Shown: piece by piece, positions 1 to 64,000 of the stretch | How the letters are laid out: every line of letters starts with the position of its first letter | Numbering within the stretch: position 1 is the stretch's first letter | Source: Candidatus Eiseniibacteriota bacterium | GTDB lineage: Bacteria; Eisenbacteria; RBG-16-71-46; CAVPCR01 | Assembly (NCBI GenBank): GCA_963823555.1 | Contig: CAWGMA010000004.1 | Coordinates: 1 to 64,000 of the forward strand | DNA length: 64,000 bases | Direction: 5' to 3' | Position numbers and translations under genes: made by a program | Notes under the pieces: generated by a model | Databases searched by the model: none | Told to the model about the DNA's origin: nothing | What the model saw: only the letters and a program-made list of their open reading frames with translations

Positions 1-242
1 GCCAAGGTGCTCGACGAGGACGAAGAGACCGGGGCAAGAAGTTCAGGTACGTGCGGACGGGCGAGGACCACTTCTCGCTCGCGTTCACGTACGCCTGGAT
101 GGCAGCCGAGCGTCACGGTGGACCGAGGGTAAGAGTCATCGATCTCGGGCGACCGCTGAGGGCGTTACAGCCGTGGCCGGGCCAGAGGCTCCTGGGGCGG
201 TCACTGCTTGACGGGATACCGGGGCGACGAGGCGCGTGGTAA
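1..242 (+). CDS. 3' end of GpA-like phage terminase large subunit (runs off window start); paralog of 18515-19934
   Basis: Encodes AKVLDEDEETGA..RYVRTGEDHFSLAFTYAWMAAERHGGPRVRVIDLGRPL, near-identical to the C-terminus of the 446-aa terminase-like ORF on the minus strand. Confidence 0.75.
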   Translation, partial: QGARRGRRDRGKKFRYVRTGEDHFSLAFTYAWMAAERHGGPRVRVIDLGRPLRALQPWPGQRLLGRSLLDGIPGRRGAW

Positions 243-245
243 GAT
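237..245 (+). promoter_or_regulatory. Candidate extended -10 promoter (TGGTAAGAT) overlapping the terminase stop
   Basis: TGnTAnnnT motif; the equivalent TGGTAGAAT lies at the stop of the second terminase copy. Confidence 0.4.
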
Positions 246-383
246 TGGGGCAAAAGAACCGGCTGAGGACGCAGCCTTGCGTCGGCTGGTTCGGGCGTCG
301 GGTGCCGGCGCCTTTTACCCACGGGTCCTTCCCCAGAGGACGTGCGGGCAATGGCGGCCGACCTCAACGCCGAGGAGGACGCT

Positions 384-996
384 ATGTGCCACCGTCTGAT
401 TGTCCTCGCCACCCTCACCGCCATCTTGGTTTCCGCCCCGCCTGCCCACGCGGTCACGATCACGTTCGAGACCCGCGCCGGATGGGAGCGAGATTCGCGA
501 CGGCGGTCCCTTTACCTGCGGAGAGATAAGCCCTGAAGCGTTTCGAACTGGGGTGTTCTCTTGACCCCCGTGCCGGGCGATACGCTCAACATCCTGCCGA
601 ACGCTTGGTGAGTGCCTGTCTGTGCCAAACGCCCTCGGGCTCTGCTCGCAAAACGGAGAGCTTAACATCACGTTCGTCCGGCCTGGCACGGGCACGAGCA
701 CCGTCGTGAGCGGCATCGACCTCGCAATGATGACCGCGACGCTGCTGCCCTGGTTCGGGGGCATCAATACGTTCGACGCCGAGGGGGCTCTTCTCGACTC
801 GTGGGTGCTTCCTCATACCGGTTTCTGCCGAGAGCCTCCAGCCTACTACGACTACTACCACTTCTCCGCCCCCGGGCGCATTGCCCGGGTCGAATGTACC
901 TTCCAATACACATTCATCGACGATCTCATCGCGACCGAAGCCTCCACGCCCGTCGACGGATCGACGTGGGGAAGGATCAAGGCCTTCTACCCATAG
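384..996 (+). pseudogene. Frameshifted secreted protein with C-terminal TWGRIK tail
   Basis: RBS GAGGAGG, ATG at 384, signal peptide MCHRLIVLATLTAILVSAPPAHA; continues through frame changes into ORF 622-996 ending STPVDGSTWGRIKAFYP. Confidence 0.6.
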
Positions 997-1010
997 GAGG
1001 GTTCCTGACC

Positions 1011-3262
1011 ATGGCACCCGCCAAGCCACGATGGCTGCGCTGGTGTCCCGGATCGGTGTACCGAACTGCTTTCACGCTTCTCCTCCTTCTCGGCTCCGCA
1101 TGGCTCCTTGTCCCCCTGTCCTGGAGCCAGCCCGGTGGTCCTGAGAGCCCCGCCTACTGCATCCCCGAACCCTACTACCCGAACTGCACCGGCGCCCCAT
1201 CGGAATGCGGCCAGTGGGAGCTCTGCCCCTCGTACTTCGAAGCCATCCATGCCGCGCTCGTCCACCGCACCAACCCCGATTCCACGAAGGTCCTCGCCTG
1301 GGGCTACAACAGCACCGGCATCGGGGATTTCGAGCGACCTCGCCTGTGGACCCTGGCCACCGACTTGAACCCCTGCGGCGTCTGGAGCGACACGCTCTCG
1401 TGGCCCAGTCACTACGGCCAGGACAACCAGTTTCCTGCCGATCCCTCGTGTCTCCCTCCCGCCATCCGCAGGTATTCGGCGATGTGCGCCGGGCATGACT
1501 TCACCGAGGATGGGAAGCTCCAGATCGTGAGCGGCATCGAGGATCTCTGGGACTCGAACGATCGGTTTTCCTTCCATGCCGTGCGCTTCGACCCAGCGGC
1601 CGCATGGCCTGGCGGCTTCTCCGCGTACGCCGACAACCTCTACCGCCAGCGCTGGTACCCGAGTCCGCGCACGCGCCCGTGGGACCCGACGCCGCCGAAC
1701 GCGAACCCCGGGGCAAGCTCTACGCCTGGAACGGCATCCAGGATGATACGTGCTACGTCTCGCCCTACCCGACGCGGTTCCCTGAGCGCTGGGACGACAC
1801 GAGCTGGGAGACGTTGCTTCCGCAGGGACAAAACGAGTGCCACCCGACGATGAGCGCCTATGCCCCGGTCGTCATGATCCCCGACAGCACGTGGACGGGC
1901 CCGGGCCGCGGCCGCTGGCTCACGGTGAGCCAGGTCGAGAACCCCTCGACGCAGCTCCCGGACACCTGGGCGACGAGCCCCGAGAGTTGCCTTACGCTCA
2001 CGTTGCCTGATGTGTTGCGCCAGCATCGCGACGGATCGGAGGTTCTCGCTCCCTTCGAGCTCAATACGAACGGGACCTACAAGAGCGGCCCCAACCTCTA
2101 CTTGATCGGGGGTTGGACCGCGACGGACGCCCAAGGGCTCTGCGGCTCCCACGCACCACACCCCTGCGTCTCCTACTTCAACGCGCAGACGAAGACGTGG
2201 ATCGACAAGGCTCCGCTGTCGATCGCCCGCCAGGACCACAATGCGGTCCTCTTGCCGGATGGCATGATCTTCGTCGCCGGCGGCAGCAAGCAGCTCGACT
2301 GCTGCGCCCACGATCCGACCACGAACTGCGGGGCCGATTACTGGCAGCCGCCGTACCCGGGTCGCGAGTGCATCGCCAGGATCCCCGAGCTCTACGACCC
2401 GACGACGGATACCTGGCGGCGGCTCGCGCCGCACTCGACGGCGCGGACCTACCACTCCGAGGCGTTGCTTCTCCCCGATGGGCGCGTCTACCTGGGCGGC
2501 GGCGAGTACCTCAAGGGCGGTATTATCCCGCCTCCGCCGCAATGCCTCGTCACCACCGAGCACATGACGTCGACGATGGAGGTCTACAAGCCTCCCTACA
2601 TGTTCAAGACCCGGCCGGCGATCGACCCGCTCGGCTTGAACCAAGTGACCTACAACTCCATCATCACCTTCACCGTCAGCGGCTGGCAGGCCGGAAACTC
2701 CAAGGTTCTCCTCGTCCGCCAGGGATCGGCCACCCACGGCCACGAGATGTCCCAGCGCACCGTGCACCTGCTCATCACCAAGGAGAAGCAGCTCTCCGGG
2801 CAGAACTACGAGATAAAGGCCCGCATCCCCTCGGCGCCAACCGGCATCTTGCCTCCCGGCTGGTACATGCTGTGGATCGTCACCAACTGGTCGAACTCGA
2901 CCGACCGCCGCCCCTGCCAGGAGGCGCGGTGGGTTCGGCTGACCTACGGGATCCCCTTTGCGCCACCTGAAGGGGGTGAGGATGTCTCGCATGAAACCGT
3001 GCTCATGGATGTGCTCTCGACGTCTGTGGCAACAGGGGCGATCGAACTCGTGGTCACGGCGCCGGGGGGCGTGCTTGAGATCTACGACGTGTCGGGTCGT
3101 CATGTGTGCACGCTGAGCGCACGTCTCCCGGCGGGGCCAAGTCGGATCCGGTGGGATGGCAAGGCCGAGAACGGTCGCATGATGCCCGCGGGCGTCTACC
3201 TGGCACGCGCCGTCACAGCCGGAGGCTCTGTGCAGGTCAGAAAGGTGGTTCTGCTTCACTAG
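1011..3262 (+). CDS. Secreted galactose/glyoxal oxidase-like Kelch protein (AA5-like) with DUF1929 and FlgD-Ig C-terminal domain; one frameshift near 1670
   Basis: Signal-like N-terminus, MCAGH and RWYPS motifs in the first frame; RTYHSEALLLPDGRVYLGGGE, THGHEMSQR, PPGWYML and IYDVSGR..WDGK..GVYLAR in the second frame (1604-3262). Confidence 0.75.
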
Positions 3263-3340
3263 CGAGACCTGCCCCGGGCCTGAGGGGCTGTTGATGATGA
3301 AGGAGTGGACTTGGGGAATAGCTCCCCTGCCGAGGCTGGC

Positions 3341-3405
3341 GTGCCCCTTTTCCGCCCCTTTCGCCAGGGGCCATGCCCCTTTTCGGGCAGTTCCGGGAAG
3401 GCCGA
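3341..3405. repeat. Two units of the 32-bp (A/G)TGCCCC repeat, related to the 16918-17100 array
   Basis: GTGCCCCTTTTC at 3341 and ATGCCCCTTTTC at 3373, 32 bp apart; tail CCGGGAAGGCCG is identical to the tail of the unit at 16981. Confidence 0.7.
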
Positions 3406-3475
3406 GCAGGCGACCGGAAGACGATGTGATCGATGAGGGGAACCGGGAGGGCCTGGCTTCTCCTCGGCGGAGAAG

Positions 3476-4323
3476 TCGTACTCGTGCCGCTCGGGGTTGC
3501 CGCAGTACACGGTCCCACGGTCGGTCAGCATCCGCAGCAGGGAGATGCCCATCTCATCGAAGAACGGCAGCACCCGATCGTTCAGCAGATCCGCCGCCGT
3601 GATCGGCGTCTTCATCGTGTACAACTTGGCAAAGGCCACCCGACTGTAGGTGTCGATGAACGTCTGCTGGTAGATCCGCCCTACGCCTTTCATCGTCCCG
3701 ACGTAGAACGTGTCCTGCGCTCCCAGGTACCCCGGATGCTGGGTCTCGATCTCGCCGTAGGCCTCTTTCTCTTCCTTCGCCGACTCCAAGGCCCGGAGTT
3801 GCTCTTCCGTGAGCAGCATCCCCTCCTGCGCTACCTTTTCTTCCAAGGCCTTCAGCCGCTTCCGCTTCGTCTCCAGTCCATGGCGCTGCCAAATGCCTCG
3901 CACCCCAGCCGGTGACAGCTGATGCCCCTTGAGCTCCAACAGCTTGTCCGCGGCCCGCACTTGCCCGTAGGCCGGATACTCCAGGGCCAATGCCACGACC
4001 GCCGCTTCCACCTCCTCCGGACAACGGTTGCGACGATTAGGCTTACGACGGCTGATCTCCTTCAGCCCCTCCAGCCCGTCCTGCTCGTAGCGCTCCTTCA
4101 GCCGGTAGAAGGTGTCGCGCGAATAGCCCAGCTGCCGACAGGCCTCACTCACGTTCCCGAGGTATGAGGCTAGGTCTAGCAGATTCATCTTGGCTCGGAT
4201 AAGCTTCATCTGGGTCGTCATGGGTCTTCCTCCTTGGTTGGTTTGGACACTTCCCAAGAAGGGTACCCGGACGACCCGTCCTCTTCCAGGCGGGTTGTCA
4301 GATCAAGTCGTAACTAGTGCACA
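3476..4323 (-). mobile_element. IS481-family insertion sequence, 3'-truncated; transposase ATG at 4221
   Basis: LGNVSEACRQLGYSRDTFYR HTH, HPGYLGAQDTFYVG..GRIYQQTFIDTYS, LTDRG DDE-domain motifs; terminal TGTGCACTAGTTACGACTTGATCTGACA from 4323; homology stops after HEYD and no right end is seen. Confidence 0.85.
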
Positions 4324-4385
4324 TAAAGCCGCCCGAATCCGGCGACGACTTGCCAGGCGCGGAAGAGCACCTGCACGCGGCGACG
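4324..4385 (-). pseudogene. Middle fragment of a small tyrosine recombinase, cut by IS481
   Basis: RRRVQVLFRAWQVVAGFGRLY; recalled as the segment just before the HxLRH box in the 'DLFLAQRFARHASPLTT' integrase family (not searched). Confidence 0.5.
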
Positions 4386-4395
4386 TGTGCGGTTG

Positions 4396-5538
4396 CTACC
4401 AGGAGCGTCCGAGTGCTTTGACCTGGCCCCAGGTGGCCGGCTCGACCGCCGCGCCGCAGCCGATCCCGAGCGCTCCGATGAGACCGCACCCGGTCGGCGA
4501 ATGAGCGGGCGAGCAAGGCGAAGAAGAGTCGAGCGTGTAATCCTCGCACAGCAGAGGATCGAGAGAAAAGTTGTCACCCAGATCGGTCCCGCAGAGTTCA
4601 TCGCCACCCTGATTGCCGAAGACATCGGAGCACTCGAAGGCGCCAGCACCGTCGCACATGACCCCGCGACTATCATTGAATGCCACGATGGATCCCGACA
4701 TTGTGCCATTATACATAAGGACAGTCAGCCAGTAGGATCGATTGCGTACGATTGTGCAACTCTCGATAGAGGTCGCCGTCAGGATACCGACTTGGTACGT
4801 CGAGGGGGGGGCGGTGAATCCGTTGTCGACCACTAGCGTCCGCACATACCGACTTGAACCGCTCAGGACCCAACCCCTATCGCTGAGATTGTCGCGAATT
4901 GTGCACTCAATGAACTCAGGCACACCCACGCTCTTATATACAGCTCCTCCATCATGCGCGCGATTGCCTATGATCGTGCATCGTTCTAGGCGCGGGGAAG
5001 CGTGGCGAGCACCCAAACCGCCCCCGTTGCCGCTGCATTGGTTGTTTCGTATGGTACACGCCGAGAAGTTGACCGTACTCGCGAATACATAGATGCCACC
5101 TCCATCATACTCTGCATAATTGTCCTGGATAACACAGTCTTGAATTGTTGCACTGCCGCCAATCAACACGAGGCCGCCACCGACGCCGATCAGGTCAGGA
5201 AAGCTGGACCCAAGACCATTCGTGAGGGTGAAGCCGGTGAGAACGAGGTTCTCGGCTCCAAGAGCGCACAACACGCTCAGCGTGTCGGGCCGTGACGGAA
5301 AGCGACCGTCGATCACGGTGACATCCGGCCCGCCTAGGGACCGCAGGGTGATCGACTTGCCGAGGATCAAGAGGCTCTCTACGTACGTTCCCGGGCGAAC
5401 GAGAATCGTGTCAGCGTCGAGGGATGCGTCGATCGCGGCCTGGATGGTGACGAATTGGTCGGGGACGACCCACGTCTCTGCCGAAGCATCCCCAATGCGG
5501 GAGTAGCAGGCGATCATCGCCAGCGCAAGCCATCTCAT
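4396..5538 (-). CDS. Secreted right-handed parallel beta-helix protein with TWGQVK tail
   Basis: RBS GGAGGAGG, signal peptide, VPDQFVTIQAAID, GGG/N repeats, NFSLDPLLC..CGLIGAL, ends AVEPATWGQVKALGRSW. Confidence 0.85.
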   Translation of the reverse strand: MRWLALAMIACYSRIGDASAETWVVPDQFVTIQAAIDASLDADTILVRPGTYVESLLILGKSITLRSLGGPDVTVIDGRFPSRPDTLSVLCALGAENLVLTGFTLTNGLGSSFPDLIGVGGGLVLIGGSATIQDCVIQDNYAEYDGGGIYVFASTVNFSACTIRNNQCSGNGGGLGARHASPRLERCTIIGNRAHDGGAVYKSVGVPEFIECTIRDNLSDRGWVLSGSSRYVRTLVVDNGFTAPPSTYQVGILTATSIESCTIVRNRSYWLTVLMYNGTMSGSIVAFNDSRGVMCDGAGAFECSDVFGNQGGDELCGTDLGDNFSLDPLLCEDYTLDSSSPCSPAHSPTGCGLIGALGIGCGAAVEPATWGQVKALGRSW

Positions 5539-5637
5539 GCCTCCTCCGTGGGCAATTGAGCCCGATAGTTCCAAGCGTTTGGACTCAGGGGAAGAATCCC
5601 GGGGGGATCCCCATCGCCGTCCGCGCATAGCGGTGGC

Positions 5638-6063
5638 TCAGCCCTCTGGCCCTTCTAGCGGAATGCACGGGCAGAGCTTGACACAATCGTGCACGGAGCC
5701 CTCGGTGTGAATCTGGTCAACAACCCATTCACCCGCGTGGAGATCGCCCGGACCCGAGGTCCAATAGCCCCAAATGGTGATAACTGTGCCTTCTTGGTAC
5801 CCGCAGCGTTCGACTATCAGCGTTTCATAGAAGTATCCGTCGACCCAAACACCAGAAGGGCATGGGTCCGGATCTGTATTCGTGTCGGACGTCCCCGACG
5901 GCACGTGGAGAAAGTCTCCTACCTCGAGCGTGTTCGCTGGCACTATGGCCCAGGCGAAGTCCTCAACCTCACACCAGGCTCCAGCCTCACCAACCAGCAG
6001 CAGTGCCACTGCCAGAGCAGCGGCAGTCGCTGCGCTCCAAAGACGAAGGGTACAGCAGGCCAT
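5638..6063 (-). CDS. Small secreted Cys-rich hypothetical protein
   Basis: RBS AGGGAGGGAG before ATG 6063; signal peptide AATAAALAVALLLVGEAGA. Confidence 0.6.
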   Translation of the reverse strand: MACCTLRLWSAATAAALAVALLLVGEAGAWCEVEDFAWAIVPANTLEVGDFLHVPSGTSDTNTDPDPCPSGVWVDGYFYETLIVERCGYQEGTVITIWGYWTSGPGDLHAGEWVVDQIHTEGSVHDCVKLCPCIPLEGPEG

Positions 6064-6920
6064 GTCTCCCTCCCTATCGCATCGCGTCGATGGCGATTCC
6101 GACCGTGATGTTCTGTTGGCTTCGCTGTCTGCCGGACGCTGCCGGGCCTTCGGCGTCGCTGGCGGCGTGGTCTTCAACATGCTTCCGCTGCGGCTGGTCG
6201 TCTGGCCAAGCCGCAATTTGCTTGTATAGCATGGACCAGTCCATGTGAACGCCCTCTGGGGGCGGCCCTGGGCTGGACCGCTAGAGGGCACGGCATGCCA
6301 TGGACACGAGTATCCGGCGGATCGGATGGCCGAACTGACGGCCAGGCTCTCCGAGCCCTGCCACTTTGTCTGCGGGAGATTCTCCTGGTATCGTGCTAGT
6401 CAATGCTGGGAAGTCGCAAAATCGTAAGGTTGTTCTTGAGCTTGGTAGGGTGAGGTCGGAGGAAGTTGGAGCGGGCGTCTCGGGCCGTGACCTGCGTGAC
6501 CTGCACCCCGATCGCTGTCGCGGTCGAGTCGAGTAAGTGCTTCCTGCACAGCAGGTTGTGATGACGGTCGTCGGATGGTCGGCATGACGAATTGTCAGCT
6601 TGGCCGTAGTGTCCGAAAAGTCGATCGCGTAGTGACCGAAAATACGATCGTGCTGCCAGAGCGGCAGTTACGGTGCATCTGATAGCCTTCTCGGATGCTC
6701 GATGCCATTCGCTTCCGCCTCTTCCTGGCTACCTTTGCCTGGCAAGGTGGGCAGTCGCCAGAAGCGCTGTGGGATGAGGCACAAGGGATCGCCAGCCTGG
6801 GCAGGGGAGCCTTCGAGGGACCTGGCGGGGAGGTCGCAAAGAGAGAGAGGTTCGAACACCGTCCCACTTGGGGAGCCACCGTTCGGAGTCGCGAGCTGCA
6901 AGCGACCCCGTGGTTGACAG

Positions 6921-6952
6921 GAGACCCCGACGGAGAGATCCGCCGGGGTCTC
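6921..6952. terminator. GC-rich hairpin in ORF-poor spacer
   Basis: GAGACCCCGACGGA-GAGA-TCCGCCGGGGTCTC stem-loop. Confidence 0.4.
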
Positions 6953-7260
6953 GTCGTTAGGCGAGAAATGGCACCGGGTTGCGGGTGCAAGCGCGGCGGG
7001 TGCGACTCTCTGTTCGCGAACAGTGCTAGTTGGCGGCCCGAGATGTGGACCTCGAAATGGGCCCGTGGGACCCCAAACTCTCTCCCTCTCGGCGACAGTC
7101 GGAGAACTGGTTAACAAGGGTGGTCTACTCGGGGGGCCAAGTAGGACGGGTTTCGAAGTCCCAACCCGGTCAGCAGCCGCTTCTTCCGCCATGGGGTCAG
7201 GCACACTGTCTTGCCCTATCGATCAGTAGTCCCTCCCTTGCAACCCGTTAGCGTCTCCGC

Positions 7261-8772
7261 TTAGTCCTGATACCTAGCCTTGATCCGCCCCCAGGTAGAG
7301 GGCTCGACGGCGTTCGGACACGAGCAGCCCACATCGAGAGCACCGATCAGCCCGCAGTCGCCGGACTGGGCAGGTGCACATTTCGATTCTTCGCAGAGCT
7401 GCCAGTCGTCAGCCTTGGGATCGCAGAAGCGCGGGTCGGCAGAGATGTTGCCGTCCGTTCCCAACTGCTCGTTGATGCACCCCACCCAGTCGCCACCTTC
7501 GTTGCCGTAGATGTCGCTGCAGGTCATAGCTGCCAGCGCCAGCCCTGCACAAGCGACAGCCGAGCCTCCTTGTCCCGTGGCTATGATGACGTTGTCAAGC
7601 TGGTGGGTCACTGGGGTAACACTGAACACCCCAATGCCACTCGCCTCTTGCGCGCTGTTGCGCGCTATTGTGCAGTTCCTGATCACGACAGGTTCCCGAC
7701 TGCCACAGGATATTCCACCTCCCCAATTCACCGCCGCGTTGTCAGCGATAATGCACTCTTCGATGGTTGCTGCCCCATGGATCGAAATGCCTGCTCCTGA
7801 TCCTGCGCGGTTCCTAGTGAGCACACAACCGCTGATTTCTGAATCCGTGGTTGCGAGCCCACCTCCACCTGATGCGACATTGCCAGTGAAGATGCAGTCC
7901 CGCACGGAGCAGTACAAGGCCGCGAGCCCACCGCTGCTCCCTTCGGCGACATTGTCCACGAAGCTGCAACCTGTGACCTTACCACCACAGACGAAGGCAC
8001 CGCCTGAAAGCGGTGCCGTGTTGGAGTTGAATACGCAACCCTCGATCACCGGTGGTTCAATCACTGCATCACACACGGACACGCCCAATCCGCCGCCATC
8101 AGCTACCGATCCGATTGCTCTGTTCTCGACGAAGGAACAGCGCCTTACAACTACTGATGACTGGTGTCCTCCCAGGCCTCCTCCAACAGCGCCAGTCCCA
8201 ACGGCTGCATTCCGCTCGAACCTGCAATCTTCGATGATCGGCGCGCCTCCATAGCATGAGATCCCCCCGCCTCCCCCATTGAAATTCGCACCATGGGCTG
8301 AATTGCTCCGGAGAATGCAGTTGCGGATGATCAACGACGACCCCCCGATGAACATCCCGCCGCCGCCGACCGGGTCCCCACCATCCGCGTCCCCGTTCTG
8401 GACGGTGAACCCCTCGACGAGGCCGAGGGGGCTGTTGACTCCCGCAATGAAGAAGCCGCGACCCGACCCCTCGCAGTCTATGATCGTCACCTCTGGACCA
8501 CCCTCCGAGCGCACCGCGATGTCCTTGCCCTCAATGCGCACGTTCTTGTTCCCGGGACCTGTGTAGGTTCCAGTTGCCACTAGCACCTCGTCCCCGGTCG
8601 CTGCCGCGTCGACAGCAGCCTGGATCGTCGGCTGGTCGGCAGGGACCCGGATCGTCCCAGCCGACGCCGGGTCCCCACCAGCTATAATCCAGGTGAGCGC
8701 TAGGAGCAGGGGCCAGTTCCGGTTGGGCCTTCCGCCCAATGGCGGCCGTTCCGCGTCCGGGTGGATCACCAT
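7261..8772 (-). CDS. Secreted parallel beta-helix protein with TWGRIK tail
   Basis: TIRVPADQPTIQAAVD, repeated GGG..CxFxxN, NISADPRFC..CGLIGAL, ends NAVEPSTWGRIKARYQD. Confidence 0.88.
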   Translation of the reverse strand: MVIHPDAERPPLGGRPNRNWPLLLALTWIIAGGDPASAGTIRVPADQPTIQAAVDAAATGDEVLVATGTYTGPGNKNVRIEGKDIAVRSEGGPEVTIIDCEGSGRGFFIAGVNSPLGLVEGFTVQNGDADGGDPVGGGGMFIGGSSLIIRNCILRSNSAHGANFNGGGGGISCYGGAPIIEDCRFERNAAVGTGAVGGGLGGHQSSVVVRRCSFVENRAIGSVADGGGLGVSVCDAVIEPPVIEGCVFNSNTAPLSGGAFVCGGKVTGCSFVDNVAEGSSGGLAALYCSVRDCIFTGNVASGGGGLATTDSEISGCVLTRNRAGSGAGISIHGAATIEECIIADNAAVNWGGGISCGSREPVVIRNCTIARNSAQEASGIGVFSVTPVTHQLDNVIIATGQGGSAVACAGLALAAMTCSDIYGNEGGDWVGCINEQLGTDGNISADPRFCDPKADDWQLCEESKCAPAQSGDCGLIGALDVGCSCPNAVEPSTWGRIKARYQD

Positions 8773-8781
8773 GGGTCACCT

Positions 8782-10263
8782 CTATCTTACGAGCACCACC
8801 CGCTCGGTCAGCCGCGAACGACCAAAGCGAAACTCGACGAAGTAGACTCCGGAGTGAGCTCCAAGCCCTTCATCAGTCCTTCCATCCCAGGTCAGCTGGT
8901 GTCGCTGGCTCACAATCCCCTGGCCAGCAACGATACGGACGAGACGGCCCGAAGCGTCATAGACGCGTACGGTCAAAGGAAGAGGCGTCTCTAGATTCAC
9001 TTGGAAGGTTGCTCCGCTCGCACCCACGAGAGGACTGAGCCTCGAGACCATCACTTTAGATTCATTGCCATCGGCTTGCGCTGACCGCGCCACCAACGAG
9101 TTGTCCCCAACATCCAGGGTCACGTCCTCAAAATGCTCGTTGACGATCTGAAGAAGAGGGCTGTCCCCATCGAACCCGATCGCCCCGGGACCTGTGACAT
9201 GCAGATCGAAACGCGCAATCGCACGAATCTCGCCGCCACGGAGGGGGTTGAATGCCGCGGCGTAGGCCATTCGGTACATGCCATCACCGGGGTAGCCCAG
9301 GAGCTGACCTGGCAGCAATTCCGCATCGAGCCCCTCAAAGCACCATTCCTTTGGCCATTGCAGCCGAGCGTGGATTCCGCGAATGCAATCATAGCCCTGA
9401 GCGTACATGAGTATCGTCTTGTTCTGACCGTCAGGTCCCACAGGGCCGACTGCTGTTACTGCCTGTTCGGGCGTAACCAGTGGCAGCACTACGCCCTCAG
9501 GCAGACGATTCACAATGTGGAGATATACCTGCATTCGGTTGTCGGTCTGATTCGCGACCTCCGCTGTGGGTGGCCTGGCAAAGTCATCGTAGCAACCGTT
9601 AATTGCGCAGTAGTGTGCTTGGAACAGGCCGAGATCCGAAGTCGAGATGATGTCATTCCTGCTGAAGTCACCCTTGTATGCCGGCCCCCCATTCAAGAAT
9701 GCTTGCTGAAAGACCGAAAGGTCTTCTAACGACAAGTCTCCATCGGGAAGGTAGTAGGGTCCATCCGGTCCCCACTGATCCATGTTGCGGAATCCTCCGT
9801 CCTCATCGATATCAGTTCCTGGAATGGCCCAGAGGGTGCCTCCACACTGGCTGTAGTAGTGGATAATGTCCACCCCGCAGCCATCTGGCTTATAATCCGC
9901 TCCGGAAGGTAGGCTGTCACTCCAGTAGAGGACACCATCAGATCCAGACGTGTTATCCGGGATGATGTTGGTATGCGATCGGCAATTCGAGTAGTTCCAG
10001 TCGAGCCCCACTGCCCACAGCCCTTCAATTGGATCCCCGTTCCCATCCTTAGCAGTCATATAGTAGTGGAGCTTGGCCTCGGAGGAGAGGTACGGTGATG
10101 TGTTGGCGGGACTTAGGACAATGCGGTCATCGTACTCCGACTGCCCGCTGCTGGGGCAGTTGGTACAGCTTGGTGGAATGCAGACTTGAGCATGGACTAC
10201 AGACGCTGCAACCCCGAAAGAAGCCATGATGGAAATGCAAGCAGAGATCCATCTCTTGCTCAT
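8782..10263 (-). CDS. Secreted protein with dockerin/EF-hand-like repeats and FlgD-Ig C-terminal domain
   Basis: ATG 10263 after AGAGGT, signal peptide, DGDLSLEDLSVF / GDFSRNDIISTSDLGLF, VYDASGRLVR..WDGRTDEG..SGVYF. Confidence 0.8.
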   Translation of the reverse strand: MSKRWISACISIMASFGVAASVVHAQVCIPPSCTNCPSSGQSEYDDRIVLSPANTSPYLSSEAKLHYYMTAKDGNGDPIEGLWAVGLDWNYSNCRSHTNIIPDNTSGSDGVLYWSDSLPSGADYKPDGCGVDIIHYYSQCGGTLWAIPGTDIDEDGGFRNMDQWGPDGPYYLPDGDLSLEDLSVFQQAFLNGGPAYKGDFSRNDIISTSDLGLFQAHYCAINGCYDDFARPPTAEVANQTDNRMQVYLHIVNRLPEGVVLPLVTPEQAVTAVGPVGPDGQNKTILMYAQGYDCIRGIHARLQWPKEWCFEGLDAELLPGQLLGYPGDGMYRMAYAAAFNPLRGGEIRAIARFDLHVTGPGAIGFDGDSPLLQIVNEHFEDVTLDVGDNSLVARSAQADGNESKVMVSRLSPLVGASGATFQVNLETPLPLTVRVYDASGRLVRIVAGQGIVSQRHQLTWDGRTDEGLGAHSGVYFVEFRFGRSRLTERVVLVR

Positions 10264-10797
10264 GGCCTTACCTCTTGTGAGCGGTGGCGCTGCCTTGCCG
10301 CTTATGCAGGTACCGCAGGCGTGGGTGGGTAGCCAGGGAAGACTCTCCGCTAGCCAATGGCAGAGATGAAGCCGAATTGCTGGCGCAGGGTGGCGCCCGC
10401 TACGACAAGAGCCCATGGCTGTCCCTACCCCCCTCTAGGGGCGTCGGGCCTCATCGCCGAGCGGCTTGGCGCCGGGACCCTCGGGGTCGCCGGGTGGTGA
10501 GGTCAGAGCCTCTATCCTCCAGCGCAGAGCCAGAGGACTCGGCAAGAATTCGGCTGCATACATCGTACCGATCATCGACCGCGTGGGCGTTGGCAGGACA
10601 AGATGATATTTAGTCTTAGGTTGAGATCTATCCCCCTCCCTTGATCGCCCGACCGCGCCAACCGGGTTTTAGTCATCCTGGCTCTCACCGTCTCGGCTGA
10701 GCTGACATTTCGACAGCCGATGTGGCGAGAAGCGTCGTAGGCGTAGGTGTCCGGAATCTCGATCGTGTTGCCGAACACCAGCTACGGCAACCGCCCC

Positions 10798-10950
10798 TCA
10801 ACACACCATCCCCCTCAGCCTCTCAAACATCTCCTCGTCGCTCACATGGGTATAGGCGACGGTCGTGAGCGGACTCGCGTGCCGGGCGAACCGCTGGGCG
10901 AGGAAGAGATCCCGCGTGGCCCGATACACGGCGGTCACGGCGGTGTGCCT
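10798..10950 (-). pseudogene. 3' half (153 nt) of small tyrosine recombinase, copy A, interrupted by RIT
   Basis: RHTAVTAVYRATRDLFLAQRFARHASPLTTVAYTHVSDEEMFERLRGMVC*; contains the catalytic R, H and Y boxes. Confidence 0.8.
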
Positions 10951-11117
10951 CTTATGCCGCGCTCGGCATAACCGGCATTATGCCGCGCTCCGGATTATGC
11001 CGAGGCGACTTGGGAAGTGCTTGTCTGGCCAGCAGTTAGCGCGGCGGAAGTGCATCACGACGCGGCATAAGCCTAACGTCTCCTCCACCTGGTCGCAGAG
11101 CCAGAGGAGGAGGAGAT

Positions 11118-12332
11118 ATGAGAGGAGGATTTCGCTTCGGCCACCCGGTGGGCCGTTGGTATCGCATCGGCCCCTTGAGCGACTATCTCGATGAGTACGC
11201 CGCACGTCTCGGCGAGTTGCAGTACACTCGGGAGACGGCAGTACATAAGATCAAGAGTCGGTGGCTCAGTCACCAACGACTCGATGTTCATAGCCTCGAC
11301 GATCACCTGATCGCGAAGTTCTTTCGTCAACGACGGCAACGACGCGACACTGCTTGTTCTGGTGACATGGCGGCGGTCCGTCTGCTGCAGGATCTGCTGC
11401 GCGATCGTGGCATTCTGCCTGAGCTTCCGCGACCGGAGGATCGTCGGCACGCCACCGAGATCGCCTTCGAGCAGTACCTGCGGGAAGAGCGGCGCGTATC
11501 GCCGGCGACACTACTCAACACATTGCCATTCGTGCATCGCTTTCTCGCCGACCTCTTTGGTGCGACGCCGGTCTGCCTCGCCAGTGTGTCTCCATCGGAC
11601 ATCACGCATTTCGTTCTCCAACACGCCCGAACCATGAGCCCTGCTCGCGCGAAGCTCCTGGCAGGGGCCCTGCGCTCCTACTTTCGCTTTCTCTACCTTC
11701 GCGCGGAGATCACCACGGATCTCGCTGCGGTCGTGCCCACCGTACCGGGTTGGCGACTCACCAGCGTTCCGAAGTCGATCGACCCGCACAAAGTCGAAGT
11801 CCTGCTGAAGAGCTGCAACCGACGAACACCGACGGGTCGACGCGATTACGCGATCCTGCTGCTGCTGGCCCGTCTCGGCCTGAGAGGCGGGGAAGTGACT
11901 GGCATGACCTTGGACGATATCGATTGGGAGGCTGGCGAGCTCGTCGTGCGTGGCAAGGGACCTCGCCAAGACCGCCTGCCGATTCCCAAGGACGTTGGTG
12001 AGGCCTTGGTCGCCTACTTGCGTGATGGCCGGCCTCGCTGCGCGTCACGACATGTATTCCTCACTTCGCGTGCACCCGTTCACGAGCTTCGCCGTGCTGT
12101 TGGCGCCATCGTCCAGCGTGCAGTCACACGCGCCGGCATCGACGCACCCCACAAGGGATCCCACCTCTTACGCCACTCCCTGGCCGTTCGGATGCTTCAA
12201 CGGGGAGCGTCGCTTGGTGAGATCGGCGATATCCTGCGGCATCGCCATCTGGACACGACCGCGATCTACGCCAAGGTTGACCTGAACGCTTTGAGATCTC
12301 TCGCTCAGCCGTGGCCGGGAGGTGAAGCATGA
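11118..12332 (+). CDS. RIT tyrosine recombinase A
   Basis: GRRDYAILLLLARLGLRGGEV, HLLRHSLA, LRHRHLDTTAIYAKVD..LAQPWP; start uncertain. Confidence 0.88.
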   Translation: MRGGFRFGHPVGRWYRIGPLSDYLDEYAARLGELQYTRETAVHKIKSRWLSHQRLDVHSLDDHLIAKFFRQRRQRRDTACSGDMAAVRLLQDLLRDRGILPELPRPEDRRHATEIAFEQYLREERRVSPATLLNTLPFVHRFLADLFGATPVCLASVSPSDITHFVLQHARTMSPARAKLLAGALRSYFRFLYLRAEITTDLAAVVPTVPGWRLTSVPKSIDPHKVEVLLKSCNRRTPTGRRDYAILLLLARLGLRGGEVTGMTLDDIDWEAGELVVRGKGPRQDRLPIPKDVGEALVAYLRDGRPRCASRHVFLTSRAPVHELRRAVGAIVQRAVTRAGIDAPHKGSHLLRHSLAVRMLQRGASLGEIGDILRHRHLDTTAIYAKVDLNALRSLAQPWPGGEA

Positions 12333-13258
12333 GCATCCTCCTCGCCGCCGTCGATGAGTACCTGAACCTTCGGCGATGCCTCGGTTTCAAGCTTGCCGCC
12401 GAGGGAAAGCTGCTCTCGGACTTCGTCTCCTTCGCGGAACATCAGGGAGCGAGCCACATCACCAGCGAGCTCGCCCTGCGCTGGGCCACCCTGCCGGCGG
12501 GTGCCTCGCCAGCCCACTGGGCAAGCCGCCTGCGGATGGTACGCCTGTTCGCGCAGCACTGGAGTGCTACGGACCCACGCACCGAGGTCCCGCCAGCAGG
12601 GTTGCTTCCCTATCACTATCATAGGAAGCGTCCGTACATCTTCACTCCGGCCGAGATCCAGCATCTTATCGACGCAGCCTGGACGCTCCAGAGCGCCAGA
12701 GGGCTGCGGCCCTGGACCTACCACACGGCATTCGGGCTGGTAGCGGTGACGGGCATGCGGGCCGGAGAACTCATCAACCTCGATCGAGATGACGTGGACC
12801 TCGAACGCGGTGTCCTTCGCATCCGCCTGGCCAAGTTCGGCAAGTCCCGACTGCTCCCGGTACATCCGTCGACTCAAGCCGTTCTCCAGCGTTATGCCCG
12901 CTATCGCGATCAGGTCTTCCCCAAGCCGCACACGCCGAGCTTCTTCCTTTCCGACCAAGGCCGTCGCCTCGCGTGGTCGATTCTACGCTGGACGTTCGTG
13001 AAGCTATCGATCCAGACTGGCCTGCGGGCAGCCAAGGCTCGACGTGGCCCGCGCGTGCACGACCTCCGCCATGCCTTTGCCGTGCACACCGTGCTCGGTT
13101 GGTACCGATCGGGCGCGAACGTCGAACAGCGCCTCCCCACGTTGGCCACCTACCTCGGTCACGCCCATGTAACCGACACGTACTGGTACCTCTCGGCGAT
13201 TCCCGAACTGCTGGCACTCGCATCAGCAAGGCTGGAGGAAGGAGACCAGCAGCCATGA
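12329..13258 (+). CDS. RIT tyrosine recombinase B
   Basis: YLNLRRCLGFKL, TGMRAGE, KFGKSRLLP, HDLRHAFA, YLGHAHVTDTYWYL; ATGA overlap with A. Confidence 0.92.
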   Translation: MSILLAAVDEYLNLRRCLGFKLAAEGKLLSDFVSFAEHQGASHITSELALRWATLPAGASPAHWASRLRMVRLFAQHWSATDPRTEVPPAGLLPYHYHRKRPYIFTPAEIQHLIDAAWTLQSARGLRPWTYHTAFGLVAVTGMRAGELINLDRDDVDLERGVLRIRLAKFGKSRLLPVHPSTQAVLQRYARYRDQVFPKPHTPSFFLSDQGRRLAWSILRWTFVKLSIQTGLRAAKARRGPRVHDLRHAFAVHTVLGWYRSGANVEQRLPTLATYLGHAHVTDTYWYLSAIPELLALASARLEEGDQQP

Positions 13259-14250
13259 CTACGCCCAACCTGGCCAACCTGCTCGAGACCTTCTTTACCG
13301 ATCGTCTCATGCGCCAGCGACAGGCGAGCCCCCACACCATCGCCAGCTACCGAGATTCGTTCCACCTACTCCTCGTCTTCGCGCAGCAGCGACTGAAGAA
13401 GGCCCCCTCCACCCTTGCTCTCACCGACATCGACGCACCACTCATTGGAGCCTTCCTCGACAGCTTGGAGAAGACCCGCGGCAGCAGTTCGCGAACCCGC
13501 AACACGCGACTGGCCGCCATCCGTTCATTCTTCCGCTTCGCCGCCTTCACCGTGCCCGAGCACAGTGCCTTGATTCAGCGCGTCTTGGCAATGCCCACCA
13601 GGCGCTATGACCGGCGGCCTATCGAGTTCTTGACACGGCCTGAGATTGCCGCCCTGCTCGCCGCCCCTCCTCAAACTACCTGGCATGGTCGCCGCGATCG
13701 GACGCTCCTGCTCGTGGCGGTCCAGACCGGCCTGCGGGTCTCCGAACTCATCAGCTTGCGCTGCCAAGACGTTGTACTCGGCGCCGGTGCTCACGTGTGT
13801 TGCCTCGGGAAGGGACGTAAGGAGCGATGCACGCCGCTGCGGCGTGACGCCACCATGGCATTGGCACAGTGGTTCCGCGAGCGGCAGGGCCAGCCTTCGG
13901 ATCCGCTGTTTCCCAACCAACGTGGCGACCCACTCAGCCGCGATGGGGTCGAGCATCTGCTTGCCAAGCACCTGACCCAGGCACGAGTCGTGTGCCCGTC
14001 ACTACGGCACAAGCAGGTCTCGCCGCACGTGCTCCGGCACACCGCCGCCATGGAGTTGCTGCAGCACGGCGTCGACCGATCGGTGATTGCGCTCTGGCTC
14101 GGTCATGAGTCGGTCGAGACAACTCAGATGTACTTGCAGGCGAATCTCGCGATGAAGGAGCTGGCTCTGGCCAAGACGACTCCGCTCAACGTGCCGGTGG
14201 GGCGCTACCGACCCGACGACCACCTCCTGGCCTTCCTCAGGAGCCTCTGA
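13255..14250 (+). CDS. RIT tyrosine recombinase C
   Basis: FFTDRLMRQRQASPHTIASYRD, TGLRVSEL, PHVLRHTAA, WLGHESVETTQMY; ATGA overlap with B. Confidence 0.92.
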   Translation: MTTPNLANLLETFFTDRLMRQRQASPHTIASYRDSFHLLLVFAQQRLKKAPSTLALTDIDAPLIGAFLDSLEKTRGSSSRTRNTRLAAIRSFFRFAAFTVPEHSALIQRVLAMPTRRYDRRPIEFLTRPEIAALLAAPPQTTWHGRRDRTLLLVAVQTGLRVSELISLRCQDVVLGAGAHVCCLGKGRKERCTPLRRDATMALAQWFRERQGQPSDPLFPNQRGDPLSRDGVEHLLAKHLTQARVVCPSLRHKQVSPHVLRHTAAMELLQHGVDRSVIALWLGHESVETTQMYLQANLAMKELALAKTTPLNVPVGRYRPDDHLLAFLRSL

Positions 14251-14360
14251 TTATGCCGACTCAGGCCGCCCACTCGACTCGAGATCCACCGACTCCTTTC
14301 AACCGACTCGGCATAATCCGGAGCGCGGCATAATGCCTCTTATGCCGCGCTCGGCATAAG

Positions 14361-14513
14361 AGGCACAGCGCCGTGTCGATGGTCTACCGTGCGACCCGCG
14401 ACCTCTTCCTCGCCCAGCGGTTCGCCCGCCACGCGAGCCCGCTCACCACCACCGTGTATATCTATCCATCGGACGAGGAGATGTTCGAGCGGCTGAGAGG
14501 GATGGAGTGCTGA
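14361..14513 (+). pseudogene. 3' half (153 nt) of small tyrosine recombinase, copy B, interrupted by RIT
   Basis: RHSAVSMVYRATRDLFLAQRFARHASPLTTTVYIYPSDEEMFERLRGMEC*; diverged paralog of copy A. Confidence 0.8.
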
Positions 14514-14553
14514 GGGAGGTTGGACTTCGGCCCCCAGGTTCCCAAGCAACCAC

Positions 14554-15870
14554 TCATCGTGGCAAAAGAACGACTTTGCTCACCGCTGAACTTCCTTCTC
14601 CGCGAAGGCGGAGGAAGTAGACGCCAGGCCGAGCCGCGTCGCCCGGCTGCCAGAGGTACGGCGGTGTTCCGGGCCGCACGATGTCCACGACGCGACCCTG
14701 CAGATCGTAGATCTCCAGTAATGGGTTCTGGATGGTCGCGGCGTACGCGATCTCAGCCTGATAACGCATAGGGTTTGGTGTCACCGAGAGCCGAAGCACG
14801 GTCGACCCCGCCTCGGGGACGCCCTGGGACTCGCACAGACCCAACGCACCGATGAGTCCGCACCCGGGCGGGGAGTTTGCCGGCAGACAGGGGGAGTCGG
14901 GCCGCAGGTGAAAGTCCAAACCCGCAGGATCACAGAACAGGGGATCCGCCGAGAAGTTGCCGTTGATTCCTCCCTGTCCAGCGCAGTCACCACGCCAGTC
15001 CTGTCCGTTTCCCCAGACGTTGTTGCAACCAATGACCGGGATGGCTTGGAACATCTGGCAGTCTACGCCATACTCGAGGTCGTAAACGACGATATTGCCG
15101 GTAAACTCGCACGGTTTGTACGTCGTAAACCCCAGAGCGATGGACCGCGGGAGCGGAACTTCGTGCACTATCGTGTTATTCCTTATGAGGCCGCCACGGA
15201 TCTGGACGGCTGTGTTATTCACGATACCGTTCCCTACTATAATGTTGCCCGAAAACTCAAAGGCGCCGACGTCAACGATGAATAGGGAATTGCAATTCAG
15301 ACCATTATAGCGGATTACGTTTCTCCGAAAGAAGCCGTCGCCCTGGAGAGCGGCGGCATCTGCGTTCTCATTGTACTGGATCAGATTATCCTCAACCGTA
15401 GATTGAATGCCGGCGAAGATCCCCGCGGCCCCTCCAAAGGCCTCATTATACTCGACAATGTTGTTTCGGATCTTCGCACGGCCTCCTCTGTCGATGTCAA
15501 CGTCGATATGAATCCCGCCGGCCAACCAGCCACCCCCATAGTAGCCGTTGGTGATCCGGAAGCCCTGAATCGTTACCCCTTCGACCGTTACCGGGGTAAA
15601 GACTACAGTATATAGTCCGCCTGCATCGATCGTCGTCACGTCTGGGCCTTCTTCGCTCATAAGCACGACGTCGTTGTCGTAAATGGTGACCCGCTCCTCA
15701 TACAGGCCCGGAGCGACGAGCACCGTGTCGCCGACGGTGCAAGCAATCAGGGCAGCTTGGATGGTGGGAAACTGACTAGGGACCCGAAACGTCGCCCCGA
15801 GCCCCGAGGCAGGAGTCATGAGCAGAGCAAGCGTGCAGGCAGCATTGAGACACCCGTAACGAGACTTCAT
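14554..15870 (-). CDS. Secreted parallel beta-helix protein with FlgD/T9SS-like C-terminal domain
   Basis: RBS GGAGGTG, ATG 15870, signal peptide, RVPSQFPTIQAAL, NFSADPLFC..CGLIGAL, PNP..IYDLQGRVV..GVYFLRL. Confidence 0.85.
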   Translation of the reverse strand: MKSRYGCLNAACTLALLMTPASGLGATFRVPSQFPTIQAALIACTVGDTVLVAPGLYEERVTIYDNDVVLMSEEGPDVTTIDAGGLYTVVFTPVTVEGVTIQGFRITNGYYGGGWLAGGIHIDVDIDRGGRAKIRNNIVEYNEAFGGAAGIFAGIQSTVEDNLIQYNENADAAALQGDGFFRRNVIRYNGLNCNSLFIVDVGAFEFSGNIIVGNGIVNNTAVQIRGGLIRNNTIVHEVPLPRSIALGFTTYKPCEFTGNIVVYDLEYGVDCQMFQAIPVIGCNNVWGNGQDWRGDCAGQGGINGNFSADPLFCDPAGLDFHLRPDSPCLPANSPPGCGLIGALGLCESQGVPEAGSTVLRLSVTPNPMRYQAEIAYAATIQNPLLEIYDLQGRVVDIVRPGTPPYLWQPGDAARPGVYFLRLRGEGSSAVSKVVLLPR

Positions 15871-15974
15871 GCTGCACCTCCTGATGGTCCCTTGACCATT
15901 CATACTGCCATGGGTGATGTTGGGCCAAGAGGGGGTGGCATACGCGGATCGCCACCCCCTCAGCCGGCTCCCAT

Positions 15975-16185
15975 CTACTTGAGGGTCAACATCTTCCCGT
16001 TCGCTACCTCGTCGCCGGCCCGCAGCCGGTAGATGTAGACACCCGAAGACACCGCCTCCCCCGAGGTCGTGCGCCCGTCCCACACGAAGTCATGCGCGCC
16101 GGACTCGAGAGGCCCGTGATAGAGCCTCCGGATGAGCCGCCCCTCCACCGAGTAGACGTCCAGCGAGACCGGAGCTTTCCGATCG
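15975..16185 (-). pseudogene. Orphan FlgD-Ig C-terminal domain fragment
   Basis: DRKAPVSLDVYSVEGRLIRRLYHGPLESGAHDFVWDGRTTSGEAVSSGVYIYRLRAGDEVANGKMLTLK*, out of frame with the upstream ORF. Confidence 0.75.
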
Positions 16186-16761
16186 AAAGGCCTCGTATGA
16201 CCAGGTCTTGGATCCGCGGAGATGGATTGTGACTAGGCCTGTCGTTTGACGGGGAAGAAAGCCGTACTCGACAGTCTGCAGGAATATGCCGTACTCAGGG
16301 TGTAGGTCCAGAAGAAAAATGCCCCTTTGTCCAACCTGTGGCGGTCGTGTGTCGTAGTAAATCGCATGGCTACACCCGCCGGGGGGGGCAACTGGGAGTT
16401 CCTCGGGCAGTGCTAACGTCGTCACTAACAAGTACGTATCGGCAACCGTACCTTTGATCTCGCGAAGGTGGCCTAGGCGGAGTTCCGTTACCCATATGCA
16501 TCCGGTCGCAGACGCATGAGTGACAGGATTCGCTTCGACAACCTCTCCCTCAATGATGAAGTCAAAGCGTGCCGCCGTCACCTGGGCTGTCTGATTGAGA
16601 CTCAAGTCCGCGGATCCACCAAACACGTCCGCCCGCGCTTGACCGGAGAGAAGGAGGCTGGTCATTACGCCCAAGATTAGCCCCAGGTAGGCGACGGAAC
16701 ATAGTGGGACACCACATAATTGCACCCGTGGGCGCATTCGAAGCAGACTTACTGATCTCAT
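16090..16761 (-). CDS. Secreted TIMP/OB-fold-like hypothetical protein, probably 3'-truncated
   Basis: Hydrophobic N-terminus ending QARA, FDFIIEGEVVE..LREIKG..VGQRGIFLL pattern like 24584-25516; last codons overlap the FlgD fragment; start uncertain. Confidence 0.55.
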   Translation of the reverse strand: MRSVSLLRMRPRVQLCGVPLCSVAYLGLILGVMTSLLLSGQARADVFGGSADLSLNQTAQVTAARFDFIIEGEVVEANPVTHASATGCIWVTELRLGHLREIKGTVADTYLLVTTLALPEELPVAPPGGCSHAIYYDTRPPQVGQRGIFLLDLHPEYGIFLQTVEYGFLPRQTTGLVTIHLRGSKTWSYEAFRSESSGLAGRLLGGGAAHPEALSRASRVRRA

Positions 16762-16917
16762 TGATGGAAGGTGCACCAGCAAGAACAGCGGGGAATGACA
16801 GCTTCTGATGGAGTCGCCCTTCGAGTAACTAGCAAGAGCTTTCTTGGTGCGCGACATGCTCGAGAACCCCCTTCGACAGCGATAAAGGCTTAGCCGATTT
16901 CGGGCTTCGGCGCCAGG

Positions 16918-17100
16918 ACGCCTCTTTCTGCCCATGACCCGGTTTCCGATGCCCCTTTTTGGCCGTTTCCGAGGAGGGGCATGCCCCAAAACGGCCATGT
17001 CCGGGAAGGCCGATGCCCCAAATCGGCCATGTCCGCCCGAGGGGATGCCCCATTTTGGCCGTTTGGGCGGGAGGGGATGCCCCAGGTTGTCGGCTGCCCC
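16918..17100. repeat. Tandem array of 32-bp units, consensus ATGCCCC-(A/T-rich 5)-GGCC-N4-N12
   Basis: ATGCCCC at 16949, 16981, 17013, 17045 and 17077, exactly 32 bp apart; degenerate unit at 16918. Confidence 0.9.
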
Positions 17101-17105
17101 GGCGC

Positions 17106-18470
17106 TCACCTTAGATAGATGAACTTGACCGCGTCCCCGACCGCGCCGCCATCCATCCTCGCGAAGTAGACGCCCGGTGGTGCCGACGCCCCCGGCGTCC
17201 AGACCCAATGGCCGCCAGCACCGGTCAGCCGGTCAATCAGCCGGCCATGCGAGTCGAAGACCGAGAGCACGCGCGGGCCGACGCCAGGGAAAGCAAACTC
17301 GGCGACACCGCGCACGGGGTTCGGGGCCACGCTCAGGTGTGCCGTGACGGGCGGAGCGTCGCCTGTGGCCACGTCGGCAGCGCCGCAGGCGACCGGCACC
17401 GCACCGATTAGACCGCAGCCCGTCGGGGAGTTCTCCGGCGCGCATGGCGAATCGGCGTGCAGAGCAAGGTCGTCGTTCGACGGATCACAGAACATGGGAT
17501 CTTCGCTGAAGTTGCCCTGGATGCCGTTGAACCCACTGAGGCAATACTCATAATTACCCACATTGCCATAGACATCGCAGCAGAAGACATCGACTGCCGT
17601 CCCTCCGTAGCAGTGCACAGCAAAACCCCACTCATTGAAGCCAAGAATGGTATTGGAGAGGAGCAGTGAGGCCTCCTCCATCACGATCATCGCTTCCCCC
17701 AAGTTGTGATGGAGAGTGCAGCTTTCCAACGTGAGATCCACTCGGAACATGCGTACTGCAACACCAGTCTGCCCGATGTTGTCGTCTAAGACGCACGAGG
17801 TGAGCAGCATGCCTCCGCCAAAACCGGCACCCACCGCGCCACCAAAGACCCCGAAGTTCTCTCTCATTGTGCACGACCGAAGCGTGAGATTCGACAGATA
17901 GCCATCGACGGCACCGCCGTATGTCGCCGAGTTCTCCACGAAGGTGCAGTTCTCGATCACGGTGTTGGACCAAGCGCATGAAATGGCGCCGCCGTTGCCC
18001 CCTGGGGGAGCGATGCCATTGTTCACCTGATTGCGGAAGAAATGGCAGTTACGGATCGTCGGTGAACTGGACTGGCAGAGGATGGCGCCACCGCAGCCCT
18101 CAGGGCAGTAACGTTCGATCAATTGTCCGTTGCGGATGGCGAACCCTTGAACAACGGAGGCAGCCGTCTCGCCACTGTGAAAGCTCAGCGCACGATGCGG
18201 GTCGGACGGGGAGCCCCCGCAGTCGATGTTGGTCTGCTCCGGGCCGGCCTCGGACATGAGGACAAGGTCGACGCCAGCGAAGTCGAGGTCCCGATTCCCG
18301 TCGCCCGTGTAAGTGCCCGCGGCGACCAGAACAGTGTCGCCGATACTCGCCGCGTCGATGCCGGCCTGGATCGTCGGTTGATCAGCGGGAACGCGGATCG
18401 TCGCGGGATGAACAGTGGCGGGAACGGCCAGGAGCAGGCCGAGGACGAAAGCGACCTTGCGCAGCACCAT
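17106..18470 (-). CDS. Secreted parallel beta-helix protein with FlgD/T9SS-like C-terminal domain
   Basis: RBS GAGGAGG, ATG 18470, signal peptide, TIRVPADQPTIQAGID, NFSEDPMFC..CGLIGA, APNPVR..VFDSHGRLI..GVYFARM. Confidence 0.88.
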   Translation of the reverse strand: MVLRKVAFVLGLLLAVPATVHPATIRVPADQPTIQAGIDAASIGDTVLVAAGTYTGDGNRDLDFAGVDLVLMSEAGPEQTNIDCGGSPSDPHRALSFHSGETAASVVQGFAIRNGQLIERYCPEGCGGAILCQSSSPTIRNCHFFRNQVNNGIAPPGGNGGAISCAWSNTVIENCTFVENSATYGGAVDGYLSNLTLRSCTMRENFGVFGGAVGAGFGGGMLLTSCVLDDNIGQTGVAVRMFRVDLTLESCTLHHNLGEAMIVMEEASLLLSNTILGFNEWGFAVHCYGGTAVDVFCCDVYGNVGNYEYCLSGFNGIQGNFSEDPMFCDPSNDDLALHADSPCAPENSPTGCGLIGAVPVACGAADVATGDAPPVTAHLSVAPNPVRGVAEFAFPGVGPRVLSVFDSHGRLIDRLTGAGGHWVWTPGASAPPGVYFARMDGGAVGDAVKFIYLR

Positions 18471-18511
18471 GGTGGGGGCCCTCCTCGATGGCAGCCGGTG
18501 AGGACCCGCCC

Positions 18512-18520
18512 ATTCTACCA
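18512..18520 (-). promoter_or_regulatory. Candidate extended -10 promoter (TGGTAGAAT) overlapping the terminase stop
   Basis: TGnTAGAAT about 40 bp upstream of cargo ATG 18470. Confidence 0.5.
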
Positions 18521-19934
18521 CCGTCCTTGCCGCCACGGAAACCCCGCCCTCGTGCGGTGCCTGACGCCGACGCCCGGCCAAGGCCGCTCGTGGAACGGCA
18601 ATCCCTTCAGCGGTCGCCCGAGATTGATGACCCTGACTCTCGGCCCACCGTGCCGCTCGGCCGCCATCCATGCGTAGGTGAACGCCAAGCTGAAATGGTC
18701 TTCGCCAGTCCTGACGTACCGATACTTCTTCGCGCCCGTCTCCTCGTCCTCGTCCAGCACCTTGGCATCTGCCGCCATGTGTCGAGCGAAGATCTCGACG
18801 ATGGGCACGCGGCGCGGCAGGACGACCCTCTTGTCACGGATAGCCGCACGTGAAGCGTCGAGCGCCTCGGTGCGGTTCACCTGGACGGTATGCGCCTCCC
18901 GGTCCCACTTCATCTCGCCGCGCTGATGCTCGTTGAAGAAGCACATGAACACATGCCCACGGTGACGCTTGGTGAAGTCCCGGGTGGCATGGGTCTCGGG
19001 AAGGCCGTCGATCACACAGCGCGACACGCGGAAGCGCTTCATCAGGGCATCCAGGTCGCTGAACTCGTGACAGACGGCCAGGTGGACCAGGCGGACCTGG
19101 GGCGAGCCGTCGCCGTCCATGGTCCCGCTCTCGTGCCTCAAGATCACGACATGGAAGGCGCTCCCCGTGTCGATCCCGGCCCAGTACGTGCACTTCTGCT
19201 GAGCTTCCTCTTCCATCGTGTCCTCGCTGCAGAGAGCAAGCACGGTGGACACATCGAGGCGCCGTTCCAGGTCAGCCCACGCGATTCCGACCTTCAGGTT
19301 GTAGAAGCGATCGGGGAAGCGCGTCGTCCGATACTCATGAAGGATCTCGCCGGGGTCGACCTTGGCGCTGAACAACTGGCTGATGCGGTAACCGTGGATC
19401 GGGCGATCGGGATGCTCAGGCACCCACTCCCCCGCGGCGAGATCGAACTCGGCTGAGCACTTGGGACACGCACGGTAGAATGTGCCATCGGGTCTCGGCA
19501 GGATGACCTTCACTTCCTCGCCCAGCTTGGTCGGGAACTCTCGGTCAAGGGCCGTCCAGTGGCCACAGGCTGGGCACTTGAGGGTCCAGTGCCTCTGGTC
19601 CGACGCCTGGTAACTCTCATCGACGCCGTAGTCGGGCAGCGACGGGTTCGACAGTTCTATGATGCGCTTGTAGTCCGAGTGCGCGAGTCTCTCTTTGGCC
19701 ATCGCCTTCGCGTCGGGCGTCGCCTCATCCAACTCGTCGAAGACAACCATGTCCGCCGGGACCGACTTCATGCCGACGCTCGACTGCATCCCGCGCAAGT
19801 AGAGATGCGCCTCGCCGATCCGCTTGAGTCCGGCGGTATCGGTGTCGGTCATCATCTTCGCCAGGAACGGGTTGTCGGCTAAGAGCGGCGATACCCTCGT
19901 CTTCGAGAAGTCGATGACATCGGTGCGGGTCGGG
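18515..19934 (-). pseudogene. GpA-like phage terminase large subunit, 5'-truncated by an IS91-like ori end
   Basis: Frame open from PTRTDVIDFSKTRV; Walker B VVFDELDE, LSNPS, SDQRHW..CPAC, CPKC, GYRISQL, nuclease GIDTG, CVIDGLPE, DHFSLA; N-terminal Walker A region missing. Confidence 0.8.
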
Positions 19935-20401
19935 GCGCATAAGAGGTTTCATCGGGCTTTTGGCCTGACCTCAAGTGTAGGAGGGGGGATTGGGGAAGGG
20001 AAGGACGGTGTTGGGCGGGGGCGTGGTGGGTGCATGGCGCCGCGATGGCACGGCGGGGCGATGGCATCGGGCGTCGGTGGGCGCGGCGTACTGCGACCGC
20101 ACGGAGGTCTCCCATCACTCCGGCGGGATGCGCGGAGCGTCGCGGGGTTCGCTGCCGTTTTGGGGCGGGCCGGTGGTGGTGGCATGGCTTGCCCATAGCC
20201 CCGTCACCAGCGCGGGTGAGGTGTCACGACGGTGGCGGCCGGGCCGATGGAGACCGCGAGGCGGGGGGTGCGGGGCGCTCACCAACATCGTCCACGCGAT
20301 CGTGGTCGAGCGGCGCTGCCTCATCCCACATCTCAAGCGGGAGCTCGGTTGCGTCGGCTCGCGCCAGCGCTGGTGGTGTGGTGGGCAGGCGGAGATGGCG
20401 G
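19935..20401 (-). mobile_element. IS91/ISCR-like element, partial copy 1 (last part of tnp plus ori end)
   Basis: Near-identical to 25592-26058; ends ...GATGAAACCTCTTATGCGC on the minus strand. Confidence 0.9.
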
Positions 20402-20473
20402 GTACCTCCCTCCCCTCTCGGGATTTCGAGGCGCGACGGACCATTCTCCGTCTTGGAGCCACAGCATCCTTAC

Positions 20474-22792
20474 TCATGGCAAGGAAATCAGACGTGCAGC
20501 CGCTGACTGCCGCTTCCAGGTGATCCCTGCGAAGTAGGTCCCGGCCGCAGCGCGCCGTCCGCGAGCGTCACGCCCATCCCATGTAGCAAGATGCGTCCCT
20601 CCATCCAGCCGATCCGAGATCAGCGACCGGATGAGGCGCCCCTGGGGGTTGTAGATCCCGACTCGGACCTCTCCCGCCGATGGCAAGACGAATGAAAACT
20701 GGGCTCGGCCACCGTGCGCAACAACTCCCCCAACGGCGGTGATCTCCAGGCGCGGCACGCCCCCGACCCCAGGCTCCGGAGTGGGGAGCCCTGTCGTTGG
20801 CGTACACTGGAGGGGCAACACCTGCAGCCCTCCCTCCCAGCATGCCACGTAGACCGCAGACTCGCTGACGGCCACGTCGATTGCTTTCCCGGGAAGATCA
20901 GCTCCGCCGACGAACGCCGGCGCCTCTGGATCGGCCACGTCCACGACGTACAGCCCACCTTGTGAACCGGCCACATACGCAATAGACCCGTCAACCACTA
21001 CATCGTATATCTCCGTTGGTAGTTGGACCTGTCCTACGGCGAACGGGTTCGTAGGGTCCGAGATGTCGAAGATCTCGAGTCGTCCCCTACTCGAATAGAG
21101 ACCGGGCAAAGCTTCTGCCAGGTATAGGTGATTCCCGATAACGTCGACCCCGAGTGCTAGATATGGGAACTCTATTCCCGCACTACCGATGCTTTGCATC
21201 TTCCAGGGCTGAGATACGTCGTATACGGCCAGTCCCCGAAAGTCTGCAGCACAAAAGGCGACACCACCTCTCACAACCAATCTTTGCAACTGATCAGATG
21301 TCTGCAAGTGCTGTACAAGCACGGGCGAACTCGGATTCGCGATGTCCACGGCTATCAACCCCCCACCTGGACCGTTCGCGTACGCACCGAACAGGATGGA
21401 ACCCTCTAACGTCATGTTCGGGCAGCCCACGCCTGGCAGGGTTGACAACACGATCGGGTCCTCCGGGTTGGAGATGTCAGCCACTCGGAGATTGCCTCTG
21501 CCTTCGAAATAGAGGTAGGGAGCGCGCCATGCCATCCCCCACCCTTGATCTACGGGTATCTCGGCCAACACCGTGGGACCTCCGGGGTACTCGAGGTCTA
21601 TCACTCTGACTGCCCCGCCAGGGAACTGAGCATCCATCGTGTGCGCGTAGCGCCCATCGACCGCGACATTCACGGCCTCGTGCTGTACGCTCGCAAGCGG
21701 TGTCACCCCCTTCACCGATGAGATGTCGATCACATGGAGCCCGGTGTAGTAGTCCGCAAGGTACGCTCGATTCCCCTCCGCGGCGATGTCGATAGCCTCA
21801 AGGTCGACTGAGCTGATCGGGATCGGCGTGGTGGGGTCTGAGGGATCATAGACCCTCGTCCCTCGGCCGGTAGAAACGAGTACATGTCCCCCTGTCACCG
21901 CCACCGCACTTGGGGATAGCAGCGGGGCCAGCAGCGCGGCTCCCACTGGAAGCGGGTCCGCCGGATTCGACACGTCAATGACGAAGAGGCCCGCGCCCCA
22001 CCCCCGCACCGCCACATAGGCATAGGTCGTGTTCACGCCGTCCGCCGCCACGGTCAGCGCCACATCGATCGAACTCCCGTAATCACCGATGTCACCCGTG
22101 CCAAGCAAGACGGGCGCCCCGGGGTCCACCACGTCCACCACGTGCAATCCCGCGGACCCTCCGGCCACGTAGGCGAGGCCGTTCCGCACCATGATCCCCT
22201 GCGCCTCGCCTGGGAGGATGAGGTGGCTCTCCACAACCGGGGCCTCCGGCACCGACATATCGATGACGTATAGGTCCCCCGCATCCGCAGCCACAAAGGC
22301 GCGGCCCCCTTCCGAGGCCACCGCGAACAGCTGCTCCTGCAGCTCGATCATCCCCACCAGCCACGGGAACTGCGGCACCGCCACGTCGACGGCATAGACG
22401 GCTCCGAAGGTCCCGACGACGTAGGCGTACCGCCCGGCCACCGCCACGCTGACCGGAGTTCCCGGAAGCCCCACGCCTCCGACCACAAGAGGAGCCGACG
22501 GCGACGCCACATCGATGACGCTCAGCCCCTCCGCATGAGCCACGTAGGCCACTTCACCCTGGACCGCCACTCCTAGCACCGTTGCCCCGATCGGGGCCGT
22601 GCCCAACCAGTGGATGTAGGAGCCGTAGTCGACACCAGCGCCGAACCCCGGTCGGGTGGCGAGTGCGACCAAGAACGCGATCTCGCCCAGGAGCCAGCGG
22701 GCGCGCGGCCGCAAAGATCGTGGCTGGCAGGCGCCCTCAGGAACACGCCCATCCGGCCCCTCAGACCCTGCCAGCCACATCTGCGCATTCAT
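20474..22792 (-). CDS. Secreted LVIVD-repeat beta-propeller protein with FlgD-Ig C-terminal domain
   Basis: Many AYVA..GLxVIDVSxPxxP repeats; IYNPQGRLIR..WDGRDARG..GTYF. Confidence 0.88.
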   Translation of the reverse strand: MNAQMWLAGSEGPDGRVPEGACQPRSLRPRARWLLGEIAFLVALATRPGFGAGVDYGSYIHWLGTAPIGATVLGVAVQGEVAYVAHAEGLSVIDVASPSAPLVVGGVGLPGTPVSVAVAGRYAYVVGTFGAVYAVDVAVPQFPWLVGMIELQEQLFAVASEGGRAFVAADAGDLYVIDMSVPEAPVVESHLILPGEAQGIMVRNGLAYVAGGSAGLHVVDVVDPGAPVLLGTGDIGDYGSSIDVALTVAADGVNTTYAYVAVRGWGAGLFVIDVSNPADPLPVGAALLAPLLSPSAVAVTGGHVLVSTGRGTRVYDPSDPTTPIPISSVDLEAIDIAAEGNRAYLADYYTGLHVIDISSVKGVTPLASVQHEAVNVAVDGRYAHTMDAQFPGGAVRVIDLEYPGGPTVLAEIPVDQGWGMAWRAPYLYFEGRGNLRVADISNPEDPIVLSTLPGVGCPNMTLEGSILFGAYANGPGGGLIAVDIANPSSPVLVQHLQTSDQLQRLVVRGGVAFCAADFRGLAVYDVSQPWKMQSIGSAGIEFPYLALGVDVIGNHLYLAEALPGLYSSRGRLEIFDISDPTNPFAVGQVQLPTEIYDVVVDGSIAYVAGSQGGLYVVDVADPEAPAFVGGADLPGKAIDVAVSESAVYVACWEGGLQVLPLQCTPTTGLPTPEPGVGGVPRLEITAVGGVVAHGGRAQFSFVLPSAGEVRVGIYNPQGRLIRSLISDRLDGGTHLATWDGRDARGRRAAAGTYFAGITWKRQSAAARLISLP

Positions 22793-22807
22793 CTCGATTT
22801 CCTCGCG

Positions 22808-23142
22808 TCACCGCACGATGACGAACTTCTCGGTCCGGGTGCTCTCACCCACTCCCGTCAACCGAGCGAAATAGACACCGCTCGCCACGAGCATACCGCG
22901 CTCGTCGCGACCGTTCCACGTCACATCGACGACCCTTCCCTGGAGGCCCTTCGCCACCATCGCGACCTGCCGCCCTGTGACATCATAGATCGTAAGTTGA
23001 TTGGGACCGCCGCCGGCCGCATCCACCACGAACGAGGCTCCCGTCGACGCTCCTCTGCCGACAACCGCAAGCGTTGGAGATGGCACCGGTGCAGCAGCCA
23101 TCATGTCATCGCCGGCGGGCGAAGCCACCCTGAAGCCGCCAC
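22808..23142 (-). pseudogene. 3' fragment (FlgD-Ig domain) of a secreted protein cut by the IS91-like ori end
   Basis: IYDVTGRQV..VTWNGRDERGMLVASGVYFARL..KFVIVR*; begins directly at the ori junction. Confidence 0.8.
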
Positions 23143-24556
23143 GCGCATAAGAGGTTTCATCGGGCTTTTGGCCTGACCTCAAGTGTAGGAGGGGGGATTG
23201 GGGAAGGGAAGGACGGCGTTGGGCGGGGGCGTGGTGGGTGCATGGCGCCGCGATGGCACGGCGGGGCGATGGCATCGGCCCATCATTGAGCGCGGCGTGC
23301 TGCAAGGGCACGGAGGTCTCCCATCACTCCGGCGGGATGCGCGGAGCGTCGCGGGGTTCGCTGCCGTTTTGGGGCGGGCCGGTGGTGGTGGCATGGCTTG
23401 CCCATAGCCCCGTCACCAGCGCGGGTGAGGTGTCACGACGGTGGCGGCCGGGCCGATGGAGACCGCGAGGCGGGGGGTGCGGGGCGCTCACCAACATCGT
23501 CCACGCGATCGTGGTCGAGCGGCGCTGCCTCATCCCACATCTCAAGCGGGAGCTCGGTTGCGTCGGCTCGCGCCAGCGCTGGTGGTGTGGTGGGCAGGCG
23601 GAGATGGCGGAGGATCGAGGTCAGCACCTTGGGGTCGGAGATGAGGGCGAGGACGGCCATGGCGGAGGTGCAGCGGGGACAGCGCAGGGCGTCGATGTGG
23701 AACACGCGGCAGAGCAGCTGGGCCCAGGGGAGCGAGCGTCGACGGCGGGGCATGGTGGTGGCGGGCGCAGGCGCCGCAAGCGGCGCGGTCGGAGTGAGCT
23801 CGGCTTCGGGGTCACGGTGCGGCTGATCGCTGGCGGGTGGGCCCGGCGTGAGCGCGAGCGGTGGTGGTGGCGGTGGTGGTAACCGCGGGCGCCAGCGCGA
23901 GCGGTTGGCGAAGGAACCGTGATAGCGGACGAGATGGCTGTAGGGGGCGGGGACCAGAGCGGCGAGTCGGCGCAGGAGATCGAGGGGCTCGAGCACGAGC
24001 GCGGTCGCACCCTGGGCGTGGGGCCAGGGTCGGCGCAGGTGGTAGACGATGCGACCGTCGGTGCGGCGTGCGAGGCGGCCCTGGGCGAAGGGAGCGCGCA
24101 GGCCGTAGCGGCAGAGGCGCTCGAGGGCAAGCCGATCGCCGGCGGCGACGGCGTGGGCGGCGTGAAGGGAGAAGCCGGCAACCTTGGCGCAGAGCGGTTT
24201 GGGTTCGGGCTCCCGGTCTTCGGGAAGCGCGAGCTGGGGTGAGGGAAGGGGTGGTGCGACGGCGGCGGCGAGGTCGCTCTGGAGTGCGGCGGCGATCGCC
24301 TCGAGGAGCGCCGCGGTCTCGCTCTCGTCATCGGTCCGCCGCTCGATAACGGCGGTGAGGCGGCGGGCGATCTTGAGGGTGAGGGCCTCGATCTCGGCGG
24401 TGGTGGGTGTGGGGAGCGGTACGAAGTCGAGCGGGTCACCATCGGTGCGGGGGACGAAGAGCCCATCGGGGAGGAGGCAGTGAACGTGGGGGTGGAGGTT
24501 GAGGGCGCCGCCGAAGCGCTGGACGAAGGAGACCGCTCCCGACTGCCCGCCCGCGA
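23143..24556 (-). mobile_element. IS91/ISCR-like element, partial copy 2 (catalytic 3' part of tnp plus ori end)
   Basis: Near-identical to 25592-27007; homology stops at GACTGCCCGCCCGCGA; ORF 23433-24587 is an in-frame fusion with an 11-codon foreign start. Confidence 0.92.
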
Positions 24557-24583
24557 GCATGATAGCCAAGCGTGCTGTCGGCT

Positions 24584-25516
24584 TCATTGTCGTCCTCCCT
24601 CGGTCTTTATAGAAGCTTTGAGGGAAGTCAGCGAGACTGTCCTGCCAGGGCCAATAGCAGTTCCGTCGACCACTTCGTAGCGCCCTGCAACGCTCGCCAT
24701 TAACTCATACTGCGACGGATCGCGGCGCGACTGGCGAAGAAACAGCAAAGCACGCTTGCCCACCAAATCCCTAAGATGGCTAGCTTTAGCAACAACAGAT
24801 ATTACCGAGCCCGAGACAGAACCCGAAAGCACTTCGTCAATCCTACAGTCATAGAGAGTAGCGGATTGAGGCCTTCCTGCATCCAAAGGAGATCCGGTCA
24901 AGGGCGAGCATATGACGACAGCAGCAGCGCTCTTGGCCAATACCTCGGGGCTGAGACACGCCATATCAGCCATAACTCTTTCCTTAATATCCTCCTCGGT
25001 CAATGAGTTCCAACCCTTGACATGACTGGCTGCCATCCCACTTCCGTCTACTACGGCTCCGTTTCTAAAGCGAAAGTAGTGGCCATGGACCCGGTAACCA
25101 CCATGCACTCGATCCTGAGACAGGTAGACTAGTACTCGATCGCCCTCCTTATAGGAATAGAATATGAAGCCAACGATAAAATGACTTGTCCGCTTGCCGC
25201 TCTTAGGGTCACTTGTGGTTCCGCCTGGGGCGAAGACTGTTGCCATTGAACCGACCCCCACGTCTCCCTTGAGGGTCTCCTGGACTTCGATTTCGAACCG
25301 CGTATGGACTATCCCGCCGCCGCCCACGTCTGCTTCTACCAGTGCCTTGCTTCGGATGAGGCCGATTATTATGGCGTCAGCAGTCGCTGTGGCTAGCTCA
25401 TCTGCTAGTCTCCCGTGAGTGGCGATCGGCTCGTCTAGAGACGCGCAATCAAGAGAATCGGAGGCCACCGCTCCCTGGGCACATAGGAGAAAGAGAACTG
25501 CTAAAGTCCCTCGCAT
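24584..25516 (-). CDS. Secreted tandem TIMP/OB-fold-like hypothetical protein (cargo)
   Basis: RBS GAGGAG, signal peptide, two ADAIIIG..VQETLKG..GDRVLVYL-type repeats; visibly lower GC. Confidence 0.75.
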   Translation of the reverse strand: MRGTLAVLFLLCAQGAVASDSLDCASLDEPIATHGRLADELATATADAIIIGLIRSKALVEADVGGGGIVHTRFEIEVQETLKGDVGVGSMATVFAPGGTTSDPKSGKRTSHFIVGFIFYSYKEGDRVLVYLSQDRVHGGYRVHGHYFRFRNGAVVDGSGMAASHVKGWNSLTEEDIKERVMADMACLSPEVLAKSAAAVVICSPLTGSPLDAGRPQSATLYDCRIDEVLSGSVSGSVISVVAKASHLRDLVGKRALLFLRQSRRDPSQYELMASVAGRYEVVDGTAIGPGRTVSLTSLKASIKTEGGRQ

Positions 25517-25591
25517 TGTTACTCCTCAATCTCCACATCCAGAACGGCGTGCCAGTCATTCGACTCAGAAAGACTAAGCCCTGAGACCGAT

Positions 25592-27770
25592 GCGCATAAG
25601 AGGTTTCATCGGGCTTTTGGCCTGACCTCAAGTGTAGGAGGGGGGATTGGGGAAGGGAAGGACGGCGTTGGGTGGGGGCGTGGTGGGTGCATGGCGCCGC
25701 GATGGCACGGCGGGGCGATGGCATCGGGCGTCGGTGGGCGCGGCGTACTGCGACCGCACGGAGGTCTCCCATCACTCCGGCGGGATGCGCGGAGCGTCGC
25801 GGGGTTCGCTGCCGTTTTGGGGCGGGCCGGTGGTGGTGGCATGGCTTGCCCATAGCCCCGTCACCAGCGCGGGTGAGGCGTCACGACGGTGGCGGCCGGG
25901 CCGATGGAGACCGCGAGGCGGGGGGTGCGGGGCGCTCACCAACATCGTCCACGCGATCGTGGTCGAGCGGCGCTGCCTCATCCCACATCTCAAGCGGGAG
26001 CTCGGTTGCGTCGGCTCGCGCCAGCGCTGGTGGTGCGGTGGGCAGGCGGAGATGGCGGAGGATCGAGGTCAGCACCTTGGGGTCGGAGATGAGGGCGAGG
26101 ACGGCCATGGCGGAGGTGCAGCGGGGACAGCGCAGGGCGTCGAGGTGGAACACGCGGCAGAGCAGCTGGGCCCAGGGGAGCGAGCGTCGACGGCGGGGCA
26201 TGGTGGTGGCGGGTGCAGGCGCCGCAAGCGGTGCGGTCGGAGTGAGCTCGGCTTCGGGGTCACGGTGCGGCTGATCGCTGGCGGGTGGGCCCGGCGTGAG
26301 CGCGAGCGGTGGCGGTGGTGGTGGTGGTGGTAACCGCGGGCGCCAGCGCGAGCGGTTGGCGAAGGCACCGTGATAGCGGACGAGATGGCTGTAGGGGGCG
26401 GGGACCAGAGCGGCGAGTCGGCGCAGGAGATCGAGGGGCTCGAGTACGAGCGAGGTCGCACCCTGGGCGTGGGGCCAGGGTCGGCGCAGGTGGTAGACGA
26501 TGCGACCGTCGGTGCGGCGTGCGAGGCGGCCCTGGGCGAAGGGAGCGCGCAGGCCGTAGCGGCAGAGGCGCTCGAGGGCAAGCCGATCGCCGGCGGCGAC
26601 GGCGTGGGCGGCGTGAAGGGAGAAGCCGGCAACCTTGGCGCAGAGCGGTTTGGGTTCGGGCTCCCGGTCTTCGGGAAGCGCGAGCTGGGGTGAGGGAAGG
26701 GGTGGTGCGACGGCGGCGGCGAGGTCGCTCTGGAGTGCGGCGGCGATCGCCTCGAGAAGCGCCGCGGTCTCGCTCTCGTCATCGGTCCGCCGCTCGATAA
26801 CGGCGGTGAGGCGGCGGGCGATCTTGAGGGTGAGGGCCTCGATCTCGGCGGTGGTGGGTGTGGGGAGCGGTACGAAGTCGAGCGGGTCACCATCGGTGCG
26901 GGGGACGAAGAGCCCATCGGGGAGGAGGCAGTGAACGTGGGGGTGGAGGTTGAGGGCGCCGCCGAAGCGCTGGACGAAGGAGACCGCTCCCGACTGCCCG
27001 CCCGCGATGCCGAGCTCGCGGCCGCGACGGCGTTGCCAGGCGAAGACGGTGCGCAGGAAGGTGGCGAGAAGCGCGCTGAACAGCGCGCGGTCGACGGCGA
27101 GACGGAAGCGGAGCACCCAGGGAAAGGTCAGCACCCACTGGCGGTAGGGAGCCTCTGGGAGGAGCTGGTCGACGAGGAAGGCGGCGGTGTCGGCCATGCG
27201 GCGGCCAAAGCAGCTCGGACAGAGGCGCCCCTTGCAGGAGAAGGCGACCAGGCGTTCGCAGCCGCAGCGTGGACAGCGCAGGCGGGCAAAGCCGTGGGCG
27301 AGGATGCCGCAGTCGAGGTAGCGGCGGAAGGCGCGCTCGATGAACGGCGGGTAGCCCTCGCCGTCGTGGCGGGAGCCGGCGGCGAGGAAGGTCTCGAGGT
27401 GCTCGCGGACCACGGTATGAAGGACGGTGGACTCGGGTTCGCGGCGGCGGTAGGCGGGTGGGAGTGGAGCCCGAGCCGCGCCCGGTCGGTGCTCGTAGGC
27501 GAGCGGGGGGAGCGCGGTGGTGGCGGATGGAGTGCGGGTGCGTGAGCGCCGGGGCCGCTTCGGAGCGGCGGCCATGTCCCGCCGTCAGGGCAGGATCGGT
27601 GCCGGAGAGCGTCGGGCCGGGCCTCAGGCGCGAGGCAGGACGGAGTCAGCGCGCGGCGGCGAGGTCAAGCCCCCGAACGATGTCATCGCCCGCGCCCGCA
27701 CCCGCGCTACCCGACAACCCCGTGGCCACAACCGTCCACGGGTGATCAGCCGCTCATCAGCCTCGTATCT
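25592..27770 (-). mobile_element. IS91/ISCR-like rolling-circle element, apparently full-length; ter-end position approximate
   Basis: Complete transposase plus about 290 bp of 3' non-coding DNA ending in an ori-like TGAAACCTCTTATGCGC. Confidence 0.85.
25881..27575 (-). CDS. IS91/ISCR-family HUH transposase
   Basis: YLDCGILAHGFARLRCPRC..AFSCKGRLCPSC zinc domain, RQWVLTFP, QRFGGALNLHPHVH (HUH), GFSLHA, LCRYGLR (single Tyr), WAQLLCRVF..CPRC. Confidence 0.93.
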   Translation of the reverse strand: MAAAPKRPRRSRTRTPSATTALPPLAYEHRPGAARAPLPPAYRRREPESTVLHTVVREHLETFLAAGSRHDGEGYPPFIERAFRRYLDCGILAHGFARLRCPRCGCERLVAFSCKGRLCPSCFGRRMADTAAFLVDQLLPEAPYRQWVLTFPWVLRFRLAVDRALFSALLATFLRTVFAWQRRRGRELGIAGGQSGAVSFVQRFGGALNLHPHVHCLLPDGLFVPRTDGDPLDFVPLPTPTTAEIEALTLKIARRLTAVIERRTDDESETAALLEAIAAALQSDLAAAVAPPLPSPQLALPEDREPEPKPLCAKVAGFSLHAAHAVAAGDRLALERLCRYGLRAPFAQGRLARRTDGRIVYHLRRPWPHAQGATSLVLEPLDLLRRLAALVPAPYSHLVRYHGAFANRSRWRPRLPPPPPPPPLALTPGPPASDQPHRDPEAELTPTAPLAAPAPATTMPRRRRSLPWAQLLCRVFHLDALRCPRCTSAMAVLALISDPKVLTSILRHLRLPTAPPALARADATELPLEMWDEAAPLDHDRVDDVGERPAPPASRSPSARPPPS

Positions 27771-27786
27771 CCCGGGCTCAGTGCGG

Positions 27787-28668
27787 CTACCTGCGTGAAC
27801 TCCCCCCGCCCTCGCTCCGCACGAGCTCCCGGACCGCCTGCCGCACCGCCTCCTGGATCGATTCCGGTACCACCGGGGTCGCCGTCGTCCGGCACAGAGC
27901 AAGCGTGCGCTTGAGCGAATCGCAGGCGGCGCGGCAACGCGGGCAGGCGGCGATGTGACGCTCGAGCTCGCTGCAGAGCTCGGGCTTGACATCACCCTCC
28001 ATGTTCTCCGACCAGAGCTGCAGCACATCGGGGCAGGTGCCGCCGCCGAGCGCGGGCGGTTCTTCCGCACCCGCCGCGAGCAGGGGCGCGATCTCCTGGC
28101 GTACTGCGACCCGGGCGCGGTGGAGTCGGCTCTTCACCGCGTCCACCGAGAGATCCATTACCTCGGCCACCTCGGGAGCGCTGAGGCCCTCGATGTCGCG
28201 GAGGACAAGCACTTCGCGATACATGGGATCGAGGGTGCCGATGGCTTCCTCGAGCGCGTTCCGGATCTCGAGTTCGGCGAGCTCCTCGTCGGGTCCGCGC
28301 GACGGATCGGCGAGCGCGCGGGCTTCCCCGGCGATCCCAGCTTCGCCGTCGAGCGACTCGACCTGCTTGGGTGCGAACTTGCTCTGCCGGCGCTTCTTGA
28401 TGCAGAAGCTGCGAGCGACCGTCCACAGCCAGGTCGAGAGCGAGGAGGCGCCGCGGAACTCCTTCACGCTCCGCGCCATGGTGAGGAGCGTCTCCTGCAG
28501 GATGTCCTCGGCATCTTCCGTGTGCCGGCACATCCTCATCCCGAAGCGGTAGATGCGCGGCTGATAGCGGACGAGCAGGGTTTCGAGCGCCTCATGATCA
28601 CCGGCCCGGGCGCGAGCCAGGAGCTCGGCGTCCCCGGCACCCGCCACGTTCTTCCCGGGCTCGCTCAC
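27787..28668 (-). CDS. ECF sigma-70 factor with fused C-terminal zf-HC2 domain
   Basis: DAEDILQET, STWLWTVA, VLVLRDIEGLSAPEVAE..VKSRLHRAR, HIAACPRC; start uncertain (GTG 28668 or ATG 28710). Confidence 0.88.
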   Translation of the reverse strand: MSEPGKNVAGAGDAELLARARAGDHEALETLLVRYQPRIYRFGMRMCRHTEDAEDILQETLLTMARSVKEFRGASSLSTWLWTVARSFCIKKRRQSKFAPKQVESLDGEAGIAGEARALADPSRGPDEELAELEIRNALEEAIGTLDPMYREVLVLRDIEGLSAPEVAEVMDLSVDAVKSRLHRARVAVRQEIAPLLAAGAEEPPALGGGTCPDVLQLWSENMEGDVKPELCSELERHIAACPRCRAACDSLKRTLALCRTTATPVVPESIQEAVRQAVRELVRSEGGGSSRR

Positions 28669-28708
28669 GGCGCTCCCCCCCTCGTCCTTGCCTGCTAGGA
28701 TACGTCCC

Positions 28709-29158
28709 ATGCGCTGGATCCCGCTGCAGATGGTGCTGCTTTGCCTGCTGGCCCTGGCGTTCTGGGCGGGTGGGCCGTTGCTCCTTCCGGCCGCCGCTCG
28801 CCCCGCCGGGATGCTGTTCCTCACCCTCGCGCTTGCGCTCCTCATCGCCGCGCTCGCCGTGATCGGCCCAGCGCTCGCGATCGGTCCCGAGCCCAGCCTG
28901 GGGGCGCCTCTCGTCACGCGCGGCATCTACCGCCGCTTCCGCCATCCCATGTATACCGCGGCCGTGTGCGCTGCTCTCGGCCTCTTCCTCCGCCGGAGCA
29001 GCCTCGAGGTCGGACTCGCCGCGGCCGCCGTCATCCTCTTCTATCTGGCGAAGGCGCGCTACGAGGAATCCCGCCTCGAGGCCCGCTACGCCGAGTACGG
29101 CGCCTACCGGCGACGGACCTGGGGCGTCATTCCCGGATGGCCTTCCCGTTCAGGATGA
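28709..29158 (+). CDS. Isoprenylcysteine carboxyl methyltransferase / PEMT-family membrane protein
   Basis: LVTRGIYRRFRHPMY, EESRLEARYAEYGAYRRRT. Confidence 0.85.
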   Translation: MRWIPLQMVLLCLLALAFWAGGPLLLPAAARPAGMLFLTLALALLIAALAVIGPALAIGPEPSLGAPLVTRGIYRRFRHPMYTAAVCAALGLFLRRSSLEVGLAAAAVILFYLAKARYEESRLEARYAEYGAYRRRTWGVIPGWPSRSG

Positions 29159-29555
29159 TGCGGGAGCGCATCGCCACCACCGGCCGCAGCATCGCCGCCA
29201 CCGAGCAGTACTTGTCCTGGGACAGCTCGACCGCCCGCACCACCGAATCCTCGTCCAGGTCCGGGCCCTCGATATGATACACGAGATCGAGTCGCGTGAA
29301 GACACGCGGCACCTCGTCGCGGCGCTCGGCCTCGACCTCGATCCGCAGCGAGCGCAGGTTCTTGCGCATCTTGGTGATAATCGAGACCACGTCGATCCCG
29401 CTGCAGGCCGCGAGCGCCGCCTCGACCGCTTCCATCGGGCTCGGGCCGGGTCCGGGCCGGGCGTCGCGCGGCACGTTGGCGAGCACGAATGACTCCCCCA
29501 GCGGAAAGTCGATGCGGAAGTCCTGGCCCCCGGTCCAGACCGCGGTCGTGTTCAT
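29127..29555 (-). CDS. OsmC-family protein
   Basis: GPSPME..ALAACSGIDVV, AVELSQDKYCSV. Confidence 0.88.
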   Translation of the reverse strand: MNTTAVWTGGQDFRIDFPLGESFVLANVPRDARPGPGPSPMEAVEAALAACSGIDVVSIITKMRKNLRSLRIEVEAERRDEVPRVFTRLDLVYHIEGPDLDEDSVVRAVELSQDKYCSVAAMLRPVVAMRSRIILNGKAIRE

Positions 29556-29590
29556 GCCGTCTCCCTTCCGTTCATCCTCCGCCCCCCGGT

Positions 29591-30283
29591 TCATCCTCTC
29601 TCCTTCCTGTAGAGCGCATTCACGGTGATGCGGCCCTGATCCTCCTGGCTCCGGTCCACGGTCCGGGACGGCACTGCGGGCACGAACCCCACGCGTGCGA
29701 ACTCATGATCGAGGAGTTCTGCCGGCAAGAGGCATGCGTGCCCGTAGCGGAAGCCGTCGAAGACGAAGCTCGTGCCGGGGACGAGCTCGGGCGGGTTCAC
29801 GCGCGGCCCGGTTCCCGGCGCGAAGTTCGCCACCAGGCAGCGGCCGCCCGGCGCGAGCACGCGAGCGGTCTCCGCGAGCGCGCGGCGGAACTCTTCCTCG
29901 CCCTGGGCTTGCTGATACACGCCGAGGGCGACGACGAGCGCGAAGTCATCCCTGGCGGCGAACCCGAGGTCATCCATGCGCGTGACGAAGACACGGCGGC
30001 GGGCCTCCGCCTCGCCGCGGAGCGCAGCCACCCGGCGCCGGGTCTCGGCGACCATGGCCGCCGATGCATCCACCGCGGTGACGTCGAAGCCCGCGCGTAC
30101 GAGCGGCTCGGTGTTGCGCCCACCCGCGCAGCCGAGATCGAGCACGCGCACCGTTCCCGGCTCCGCATACTCCTTCATCAGCTCGACGAGACGCAGATCG
30201 GGATCCCGTGCCGCGAACTGCGCCACCTGTTCCGGATCCTCCCAGAAGGGTGGCGGCTCCGAGGGCGAGGGCGAGTGGTTCAT
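29591..30283 (-). CDS. Class I SAM-dependent methyltransferase
   Basis: VLDLGCAGGRN, AVDASAAM, RVLAPGG. Confidence 0.88.
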   Translation of the reverse strand: MNHSPSPSEPPPFWEDPEQVAQFAARDPDLRLVELMKEYAEPGTVRVLDLGCAGGRNTEPLVRAGFDVTAVDASAAMVAETRRRVAALRGEAEARRRVFVTRMDDLGFAARDDFALVVALGVYQQAQGEEEFRRALAETARVLAPGGRCLVANFAPGTGPRVNPPELVPGTSFVFDGFRYGHACLLPAELLDHEFARVGFVPAVPSRTVDRSQEDQGRITVNALYRKERG

Positions 30284-30515
30284 TCGATCCTCCTCCGACG
30301 GCCGAAAACACCGGGATTCAGGCCCTATCCTTTGAGTTGAGGAAACGCGCCATTGTATCTAACATCCCCCTCTTCCCCCAGCGCTCGTCGCGCGGGCCGC
30401 GCCGCGCCCGCCGGCCCGGAGCATTGGACCCGGACCAGGACCAGGAATGGTGCCGGGATCCCCGGAGGATAGGACCCGACCGGCCGCGAGGTTCCCGGAG
30501 AGGAGAACGAACATC

Positions 30516-33500
30516 ATGCAGGGCGAGCCCGGCTACTACCGCCAGCCCACCATTCACGGCGACTCGATCGCCTTCGTCTGTGAAGATGATCTGTGGTGCG
30601 TGTCCGCCGCGGGCGGCACGGCGCGGCGCCTGACCGCGAGTCCGGCGGCGGTGTCGTTTCCGTCCTATTCGCCGGACGGCCAGTGGATCGCCTTCACCGG
30701 GCGCGATGAGGGCCCGCCCGAGGTGTATGCGATGCCCGCGACCGGCGGACCGGCGCGCCGCTTGACATGGTACGGCACCATTTCCCAGGTCACGGGCTGG
30801 CGGCCGGACTCGAAGGCGGTGATCTTCGCCAGCGACTGGCACCAGCCGTTCGCCGGCCATTTTCATCTGCACGCCGTGCCCATCACCGGTGGATCGCCCG
30901 ATCTCATCAATCTCGGGCCCGCCCGTACCGTGGCGTTCGAGCCGGCCCCCGGCCGCGGGGTCGTCCTCGGACGCAACACCGGGGACCCCGCCCGCTGGAA
31001 GCGCTACCGGGGCGGCACGGCCGGCACCTTGTGGATCGACCGCAGCGGCAACGGCGAATTCACCCCGCTCGTTCGCCTCGCCGGCAACCTCGCGAGCCCG
31101 ATGTGGATCGGCTCCCGCATCTACTTCCTCTCCGATCATGAGGGGGTCGGGAATCTCTACTCCTGCACGCCGACCGGTCGGAGCATCACGCGGCACACGC
31201 ATCACGAGGACTTCTACGTTCGCTTTCCCAGCACCGATGGGGAGCGCATCGTCTATCAGGCCGGGGGCGATCTCTATTGCTTCGATCTCGAGAGCAGGGG
31301 AGCAGAGAAGCTGGAGATCCACACCCAGAGCCCGAAGACCCAGCGCCAGCGCAAGTTCGTCAGCGCCGCGCGCTACCAGGAGAGCCTCGACCTGCATCCC
31401 CAGGGTCACTCGATCGCGGTCGTGGCGCGAGGCAGCGTCTACACGATGGGGCTCTGGGAGGGTGCAGCCAAGCGTCTCGGATCCGCGTCCGCTGCGCGTG
31501 AGCGACTCGCGGCCTGGTTGCCTGACGGCGAGCGTCTGGTCGCTGTGTCGGACGAGGGCGGCGAGGATGGTCTCGTGGTCTTCTCCGCCGAGGATGGCAA
31601 GGTCCTGAAGCGGATCCGGGGTGATATCGGCCGCCCGGTCACGCTCGCCGCGGCCCCGGACGGCGGCGACTGGGTGGCCATCGCCAACCAGCGGCAGGAA
31701 GTCATCATCGCCGATGTGAAGAGCGGCAGGACCGTTGTCGTCGAGCGCAGCAAGTTCGGGCGCATCGAGGGTCTCGCCTGGTCCCCCGATGGACGCTGGC
31801 TCGCCTATGGCTTTCCCGAATCGCACCGCACCTCCACCATCCATCTCTGCGAGGTGGCGCGGGGCAAGATCCACGCGGTCACGCGGCCGCAGTTCATGGA
31901 TTCCCAGCCGGCGTTCGACCCGGAGGGCAAGTATCTCTACTTCCTTTCGCTGCGTGTCTTCGACCCGGTCTACGATTCGATCTACTTCGACCTCGGCTTC
32001 CCGCGCGGATCCCGTCCATACCTCATTCCCTTGCAGCGCGACGCGGTATCGCCGTTCGCCGATGCCACGCGCACACCGCGCGCACCCGGAGCGCCGGGGG
32101 GCTCGCTCGCAGAATCGGCCAAGGCAAGCGGGGGCGCCCGCGCCGCCGATGAGACGCCGGCGGTCACGGTCCGGATCGACTTCGATGGCATCGCCGACCG
32201 CGTGGTCGCCTTCCCGGTACCCGAAGGGCGCTACGGGCGCATTCTCGGAGCCCGCGGCCGGGCGCTCTTCGTTTCGTATCCGATCGAGGGCAGCCTCGAC
32301 AACACGTGGGTCGGTGCCGGCGAACCCAAGGCGCACGGTACCCTGAGCGCCTATGACTTCGCTCAGGACAAGACCGAGACCGTCTCCGAGCAGATCACGG
32401 ACTTCCAGCTCTCGACGGATGCGAAGGTGCTGGCGATCCGCGCCGGCTACCGGGTGCGCGTTGTCCCCGCCGCCTGGAAGGCGGAGGGACGCAGCGGCGA
32501 CTCGAGCCCCGGCCGCGAGAGCGGCTGGCTCGATCTCGAGCGGCTCCGGGTTTCGGTGGTGCCGGCCGATGAATGGCAGCAGATGTTTCGCGAGGCCTGG
32601 CGTCTACAACGGGATCAGTTCTGGACCTCGGACATGTCGGGCGTGGACTGGGTCGGGATCTACGAGCGCTACGGCCCGCTCGCCGAGCGGGTGGCCAGCC
32701 GCGCCGAGTTCTCCGATCTCCTGTGGGAGATGCAGGGCGAGCTCGGCACTTCGCATTGCTACGAGCTCGGCGGCGATTACCGGCCGGAGCCCGCCTGGTT
32801 CCAGGGCCACCTCGGGGCCGACCTGGTCCTCGATCGACGGACCGGGGCCTGGCGCATCGCGGGTATCCCGCGCGGCGATTCCTGGAGCGAGCGGTGCGCC
32901 TCTCCGCTCGCGGCGCCCGGCCTCAATATTCGCGAGGGAGATGAAATTGTTGCGGTCGGCGGCCAGCCGGTCGATCCCCAGGTCTCGCCCTACGAGCGCC
33001 TGGTGCATTGTGCCGGGCAGCATGTCGAGCTCACCCTCCGTTCTGGAGGCGGTCGGGGTGGGCGCGGGCGGTCCGCGACCCGCACGCTCACCGTCAAGAC
33101 GCTGAGCGGAGAGACGGCGCTCCGCTACCGGGCCTGGGTCGAGGCCAACCGCGCCCGCGTGCATGCGGCGACCGGAGGGCGCGTCGGTTACCTGCATGTG
33201 CCCGACATGGGACCGCATGGCTATGCCGAGTTCCACCGCGCGTTCCTCGCCGAGGTGTATCGCGATGGGCTGGTGGTCGACGTGCGCTGGAACGGCGGCG
33301 GTCATGTCTCGCAGCTGCTCCTCGAGAAGTTGCTGCGGCGCCGCGTGGGCTACGATGCCAACCGCTGGGGACAGCCCTTCCCCTATCCGATGGACTCGCC
33401 GGCCGGCCCGATCGTGGCGTTGACCAACGAGTATGCCGGGTCCGATGGCGACATCTTCAGCCATTGCTTCAAGCTCTACGGGCTGGGGCCCCTGATCGGC

Positions 33501-33842
33501 AAGCGCACCTGGGGTGGGGTCGTCGGGATCTGGCCGCGCCACACGCTGGTTGATGGCTCGGTGACGACGCAGCCCGAGTTCGCCTTCTGGTTCGAGGATG
33601 TGGGCTGGGGCGTGGAAAACTACGGCACAGAGCCGGATATCGAGGTCGACATCCGGCCCCAGGATCATGCCGCCGGGGAGGATCCGCAGCTCGAGCGCGG
33701 CATCGTCGAGATCGCGCGGCTCATCCGCCGGAAGCCGCCCAAGCTGCCGACGTTCGGGAACCGGCCGCGCAAGCGTCCAGGACGGCTGGGACCGCCGGCG
33801 GTGCCGGAGTCGGCGCCGGGACGCGGCCGCCGTCGCGTCTAG
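30516..33842 (+). CDS. Tricorn protease (S41 family, beta-propellers plus PDZ)
   Basis: WKRYRGGTAG, GELGTSH, GYLHVPDM, DVRWNGGG, AGSDGDIF, IGKRTWGGVVG, VENYGTEPDIEV. Confidence 0.93.
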   Translation: MQGEPGYYRQPTIHGDSIAFVCEDDLWCVSAAGGTARRLTASPAAVSFPSYSPDGQWIAFTGRDEGPPEVYAMPATGGPARRLTWYGTISQVTGWRPDSKAVIFASDWHQPFAGHFHLHAVPITGGSPDLINLGPARTVAFEPAPGRGVVLGRNTGDPARWKRYRGGTAGTLWIDRSGNGEFTPLVRLAGNLASPMWIGSRIYFLSDHEGVGNLYSCTPTGRSITRHTHHEDFYVRFPSTDGERIVYQAGGDLYCFDLESRGAEKLEIHTQSPKTQRQRKFVSAARYQESLDLHPQGHSIAVVARGSVYTMGLWEGAAKRLGSASAARERLAAWLPDGERLVAVSDEGGEDGLVVFSAEDGKVLKRIRGDIGRPVTLAAAPDGGDWVAIANQRQEVIIADVKSGRTVVVERSKFGRIEGLAWSPDGRWLAYGFPESHRTSTIHLCEVARGKIHAVTRPQFMDSQPAFDPEGKYLYFLSLRVFDPVYDSIYFDLGFPRGSRPYLIPLQRDAVSPFADATRTPRAPGAPGGSLAESAKASGGARAADETPAVTVRIDFDGIADRVVAFPVPEGRYGRILGARGRALFVSYPIEGSLDNTWVGAGEPKAHGTLSAYDFAQDKTETVSEQITDFQLSTDAKVLAIRAGYRVRVVPAAWKAEGRSGDSSPGRESGWLDLERLRVSVVPADEWQQMFREAWRLQRDQFWTSDMSGVDWVGIYERYGPLAERVASRAEFSDLLWEMQGELGTSHCYELGGDYRPEPAWFQGHLGADLVLDRRTGAWRIAGIPRGDSWSERCASPLAAPGLNIREGDEIVAVGGQPVDPQVSPYERLVHCAGQHVELTLRSGGGRGGRGRSATRTLTVKTLSGETALRYRAWVEANRARVHAATGGRVGYLHVPDMGPHGYAEFHRAFLAEVYRDGLVVDVRWNGGGHVSQLLLEKLLRRRVGYDANRWGQPFPYPMDSPAGPIVALTNEYAGSDGDIFSHCFKLYGLGPLIGKRTWGGVVGIWPRHTLVDGSVTTQPEFAFWFEDVGWGVENYGTEPDIEVDIRPQDHAAGEDPQLERGIVEIARLIRRKPPKLPTFGNRPRKRPGRLGPPAVPESAPGRGRRRV

Positions 33843-33848
33843 CGCGGC

Positions 33849-35255
33849 ATGAAGATGCGCGCATGGTGGCGCCTGCCAGCCCGGCTCTGCGCCGTCATGG
33901 TCCTGGCGACCGGCTCGTCCAGTATCGCGGAGCTGTCTCCCGATCCGGGGCGAGCCGCGGCTCGCCCGGTCAAGAACGTCATTCTCTTCATCGGAGATGG
34001 CCTCGGGATCACGACTGTCACGGCGGCTCGCATCCTGAGGGGCCAGCTCGAGGGAGCCGTACCGCCCGAGTCCGCCCAGCTCGCCACGGACACATTCCCG
34101 GCCGCCGCGTTCCTCCATACCTACTCCGCCGACGCGCAGGTCACCGACTCCGCGGCGGCCATGACCGCGATGATGTGCGGCGAGAAGACCGCGAACGGAC
34201 ATCTCGCGGTGAGCGCCGGGAACGACTCGGTCCCGGGCCGCTCGTTGCCGACCTTCCTCGAGCTCGCCGAGGCGACGGGCCGGGCCACGGGAGTCGTCAC
34301 GACGACGCGGGTCACGCACGCCACGCCCGCTGCCTGCTTCGCCCATGTGGACGATCGCGGCAGCGAGCACGAGATCGCCGCCGCTCTCCTCGAGAACCCG
34401 GCGCTCGGCGACGGCATCGAGGTCGTTCTCGGCGGCGGCTGGCGCCATTTTCTCCCCGAGCTCGACCCGGCGGGTGCTGCGTTCCGTGGTCCGGAGGGTC
34501 AACCGGGAAGCCGGCCGGATGGCCGCGATCTCGTCGCCGAGCTCGCCGCCCGCGGCATGGCCGTGGCGTACGATTCAGCGGGGCTGGCGGCCATCGATCC
34601 CGCGAGCACGCCGCGTCTTCTCGGGCTCTTCGCCGCGAGCCACATGGCCTATGAACTGGACCGCCCCCAGGTTCGCAGTCAAGAGCCCGCGCTCGCCGAC
34701 ATGGCGGTGAAGGCGGTCGAGATCCTGTCCCGGGATCCGGATGGCTTCTTTCTCATGGTCGAGGGGGGGCGCATCGACCATGCGCTCCACGCCACCCAGG
34801 CCCGGCGGGCGCTCCACGAAACCCTGGCCTTCGACGCTGCACTGCGAGCCGTCATCGAGCGCGTGGATATCGACTCGACCCTCATCCTCGTCACCGGCGA
34901 CCACGATCACACGCTCACGATCGCCAGCGGAGGCCCGCTCGGCAGCGACATCCTGGGATTGGCCGATGACACGGACGCCGATGGCGTCCCTTACACCACG
35001 CTCCTCTTCGGGACCGGACCGGGCCGGCGGGACTCCTCCCGCACAGCACCCTCGGCCGCCGAGATCGCGGATCCCGACTACCGGTACGAATCGGCGATCC
35101 GGACCGGATCCGGCCAGCACGGGGCGACCGATCTCCCGCTCTACGGGCTCGGTCCCGAAGCGCATCTGGGCGCCGTGCGCGGCAGCCGCGACAACACGGC
35201 GGTCTTCTCCATCATGTGCCGGGCGGCGGGCATCGCCCAGCCAGGAGGTCTCTGA
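33849..35255 (+). CDS. phoA: Alkaline phosphatase (PhoA family)
   Basis: KNVILFIGDG, TDSAAA, THATPA, FFLMVEGGRIDHALH, TGDHDH. Confidence 0.9.
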   Translation: MKMRAWWRLPARLCAVMVLATGSSSIAELSPDPGRAAARPVKNVILFIGDGLGITTVTAARILRGQLEGAVPPESAQLATDTFPAAAFLHTYSADAQVTDSAAAMTAMMCGEKTANGHLAVSAGNDSVPGRSLPTFLELAEATGRATGVVTTTRVTHATPAACFAHVDDRGSEHEIAAALLENPALGDGIEVVLGGGWRHFLPELDPAGAAFRGPEGQPGSRPDGRDLVAELAARGMAVAYDSAGLAAIDPASTPRLLGLFAASHMAYELDRPQVRSQEPALADMAVKAVEILSRDPDGFFLMVEGGRIDHALHATQARRALHETLAFDAALRAVIERVDIDSTLILVTGDHDHTLTIASGGPLGSDILGLADDTDADGVPYTTLLFGTGPGRRDSSRTAPSAAEIADPDYRYESAIRTGSGQHGATDLPLYGLGPEAHLGAVRGSRDNTAVFSIMCRAAGIAQPGGL

Positions 35256-35962
35256 TGAACTGCGACCTGACGGGGAAAACGGCGCTGGTGACCGGCGGCA
35301 GCCGGGGCATCGGGGTGCATATCGCCCGCGCGCTCGACGCGGCCGGGGCCATGGTGGGAATCACGGGCCGGCGCGCCGAAACCCTCGCGGCAGCGGCTGA
35401 AGCCATCAGCCCGCGCGTGAAGACGTATGTCTGCGATCAGCGCGACCCGGTCGCGATCCGGAAGCTGGCGCAGGACTTCACCACTGATCTCGGTGCCCCG
35501 GACATCCTGGTCAACAACGCCGCGGCGGTGAAGCTCGGGACCCGTGTCGCCGATCTGCCACTGGATGTCTGGAACAAGATGATCGAGACCAACTTGACCG
35601 GGGTCTTCCTCACCACCCAGGCTTTCCTCCCCGGCATGATCGCCCGCGAACGCGGCGACCTCTTCATGATCAGCTCGATGTCCGGCAAGAAGGGGGACCC
35701 CGGTTCCGCTGCCTACGCCACGACCAAGTTCGGATTGCAGGGGTTCTCGCAGGCGCTGATGTACGAAGTACGGCAGCACAACATCCGGGTGATGGTGCTC
35801 AATCCGAGCAGCGTGGATGTCGGCGCCGACAGCGGTCCCCGGCATGGCAAGGGTCTCTTCCTTCACGCCGCCGACCTCGCCGCGACCATTGTCCACCTGG
35901 CCTGCCTCCCGGGCCGGACGATGATCCGGGACATGGATATCTACGGCACCAATCCCCGGTAG
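35255..35962 (+). CDS. SDR-family oxidoreductase
   Basis: TGGSRGIG, DILVNNA, YATTK. Confidence 0.9.
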   Translation: MNCDLTGKTALVTGGSRGIGVHIARALDAAGAMVGITGRRAETLAAAAEAISPRVKTYVCDQRDPVAIRKLAQDFTTDLGAPDILVNNAAAVKLGTRVADLPLDVWNKMIETNLTGVFLTTQAFLPGMIARERGDLFMISSMSGKKGDPGSAAYATTKFGLQGFSQALMYEVRQHNIRVMVLNPSSVDVGADSGPRHGKGLFLHAADLAATIVHLACLPGRTMIRDMDIYGTNPR

Positions 35963-36004
35963 ACCGTGCCGGGGCGCATCGCGGCAGACCGGGCTGATGG
36001 TCGC

Positions 36005-37735
36005 CTAGGGGTGGCTGAATTCGAGATCGATCTGGTGGACCCAGAGGCCGCGTGTGGATTGGCTTCGTGTCCTGAGCTTCTCGAGTATCGCCACGAGATG
36101 GCCGGTCTCGAGCCCGGTCGGGCCCCCGTCCAGGTTCCCAGTCTGGAGTGAACCTGAGAGCATCGCCCGCCCGGCACCTTCCATGTTTCTCGCGTTCGCA
36201 GCCAGTTCGGGGTCGGCCTGGTTCTCCGGCTGCGGGAGCTGGCTGATCGTGCCGGCGAAGTCGTCGAGGGGCTTCGGACTCGCCACGATCACCAGGTGTT
36301 CGTGCCGTCCGTCGCCGGTCACGTTCCACGCGAGTTGCATGCCGTCCTGCATTCCCGGCAGTCTGTGCCGCTTGCCTCCGGGAAGCGGATTGCCGAGGTG
36401 CGAACCCTCCATCGGGAAGAGGAGGAGATTCCGTCCCGTATCGTCATGGCTCACCACGTAGACGTAGAGGGGGCGAGAGGCTTCGAGATCGAGCACGAGC
36501 CGGTCGCCGGCCGAGACCGAGGAGTGCTGCGTGAGCGGATCCAGGGTCCCTCCTTGCAGACGATAGAGGTTGGCATGGATGTCGTAGCGCATGAAGGGGG
36601 CGCGGAGGAACCACACGAAGATGAAGGCCAGCGCCGCCGCCGCCAGTAGCTTCGACCATGCCGGCACTCGGAGCTTCCCGACCCCGGCCAGGGCCAGAGC
36701 ATGCTCGAACTCGCCCGCGCTGGAGTATCTCCGGTGCGGGTCGGGATCGATGGCCCGATCGATGGCGCGAACGAGAGGAGGAGGAAGATCAGGGCGGACA
36801 TCACCGAGCCATCGTCGCTTCCCCTCGGCGTGGGCCTGGCGCACATCGAGCCAGCTGCGGCCCGTGATGGGAAAGGTCCCGGTCAGAAGCCGGAACAGGA
36901 CGACACCGAGACTGTAGATGTCGCTCTGGACCGTAGCGGGTTCGCCACGCATGACCTCCGGTGCCATGTAGAGCGGTGTTCCCGCCCCTTCCCGGTCCGA
37001 GTCGGCGCGGCACTCGGGATCGCATCCCATTCCGAGATCGAGGAGCACGAACCGGCCGCCAGTCTCGCGCATGATGTTCCGGGTCTTGATGTCACGGTGC
37101 AGGACGCCGGCATGATGAACGGCGGCAACCGCCTGACATAGGCAGGACCCGACCCCGGTGACCTCTGCGGCGCCGAGCGGTCCGCGCGCGTCGAGCATCT
37201 GATCCAGGTTCTGGCCACGGATGAGCTCCATCCACAGGCCGACCCGGCCCTCGTGTTCACCCGCGCCATGAATCCTCGCCACATTGGGGTGCTGGACCCG
37301 GGCCAGGAGCTGGGCCTCGTGGATCGCTTCCTGATCGTGCGTCCTGCGCTCCGATCCCCGCGGGTGCAGCAGCTTGAGCGCGACTTCATGGTCTAGCTCG
37401 CGGTCCCTGGCCCGATACACCTCGCTGCACGGACCCGCACTGATCCTCTCGATGATCTCCAGATGTCCCCAGCGGAAGAGCGGGACCCCGGTCTCACGAT
37501 TCTTCTCGTTGTCGGCGGCCGGCTTCTCCCCTGTCTCGCCCGCGGCCGCCGGCGCGACGTTCGCGGACTCCCGGTGTGCCGCGGCCACGCGGGCCAGCGC
37601 GCGCAGGTTGGTGACCAGGGGCTGATCCCCGGTCCCCGTCGATTCAGCGGCCGAACCCCAGTCGATCTCATCACCGTCAGCGACGGCCCGGGCCAGGGCC
37701 AGGAGTGGGTTCGGTGGTTTGCTCTCAGAGGTCAT
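36005..37735 (-). CDS. Membrane Ser/Thr protein kinase with C-terminal DUF4384-like domain
   Basis: VALK, HRDIKTRN, DLG, GTPLYMAPE, DIYSLG, TM segment, YVYVV..LLFP. Confidence 0.88.
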   Translation of the reverse strand: MTSESKPPNPLLALARAVADGDEIDWGSAAESTGTGDQPLVTNLRALARVAAAHRESANVAPAAAGETGEKPAADNEKNRETGVPLFRWGHLEIIERISAGPCSEVYRARDRELDHEVALKLLHPRGSERRTHDQEAIHEAQLLARVQHPNVARIHGAGEHEGRVGLWMELIRGQNLDQMLDARGPLGAAEVTGVGSCLCQAVAAVHHAGVLHRDIKTRNIMRETGGRFVLLDLGMGCDPECRADSDREGAGTPLYMAPEVMRGEPATVQSDIYSLGVVLFRLLTGTFPITGRSWLDVRQAHAEGKRRWLGDVRPDLPPPLVRAIDRAIDPDPHRRYSSAGEFEHALALAGVGKLRVPAWSKLLAAAALAFIFVWFLRAPFMRYDIHANLYRLQGGTLDPLTQHSSVSAGDRLVLDLEASRPLYVYVVSHDDTGRNLLLFPMEGSHLGNPLPGGKRHRLPGMQDGMQLAWNVTGDGRHEHLVIVASPKPLDDFAGTISQLPQPENQADPELAANARNMEGAGRAMLSGSLQTGNLDGGPTGLETGHLVAILEKLRTRSQSTRGLWVHQIDLEFSHP

Positions 37736-38342
37736 CGCGCATCTCCTGGGCGAGCCGGAGCAACGCCCGGCTCACCGCCATCCGAGCGGCATCGGCCGTG
37801 GGCTTGTGCATCGCATCGGCGATCTCACTGTAGCTGCACCCGAACTCGAGGCGCAGGATCACCGCCTGCTGATCTTCCGGTCTCAGGCGATCGAGCGCGG
37901 CTTCATAGTGGTCGGCCAGGTCATGCCCGATCGCGATGTCGATGGGGGAGGGAGCGGGGTCGGAGCAGTCGCATTCGAGCTCGGAAACCGGGGACCGCCG
38001 TCGCGCTGCGTCCCGGATCAGGTTGAACAGGGTCTTGCGAGCGTAGGCCTGGAAGGCGCCCTCGTGCTCGGGAGCGAAGTCTTCGACGTGCCTGACGACC
38101 CGGATCAAGGCCTCCTGCACGATGTCGCCGGTATCGAGGAGGTCGCGGGCGGAGGGTGGCAAACGGCCCGAGGCCCAGCGTTCGAGACGGGGGAGGTAGC
38201 GGCGACAGAGGGCGTCGAGCGCGACGCGGTCGCCGGCGCGGGCGCGACCTAGCAGATCCAGCGTGCGATCCGCTGGACTCGGTGCTCCTGGGCGGCCAGA
38301 CCCTCGTTCCTGATCCGCCGCCGGCGGTGGCGTTGGGACCAC
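37725..38342 (-). CDS. ECF sigma-70 factor paired with the kinase
   Basis: DIVQEAL, FQAYARKTLFN, YSEIADAM..AARMAVSRA; overlaps the kinase start. Confidence 0.88.
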   Translation of the reverse strand: MVPTPPPAADQERGSGRPGAPSPADRTLDLLGRARAGDRVALDALCRRYLPRLERWASGRLPPSARDLLDTGDIVQEALIRVVRHVEDFAPEHEGAFQAYARKTLFNLIRDAARRRSPVSELECDCSDPAPSPIDIAIGHDLADHYEAALDRLRPEDQQAVILRLEFGCSYSEIADAMHKPTADAARMAVSRALLRLAQEMRDDL

Positions 38343-38672
38343 GGAAACCTCGAGGACGGGAGAGAGCGAGTCACACCTATTCTAACTCTGGTTTCGGGTT
38401 GAAATCCAGCTGGACCGGGTCCCAGGGCCGGGGCGCTACCGCCCGCCTCTTGGCAGTGCCTCGGACCCTGGCGCCCTGCCTACCGGAGTCCTTGCGGGTG
38501 GCTACCTTTCTGGCGGCTGCCCGACTGCTCGACGGTGGCCTGGGATGCTCCTGGGCGCGCCTCCTGGTCCTGTTCCCTGCCGGCGAACCCGGTCCACTAT
38601 TTCAACGCGGTCCGCACAGAAACCGAACGGCCGGATTCGTCGAGCCCAGAAGGCAGAGCCGGGAGGGGGGAA

Positions 38673-39665
38673 TCAGTACCCGTAGTCGACGGGGTGGGCG
38701 AAGGCATGTTCCCGCACCTTGAGCCGCTCGAGCCGCTCGGCGCCGAGCCGCTCGATGTAGGCCCTGCGGTCGGCCACGCCGGTCACCGTCTGGTAGAGCC
38801 AGTCGTCGAAGCCCTCCGGTGTGCGTGAGAGCTGCTCGTACTCCGAATAGACGTCGTGGTCGCGGCTGCTGAAACCCTGCACCGGCGAGGGGTGGGATCC
38901 CCATGGCTCGTGCACGACGGCGCTGACCAGGAATCCAGGGAAGATCACCCGGTTCGGATCCGAGAGAATGACTTCTTCCGGAACGATCTCCTCGGCAACG
39001 ACAATGACCGCCCGGGCGGCATGCGCGGCTTCGATACTCACGCCAAAGCTGCCCCAGTTGTGGGTGTTGCCGTAGATATCGCTGCGCTGGACGGGGAGAA
39101 TCGAGACATCGGGGCGAATCGCCTCGACCGCGACGAGCTTGTTCCCGCCGAAGGGGGGGGAGTAGGGAGCGAGCCCGGCGTTGTGACCGAGGAGGGCCGT
39201 ACCCAGGGTGGAGCGCGTGGGCAGATAGGGGACACCCAGCGCCCCGGCCGTGAGCGCCAGCGACATCGTCAGGTTCGAGTAGTCGACCACCTCGACAGCG
39301 CGCGGGATCCGATGCTCGAGCGCCCGCCGGAAGCAGCGTGCCGACCCCATCATCACGTTCCCGATCCACGCGGCCCGCACGCGAGCCACCACCCCGGCGC
39401 CGATCATCTGATCGAAGAGGATGTCCGAGATCGGGCCGATGAGCTCGAGGTCGCTGCGCTGCTGGCGGATGATCTCGTGCGCCGCGGCGAATGGGATCTT
39501 CTGCTCCATGAAGGTGCCGAGGGCGACCGAGGCGCCGTCGGGCACGAAGCGCGCAATGGCCTCGGCCATGGAGACGAGCTTCGAGGGCCGCTCCTCATCG
39601 CCGGTCGAGAGCAGTGGTTCAACGGGCAGCGAGCTTGGGCTGAAGAAGAGGGAGAACGGAGTCAT
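38673..39665 (-). CDS. CoA-transferase family I subunit A (glutaconate CoA-transferase-like)
   Basis: KLVSMAEAIARFVPDG, PFAAAHEIIRQ, AGALGVPYLP, PWGSHPS; start uncertain. Confidence 0.85.
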   Translation of the reverse strand: MTPFSLFFSPSSLPVEPLLSTGDEERPSKLVSMAEAIARFVPDGASVALGTFMEQKIPFAAAHEIIRQQRSDLELIGPISDILFDQMIGAGVVARVRAAWIGNVMMGSARCFRRALEHRIPRAVEVVDYSNLTMSLALTAGALGVPYLPTRSTLGTALLGHNAGLAPYSPPFGGNKLVAVEAIRPDVSILPVQRSDIYGNTHNWGSFGVSIEAAHAARAVIVVAEEIVPEEVILSDPNRVIFPGFLVSAVVHEPWGSHPSPVQGFSSRDHDVYSEYEQLSRTPEGFDDWLYQTVTGVADRRAYIERLGAERLERLKVREHAFAHPVDYGY

Positions 39666-39910
39666 GCGGGCATTCTAGCCGATTGGAGAGGCGGTTTCAG
39701 GCCTGGCCGGATCCCGCGCGATACCCCGTCATCGAGTCCGATGGAAGCGATGTGTTCTGCCGGGATGTCACCCCTCGAGCTCGGAGCAGGAGAGCTAATC
39801 TCGCCTGGTTGAATGACATCCGATATCGGCCCGGAAGATGCACCTCCTACACCTGGGATCTTCCGAGGCTGATCCTCGATCCGCAGCGCCACCCCCAGTT
39901 CCCGGAGCAG

Positions 39911-41398
39911 ATGACCATGACCACCAAGAAGCTCCTCGTCCCGGTCTGTGCCTTTTGGCTCTTGACGCTCGCCGGCCCCACGCTGACCCCGGCCGCCGCG
40001 GCGCCACGGCCCGATCGCGAAGTGGCGCCGGGCCCCACGACCTATCTCGTGTTCGGACCCGCCGAGCGAATGATGCCGCTCCCATCAGGGGTCGAGGTCC
40101 TCGGCCCGGCCGGCCAGGGCACTCTGGTCCAGGGGCCCGCCGCCCGGGTCGAGATCCTGGCCCAGCGCGGTATGAGCCTCGTCCGTCTGAAGCCGGGTGT
40201 CGACGCCACGGCCCCCCCAGCGCGGCGCTCGATGCCCCCCCTGCCTCCCCGGACCCAGGCCTTCAATCCGCTCGTCGCCGACATCGTGCTCAGAATGTCG
40301 ATCCCCGAAGTGACGGCGACCATCCAGAGGCTTCAGGACTTCGAAACCCGCTACAGCCTCTCCGACAGCTGCCGGGCTGCCGCCATGTACCTCAAGGACC
40401 GCTTCGAGGCCTATGGGTTGCCCACCGTCCTCGACCTCTTCTCGGTCAACGGCCACGTTGCGTACAACGTCATCGCCGAAAAGCAGGGGACCCTGCGGCC
40501 GGAGGAGATCTACATCATCTGCGGACACTATGACTCGATCTCCGGTGATCCCTACGTGGCGGCTCCCGGTGCGGACGACAACGGGAGCGGCACGGCGGCG
40601 GTTGTGGAGGCGGCGCGCGTGCTGGCCAGCACGGACTTCGAGGCGACGATCCGCTTCATCGCCTTTGCCGGTGAAGAGCAGGGGCTCATCGGCAGCGAGG
40701 ACTATGTAACCGGGACCATCGTTCCCAACAACGACGATCTGCGCGCCGTGCTGAACCTCGACATGATCGGGTACGTCCATCCGGATTATCCCGATTGGGA
40801 TGCCAACTGGTATGCGGATCTGGGTGTGTCGCTGGCGCTCGGCGAATACGTGCAGCAGTGCGTGCAGACCTACACCACGTGCACGATGTATCTCACGGTG
40901 ACGCCGGGGCCGCAGTACGGGAGCGATCACTACTGGTTCGCCGCGAACGGCTACCCCGCCGCGTTCGACATCGATGCCCAGCTCTGGGGAGCGCCGGACT
41001 GGAACCCGCACTACCATTCGCCGCAGGATCGGATCGAAACCCTCGATCTCGGCTATGCCACCGAGATGGCGCGCGGAGCCGTGGCGGCGCTCGCCGAGCT
41101 CGCCGTGCCGGCCGAGGGCGCGGCGGTGGCCGAGCCCGGGCCGCTCGCCCTGGCGCCCGCGAGCCCGCTGGCCGCCCCCAACCCATTCCGCAACGGTGTG
41201 GCCTTCGAGGTCGGCAGCGGGCTGGCCCATCTCACGATCGTGGACGTGGCCGGCCGGGTCGTCGCCGAGCTCTCGGGTAGCGATCGCGTGGTCTGGAACG
41301 GGGATGACGCCCGCGGTCGCGCCGTGGCTCCCGGCACCTACTTCTATCGGATCGACGGGGCCGCCGAGACATCGGGGCGCATCGTCCGCGTGCGCTGA
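39911..41398 (+). CDS. Secreted M28-family metallopeptidase with FlgD-Ig domain
   Basis: CGHYDS, PGADDNGSG, GEEQGLIGS, NLDMIG, SDH, YHSPQD; APNPF..WNGDD..GTYFY. Confidence 0.9.
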   Translation: MTMTTKKLLVPVCAFWLLTLAGPTLTPAAAAPRPDREVAPGPTTYLVFGPAERMMPLPSGVEVLGPAGQGTLVQGPAARVEILAQRGMSLVRLKPGVDATAPPARRSMPPLPPRTQAFNPLVADIVLRMSIPEVTATIQRLQDFETRYSLSDSCRAAAMYLKDRFEAYGLPTVLDLFSVNGHVAYNVIAEKQGTLRPEEIYIICGHYDSISGDPYVAAPGADDNGSGTAAVVEAARVLASTDFEATIRFIAFAGEEQGLIGSEDYVTGTIVPNNDDLRAVLNLDMIGYVHPDYPDWDANWYADLGVSLALGEYVQQCVQTYTTCTMYLTVTPGPQYGSDHYWFAANGYPAAFDIDAQLWGAPDWNPHYHSPQDRIETLDLGYATEMARGAVAALAELAVPAEGAAVAEPGPLALAPASPLAAPNPFRNGVAFEVGSGLAHLTIVDVAGRVVAELSGSDRVVWNGDDARGRAVAPGTYFYRIDGAAETSGRIVRVR

Positions 41399-41497
41399 CC
41401 TGACGGCAACACCCCATCGGGCGCAATTCCGAAAGTCCCGCGGTCGGCTCCGTCGGAGGCTTGACGCATGCCGGGGCCGGGGCGATCCTCCGTCGCC

Positions 41498-42355
41498 ATG
41501 GACCAGGCCCTTCCCGTCACCGACATCCATATCCACGTTCAGCCCTGGGACGAGCTCAGGCCGGAGGCAGCGGCCCGGATGGCGCACGGCCGCGATCTCG
41601 ACCTCGTCCTCGAAGTCATGCGCGATCCTGAGCGGCTGCTGCGGCTGATGGATGACGCCGGCGTCGATCGCGTCGGGCTCATCAACTACGTGAGTCCGGA
41701 GGTGATGGGCTTCACGGCGCGGGTCAATGAGTTCGTCACCGCCTATGCTCGTCACGCCCCGGATCGCCTGATTCCCTTCGGGTCGGTGCATCCCCATTTC
41801 ACTCGTGATCCCGGCGGCGAAGTCGACCGCATCGCCGATCTCGGAGTCCGTGCTCTCAAGATCCACCCTCCGCACCAGCTCCTGGCGCCGAACGCGTATC
41901 GCGACGGGGGCGACTGCTCCGGCCTTGCCGCCGTCTACGAGCGCGCTGTTGCGCGGCGGCTGCCCGTCATGATTCACACCGGGACCTCGGTGTTCCCCGG
42001 TGCGCGCAACAAGTACGCCGACCCGATGGCCATCGACGATGTGGCGGTGGACTATCCGGAACTCCCCATCATCATGGCGCACGGCGGCCGGCCGCTCTAC
42101 ATGGAGACTTGCTTCTTCCTGCTGCGCCGGCATCCGAACGTGTTCATGGATGTATCGGGGATTCCACCACGGAATCTCCTGACCTACTTCCCGCGTCTCG
42201 TCTCGGTGGCGGAGAAGACCCTGTGGGGTACCGACTGGCCCGGGCCCATGGTGCCCGATCTGAAGACCAATCTCTCGACCTTCCGGGCCCTGGGACTGCC
42301 GGCCGAGGTCGAGGCGGCGATCCTCTCCACCACGGCCAGCCGGTTGTTCGGCTGA
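41498..42355 (+). CDS. Amidohydrolase_2-family protein
   Basis: DIHIH, LKIHP, IHTG, MAHGG, WGTDWP. Confidence 0.88.
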   Translation: MDQALPVTDIHIHVQPWDELRPEAAARMAHGRDLDLVLEVMRDPERLLRLMDDAGVDRVGLINYVSPEVMGFTARVNEFVTAYARHAPDRLIPFGSVHPHFTRDPGGEVDRIADLGVRALKIHPPHQLLAPNAYRDGGDCSGLAAVYERAVARRLPVMIHTGTSVFPGARNKYADPMAIDDVAVDYPELPIIMAHGGRPLYMETCFFLLRRHPNVFMDVSGIPPRNLLTYFPRLVSVAEKTLWGTDWPGPMVPDLKTNLSTFRALGLPAEVEAAILSTTASRLFG

Positions 42356-42366
42356 GACAGGGAGCG

Positions 42367-42404
42367 AAAAAGAGCCGGCGGGGATCCACTCCCCGCCGGC
42401 TCTC
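42367..42404 (-). terminator. Rho-independent terminator between convergent genes
   Basis: AAAAAGAGCCGGCGGGGA-TCCAC-TCCCCGCCGGCTCT hairpin with a U-tract on the minus strand. Confidence 0.8.
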
Positions 42405-42430
42405 ATCTCGCCGTTCTGGCGCTGCGTCGT

Positions 42431-43471
42431 CTAGCGGTACCGCGACTTGATCTGTCCCCAGGTGCTCTCCTCGACCGGGGACAGGCAGACCCCGACGAAG
42501 GGAGGCGGGGCGATGATGTGGAAGTCGGCCGGCTGGCCGATCGTGCCGCAGCCCACATCCAGATTCAGGTCGGAGTAGATCACGTAGTTCGCTCCACCCT
42601 CGACCAGGGCCAGCCCCCAGGGCCGGTTCGAGCTCTGGCCGGGGCCAACGCACGGCGTGTTGGCGATCGAGCAATCCCCGAGCAGGGTCACGCCTTCGGT
42701 GGTCGCCGACGGGTTGTCGTCCTGGAACACGACCATCTGCGTGTCGCCGAGATTGTTCGAATCCTGGCGCATGGCGAGGAGCGTGCAGTCCTGACTGTTG
42801 TACTCGAGCCCGGCCGAGCTGACCGCGCTGGGGCCGCCCGGCCACGGCGTGTCGAACGGTCCCTGGGTGAGCACGGGCGGATCCTGGTTGATGTCGATCT
42901 CGACGAATCGCGAGAGGGTTCCGGTCGGGTTGTTGCGCAGGATGCCCCACAGGTGGCCGTTCGCGGCATCCATCGCGAGACCCGAGAACTGCATGTCGAG
43001 TCCGGTGTCCGGATCCGGGAAGCTATAGGTCCCGATCACATTGAAGGTGGCGTCCAGATGGTAGAGCTTCGGCAGCTGGGGTCCGGTGGCGCTGTACCAC
43101 GTTCCCACCCAGGAGTCGCCCTCGCCGATGCCCCAGGCGAACCCACGGGTCAGGGGGCCCGGGAAGTCGGGTCCGGTGATATCGGTCACAACCGGCGAAC
43201 TGCAGATGCCATCGATGACGATGATGCTGTTGACCGTTGTGACGAAGCCAACCTGGCCGTTGGGATTCCATTCCCCGTCGGCGATGTAGCCACCGCCGGC
43301 GGCCGTCAGATCCCATTCCCCGCAGTAGACATCATCCGTGCAGGGAGCGGCAGAGAACATCGGTACTCCCGGAGCGGGGTCCCCCGGGCTGTGCATGTCC
43401 GTGGCCATGGCGGCGCCGGCCAGCGCCATCACGGCGGTCGCGATTCCGATCGCAAACAAGATCCTCATCAT
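42431..43471 (-). CDS. Secreted hypothetical (propeller-like) protein with TWGQIK tail
   Basis: RBS AAGGAGG, signal peptide, ends SPVEESTWGQIKSRYR. Confidence 0.82.
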   Translation of the reverse strand: MMRILFAIGIATAVMALAGAAMATDMHSPGDPAPGVPMFSAAPCTDDVYCGEWDLTAAGGGYIADGEWNPNGQVGFVTTVNSIIVIDGICSSPVVTDITGPDFPGPLTRGFAWGIGEGDSWVGTWYSATGPQLPKLYHLDATFNVIGTYSFPDPDTGLDMQFSGLAMDAANGHLWGILRNNPTGTLSRFVEIDINQDPPVLTQGPFDTPWPGGPSAVSSAGLEYNSQDCTLLAMRQDSNNLGDTQMVVFQDDNPSATTEGVTLLGDCSIANTPCVGPGQSSNRPWGLALVEGGANYVIYSDLNLDVGCGTIGQPADFHIIAPPPFVGVCLSPVEESTWGQIKSRYR

Positions 43472-43671
43472 GGCCTCCTTCTGAGACAGAAAATCGGCCC
43501 TACATGGCTCGCCTGCGTTATCGGTGCTTGGGCGGAGGTGCTTGACCCGGAAGTCAGGCAGTCGCCGGGGAATATACCCCCGGACCCGGGTCGGGGGGAT
43601 GGAATCTGGAAATCCTGGAGGGGGCGACCACTCGCTGCCCCGACGCCGGCCACTCCATCTATAATGCGGCG

Positions 43672-44295
43672 ATGGCCTCGATTGGAGCCGGAAAGAAAGG
43701 TGGATCGGGCTTCCGGGCGGCGGCCCTCGACGTCGCGGGCCTGCCCGACGACGCCCTCGTCGCCCGCTGCCGCGCCGGGGAGGGGCGGGCGTGGGAGGCC
43801 ATCGTCCGCCGTTACCGCCGGCTCGTCTATGCGATTCCGGTGCGCTTCGGCCTCGCTCCGGAGGAGGCCGACGATGTTTTCCAGAGCACCTTCGTGCGCC
43901 TCGTGGAGCGGCTGGACACCCTGCGGGAGCCGAGGCGGCTCCGCGCCTGGCTCGTCACCACCGCCCGCCGTCTGAGTCTTGATGCGGTGACGCGCCGCAA
44001 GGCCGCCTCCGAGAGCGAAGCGATCCTGGCGGCGATTCCCGATCCGGGCCCGATGGCCGAAGAGGAGCTGTCTCGCCTCGAGGAGCAGCATCTGGTGCGC
44101 CGGGCCTTCGAGCGGCTTCCCGAGCGCTGCCGGACCCTGCTCGATCTCCTCTACTACGCCGCGGACGAGCCATCCTACGAGTTGATCGGTGCTCGCCTCC
44201 AGATGCCGCTCGGCTCGATCGGGCCCACGCGGGCGCGTTGCCTCGAGAAGCTGCTCCGTCTCTACGAGGAGTTCGCCGCCGGGGAGGAAGGCTGA
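43672..44295 (+). CDS. ECF sigma-70 factor (CHAT-associated type)
   Basis: AWEAIVRRY, ADDVFQ, AWLVTTARR, GSIGPTRARCLEKL; TATAAT at 43659. Confidence 0.9.
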   Translation: MASIGAGKKGGSGFRAAALDVAGLPDDALVARCRAGEGRAWEAIVRRYRRLVYAIPVRFGLAPEEADDVFQSTFVRLVERLDTLREPRRLRAWLVTTARRLSLDAVTRRKAASESEAILAAIPDPGPMAEEELSRLEEQHLVRRAFERLPERCRTLLDLLYYAADEPSYELIGARLQMPLGSIGPTRARCLEKLLRLYEEFAAGEEG

Positions 44296-44434
44296 TGGCC
44301 GACGCCTGGGGCGGGGGTATTTTCGCGGCCGGAGGCCGGTCTGTCGGTTGCTGGAAGGCCCCTGTGGCTGGGGATCCGCGCTCGGTCTGAGAGCGAGAGC
44401 CAAGAGAAATCGTGTCCCTGGGAATGATCATCCG

Positions 44435-45088
44435 ATGAAGCACGCTTCCATCGCCGAACTTCTGGATCACGCCGAAGGGCGGTCCGAGGCAAGTCTCCGC
44501 GCGAGCCTCGAGGAGCACCTGGCCCGCTGTGCCGAGTGTGCGGCCGAGCTCGACACCGTCCGACGTTTGACGGGGCTGATGCGAGCCGATCGGACTCCTG
44601 AGCCGCCGGAGTCCCTGGTCCGCGCCGCAGTCCATCTCTTCCAGCCGGAAGCCCTTTCTGCCCGGGTCCGGGCCTGGCTCGGGGATCTGACCGCGACGGT
44701 TGCCCGGCTGGTCTTCGATTCCAGCGCGCAGCCGGCATTCGCGGCGGCCCGCGGCACGCCCGCGGCGCGGCGGCTGCGGTTCGCCGCCGAGGGACTCGAG
44801 CTCGACCTCGAGATCGATCGACGCGGTGGCCGGTCCCATCTTACCGGCCAGCTGACAAGACACTCCGGCACCGCCGTGGAAGCCCTGGCTGGGGCTCGCT
44901 ATCTCGTCTTCGCCGGGGACTCACCGCTGGTCGAGGGCACGACGGACGCCCTCGGCGAGTTCACGGCCACCATCGATGATCGGCCGGGACTCTCCCTCAT
45001 GGCCGCCACTGAGCAGCGCGCCGTCCGGTTCCCGTTGCCGACCGGCCTCGCCGCCGAGGACGCCACCGCCGAATCCGGCGGCGAGTGA
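44435..45088 (+). CDS. Putative zf-HC2 anti-sigma factor
   Basis: EEHLARCAEC; ARLVFDS..AARG..RRLRF C-terminal region. Confidence 0.8.
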   Translation: MKHASIAELLDHAEGRSEASLRASLEEHLARCAECAAELDTVRRLTGLMRADRTPEPPESLVRAAVHLFQPEALSARVRAWLGDLTATVARLVFDSSAQPAFAAARGTPAARRLRFAAEGLELDLEIDRRGGRSHLTGQLTRHSGTAVEALAGARYLVFAGDSPLVEGTTDALGEFTATIDDRPGLSLMAATEQRAVRFPLPTGLAAEDATAESGGE

Positions 45089-45092
45089 ACCC

Positions 45093-47960
45093 ATGGCCGC
45101 GACCGGGCTCGCCGGATCCGTTCTCGCCGCTCCGTCCACGGCAGCGGCCGCGACCCTGGCCACGTCCCTGGATCAGGCGACTCGCTCCTCGCTCGTCGAG
45201 GAACTCGCCGCGGAGGTGCTCCGCCTCATTCGCGTCGATCCGCAGCAGGCGCTCGTCGTGGCCGAGCGACAAGCCGCGATCGCGTGTGGTCACGAGAGGC
45301 TGGAGGCGCGAGCCACATGGTCACGGGCCCACGCGCTGGTGAACCTGGCGCGGCCGGCCGAGGCCGCCGACCACTATGCGCGCGCCGCGGTGGCCTATCG
45401 CCACCTCGGCGATCCCGTGGTCGCCGCGCGGACCGCCCTCGGTCACGTCGACGCGCTCATGTACCTGGGTCGCTACGACGAGGCGATCACGGTCGGAAAG
45501 TCCGCGCGGCGCGTGCTCCAGCGCCACGGCGAGGTCCGCTCCCTGTTTCGCCTCGACACCAATCTCGCCAATATCCTCCATCGCGTCGATCGTCCGGCCG
45601 CGGCGCTCAGAGCCTATGACCGTGCGCTCGCGAGCGCACGGGGCCTCGGCGACGAGGCGGCATCCCGCTGGATTCGCTTCAACCGCGCCAATGTGCTGAC
45701 CAGTCTTGGTAGGTACGAGCGGGCCGACGCCACCTATCGCGAGGTCCGCCAGGAGGCCGAGAGTGCCGGCGAGACCCGCGTGGTCGCCCTCGTCGATTAC
45801 AGCCTTGGCTATCTGCGACTGCAGCGCAGCGAATACGGGCAGGCCTTCGCGACCCTGGACTCGGCGCGCGCCGCCTTCGAATCGCTCGGCGATGCGCATT
45901 ATCTGGCCCTCTGTCATCTCGATCTCGCTGAGCTCTTTCTCGAGATCAACAGCTTCGTCCGCGCCCGGCAGCAGGCCAGTCGGGCCCGCTCGCTCTTCTC
46001 CCGCGCCGGACTGCGCTACGAGAGCGCGAAAGCCACCCTGTTCCTGGGCGTCGCCACGCTCGGTCTCGGCGATGACAAGCCGGCGCTCCTCCTGCTGCGT
46101 GAGGCGGCCCGTGCCTTCAGGCGGGAAGGGAACCGCGTTTCGGAGGCGCTGTGCGGTCTCTATGCCGGCGAGGTCGCGCGCCGAGCAGGTCAGGTGCGGC
46201 TGGCCGAGAACCGCTTCCGCGCCGCCGAGGAGCGCTTCGCCGCTGAGAAGTTCCGGCTCCGCGCCGCCGCGGCGGCGTTGCGCCGGGCCCGGCTCGCCAT
46301 CCAGCACCGGGAGCGCGTGCGCGCCGAGCGCCACCTTGGCGACGCGCGACGCTTCCTGCGCGGGCTCGATTCCCCGTGGCTGCGCGCCCAGCACGACCAT
46401 CTGCGCGGACGGATTCACCTGCAAGAGGGCCGGTTTGGACCCGCGTTCCGTGAGGTGCGGCGGGCGATCGACGGCATCGAAACCGCCAGGCGGCGGATCG
46501 GGCTCGACGAGTTCCGGGTGAGCTATGCCGCCGACAAGGCGCCGGTGTATGCCGACATGGTCGAGATCATCCTGCGTTCGCGCCCGGGTCCGCGCGCTGT
46601 GAGCGAGTCCTTTGCCGTCGTCGAGCGCGCTCGCTCCCGGGCGCTGGTGGATCTCCTCGCCGGGCGTCTCGCCGGCGCCGGTGACCGCCTCGATCCGGCG
46701 GGACGCCGGCTACTCAGCCGGCTCGATCAGCTCAAGGGTGAGTTGAGCTGGCTTGCCGGCGCCGAACTGGGTGAACCGGGTCGCCGCAACGAGGCGCGCC
46801 TGGCCCGCTCGCGTGCAGCCCTCCGTGCCCGCGAGGCGGAGATCGCCGACATCATGCAACGCCTGGCGCGAAGGAGCGCCGACCTGGGTGCGCTCACTCA
46901 AGGAGAGACGATCACTCTCCAAGATGTGCAGTCGCGCTTGACCGCCGGCAGCGTCCTGGTCGAGTACTACCTGGCCGGAGAGGAAGCGCGGGCGTTCATC
47001 GTCGAGAAGGACCGAGCTCGGGTCGTCACGCTCGACGGAGCTCCGGCCGAGATCGCCGCGGCGATCGAGCGGCTCCGCTTCCAGATCGAGAAGTGGGGTT
47101 ACGGAGACGCCTATGCGCGGGGACGGGAAGCCCTGTTCCTGGCCGGTGTCCGGCACCACCTGGACAAGCTGGCCGAGCTCGTCTGGCGCCCGCTCGACAT
47201 CGACGCGGGCCGTCTCGTCATCGTCCCCCATGGCTGTCTCCACTCGCTACCCTTCCCGGCCCTGCCCGTGGACGATCGGGGTGTGAAGGATGGCGGGAAG
47301 GTCCTCGTCGACCAGGCCGAGATCACCATCCTGCCGAGCGCCAGCACGATCCGTTACTTGCGTCAGGGCGCATATGACGACGAATCGCCGTCCGCTCTCG
47401 TCATTGGCGTGGAGGACGAGCGGATTCCCAAGGTGCGCGAGGAAGTGGAACGCGTACGGTCGCTGTTTCCGGGAGCGCGGGTGCTCCGCAATCGCGAGGC
47501 CACGCTGACCGCCTTCGCCACGGCCGCGCCGACCGCCGATTTTCTGCACATCGCGGCCCATGGCATCTTTCGCGAGGATGATCCGCATTTCTCGGCGCTC
47601 CGTCTCGCCGATGGCTGGCTCAGCCTGTACGACCTGTATGCCCTCAGGCTCCGGGCGCGGCTTGCCGTGCTCTCCGCCTGTCAGAGCGGGCGCAGCTGGG
47701 TCGGCGGTGGCGACGAGATGGTGGGGCTGGTGCGGGGGTTCCTCTTCGCCGGCGCGGAGTCCCTGCTCGTGAGCCTATGGCCGGTCCATGACACGACCAC
47801 CGCCGATCTGATGGGCGCCTTCTATCGGGCCTTGCGTCAGGGGGAGCCTGCCTCCGCGGCGCTGCGCAGCGCGATGCGTGCCGTGCGCGACGAGCATCCG
47901 CATCCCTATCACTGGGCCTCGTTCACGCTCATCGGTCCGGGCGGCGCGCTCGCGGTCTGA
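45093..47960 (+). CDS. TPR-CHAT (caspase-like) protease
   Basis: TPR repeats, ERARSRAL, LVIVPHG.LH.LPF.AL, LHIAAHG, LSACQSG, SLWPV, HPYHWASF. Confidence 0.92.
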   Translation: MAATGLAGSVLAAPSTAAAATLATSLDQATRSSLVEELAAEVLRLIRVDPQQALVVAERQAAIACGHERLEARATWSRAHALVNLARPAEAADHYARAAVAYRHLGDPVVAARTALGHVDALMYLGRYDEAITVGKSARRVLQRHGEVRSLFRLDTNLANILHRVDRPAAALRAYDRALASARGLGDEAASRWIRFNRANVLTSLGRYERADATYREVRQEAESAGETRVVALVDYSLGYLRLQRSEYGQAFATLDSARAAFESLGDAHYLALCHLDLAELFLEINSFVRARQQASRARSLFSRAGLRYESAKATLFLGVATLGLGDDKPALLLLREAARAFRREGNRVSEALCGLYAGEVARRAGQVRLAENRFRAAEERFAAEKFRLRAAAAALRRARLAIQHRERVRAERHLGDARRFLRGLDSPWLRAQHDHLRGRIHLQEGRFGPAFREVRRAIDGIETARRRIGLDEFRVSYAADKAPVYADMVEIILRSRPGPRAVSESFAVVERARSRALVDLLAGRLAGAGDRLDPAGRRLLSRLDQLKGELSWLAGAELGEPGRRNEARLARSRAALRAREAEIADIMQRLARRSADLGALTQGETITLQDVQSRLTAGSVLVEYYLAGEEARAFIVEKDRARVVTLDGAPAEIAAAIERLRFQIEKWGYGDAYARGREALFLAGVRHHLDKLAELVWRPLDIDAGRLVIVPHGCLHSLPFPALPVDDRGVKDGGKVLVDQAEITILPSASTIRYLRQGAYDDESPSALVIGVEDERIPKVREEVERVRSLFPGARVLRNREATLTAFATAAPTADFLHIAAHGIFREDDPHFSALRLADGWLSLYDLYALRLRARLAVLSACQSGRSWVGGGDEMVGLVRGFLFAGAESLLVSLWPVHDTTTADLMGAFYRALRQGEPASAALRSAMRAVRDEHPHPYHWASFTLIGPGGALAV

Positions 47961-48041
47961 CGCTGCGCTCGTGGTCCCCGGCTGCGCCTCTCCGCGGTCG
48001 CGCTCCTCAGCGGTCGCGCTGTCCTCCGCGGCTGTGCTCGC

Positions 48042-50206
<2,165 letters not shown>

Positions 50207-50210
<4 letters not shown>

Positions 50211-50998
50211 GCCCGGGATCCTATCGTGTGTCCGCCCTGAGGCAACGGGCTTTGCTCGATGAGCAGCCGGGGACGGAACCCCGCCGCATCGCAGGATGCG
50301 AGCACGTAACGCACGCCGTCTTGTTCACCGACGAAGCCGAGCGGGATCCCGGGTCCGTGTAGATGTCCGTAGACGCAGACGCGAGGCCGGTAGGCGGTAA
50401 TCGTGGGGGAGAAGGCCGTGGGCCGGGCATCGGCATAGAGCGGCGGAAAGTGCATGCAGGCGATGCGTACCGAGCCCGGATCGCGTGCCATCCCCTCGGC
50501 CGCAGCGACACTGCGCTTGAGCCGCTCGGCGTCGCGAGCGACGAGATCCGGGCGATAGCTCTCGAGTCCCATCTCACCCTCTGCTCCCGGCCCCACGGCG
50601 AGCGCTGGGGCCTCGGCCGCCGTCCAGCCCCTGACCCCTGCGATCACGTACGGCCCCTCGCGGTGGGCGCTGCCGTGGTGCAGGAAGCCGGTGAACGAAG
50701 GAAACGGGGCGAAGAGTTCACGGAGTTTGGTCCGGCTCGCCGGCCACCAGTGATCGTGGTTCCCCTGGAGGAGGACCTTGCGCCCGGGGCGGGCATCGAT
50801 CCAGGCCAGGTCATCGAGCGCCTCGGCCGGGCGGGTGGCCCAGGAGATGTCGCCGATCACGAGCACCACGTCCGCAGGCGCAACCGCTTCGTCCCAGGCT
50901 TGAGCCAGGGGCGCGGGATGGCCGCTCCAGCCGAAGCGGTCCATGTCCTTGCCCCGGGCGGACGGCAGGTGGAGATCACCGATGGCAAACAGACGCAC
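50207..50998 (-). CDS. Calcineurin-like metallophosphoesterase
   Basis: DLH, GDISW, GNHD, GHLH. Confidence 0.88.
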
Positions 50999-51037
50999 GG
51001 CGGGAGTCTATCCTGACGGCGGCGCAAGAGGAAGGTG

Positions 51038-53770
51038 CTACAGGCTCCACCAGTAGCTCACCTTGACGAGCACGGTATGAGTGGCCTCGGCCTCCATGAG
51101 AGTCTTCAAGTCATCCGCCGGATGGAACTCGCCGAAGCTCGACCCGCTCCCGCGCTGGTGCTGGTAGACGAGGAACAGGGTCGATCCGGGCCTGTATTCC
51201 CAGCGCAAGACCGCGTTGCCGAGTAGCTCCTGGAAGCTGAAGTCGGGATTGTCGAACGTGAAGTCGTCCGTCCCGTCCTGGTCGAGGTCGACGGTGTAGG
51301 TATCCCCGTCGAACTCGAGGCGGCCGCCGCCGACCGGCCCGAAGTAGTCGAAACGGTCGTGATAGTAGGGATTGCGCGGGTCGACCACCCGCCGGAAGTC
51401 GGTGTACTGCCCCGCCGAGAGGTAGGGGGCGACGTAGGCCTGGAGGCTCACCTCGGGCGTGAACGTCCAGTTGATGCGTGCGGTCACGCCGAGCGTCTGC
51501 TGCACCAGCTGGGCCATCACGTACTGCGGCTCGCCGGACGCCTCTTCCTCCGAGATGTACTGCCAGTCGTCATCGAGGAACTCGTAGCTCGGGCTCAGGC
51601 CGAGATCCAGGTTGGAGGCGATGCGGAACACGACCTCGGTCTCGCCTCCCGCCGAGAAGGCGTGGCCTGGCGGCTGATGCCACACCCAGCTGTCGAGCTG
51701 CATGCTCGCCCTCTTCCGCGTATCGGTCGAGAAGCCGGCCCAGGCGTTGTAGTTCGGCGGGCGGATCATCGCCGGTCCGCCGCGCAGGGCGTTCGTGTGG
51801 AGCGCCTCTCCCCCGTAGGCGATTCCCGCCCACGCGTTCCAGTAGTTGCTGAACTGGAGGTTGCCATTGACGTTCCCGCTCAGATCGAGCTTCTCGCCAC
51901 CGAAGTTGGTCTTGTAGGCCAGGTTCAGGTTGACGCTGCGGCGCCGCAGGACCTGCCCGCGATCGAAGTTCTGGTGCCCCAGCCAGAGACCGGTACCGAT
52001 CTCATCGGCCCGGCGCTGGAATCCGAGATCATTGATCTCGAGATCGGGCGAGCGCATCTGGAAGTAGGTCGAGCCGCGCCAGCGTCCGGAGAACCGGCCG
52101 AGCTCGGCCATGGCGAAGCTCCCGGTCAGGGACGTGGCGCTCGAATCGACGGCGACATGCGGGGCGTCGGGGCGCTGGTAGTAACGCCGAGAGCTGCGTT
52201 GCGTGGCGATGAGGGCGGTCGTCGAGCCGCGCACGTGGGACACGGCGAACTTGCCGTTGAGGGTCCACTCGCGATGGAGAAAGCGGTGGTGGAGATCGGC
52301 GCCGGCCGCATAGCCGGCCGAGTGCAGCCAGTCGAGGTCGGTGCCGCCGAGCTGCCGGTTGGTCGCGGTGGCAATGCCTCCGACGACGGTCTGCCCGGCG
52401 CGGAAGTCGCGCGCCACGCGTCCCACCAGATAGTTGGAGAACGGTTCGACGACGACCAGGTCGCGCCTCCCGTCCTCGTTGCGGATCTCCGCCGTCTCCT
52501 CCTGGGTGACGGCCTCGACGAGCCCGAAGGAGAGTCCGCTCGCAATCTTGCCCGACACCTTGGCCGCGCCGAGAATCGTCGTGTTGTCCGGGTAGTCGAC
52601 GTAATCGCCGTCCGCGTCTCCTTGTGGGGCGCGGCCGATGCGGCGGGTGTAGAAGAGCGGCTCGCTGGCGCCGTCGCCGATCGTGAGCCCATAGCGGAAC
52701 TTGTCGGTACCTTCGAGAAAGAACGGGCGCCGCTCCGCATAGAACGTCTCGAACTCGGAGAGATTGATGACTGACGGGTCGGCCTCGACCTGCCCGAAGT
52801 CCGGGTTCACGGTCGCGTCGAGCGTGATGTCGCTCGCGATCCCGTACTTGAGGTCGAGGCCGACCCGTCCCCAGACATCACCGCCGTCGTTGAAGGGATC
52901 CCCCTCTTCCCGGGGATACGATTTGCCCCCAGCCACGGTGTAGGGGAGAAGCTCGATGCGGTGCGGCGGCTCGATGCCGTGAATGCCGTCGAGTTCGCCG
53001 TACTCGCTCACCCAGCGATCGGCTTCCTTGGAGATGGGTTTCCAGAGCGTATGCTCGTTCTTGCGGGCGATGTAGCGCGCGATCTGAATGCCCCACGGGT
53101 GATCCTCGCGGGTGGTGAAGCGGAGCTGGCTGAAGGGGATTCGATACTCCGCGCACCAGCCGTCGTCCTGGATGGCGGTGGCCACATCCCACACCGCATC
53201 CCAGGTTTCATCCTCGCCGGTGTCGTCATAGCGATAGACATCCCGTTTCACGCCGACCGGGTTGACCTCGAAGTCGAATGCGGTCCGCCGGTCGCCGAAG
53301 GAGTCGAGCGACACCGAGAGCCAGTCGGAGTCGCTCGATTCGTCCCGCCGCGTGAGGAGGCCGACGATGCGCTCGGGTTCGCTGTCGTAGGCGTGGACGC
53401 CGACATAGACGGCCTCCTCGTCATACAGGATGCGGGCCTCGGTCCGCTCGCTCGCCGGTTGTCCCTCCTCGGGATCGCGCTGGATGAACCCGTCGAGCGG
53501 TGAGCCCTGGGCCCAGGCCTCGTCATCGAGGTGGCCATCGAGGTGCGGCGGCTTGATGCCGTCGAGCCGCGTGATGAGATGCGCATAGCGGAGCGGCGGG
53601 GGCGGCAGGGTGGCTGGGGGCAGATCGAGCGCCGCCGCCTGGACCTCGCGATCGGCTCGGGGTTCATCCTCGGTGGCGGGCAGTGCCCGTGAGGCTGCCG
53701 CGAAGGAGGCGACAGCGATCAATCCCAGGGTTGCGGGCCGCAACAAGCCGCGACCATCTCGGTTGCGCAT
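51038..53770 (-). CDS. CBM9-like plus DUF5916 outer-membrane protein
   Basis: LDGHLDDEAW, EYRIPFSQLRF, NPDFGQVEAD, ERRPFFLEG, LRWEYRPGS..VKVSYWW; start approximate. Confidence 0.85.
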   Translation of the reverse strand: MRNRDGRGLLRPATLGLIAVASFAAASRALPATEDEPRADREVQAAALDLPPATLPPPPLRYAHLITRLDGIKPPHLDGHLDDEAWAQGSPLDGFIQRDPEEGQPASERTEARILYDEEAVYVGVHAYDSEPERIVGLLTRRDESSDSDWLSVSLDSFGDRRTAFDFEVNPVGVKRDVYRYDDTGEDETWDAVWDVATAIQDDGWCAEYRIPFSQLRFTTREDHPWGIQIARYIARKNEHTLWKPISKEADRWVSEYGELDGIHGIEPPHRIELLPYTVAGGKSYPREEGDPFNDGGDVWGRVGLDLKYGIASDITLDATVNPDFGQVEADPSVINLSEFETFYAERRPFFLEGTDKFRYGLTIGDGASEPLFYTRRIGRAPQGDADGDYVDYPDNTTILGAAKVSGKIASGLSFGLVEAVTQEETAEIRNEDGRRDLVVVEPFSNYLVGRVARDFRAGQTVVGGIATATNRQLGGTDLDWLHSAGYAAGADLHHRFLHREWTLNGKFAVSHVRGSTTALIATQRSSRRYYQRPDAPHVAVDSSATSLTGSFAMAELGRFSGRWRGSTYFQMRSPDLEINDLGFQRRADEIGTGLWLGHQNFDRGQVLRRRSVNLNLAYKTNFGGEKLDLSGNVNGNLQFSNYWNAWAGIAYGGEALHTNALRGGPAMIRPPNYNAWAGFSTDTRKRASMQLDSWVWHQPPGHAFSAGGETEVVFRIASNLDLGLSPSYEFLDDDWQYISEEEASGEPQYVMAQLVQQTLGVTARINWTFTPEVSLQAYVAPYLSAGQYTDFRRVVDPRNPYYHDRFDYFGPVGGGRLEFDGDTYTVDLDQDGTDDFTFDNPDFSFQELLGNAVLRWEYRPGSTLFLVYQHQRGSGSSFGEFHPADDLKTLMEAEATHTVLVKVSYWWSL

Positions 53771-54121
53771 GCCGGACATTCCTCGATCCCCGGGCCGAGT
53801 TCCACCTGCGGACCAGCCGGATGCGCGCCATGCGTCGGATCCGGCGCTGCTTCGAGGGACCCCAATCCTCACTAGACGGAGGGGGGGCCGTCATTGTTCG
53901 CTGTCTGGCTGGTGAACGAATCCCCAGCACTGGGGCCTCGCCGTGGCCCCGGGGGGAAGGTATGATTTCTCGTATCTAGTATCACCCATCGGCCGGCGGC
54001 GTCCGTATGACAGCCCAAAGACGCCTCCGGTGGGATCGCCGACCCACCGCCCCCCCCGGTCGCGCCGCCAGCACTACCTGGCAGGCTTCCCCCAGCCTGC
54101 AGGTTCCCGAGGTGTAAGACA

Positions 54122-55480
54122 ATGCCAAAGCGTGACTTAGTTGTTCTACTGGGACTCTGGCTAGGGGTTGGAACGGTCGTCTTCGGGCTCGGGGGTTGCG
54201 GCGGCGAGAATCCCCTGGGTGCCACCGCGGGGCTGGGGATGGACGACCGACTTCCCTCCGGGGCGCCGGGGAGCATCGAGGACCCACCCGGGTCTCCCGA
54301 TCCCGACGATCCTCCCTACGGGGGCGACCCCGGGAGCTATGTCACCGGGTACTCGGTCATCCACCTCTCCTCCGGCGCCACGATCGAGGACATTCACGCC
54401 CAGTACGGCACCAGAACGGTGAGCTCCATACCCTCCCGCCGCGAGTACCTCGTCGCCGGCCCCGACGGTGTTCCGACGTGGGACCTGGTCACGGGCCTTG
54501 GTTACTCGGTGAGCTGCGATGACGCTGATTACTGCCAGTACCTGGAGACACCGGAATCGGAGCAGGCGAGTCTCGCTTTCTACGAGGGGATCTTCGGACA
54601 TCCCGACTATGTCGACCAGGACGCGCTGGCGCGGATCAGGGCTCCCGAGGCCCAGGCCATCGCGACCGGCGCGGGTGTGCTGGTTGCCGTGATCGACACC
54701 GGAGCCGATCTCGATCACCCCGATCTGGCCGGTCACCTGGTAGGGGGGATCGATCTCCTCGACGGCGACAACGATCCCTCCGATCTCCCGAACGGCCTCG
54801 ACGATGACCAGGATGGTCTCATCGACGAAGCCACGGGTCACGGCTCCCATGTGGCGGGGATCGTGGCGCTCGTGGCGCCCGCGGCCTCCATCATGCCGAT
54901 CCGCGTCCTCGATTCCGATGGCAACGGCACCGCCTTCGAGGTCGCCCACGGCATCTACACGGCGATCGATGCCGGCGCGGACATCATCAACCTGAGCCTC
55001 GGACTCGAGGCGCGATCCAAGGTCATGAGGCGAGCCATCCAGGAGGCGCGCCAGGCCGGGATCCTGGTCACGGTGTCGGCGGGCAACGCGGGGCAGCGGA
55101 TCACGAGCCACTTCCCGGCGAACCTCAGCGATGCGACGACCATCGCCGCCACCGACGCCGGCGATCTCAAGACCTACTTCTCGAACTACGGCTCGAACGT
55201 GTCGGTCTCGGCTCCAGGGATGGGCATCATGTCCACGTACTGGAATGGAGGCTATGCGCTGTGGAGCGGAACCTCGATGGCGGCCCCGTTCGTGGCCGGT
55301 GCTGCCGCCCTGCGCTTGAGCCAGGGCACGCTGCCTCCGGGCGACCTCGAGCAACGCATCGAGGCCGCGGCGCATCCGTTCGGCTCGAATCCCTACCTGG
55401 GGGAGATCGGCTCGGGGCGGCTCGACCTGCTGCCGCTCGTGCTCGGTCCGGCTCTCTTGCCGCCGGTTCCGACCAGCTGA
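54122..55480 (+). CDS. S8 subtilase lipoprotein
   Basis: Lipobox-like LGGC, VAVIDTG, GHGSHVAG, SAGN, GTSMAAP. Confidence 0.9.
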   Translation: MPKRDLVVLLGLWLGVGTVVFGLGGCGGENPLGATAGLGMDDRLPSGAPGSIEDPPGSPDPDDPPYGGDPGSYVTGYSVIHLSSGATIEDIHAQYGTRTVSSIPSRREYLVAGPDGVPTWDLVTGLGYSVSCDDADYCQYLETPESEQASLAFYEGIFGHPDYVDQDALARIRAPEAQAIATGAGVLVAVIDTGADLDHPDLAGHLVGGIDLLDGDNDPSDLPNGLDDDQDGLIDEATGHGSHVAGIVALVAPAASIMPIRVLDSDGNGTAFEVAHGIYTAIDAGADIINLSLGLEARSKVMRRAIQEARQAGILVTVSAGNAGQRITSHFPANLSDATTIAATDAGDLKTYFSNYGSNVSVSAPGMGIMSTYWNGGYALWSGTSMAAPFVAGAAALRLSQGTLPPGDLEQRIEAAAHPFGSNPYLGEIGSGRLDLLPLVLGPALLPPVPTS

Positions 55481-55499
55481 TCCCGACCTGTCCGCCCCA

Positions 55500-55997
55500 T
55501 CACCGCATCCTCACCATGAAGCCGACGGTGAGGAGCAGGTGCTCGTAGTGCCCGTCGCCCGCCGGATTGATGAGGAGGAAACGCCCGCTCCCGTCGATGC
55601 GGACCGGGCCCAGCGGGATCTCGGCGCCAAGGCCCACGTTGTAGCTGAAGGCGCCGTCCTGATCGGGCTCCGGTTCGCGATCGACCCAGCTCCAGCCGAG
55701 CCCGCCGGTCCAGTAGATCCAGGGCAGGATCCCGCCGCGCGAGATGCCGTTCAGGCCCAGGCTCGTGATGTCGATCCGGTCGCCGCCGCCGAGCCAGTTG
55801 ACGCCGGGCTCGAAGGCGAAAGCCGTGCCCCCGATCCGCGCGAAGATCCCGTAGGTCGAAGCCGTGACCGCCTGGTCATGGAAGGGAACATCCATTCCGA
55901 GACGAAATCCGCCGTCGATCGTGGTCTGGGCCCGAGCCGGTGCGGAGATCCCGATCGCGATTCCGAGGCTCAAGGCGAAGGCGGTTCCGGATCGCAT
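55500..55997 (-). CDS. Small outer-membrane beta-barrel protein
   Basis: Signal peptide, amphipathic strands, YNVGLGAE, C-terminal LTVGF. Confidence 0.7.
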   Translation of the reverse strand: MRSGTAFALSLGIAIGISAPARAQTTIDGGFRLGMDVPFHDQAVTASTYGIFARIGGTAFAFEPGVNWLGGGDRIDITSLGLNGISRGGILPWIYWTGGLGWSWVDREPEPDQDGAFSYNVGLGAEIPLGPVRIDGSGRFLLINPAGDGHYEHLLLTVGFMVRMR

Positions 55998-56008
55998 GGT
56001 TCTCCCTC

Positions 56009-56929
56009 CTACACGATGCGCTGACCGAGAGCGGAGAGAATGAGCTCGGTTCCAACCTCGGCCGAGTGATTGCGCAGGTCGAGAATCGGATTGAGCTCCG
56101 CCACGTCCATGGCGACCAGACGGCCGCTCTCGGCCACCATCTCGCAGAGCAGGTGCGCCTCACGGTAGGAGAGCCCGCCGCGGACCGGTGTCCCCACGCC
56201 GGGGACCACTTCCGGGTCGAGGCCGTCGAGGTCGAGGCTGAGATGAATGCCGGCCGCCCGGGCGGCGAACACCGACAGCACCTCATCGAGGATGGTGCCC
56301 AGACCCCGGCGATCGATATCCGTCATCGAATAGGCGCGCACTCCACTCCGGCGAACCGCTGTCTTCTCGTGATCGTCGAGATTGCGGAGTCCGATCAGGG
56401 CCACGCGCTCGGGATCGACGCTCGCGCCGTGGCTGATCGCCACGAGTTCGGCCGGCCCCAGCCCGAGGACGGCAGCCAGCGGCATGCCATGCACGTTCCC
56501 CGACGGGCTCGTCTCCGGCGTGTTCATGTCGGCGTGCGCGTCCACCCAGATCAAGGCCAGCTCCTCGCCGCGCGCCCTGAGCGCGCGCGCCACGCCGGGA
56601 ATGGAGCCGGCGGCGAGCGAGTGATCACCGCCGAGCGTGATCGGCATGCGGCCGGCGGCCACCGCCGCTTCCGTCATCTCCGCGAGCGTGGTGCAAGCGG
56701 CCGTGATCTCGTCGATGAAGCGCTTGTGAGTGTCGCCCGGATCGATGCCCTCGGGGATGGGGACGCGGATGTTGCCGCGATCGGTCACGGCGTGACCGAG
56801 GGCGACCAGGCGCTCGGCGAGTCCGGTGAGACGGAAGGCCGACGGGCCCATGTCGACACCGCGGCGTCCGGCGCCGAGGTCGAGCGGGACACCGATGAGA
56901 TCGATGGGGCTCCCATGCGTTACGCCCAT
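56009..56929 (-). CDS. rocF: Arginase
   Basis: GVDMGPSAFR, GGDHS, DAHADMN, SGNVHGMP, SLDLDGLDP, ELNP. Confidence 0.92.
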   Translation of the reverse strand: MGVTHGSPIDLIGVPLDLGAGRRGVDMGPSAFRLTGLAERLVALGHAVTDRGNIRVPIPEGIDPGDTHKRFIDEITAACTTLAEMTEAAVAAGRMPITLGGDHSLAAGSIPGVARALRARGEELALIWVDAHADMNTPETSPSGNVHGMPLAAVLGLGPAELVAISHGASVDPERVALIGLRNLDDHEKTAVRRSGVRAYSMTDIDRRGLGTILDEVLSVFAARAAGIHLSLDLDGLDPEVVPGVGTPVRGGLSYREAHLLCEMVAESGRLVAMDVAELNPILDLRNHSAEVGTELILSALGQRIV

Positions 56930-57116
56930 GATAGACGTGCCCCGCAGTCTGCCCTTGGTTGACGTGTCTGCATCAGACCGCATATCATAACGGGGCATGC
57001 GTTGCGTCGAAAGGCGATAGTATGATGCGACTTTGCGCCGGTGCGCGTTTCTCGTTCCCGGTCTCGGCCCCATCCCTGGCCCCGCCGGCTAGCCCGACAG
57101 GCGACATCAGAAGCCC

Positions 57117-60100
57117 ATGACATCCCAAGCGAGAAGCCTTCTCCTCGAGGAGTTCCTCCGCGAGCGCATCCTGGTGCTCGACGGTGCCATGGGCACGGCC
57201 GTCCAGGCGCGGGACCTGACGGCCGCCGATTTCGGAGGCCCCGATCTCGAGGGCTGCAACGAGAATCTGGTCTTCACCCGCCCGGATGTGATCCTGGACA
57301 TCCATCGCGCGTATCTCGCCGCGGGCGCCGACATGCTCGAGACCGATACGTTCGGCGGGACGCCGATCGTGCTCGCCGAATACGGGCTCGCCGCGCGGGC
57401 GCGTGAGCTCAATCGCGTCGCCGCCGAGCTGGCCCGGCGCGCGGCGGCGGAGGCTGCGACCCCGTCCCGCCCGCGCTTCGTCGCCGGCTCGATGGGACCG
57501 ACGACGAAGGCGATCTCGGTCACCGGGGGCGTCACGTTCGATGAGCTCCGCGGGGCCTTCCGCGAGCAGGCGGCCGGGCTCGCTGCGGGTGGTGTCGATC
57601 TCCTCATCGTCGAGACGCAGCAGGACACGCGCAACGTGAAGGCCGCTCTCCTCGGCATCGAGGACGCGTTCGCCGAGCTCGGGGTCCGCGTTCCGATCAT
57701 GGTGTCGGGCACGATCGAGGCCACGGGCACCATGCTCGCCGGGCAGGGCGTCGAGGCTCTCTACACGTCGGTCATGCATGCCGACCTGCTCTCGATCGGT
57801 CTGAACTGCGCCACCGGACCGGAGTTCATGACCGATCACCTGCGCGCCCTCTCAGGGCTCGCCCGGACCCGGGTCTCGTGCATTCCCAACGCCGGGCTGC
57901 CGGATTCGGAGGGGCGCTATCTCGAGACTCCCGAAGGCATGGCGCGGGTCCTCGAGCGCTTCTGCGACCAGGGCTGGATCAACCTCGTTGGCGGTTGCTG
58001 CGGCACGACGCCGGCGCACATCCGGGCCATGGCCGACATGGTGGCCGGCAAGCGGCCCCGGATCGTGCCCGAGCACCGGCGCACGCTCGTCTCGGGAATC
58101 GACTTCCTGGAGGTGAGCGACGACAACCGGCCGGTGCTGGTCGGCGAGCGCACCAACGTGATCGGCTCGCGCAAGTTCAAGCGGCTCGTCGGCGAGGGCA
58201 AATGGGAGGAGGCGAGCGAGATCGGCCGCCAGCAGGTGAAGGGCGGCGCGCAGGTCGTCGACGTCTGTCTCGCCGATCCCGATCGCGACGAGCTCGCCGA
58301 CATGATGGCGTTCCTGCCCGAGCTCATCCGCAAGGTGAAGGCACCGCTCATGATCGACTCGACCGACCCCGGGGTCATCGAGCGCGCGCTCACCTGCTGC
58401 CAGGGCAAGGCGATCATCAACTCGGTCAACCTCGAGGACGGCGAGGAGCGCTTCGAGCAGGTGCTGCCGCTCGCGCGCCGCTACGGCGCGGCGGTGGTCT
58501 GCGGCACCATCGACGAGGATCCCGCAGAGGGCATGGCGGTCACCCGCGAGCGCAAGCTCGAGGTCGCCCGGCGCGCCTTCGAGCTCCTGACCGTGAAGTA
58601 CGGCGTTCCGGCCGAGGACATCATCTGGGATCCGCTCACCTTCCCTTGCGCCACCGGCGACGCGAACTACGTCGGAAGCGCGGTCGAGACCATCGAGGGA
58701 TTGCGTCTGCATCAAGGAGGCGTTCCCGGAGACCAAGACCATCCTCGGCATCTCGAACGTCTCGTTCGGTCTGCCCGAGGCCGGCCGCGAGGTGCTGAAC
58801 TCGGTCTTCCTGTATCACTGCGACCAAGGCCGGGCTCGACCTGGCCATCGTCAACAGCGAGAAGCTCGAGCGCTACGCCTCGATCCCGGACGAGGAGCGC
58901 CGGCTCGCCGAGGATCTGCTCTGGAACCGGAGGCCCGACGCCGATCGCCGTCTTCGCCGCCCACTTCCGGGATGCCAGGTCCCGGGTCCAGCGCCGACGT
59001 CACGACCCTTCCTCTCGACGAGCGGCTGGCGCACTACATCATCGAGGGCACCAAGGAATGGACTGATCGCCGACCTCGACCTCAAGCTCGAGGAGGCGCG
59101 CCCGCTCGACATCATCAACGGGCCGCTGATGGCGGGATGGACGAGGTGGGGCGCCTCTTCAATCGCCAACGAGCTGATCGTGGCCGAGGTGCTCGAGAGC
59201 GCAGAGGCGATGAAGGCGGCGGTGAGCCACCTCGAACCGTTCATGGAGAAGTCCGAAACCGCTTCCCGGGGCAAGGTGATCCTCGCCACCGTCAAGGGTG
59301 ACGTGCACGACATCGGCAAGAACCTGGTCGACATCGTGCTCTCGAACAACGGCTACACGGTGGTGAACCTGGGTATCAAGGTGCCGCCAGAAGCGCTCAT
59401 CGCCGCCGTGCAACGAGCATACGCCCGACGTGATCGGACTATCCGGACTCCTCGTCAAGTCGGCGCAGCAGATGGTGGTGACCGCCGCCGACCTGCGGAC
59501 CGCGGAGATCACCGTGCCGATCCTGGTCGGGGGCGCCGCGCTCACCCGAAAGTTCACCCGGACGCGCATTGCGCCCGCGTACGGTGGGCTCGTCGTCTAT
59601 GCCAAGGATGCGATGAACGGGCTCGACCTGATGAATCGCCTGATGGACCCTGCGGGGCGTGAGGCGCTCGCAGCCGCGGCCGCCCGCGACGGGGGGGAGG
59701 GTGAGGAGGCGGCCGCTCCGGCGAGGGCGGCGGGGCCGCCGCGCCCGGCGGCGCGGTCGCGCGCCGTGCGTGTCGATCTGCCGATCCCGCGCGTCCCGGA
59801 CCTCGAACGGCATGTTCTCGACGTGCCGGCGCTCGATGAGATCTGGGCTTACCTCAACCCACAGATGCTCTACGGACGGCACCTGGGGCTGCGTGGGGAC
59901 TTCGCGCAGCTGCGCGCCGCCGGTGACGAGAAGGCGATCGCGCTCGAGGAGGTGGTCGATCAGGTCAAGGCGGAGTGCCGCCAAGGCGCGATGAAGGTTC
60001 GCGTCGTATGGCGGTTCTTCCCTGCCGAGGGGGAGGGCAACGAGCTCCGCCTGTACGTCGAGCCCGCTGCGCGTGAGCCGGCGGCGCAGGTCCGGTTTCC

Positions 60101-60617
60101 ACGGCAGGCCAAGGAGCCGGGGCTCGCGCTTCCCGACTTCGTCCTGCCGCCGCAGGATGGCCGGCGCGATCATGTCGCGCTCTTCGTCACCACGGCCGGG
60201 GCCGGCATCCGCGACCGGGCGGAAGAGGCCAAGCGCCGCGGCGAGTACGTGCGCTCGCATGCGCTCCAGGCGTTGGCCCTCGAGACGGCCGAGGCGGCGG
60301 CCGAGTGGCTGCATGCTCGGCTGCGGAACCTCTGGGGGTTTCCCGATCCGCCGGAGGTCGCGATGCGCGACCGCTTCCGTGCCCACTATCGCGGCAAGCG
60401 CTTCTCGTTCGGCTATCCCGCCTGCCCGGACCTCGCCGACCAGTCGGTGCTCTTCCGCCTGCTCGAGCCCGAGGCGATCGGTGTCGAGCTCACTGACGGT
60501 TACATGATGGATCCCGAGGCCAGTGTGTCGGCCCTGGTGTTCCATCACCCTGACGCCATCTACTTCGGGGTCGGTGGGGCCGGGGCGGACGAGTCGCAGC
60601 TTCCGGCTGCGATCTAG
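57117..60617 (+). CDS. metH: Cobalamin-dependent methionine synthase with clustered frameshifts at about 58700-59430
   Basis: DGAMGT, LNCATGP, GGCCGTT, GERTN, TVKGDVHDIGKN, GLSGLL, RFSFGYPACP, PEASVS spread over several frames. Confidence 0.9.
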
Positions 60618-60694
60618 CTCCCCGGCTCCCGTGGTATGCTCGCGTCAACAGCCTCACGTCACGGTCGACTCCCCAACTCCAAAGAAACCATTTC

Positions 60695-61369
60695 ATGAAT
60701 CAGCCTGAATCCGCTGACCTGCGACCGCTCGCTCCCGGTGCCGCCGGTTCTGTTTCCGGCGGATCCGCCATCCGCCGCTCCTGGCTCCGGCGGCTCTATG
60801 ACTGGGTGCTCCACTGGGCGGAGACGCCGTATGGCGTGCCGGCGCTGGCCCTCCTGGCCGTGGCCGAGTCCTCGTTCTTCCCGGTGCCGCCGGATATTCT
60901 CCTGATCGCGCTCGCCATCTCCATCCCGCGGCGGGCGATCCGCTATGCGCTCATCTGCACCGTGGCCTCGGTGGTCGGGGGCATGCTGGGCTACGCGATC
61001 GGCGTCTACGGCTACGAGCTCATCGGCCAGCGCATCGTCAGCTTCTACCATGGCGAGGCGGTGATGGAGAAGGTCCGGGTCTGGTATGACGCCTACGGCT
61101 TCTTTGGCGTTCTGATCGCGGCGGTGACGCCGATTCCCTACAAGGTGTTCACCATTGCGTCGGGTGTCTTCGATTTCGACTTCAGCACCTTTCTCGCTGC
61201 CTCGGTGCTGGGGCGCGGCCTCCGCTTCTTTACCGTTGCCGGCCTGATCTACGCCTTCGGCGCGCCGATCAAGAGCTTCATCGATCGCTACTTCAACAAG
61301 CTGGCAATCCTCTTCGTGATCCTCCTCGTGGGTGGCTTCATCGTCATCAAGCTGGTCGCGGAACACTGA
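60695..61369 (+). CDS. DedA/YqaA-family membrane protein
   Basis: AESSFFPVPPD, TPIPYKVFTI, GRGLRFF. Confidence 0.9.
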   Translation: MNQPESADLRPLAPGAAGSVSGGSAIRRSWLRRLYDWVLHWAETPYGVPALALLAVAESSFFPVPPDILLIALAISIPRRAIRYALICTVASVVGGMLGYAIGVYGYELIGQRIVSFYHGEAVMEKVRVWYDAYGFFGVLIAAVTPIPYKVFTIASGVFDFDFSTFLAASVLGRGLRFFTVAGLIYAFGAPIKSFIDRYFNKLAILFVILLVGGFIVIKLVAEH

Positions 61370-61402
61370 GTGCCTCCGGCCGGCACCCTGCCGGTGGTGT
61401 GA

Positions 61403-61876
61403 TCAGACCTCCCTGGGGAGGCCTCCCGTCGCGCCGAGGATCCAGCGCAGGCACTTGTGAGCGAGGTCGACCGAGCCGGCGAACATCATCGGACACCCCC
61501 CCGGGATGACCGTCATGTTCCGCTCCCGGCCCAGCCGGACAGCCTCCGCCGAGAAGCTGCCCTGACCCAGGGAACGGTGGAGCCACACCCGCCGGATGCC
61601 GAGCTCGCTGCACTCACGCACGATCTGTGAGCTGACATCGGGTGGCGTGGCGACGACCACGGCATCGACGCTCCCGGGAATCGACCTGAGGTCGGCGTAG
61701 CAGGTCACCCCTTCAACCGCGGTCGCCGCCGGATTGACCGGGACCACGTCGTGACCGGTTTGCTTGAGCCTCCGGTAGATGGCGTTCGCCGGCTGGTGAC
61801 CGCTTCGCGACACGCCCACCACCGCGATCCTCTTCTGCGCCAGAAAGTCAGCGATGGCGGCGCTCAGGGTTGGCAT
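61403..61876 (-). CDS. CoA-binding protein
   Basis: IAVVGVSR, VPVNP, GIRRVW, GGCPMMF. Confidence 0.88.
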   Translation of the reverse strand: MPTLSAAIADFLAQKRIAVVGVSRSGHQPANAIYRRLKQTGHDVVPVNPAATAVEGVTCYADLRSIPGSVDAVVVATPPDVSSQIVRECSELGIRRVWLHRSLGQGSFSAEAVRLGRERNMTVIPGGCPMMFAGSVDLAHKCLRWILGATGGLPREV

Positions 61877-61964
61877 GTGTCACCTCCTTGTGCAATGCCC
61901 GTCGTGAAAGGCGAGCGAGTCGGGGGGCGAGGCCGCGCGGCTCGCCCCCCGCTGGCGCCCGCGA

Positions 61965-63518
61965 TCACCGGAACAGCATGAGCTTCGTCGCCTCGTGGAG
62001 CCCGCCGGCCTCGAGACGATAGTAGTAGATGCCCGACGGAATGCCACTGGCATCCCATTCCACCGCATGCTCTCCCGTCGCTTGCACCGCGCGGAAGACC
62101 TCGGCGACCTTGCGCCCGCTGACGTTGAAGATACTGATCCGGACTTCAGCCGTGGCGGGGAGATCATAGGAGACGATCTGGTGACGCTCCCAGGCCGAGG
62201 TCAGAGCGGCCAGCTTCAACCGTCCGCTGCCTTCGCCTCCGCCGACAATGCGAACGCAATCACTGGCCGTGAACGATTCCCCGCTCAACAGAGCGCCGCT
62301 CAGGGTCAGTTGCCTCTCGTCGTCGCGCTCGACGGGCCCGATGGCAGCGAGCAGAGCGGGTGCCGGGAACTTGAGCGTCAGATCCAGGATCCCGTCCGCC
62401 CCCGCGCCCGTGCAGTCGCACGACTCTCCACTCGTGGCGGCGCTCACGTCCTCGTAGTCCCAGCGTTCGGGAGCGACGCCCTCGAGCCTCAGGCTAGAGA
62501 CATCGATGGCATGCACGTCGAGCTCTGGTGTGCCCCGGAGCGCGGCTGGAACCACACCCTGCTGGCGTGGGTTGAGGGGATTCGGGCAAGTTCCCGGTTT
62601 GATGTCCAGCCCGTAGGCGATGGCGGGTGGCGCACCGGCCGCGACCACGACGACGGCCGTCGGCTCGTAGACGACGCTGAACTCGCTGCCGCCGCTGGCC
62701 GGCAGAATCTCGCTCGAGAAGGTACCCGTGATGGAGGGTGCGATGAGCACTTCGAATCGATCCCCGGGCCGCGGTGCGAATCCCTCGATGAGTGTGATGC
62801 GCAGGGTGCCGTTCAAGGTGGCCGGGGAATCGCTCCGTTCCACCCGGAGCTGATCGTAGCCGGTTCCCGGAGTCGTCCCGCCGATCTCGATCTCCAGGAC
62901 TCCGCTCTCGCGCTGCACGTAGCCACCCGGAGATACGGTGCCGATGGCGAGCGCGCCAGGCATTCCCGGTGCCAAGCCCGGACTCACCGTTCCCGAGTTT
63001 TCGAGAACGTGGTTCTCCATGGACCCGCCGTCGCCGCGCAGCATTCCGCCGGCCGCGAGCGCGAACCCGATGGGCCCGGTCGCCAGACACTCGATCCTGG
63101 TTCCGGGTTCGAGGATCAGGGTGCCCGCCGGGCCGATGGTCTGCATCCCGGACCCGGTGATGGCTCCGCGCTTCAGCGCGAGACTGGCGGGGGAGCCGGC
63201 CGTGCCGACACCGATCACGGCACGAAACGAGTCGTGGGTCATCAGCGTCACGTCACCGCTCGGGACGTGAATGATGCCAAGGCCCTGAATCAGGGCGGCA
63301 TCGCTGGCGTCTACTTGATAGGTTGCGGTCTGACCGAAGACGGCGATGTCGAAGAAGAACCGAGGGTAGCCGCGCGGAACCCAGTTGCTCGTGTCCTCCC
63401 ACCGGCCACCGTTCGGATTGCTCCACTGGAAGGTCGCCCCTTCCGCCGCAGCGTGAGCCAGGCTCCCGCCGACGATGACCGCGATCAGGAGCAGCAGGGG
63501 ATTTCGGTGGTTGTTCAT
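61965..63518 (-). CDS. Secreted protein with autotransporter-like beta-helix segment, DIKPG domain and FlgD/T9SS-like C-terminal domain
   Basis: Signal peptide, LEIEIGG..YDQL..LNGTL, LDIKPGTCPNPLN, IFNVSGRKV..SGIYYYRL. Confidence 0.8.
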   Translation of the reverse strand: MNNHRNPLLLLIAVIVGGSLAHAAAEGATFQWSNPNGGRWEDTSNWVPRGYPRFFFDIAVFGQTATYQVDASDAALIQGLGIIHVPSGDVTLMTHDSFRAVIGVGTAGSPASLALKRGAITGSGMQTIGPAGTLILEPGTRIECLATGPIGFALAAGGMLRGDGGSMENHVLENSGTVSPGLAPGMPGALAIGTVSPGGYVQRESGVLEIEIGGTTPGTGYDQLRVERSDSPATLNGTLRITLIEGFAPRPGDRFEVLIAPSITGTFSSEILPASGGSEFSVVYEPTAVVVVAAGAPPAIAYGLDIKPGTCPNPLNPRQQGVVPAALRGTPELDVHAIDVSSLRLEGVAPERWDYEDVSAATSGESCDCTGAGADGILDLTLKFPAPALLAAIGPVERDDERQLTLSGALLSGESFTASDCVRIVGGGEGSGRLKLAALTSAWERHQIVSYDLPATAEVRISIFNVSGRKVAEVFRAVQATGEHAVEWDASGIPSGIYYYRLEAGGLHEATKLMLFR

Positions 63519-63984
63519 GGCTGCACCTTCTGCGTTTGAAGGGGGGTGCATCATCCGCAGGAGGTGGGAATCCCACCCCTGCGGCTGGTGCCCCAGGTCT
63601 TCATGGGGTGTCACGCTCCACGTGTCTCGAGGTAGCAAGGACCAGGCCACGACACCTGCATGCGGGGTGCGTTCCCCCAGCGATGAGTTAGTGAGCGATG
63701 GACTCGTCGCTTTGCTCGCGCGGAAGCTCGGCGCCCACTGCCGGCGGAACCTTTCAATCTGCCTGCTCGAGTGCCATGGCCATTGCCGCGGCGTGCAGCG
63801 CGCCCTCAGGTGGGCTCTCTAGGGTTCTCTCGAAGCCGTTGCGCGAGGTCTATCCGCACCCGTATGATCCGGGGGTTCTGGCACAATGAACCGCGTGGCC
63901 GGCCGGCGATGCACCCCCGAATCTGCGGCTGCCCCGGAAGCAAGAGCCACGGCCGGCGGCCGTTTCACTTGGAGGAGGTTTCTC

Positions 63985-64000
63985 ATGTTTCAGCTGCCCG
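63985..64000 (+). CDS. Start of the next gene, truncated by the window edge (MFQLP; would fit an Fe/Mn superoxide dismutase)
   Basis: Strong RBS GGAGGAGG then ATG; only five codons visible. Confidence 0.35.

Follow-up and report, generated by a model that had tools for sequence, protein, structure and literature searches.

The 64,000-nucleotide stretch of DNA analysed here (the window, at the start of contig C4 of this genome) contains a genuine tandem array in which a full copy of an ISCR-like element and two copies truncated at the 5' end alternate with cut pieces of unrelated DNA (table 1). We hypothesize, with a confidence that stops just short of an even chance and by comparison of sequences, that this array grew in place at a nicked ori. 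Read along the minus strand, the order is full copy A, a 1.0-kb cargo (cargo 1), copy B, a 2.7-kb cargo (cargo 2), copy C and a cut terminase. Copy B corresponds to A 27007-25592 at 98.0% identity and copy C to A 26058-25592 at 99.1% identity, transposase residues 1-79 being covered by copy A only in the whole genome, and all three copies share an identical last base (...CTTATGCGC) followed by unrelated flanks. Coordinates, identities and domains agree with the preliminary description, which had drawn a full transposase gene, two 3' copies, two cargoes and a truncated terminase with a common ori end and differing 5' breakpoints: A, B and C stop at one base, and the breaks of B and C differ. 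Two of its details need correction, as the ori ends are not nested (the copies lie in tandem, none inside another) and the left limit that it set at 27770 finds no counterpart in relatives, where no sequence left of 27604 is conserved.

Repeat-induced misassembly of this long-read metagenome bin is a very improbable source of the layout. Substitutions distinguish the copies, an equal layout is found in the related genomes G003 and G001, and short-read unitigs from X1, which may be the source sample, pass the junctions at 19935, 20401 and 23143 exactly (three of the five internal junctions) with 0 mismatches, though they extend 30 letters into the repeat, one below the bridging rule, and the order of the units is taken from the assembly. 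The junctions at 24556 and 25592 are absent among the X1 matches listed, none of which spans the whole array, and no record among those listed covers it from end to end, as a misassembly would have it; runs X2, X6 and X11 yielded nothing beyond scattered pieces. The contig start likewise gives this explanation some ground, since it overlaps the error-rich tail of contig C2: C4:1-9414 is repeated, inverted, in C2:713925-725716, which connects to C2 through an IS3-like copy that lacks a target duplication and which may reflect a rearranged subpopulation, a duplication or a misjoin. The tail leads into a copy truncated at A 27339 and co-oriented with A to C, and a fourth co-oriented copy probably lies just past the contig start; with such a copy, positions 1-19934 would be a third cargo of about 20 kb, starting at the cut terminase.

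Several other features were observed in these regions. Terminase pieces lie face to face at both ends of the 20-kb stretch (1-240 and 18515-19934); a terminase homologue at C3:592257 retains the 5' part, and at C3:579-594 kb a related terminase occurs in a serine-recombinase-like element adjoining an island of secreted-type genes. Three consecutive tyrosine recombinases (11118-14250) are enclosed by 213-nt inverted repeats in an element at 10795-14516 that we take to be RIT-like, and positions 3259-4257 presumably hold a broken IS481-like transposase. Two X1 loose ends inside copy B have flanks that are absent from the assembly and possibly mark extra stubs in the population.

The transposase of copy A places the element in the broad IS91 family. 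Both Y2_Tnp (PF04986, 87 bits) and Zn_Tnp_IS91 (PF14319, 68 bits) are matched above cut-off, giving an HUH transposase with zinc-binding and Y2_Tnp domains, and 3' of the gene the element has a sharp oriIS end without inverted repeats or target duplication. The protein shares 37% identity with that of ISVsa3 (ISCR2) and 35% with that of ISCR1, aligns column for column with them on the HUH and LERLCRY motifs, and has one catalytic tyrosine with an arginine four residues ahead of it (R336-x-x-x-Y340). The NCBIfam scores fall below cut-off (266 against 925 bits for ISCR clade Ia, NF052416; 96 against 125 bits for IS91), and in a quick tree 46 relatives branch apart from ISVsa3 and ISCR1. On these comparisons, the element belongs to a new ISCR-like clade of known architecture, outside the named ISCR clades. 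A sequence search for PDB relatives of the transposase returned none.

Ten of the 11 tips in the genome end in TATGCGC with unrelated flanks, and the same tip is found in G003 and relatives; a strict pattern recovers it in 7/77 related loci, one of them doubtful and many on contigs too short. This oriIS consensus is followed by variable DNA, as in ISCR elements, and the ISCR-like identity and common oriIS claimed at the outset are supported by 35-37% amino acid identity, the single tyrosine and the homologous tip. None of 10 tips adjoins an IS91-type target tetranucleotide (CTTG, GTTC, GTCC, CTCG). Comparison with relatives revealed no conserved terIS, the genome having one full copy, and a hairpin at 27719-27742 is unconserved in them. 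No empty site was found, and the congener's orthologous sigma gene precedes unrelated genes. Two readings of the tip were rejected: GCGC is not a target site, as it is absent from the terminase homologue and from both donors, and the match to the ISCR oriIS rules out an attC or RIT end.

Table 1. Features of the array on the window (coordinates in nucleotides; range order as annotated).
Feature	Position	Strand	Basis
Copy A, full ISCR-like element, upstream motif to ori tip; left end undefined	25592..27604	-	
HUH transposase, 564 aa: zinc-binding domain, H213-V-H215, single Tyr340	25881..27575	-	Pfam, alignment to ISVsa3 and ISCR1
Sigma54-type -24/-12 motif (GG-N10-GC), 14 nt ahead of the transposase ATG; predicted to be a near-leaderless promoter	27590..27604	-	
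Ori tip of A (TGAAACCTCTTATGCGC), homologous to ISCR oriIS	25592..25608	-	
Cargo 1, 1,035 bp, GC 0.54	24557..25591	.	
Copy B, 1,414 bp, 5'-truncated with intact ori; allelic mosaic	24556-23143	-	
Cargo 2, 2,741 bp, GC 0.64	20402..23142	-	
3' piece of FlgD/T9SS-tail gene (cargo 2)	23142-22808	-	
772-aa LVIVD-repeat, FlgD-tail gene (cargo 2)	22792-20474	-	
Copy C, 467 bp, 5'-truncated, ori intact	20401-19935	-	
Terminase large subunit (gpA ATPase), cut at C's tip	18515..19934	-	Pfam

The cargoes are cut operon pieces, as first described. Cargo 1, whose GC3 is 0.54 against a host median of 0.83, comprises a 310-aa ORF (25516-24584) with a signal-peptide-like start and the first 10 codons of a coupled gene, the ATG of which overlaps the preceding stop after GAGGGAGG; the cargo breaks off in codon 11, where the coupled gene is fused in frame to transposase residue 190. 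The fusion ORF (24587-23433) in copy B keeps the catalytic domain and lacks the zinc domain. Such a zinc-domain-less transposase behind a captured RBS may yield a trans-acting product, and the distant copy with the same break as copy B has an in-frame ATG too. Domain scans (Pfam, NCBIfam) assigned no family to the cargo 1 ORF, and its protein has no homologue in 60 relatives and none near full length in the protein database; Atlas look-alikes fall into clusters with a weak TIMP/NTR lead. Cargo 2 begins mid-gene and terminates 3 nt past GGAGGGAGG, an RBS-like run. Neither cargo has a second copy in the genome.

The suggestion that the array accumulates secreted-protein genes fared less well. 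A crude secretion-tail pattern that fails to pick up the FlgD tail of cargo 2 flags 253 of the 3,498 genes in the genome; such genes are equally common in positions 1-19934 (5/13), in an element-free island (12/46) and in an integron array (5/18), and rare in the C2 array (1/21). The secreted-type genes mirror the local mobile pool and lend no support to selection by the element. The array itself is not an integron: the genome's attC-like repeat is matched 22 times at C3:411-433 kb, once weakly on C1 and nowhere in the window. The C3 region concerned (G000 C3:409234-434400) encodes an integron-like integrase, which has the same sigma54-type motif as the transposase gene 15 nt before its start, and carries 22 attC-like repeats with toxin-antitoxin-like and secreted-type cassettes.

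Donor sequences were located in part, and they support the view of the cargoes as captured pieces. Cargo 2 occurs element-free and 96% identical in X5 and X14, the runs of two samples from a single study, where the DNA continues beyond 23142 with other letters and the ORF stays open across the junction; the letters past 23142 are absent from this genome and differ from the end of cargo 1. This continuation indicates that cargo 2 was cut exactly at B's tip and that B is no clean insertion. Apart from this genome itself (G000), neither 60 relatives nor 205 phylum genomes contain a cargo 2 donor, and donors of two G003 cargoes were absent from G003, G004 and G001. The second instance is a 216-bp stub at C2:692934-693149, both flanks of which occur in the congener G001 at 96-98% identity on separate contigs, each mid-gene, with no element DNA at these donor stretches in the 60 kb fetched. 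A clean insertion of this stub into one membrane gene was rejected. The tip side has 0 shared bases (one extra letter) and the 5' break has 2, after GTTC. Core genes near the stub flanks are only 72-78% identical to G001; within C2:688-698 kb several kilobases are 95-99% identical to scattered G001 loci against core genes at about 75%, which points to recent interspecies exchange. Taken together, the cargo 2 donors and the stub that joins two G001 contigs identify the copies as capture seams and not clean insertions.

Across the genome we count 11 ori ends, of which one is weak and another has a worn tip, and a single full gene. All 10 truncated copies that retain an end keep the ori side and 0 keep the 5' end alone, while a few internal scraps keep neither. 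The copies cluster in the C4 window, at C4:506-508 kb and at C2:675-703 kb, a pattern seen in 0/200,000 random placements genome-wide and given P 0.015 if placements are confined to 250 kb of islands. Their 5' breaks recur at 27007/27008 and 25807/25810 with differing flanks (P 0.006 under a uniform and 0.03 under a skewed null), and copy B's 5' break lies within 1 nt of that of a distant copy. A, B and C have private alleles in common; B is a patchwork that includes a 10-site block, and all four allele combinations occur at sites 26214 and 26453, from which it follows that the copies recombine. The patchwork, with the break shared with a distant copy, implies that B is not simply a fresh copy of A. 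All tips on C4 and the four C2 array tips run in the same direction relative to GC skew, the copy at the C2 tail being the exception, so that co-orientation by itself is weak evidence here. Stubs of a second ISCR-like element, co-oriented and with tip repeats of their own, adjoin copies of the first at C2:700957-701205 and 698358-698436; a full copy of this second element is found at G001 C4:436-438 kb.

Could such a pattern arise if short ori-bearing copies had inserted independently into an island and later, unrelated deletions or rearrangements had by chance fused their flanks, with no capture at all? We consider this unlikely. Passages of the IS801 survey do attribute most genomic IS801 fragments to reorganisation (PMC3189936), co-orientation may mirror the replication bias seen in the GC-skew comparison, and the clustering is only modest once confined to islands. 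However, deletions at random would not have left the ori side in place in 10/10 copies, donors are cut exactly at the tip, clusters on opposite strands are adjacent in G003, and copies group by array.

A survey of other copies, the route that the preliminary description had pointed to, bears out that arrays of this kind recur: G003 and G001 hold like arrays. In G003 (same order; 64% amino acid identity) the 23 ori-end matches fall into co-oriented clusters, some of which adjoin clusters on the opposite strand. One array there reads full copy, 1.9 kb, full copy, 12.9 kb, 1,327-bp stub, 4.9 kb and 1,845-bp stub, and a small contig of the same genome has that array's outer flanks around a single copy, such small G003 contigs possibly being assembly variants. 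Over 1,250 nt, G003 copies differ at 3-11 positions within an array versus 12-46 to another array. A 5'-complete copy stands upstream in the present array and in three G003 clusters. In G001, truncated copies precede the full copy; two of them share break and flank and represent a recombinational duplication. G003 also contains 5' fragments that lack the ori, as well as a full copy preceded by a deleted one.

The relatives further contain short repeats of the tip itself. A tandem repeat of the element's own last 6 or 33 bases follows 8 of the 16 G003 tips caught by the pattern (background, 1/1110 sites); some of these repeats are nested with 10-base ones, and two of the eight represent the same junction. 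One G003 flank shows one tip repeat on one contig and five on another. The second element in G001 (40% amino acid identity) has 7-nt non-palindromic tip repeats as well as a 431-nt stub directly after a tip, with no cargo, and ISVsa3 in the plasmid locus L213 has a 103-nt tip repeat. In the present genome, 0 of the 9 tips caught carry an exact tandem repeat, and one has an imperfect 12-nt repeat.

Growth in place would account for these structures as follows. The transposase would nick the ori tip of a resident copy, and the freed flank end would be extended a variable distance into the element before stalling. Direct closure of the nick would leave a cargo-free tip repeat; closure through a foreign piece, one end of which is joined to the tip and the other to the stalled strand, would produce the series copy, cargo, shorter copy. 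Recombination between copies evidently follows, mixing alleles, duplicating units and collapsing arrays. One process is the simplest explanation of stubs that range from 6 to 1,845 nt, are without exception tip-anchored and may or may not come with cargo, and the cargo-free repeats, together with one junction that differs in repeat number, favour growth in place over circles. Four further features suggest the same: donors are unlinked to the neighbouring cargo and cut exactly at the tip; the ori side is retained in 10/10 copies, a polarity that the circle model predicts as well; copies are closer within arrays than between them; and the 5'-complete copy stands upstream here and in three G003 clusters. 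Against growth in place stand the 0/9 exact tip repeats in this genome, the patchwork of copy B with its break common to a distant copy, and the truncated upstream copies of G001 together with the ori-less 5' fragments and deleted upstream copy of G003. The short tip repeats could also be a side reaction unrelated to capture.

The main competitor, which we rate as a real possibility though not a probable one, is a circle model in which a prematurely ended copy lands beside the cargo, and rolling-circle read-through closes cargo and stub into a circle, which then enters a resident copy by recombination. It gives the same layout and polarity, and the same product for long stubs. Recombination between copies is demonstrated by the four-gamete pair (26214, 26453) and the 10-site block in B; an IS91-like tetranucleotide precedes 3/9 breaks versus 3% per site (a post hoc count); the recurrent breaks resemble the fixed mini-derivatives in passages on IS801 (PMC3189936); and circles and tandem arrays appear in passages on ISCR2 (PMC7190383) and on an environmental IS91 (PMC5737581). 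The model requires, however, a first clean insertion at the donor, and none is found for the stubs with traceable flanks (B, C and the 216-bp stub), the G001 donor stretches being without element DNA; a single crossover with the break-sharing copy, moreover, predicts its alleles in A's 3' part, where they are absent. Of the rolling-circle transposition with homologous recombination originally proposed, the recombination between copies stands, and the circle route keeps the rank of a possibility; the cargo-free 6-33-nt repeats of relatives should be beyond the reach of circles and homologous recombination.

If growth in place is correct, ISCR-type elements might more generally be in-place capture devices, a bolder proposition that we offer only tentatively and think rather less probable than its negation. 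The nicked ori would serve as the landing site, a single-tyrosine HUH enzyme would splice arbitrary fragments with no need for a cargo site, and the 5'-truncated scars would record the order of capture, the enzyme being switched on, in this clade, from a near-leaderless sigma54 promoter and not by SOS. As to the predicted promoter, among the 53 distinct related loci whose ATG could be assigned, 28 have GG at one fixed position, and in 28/28 of these GC follows twelve bases on, 14 nt before the ATG; the GG-N10-GC motif is scattered across several branches of the transposase tree and has a form that we take to be that of a sigma54 promoter. The host has rpoN, and similar motifs precede other host genes. 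As the motif is partly palindromic, it may instead be an operator or an end signal. It is not the host LexA box, which would be expected before lexA and recA, where the motif is absent. Ten loci on other transposase branches (L042, L047, L050, L054, L046, L051, L080, L084, L122 and L125) have other fixed motifs before the ATG, either TTCGAATAC or TGAAACA-N-TCGATAT, which presumably resemble near-leaderless ECF-sigma promoters. Our literature search found no report of in-place growth or of sigma54 control of such elements, which is weak evidence of novelty. Accounts by Toleman in 2006, Schleinitz in 2010 and Partridge in 2018 may already cover tip repeats or stubs.

ISCR elements are vehicles for many resistance genes, and their transposition of adjacent DNA is called undemonstrated in passages of PMC6218425 (2018) and PMC9376610 (2022). 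The layout itself is already known; the value of the present array is in donor junctions and tip repeats that make ISCR capture testable. Element-free donors cut at the tip and a ladder of cargo-free repeats provide a concrete, RecA-independent alternative to the circle model.

The closest known systems are ISCR2/ISVsa3 and ISCR1, with which the element has the LERLCRY motif in common, a homologous oriIS (CTTCCTATAC against CCTCTTATGC) and the lack of a target motif after the tip. ISCR transposases are reportedly, after Toleman's 2006 account, IS91-like with one tyrosine, matched here by Tyr340. Co-oriented copies with different cargo after each ori also occur in L213, which has four. The present array is unlike these in that its downstream copies are cut within the transposase gene, its cargo includes no resistance genes, and a sigma54-type motif stands where ISVsa3 and ISCR1 have a CTGT-N8-ACAG box, which we assume to be LexA-type. 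A variable region follows the ISCR1 oriIS in passages of PMC6218425. With IS91, IS801 and IS1294 the element shares the Y2_Tnp and zinc domains and an ori downstream of the gene, and, with IS801, ori-bearing 5'-truncated derivatives, those of IS801 being of 229, 360 and 679 nt in passages of PMC3189936. It differs from IS91, compared by description, in having one catalytic tyrosine rather than two (Y249/Y253 in passages of PMC5714925), and from all three in that a GTTC/CTTG-type target (CTTG, GTTC, GTCC and CTCG being the target tetranucleotides in passages of PMC13181058) lies beside none of the tips and a conserved terIS was not found among relatives. The IS91-built sdpA cluster of Sphingobium herbicidovorans MH is likewise an array of environmental origin that combines several IS91 ends with captured genes; in passages of PMC5737581, however, it is attributed to circles and tandem duplication of repeated units, whereas the cargoes here are different from one another and unique in the genome.
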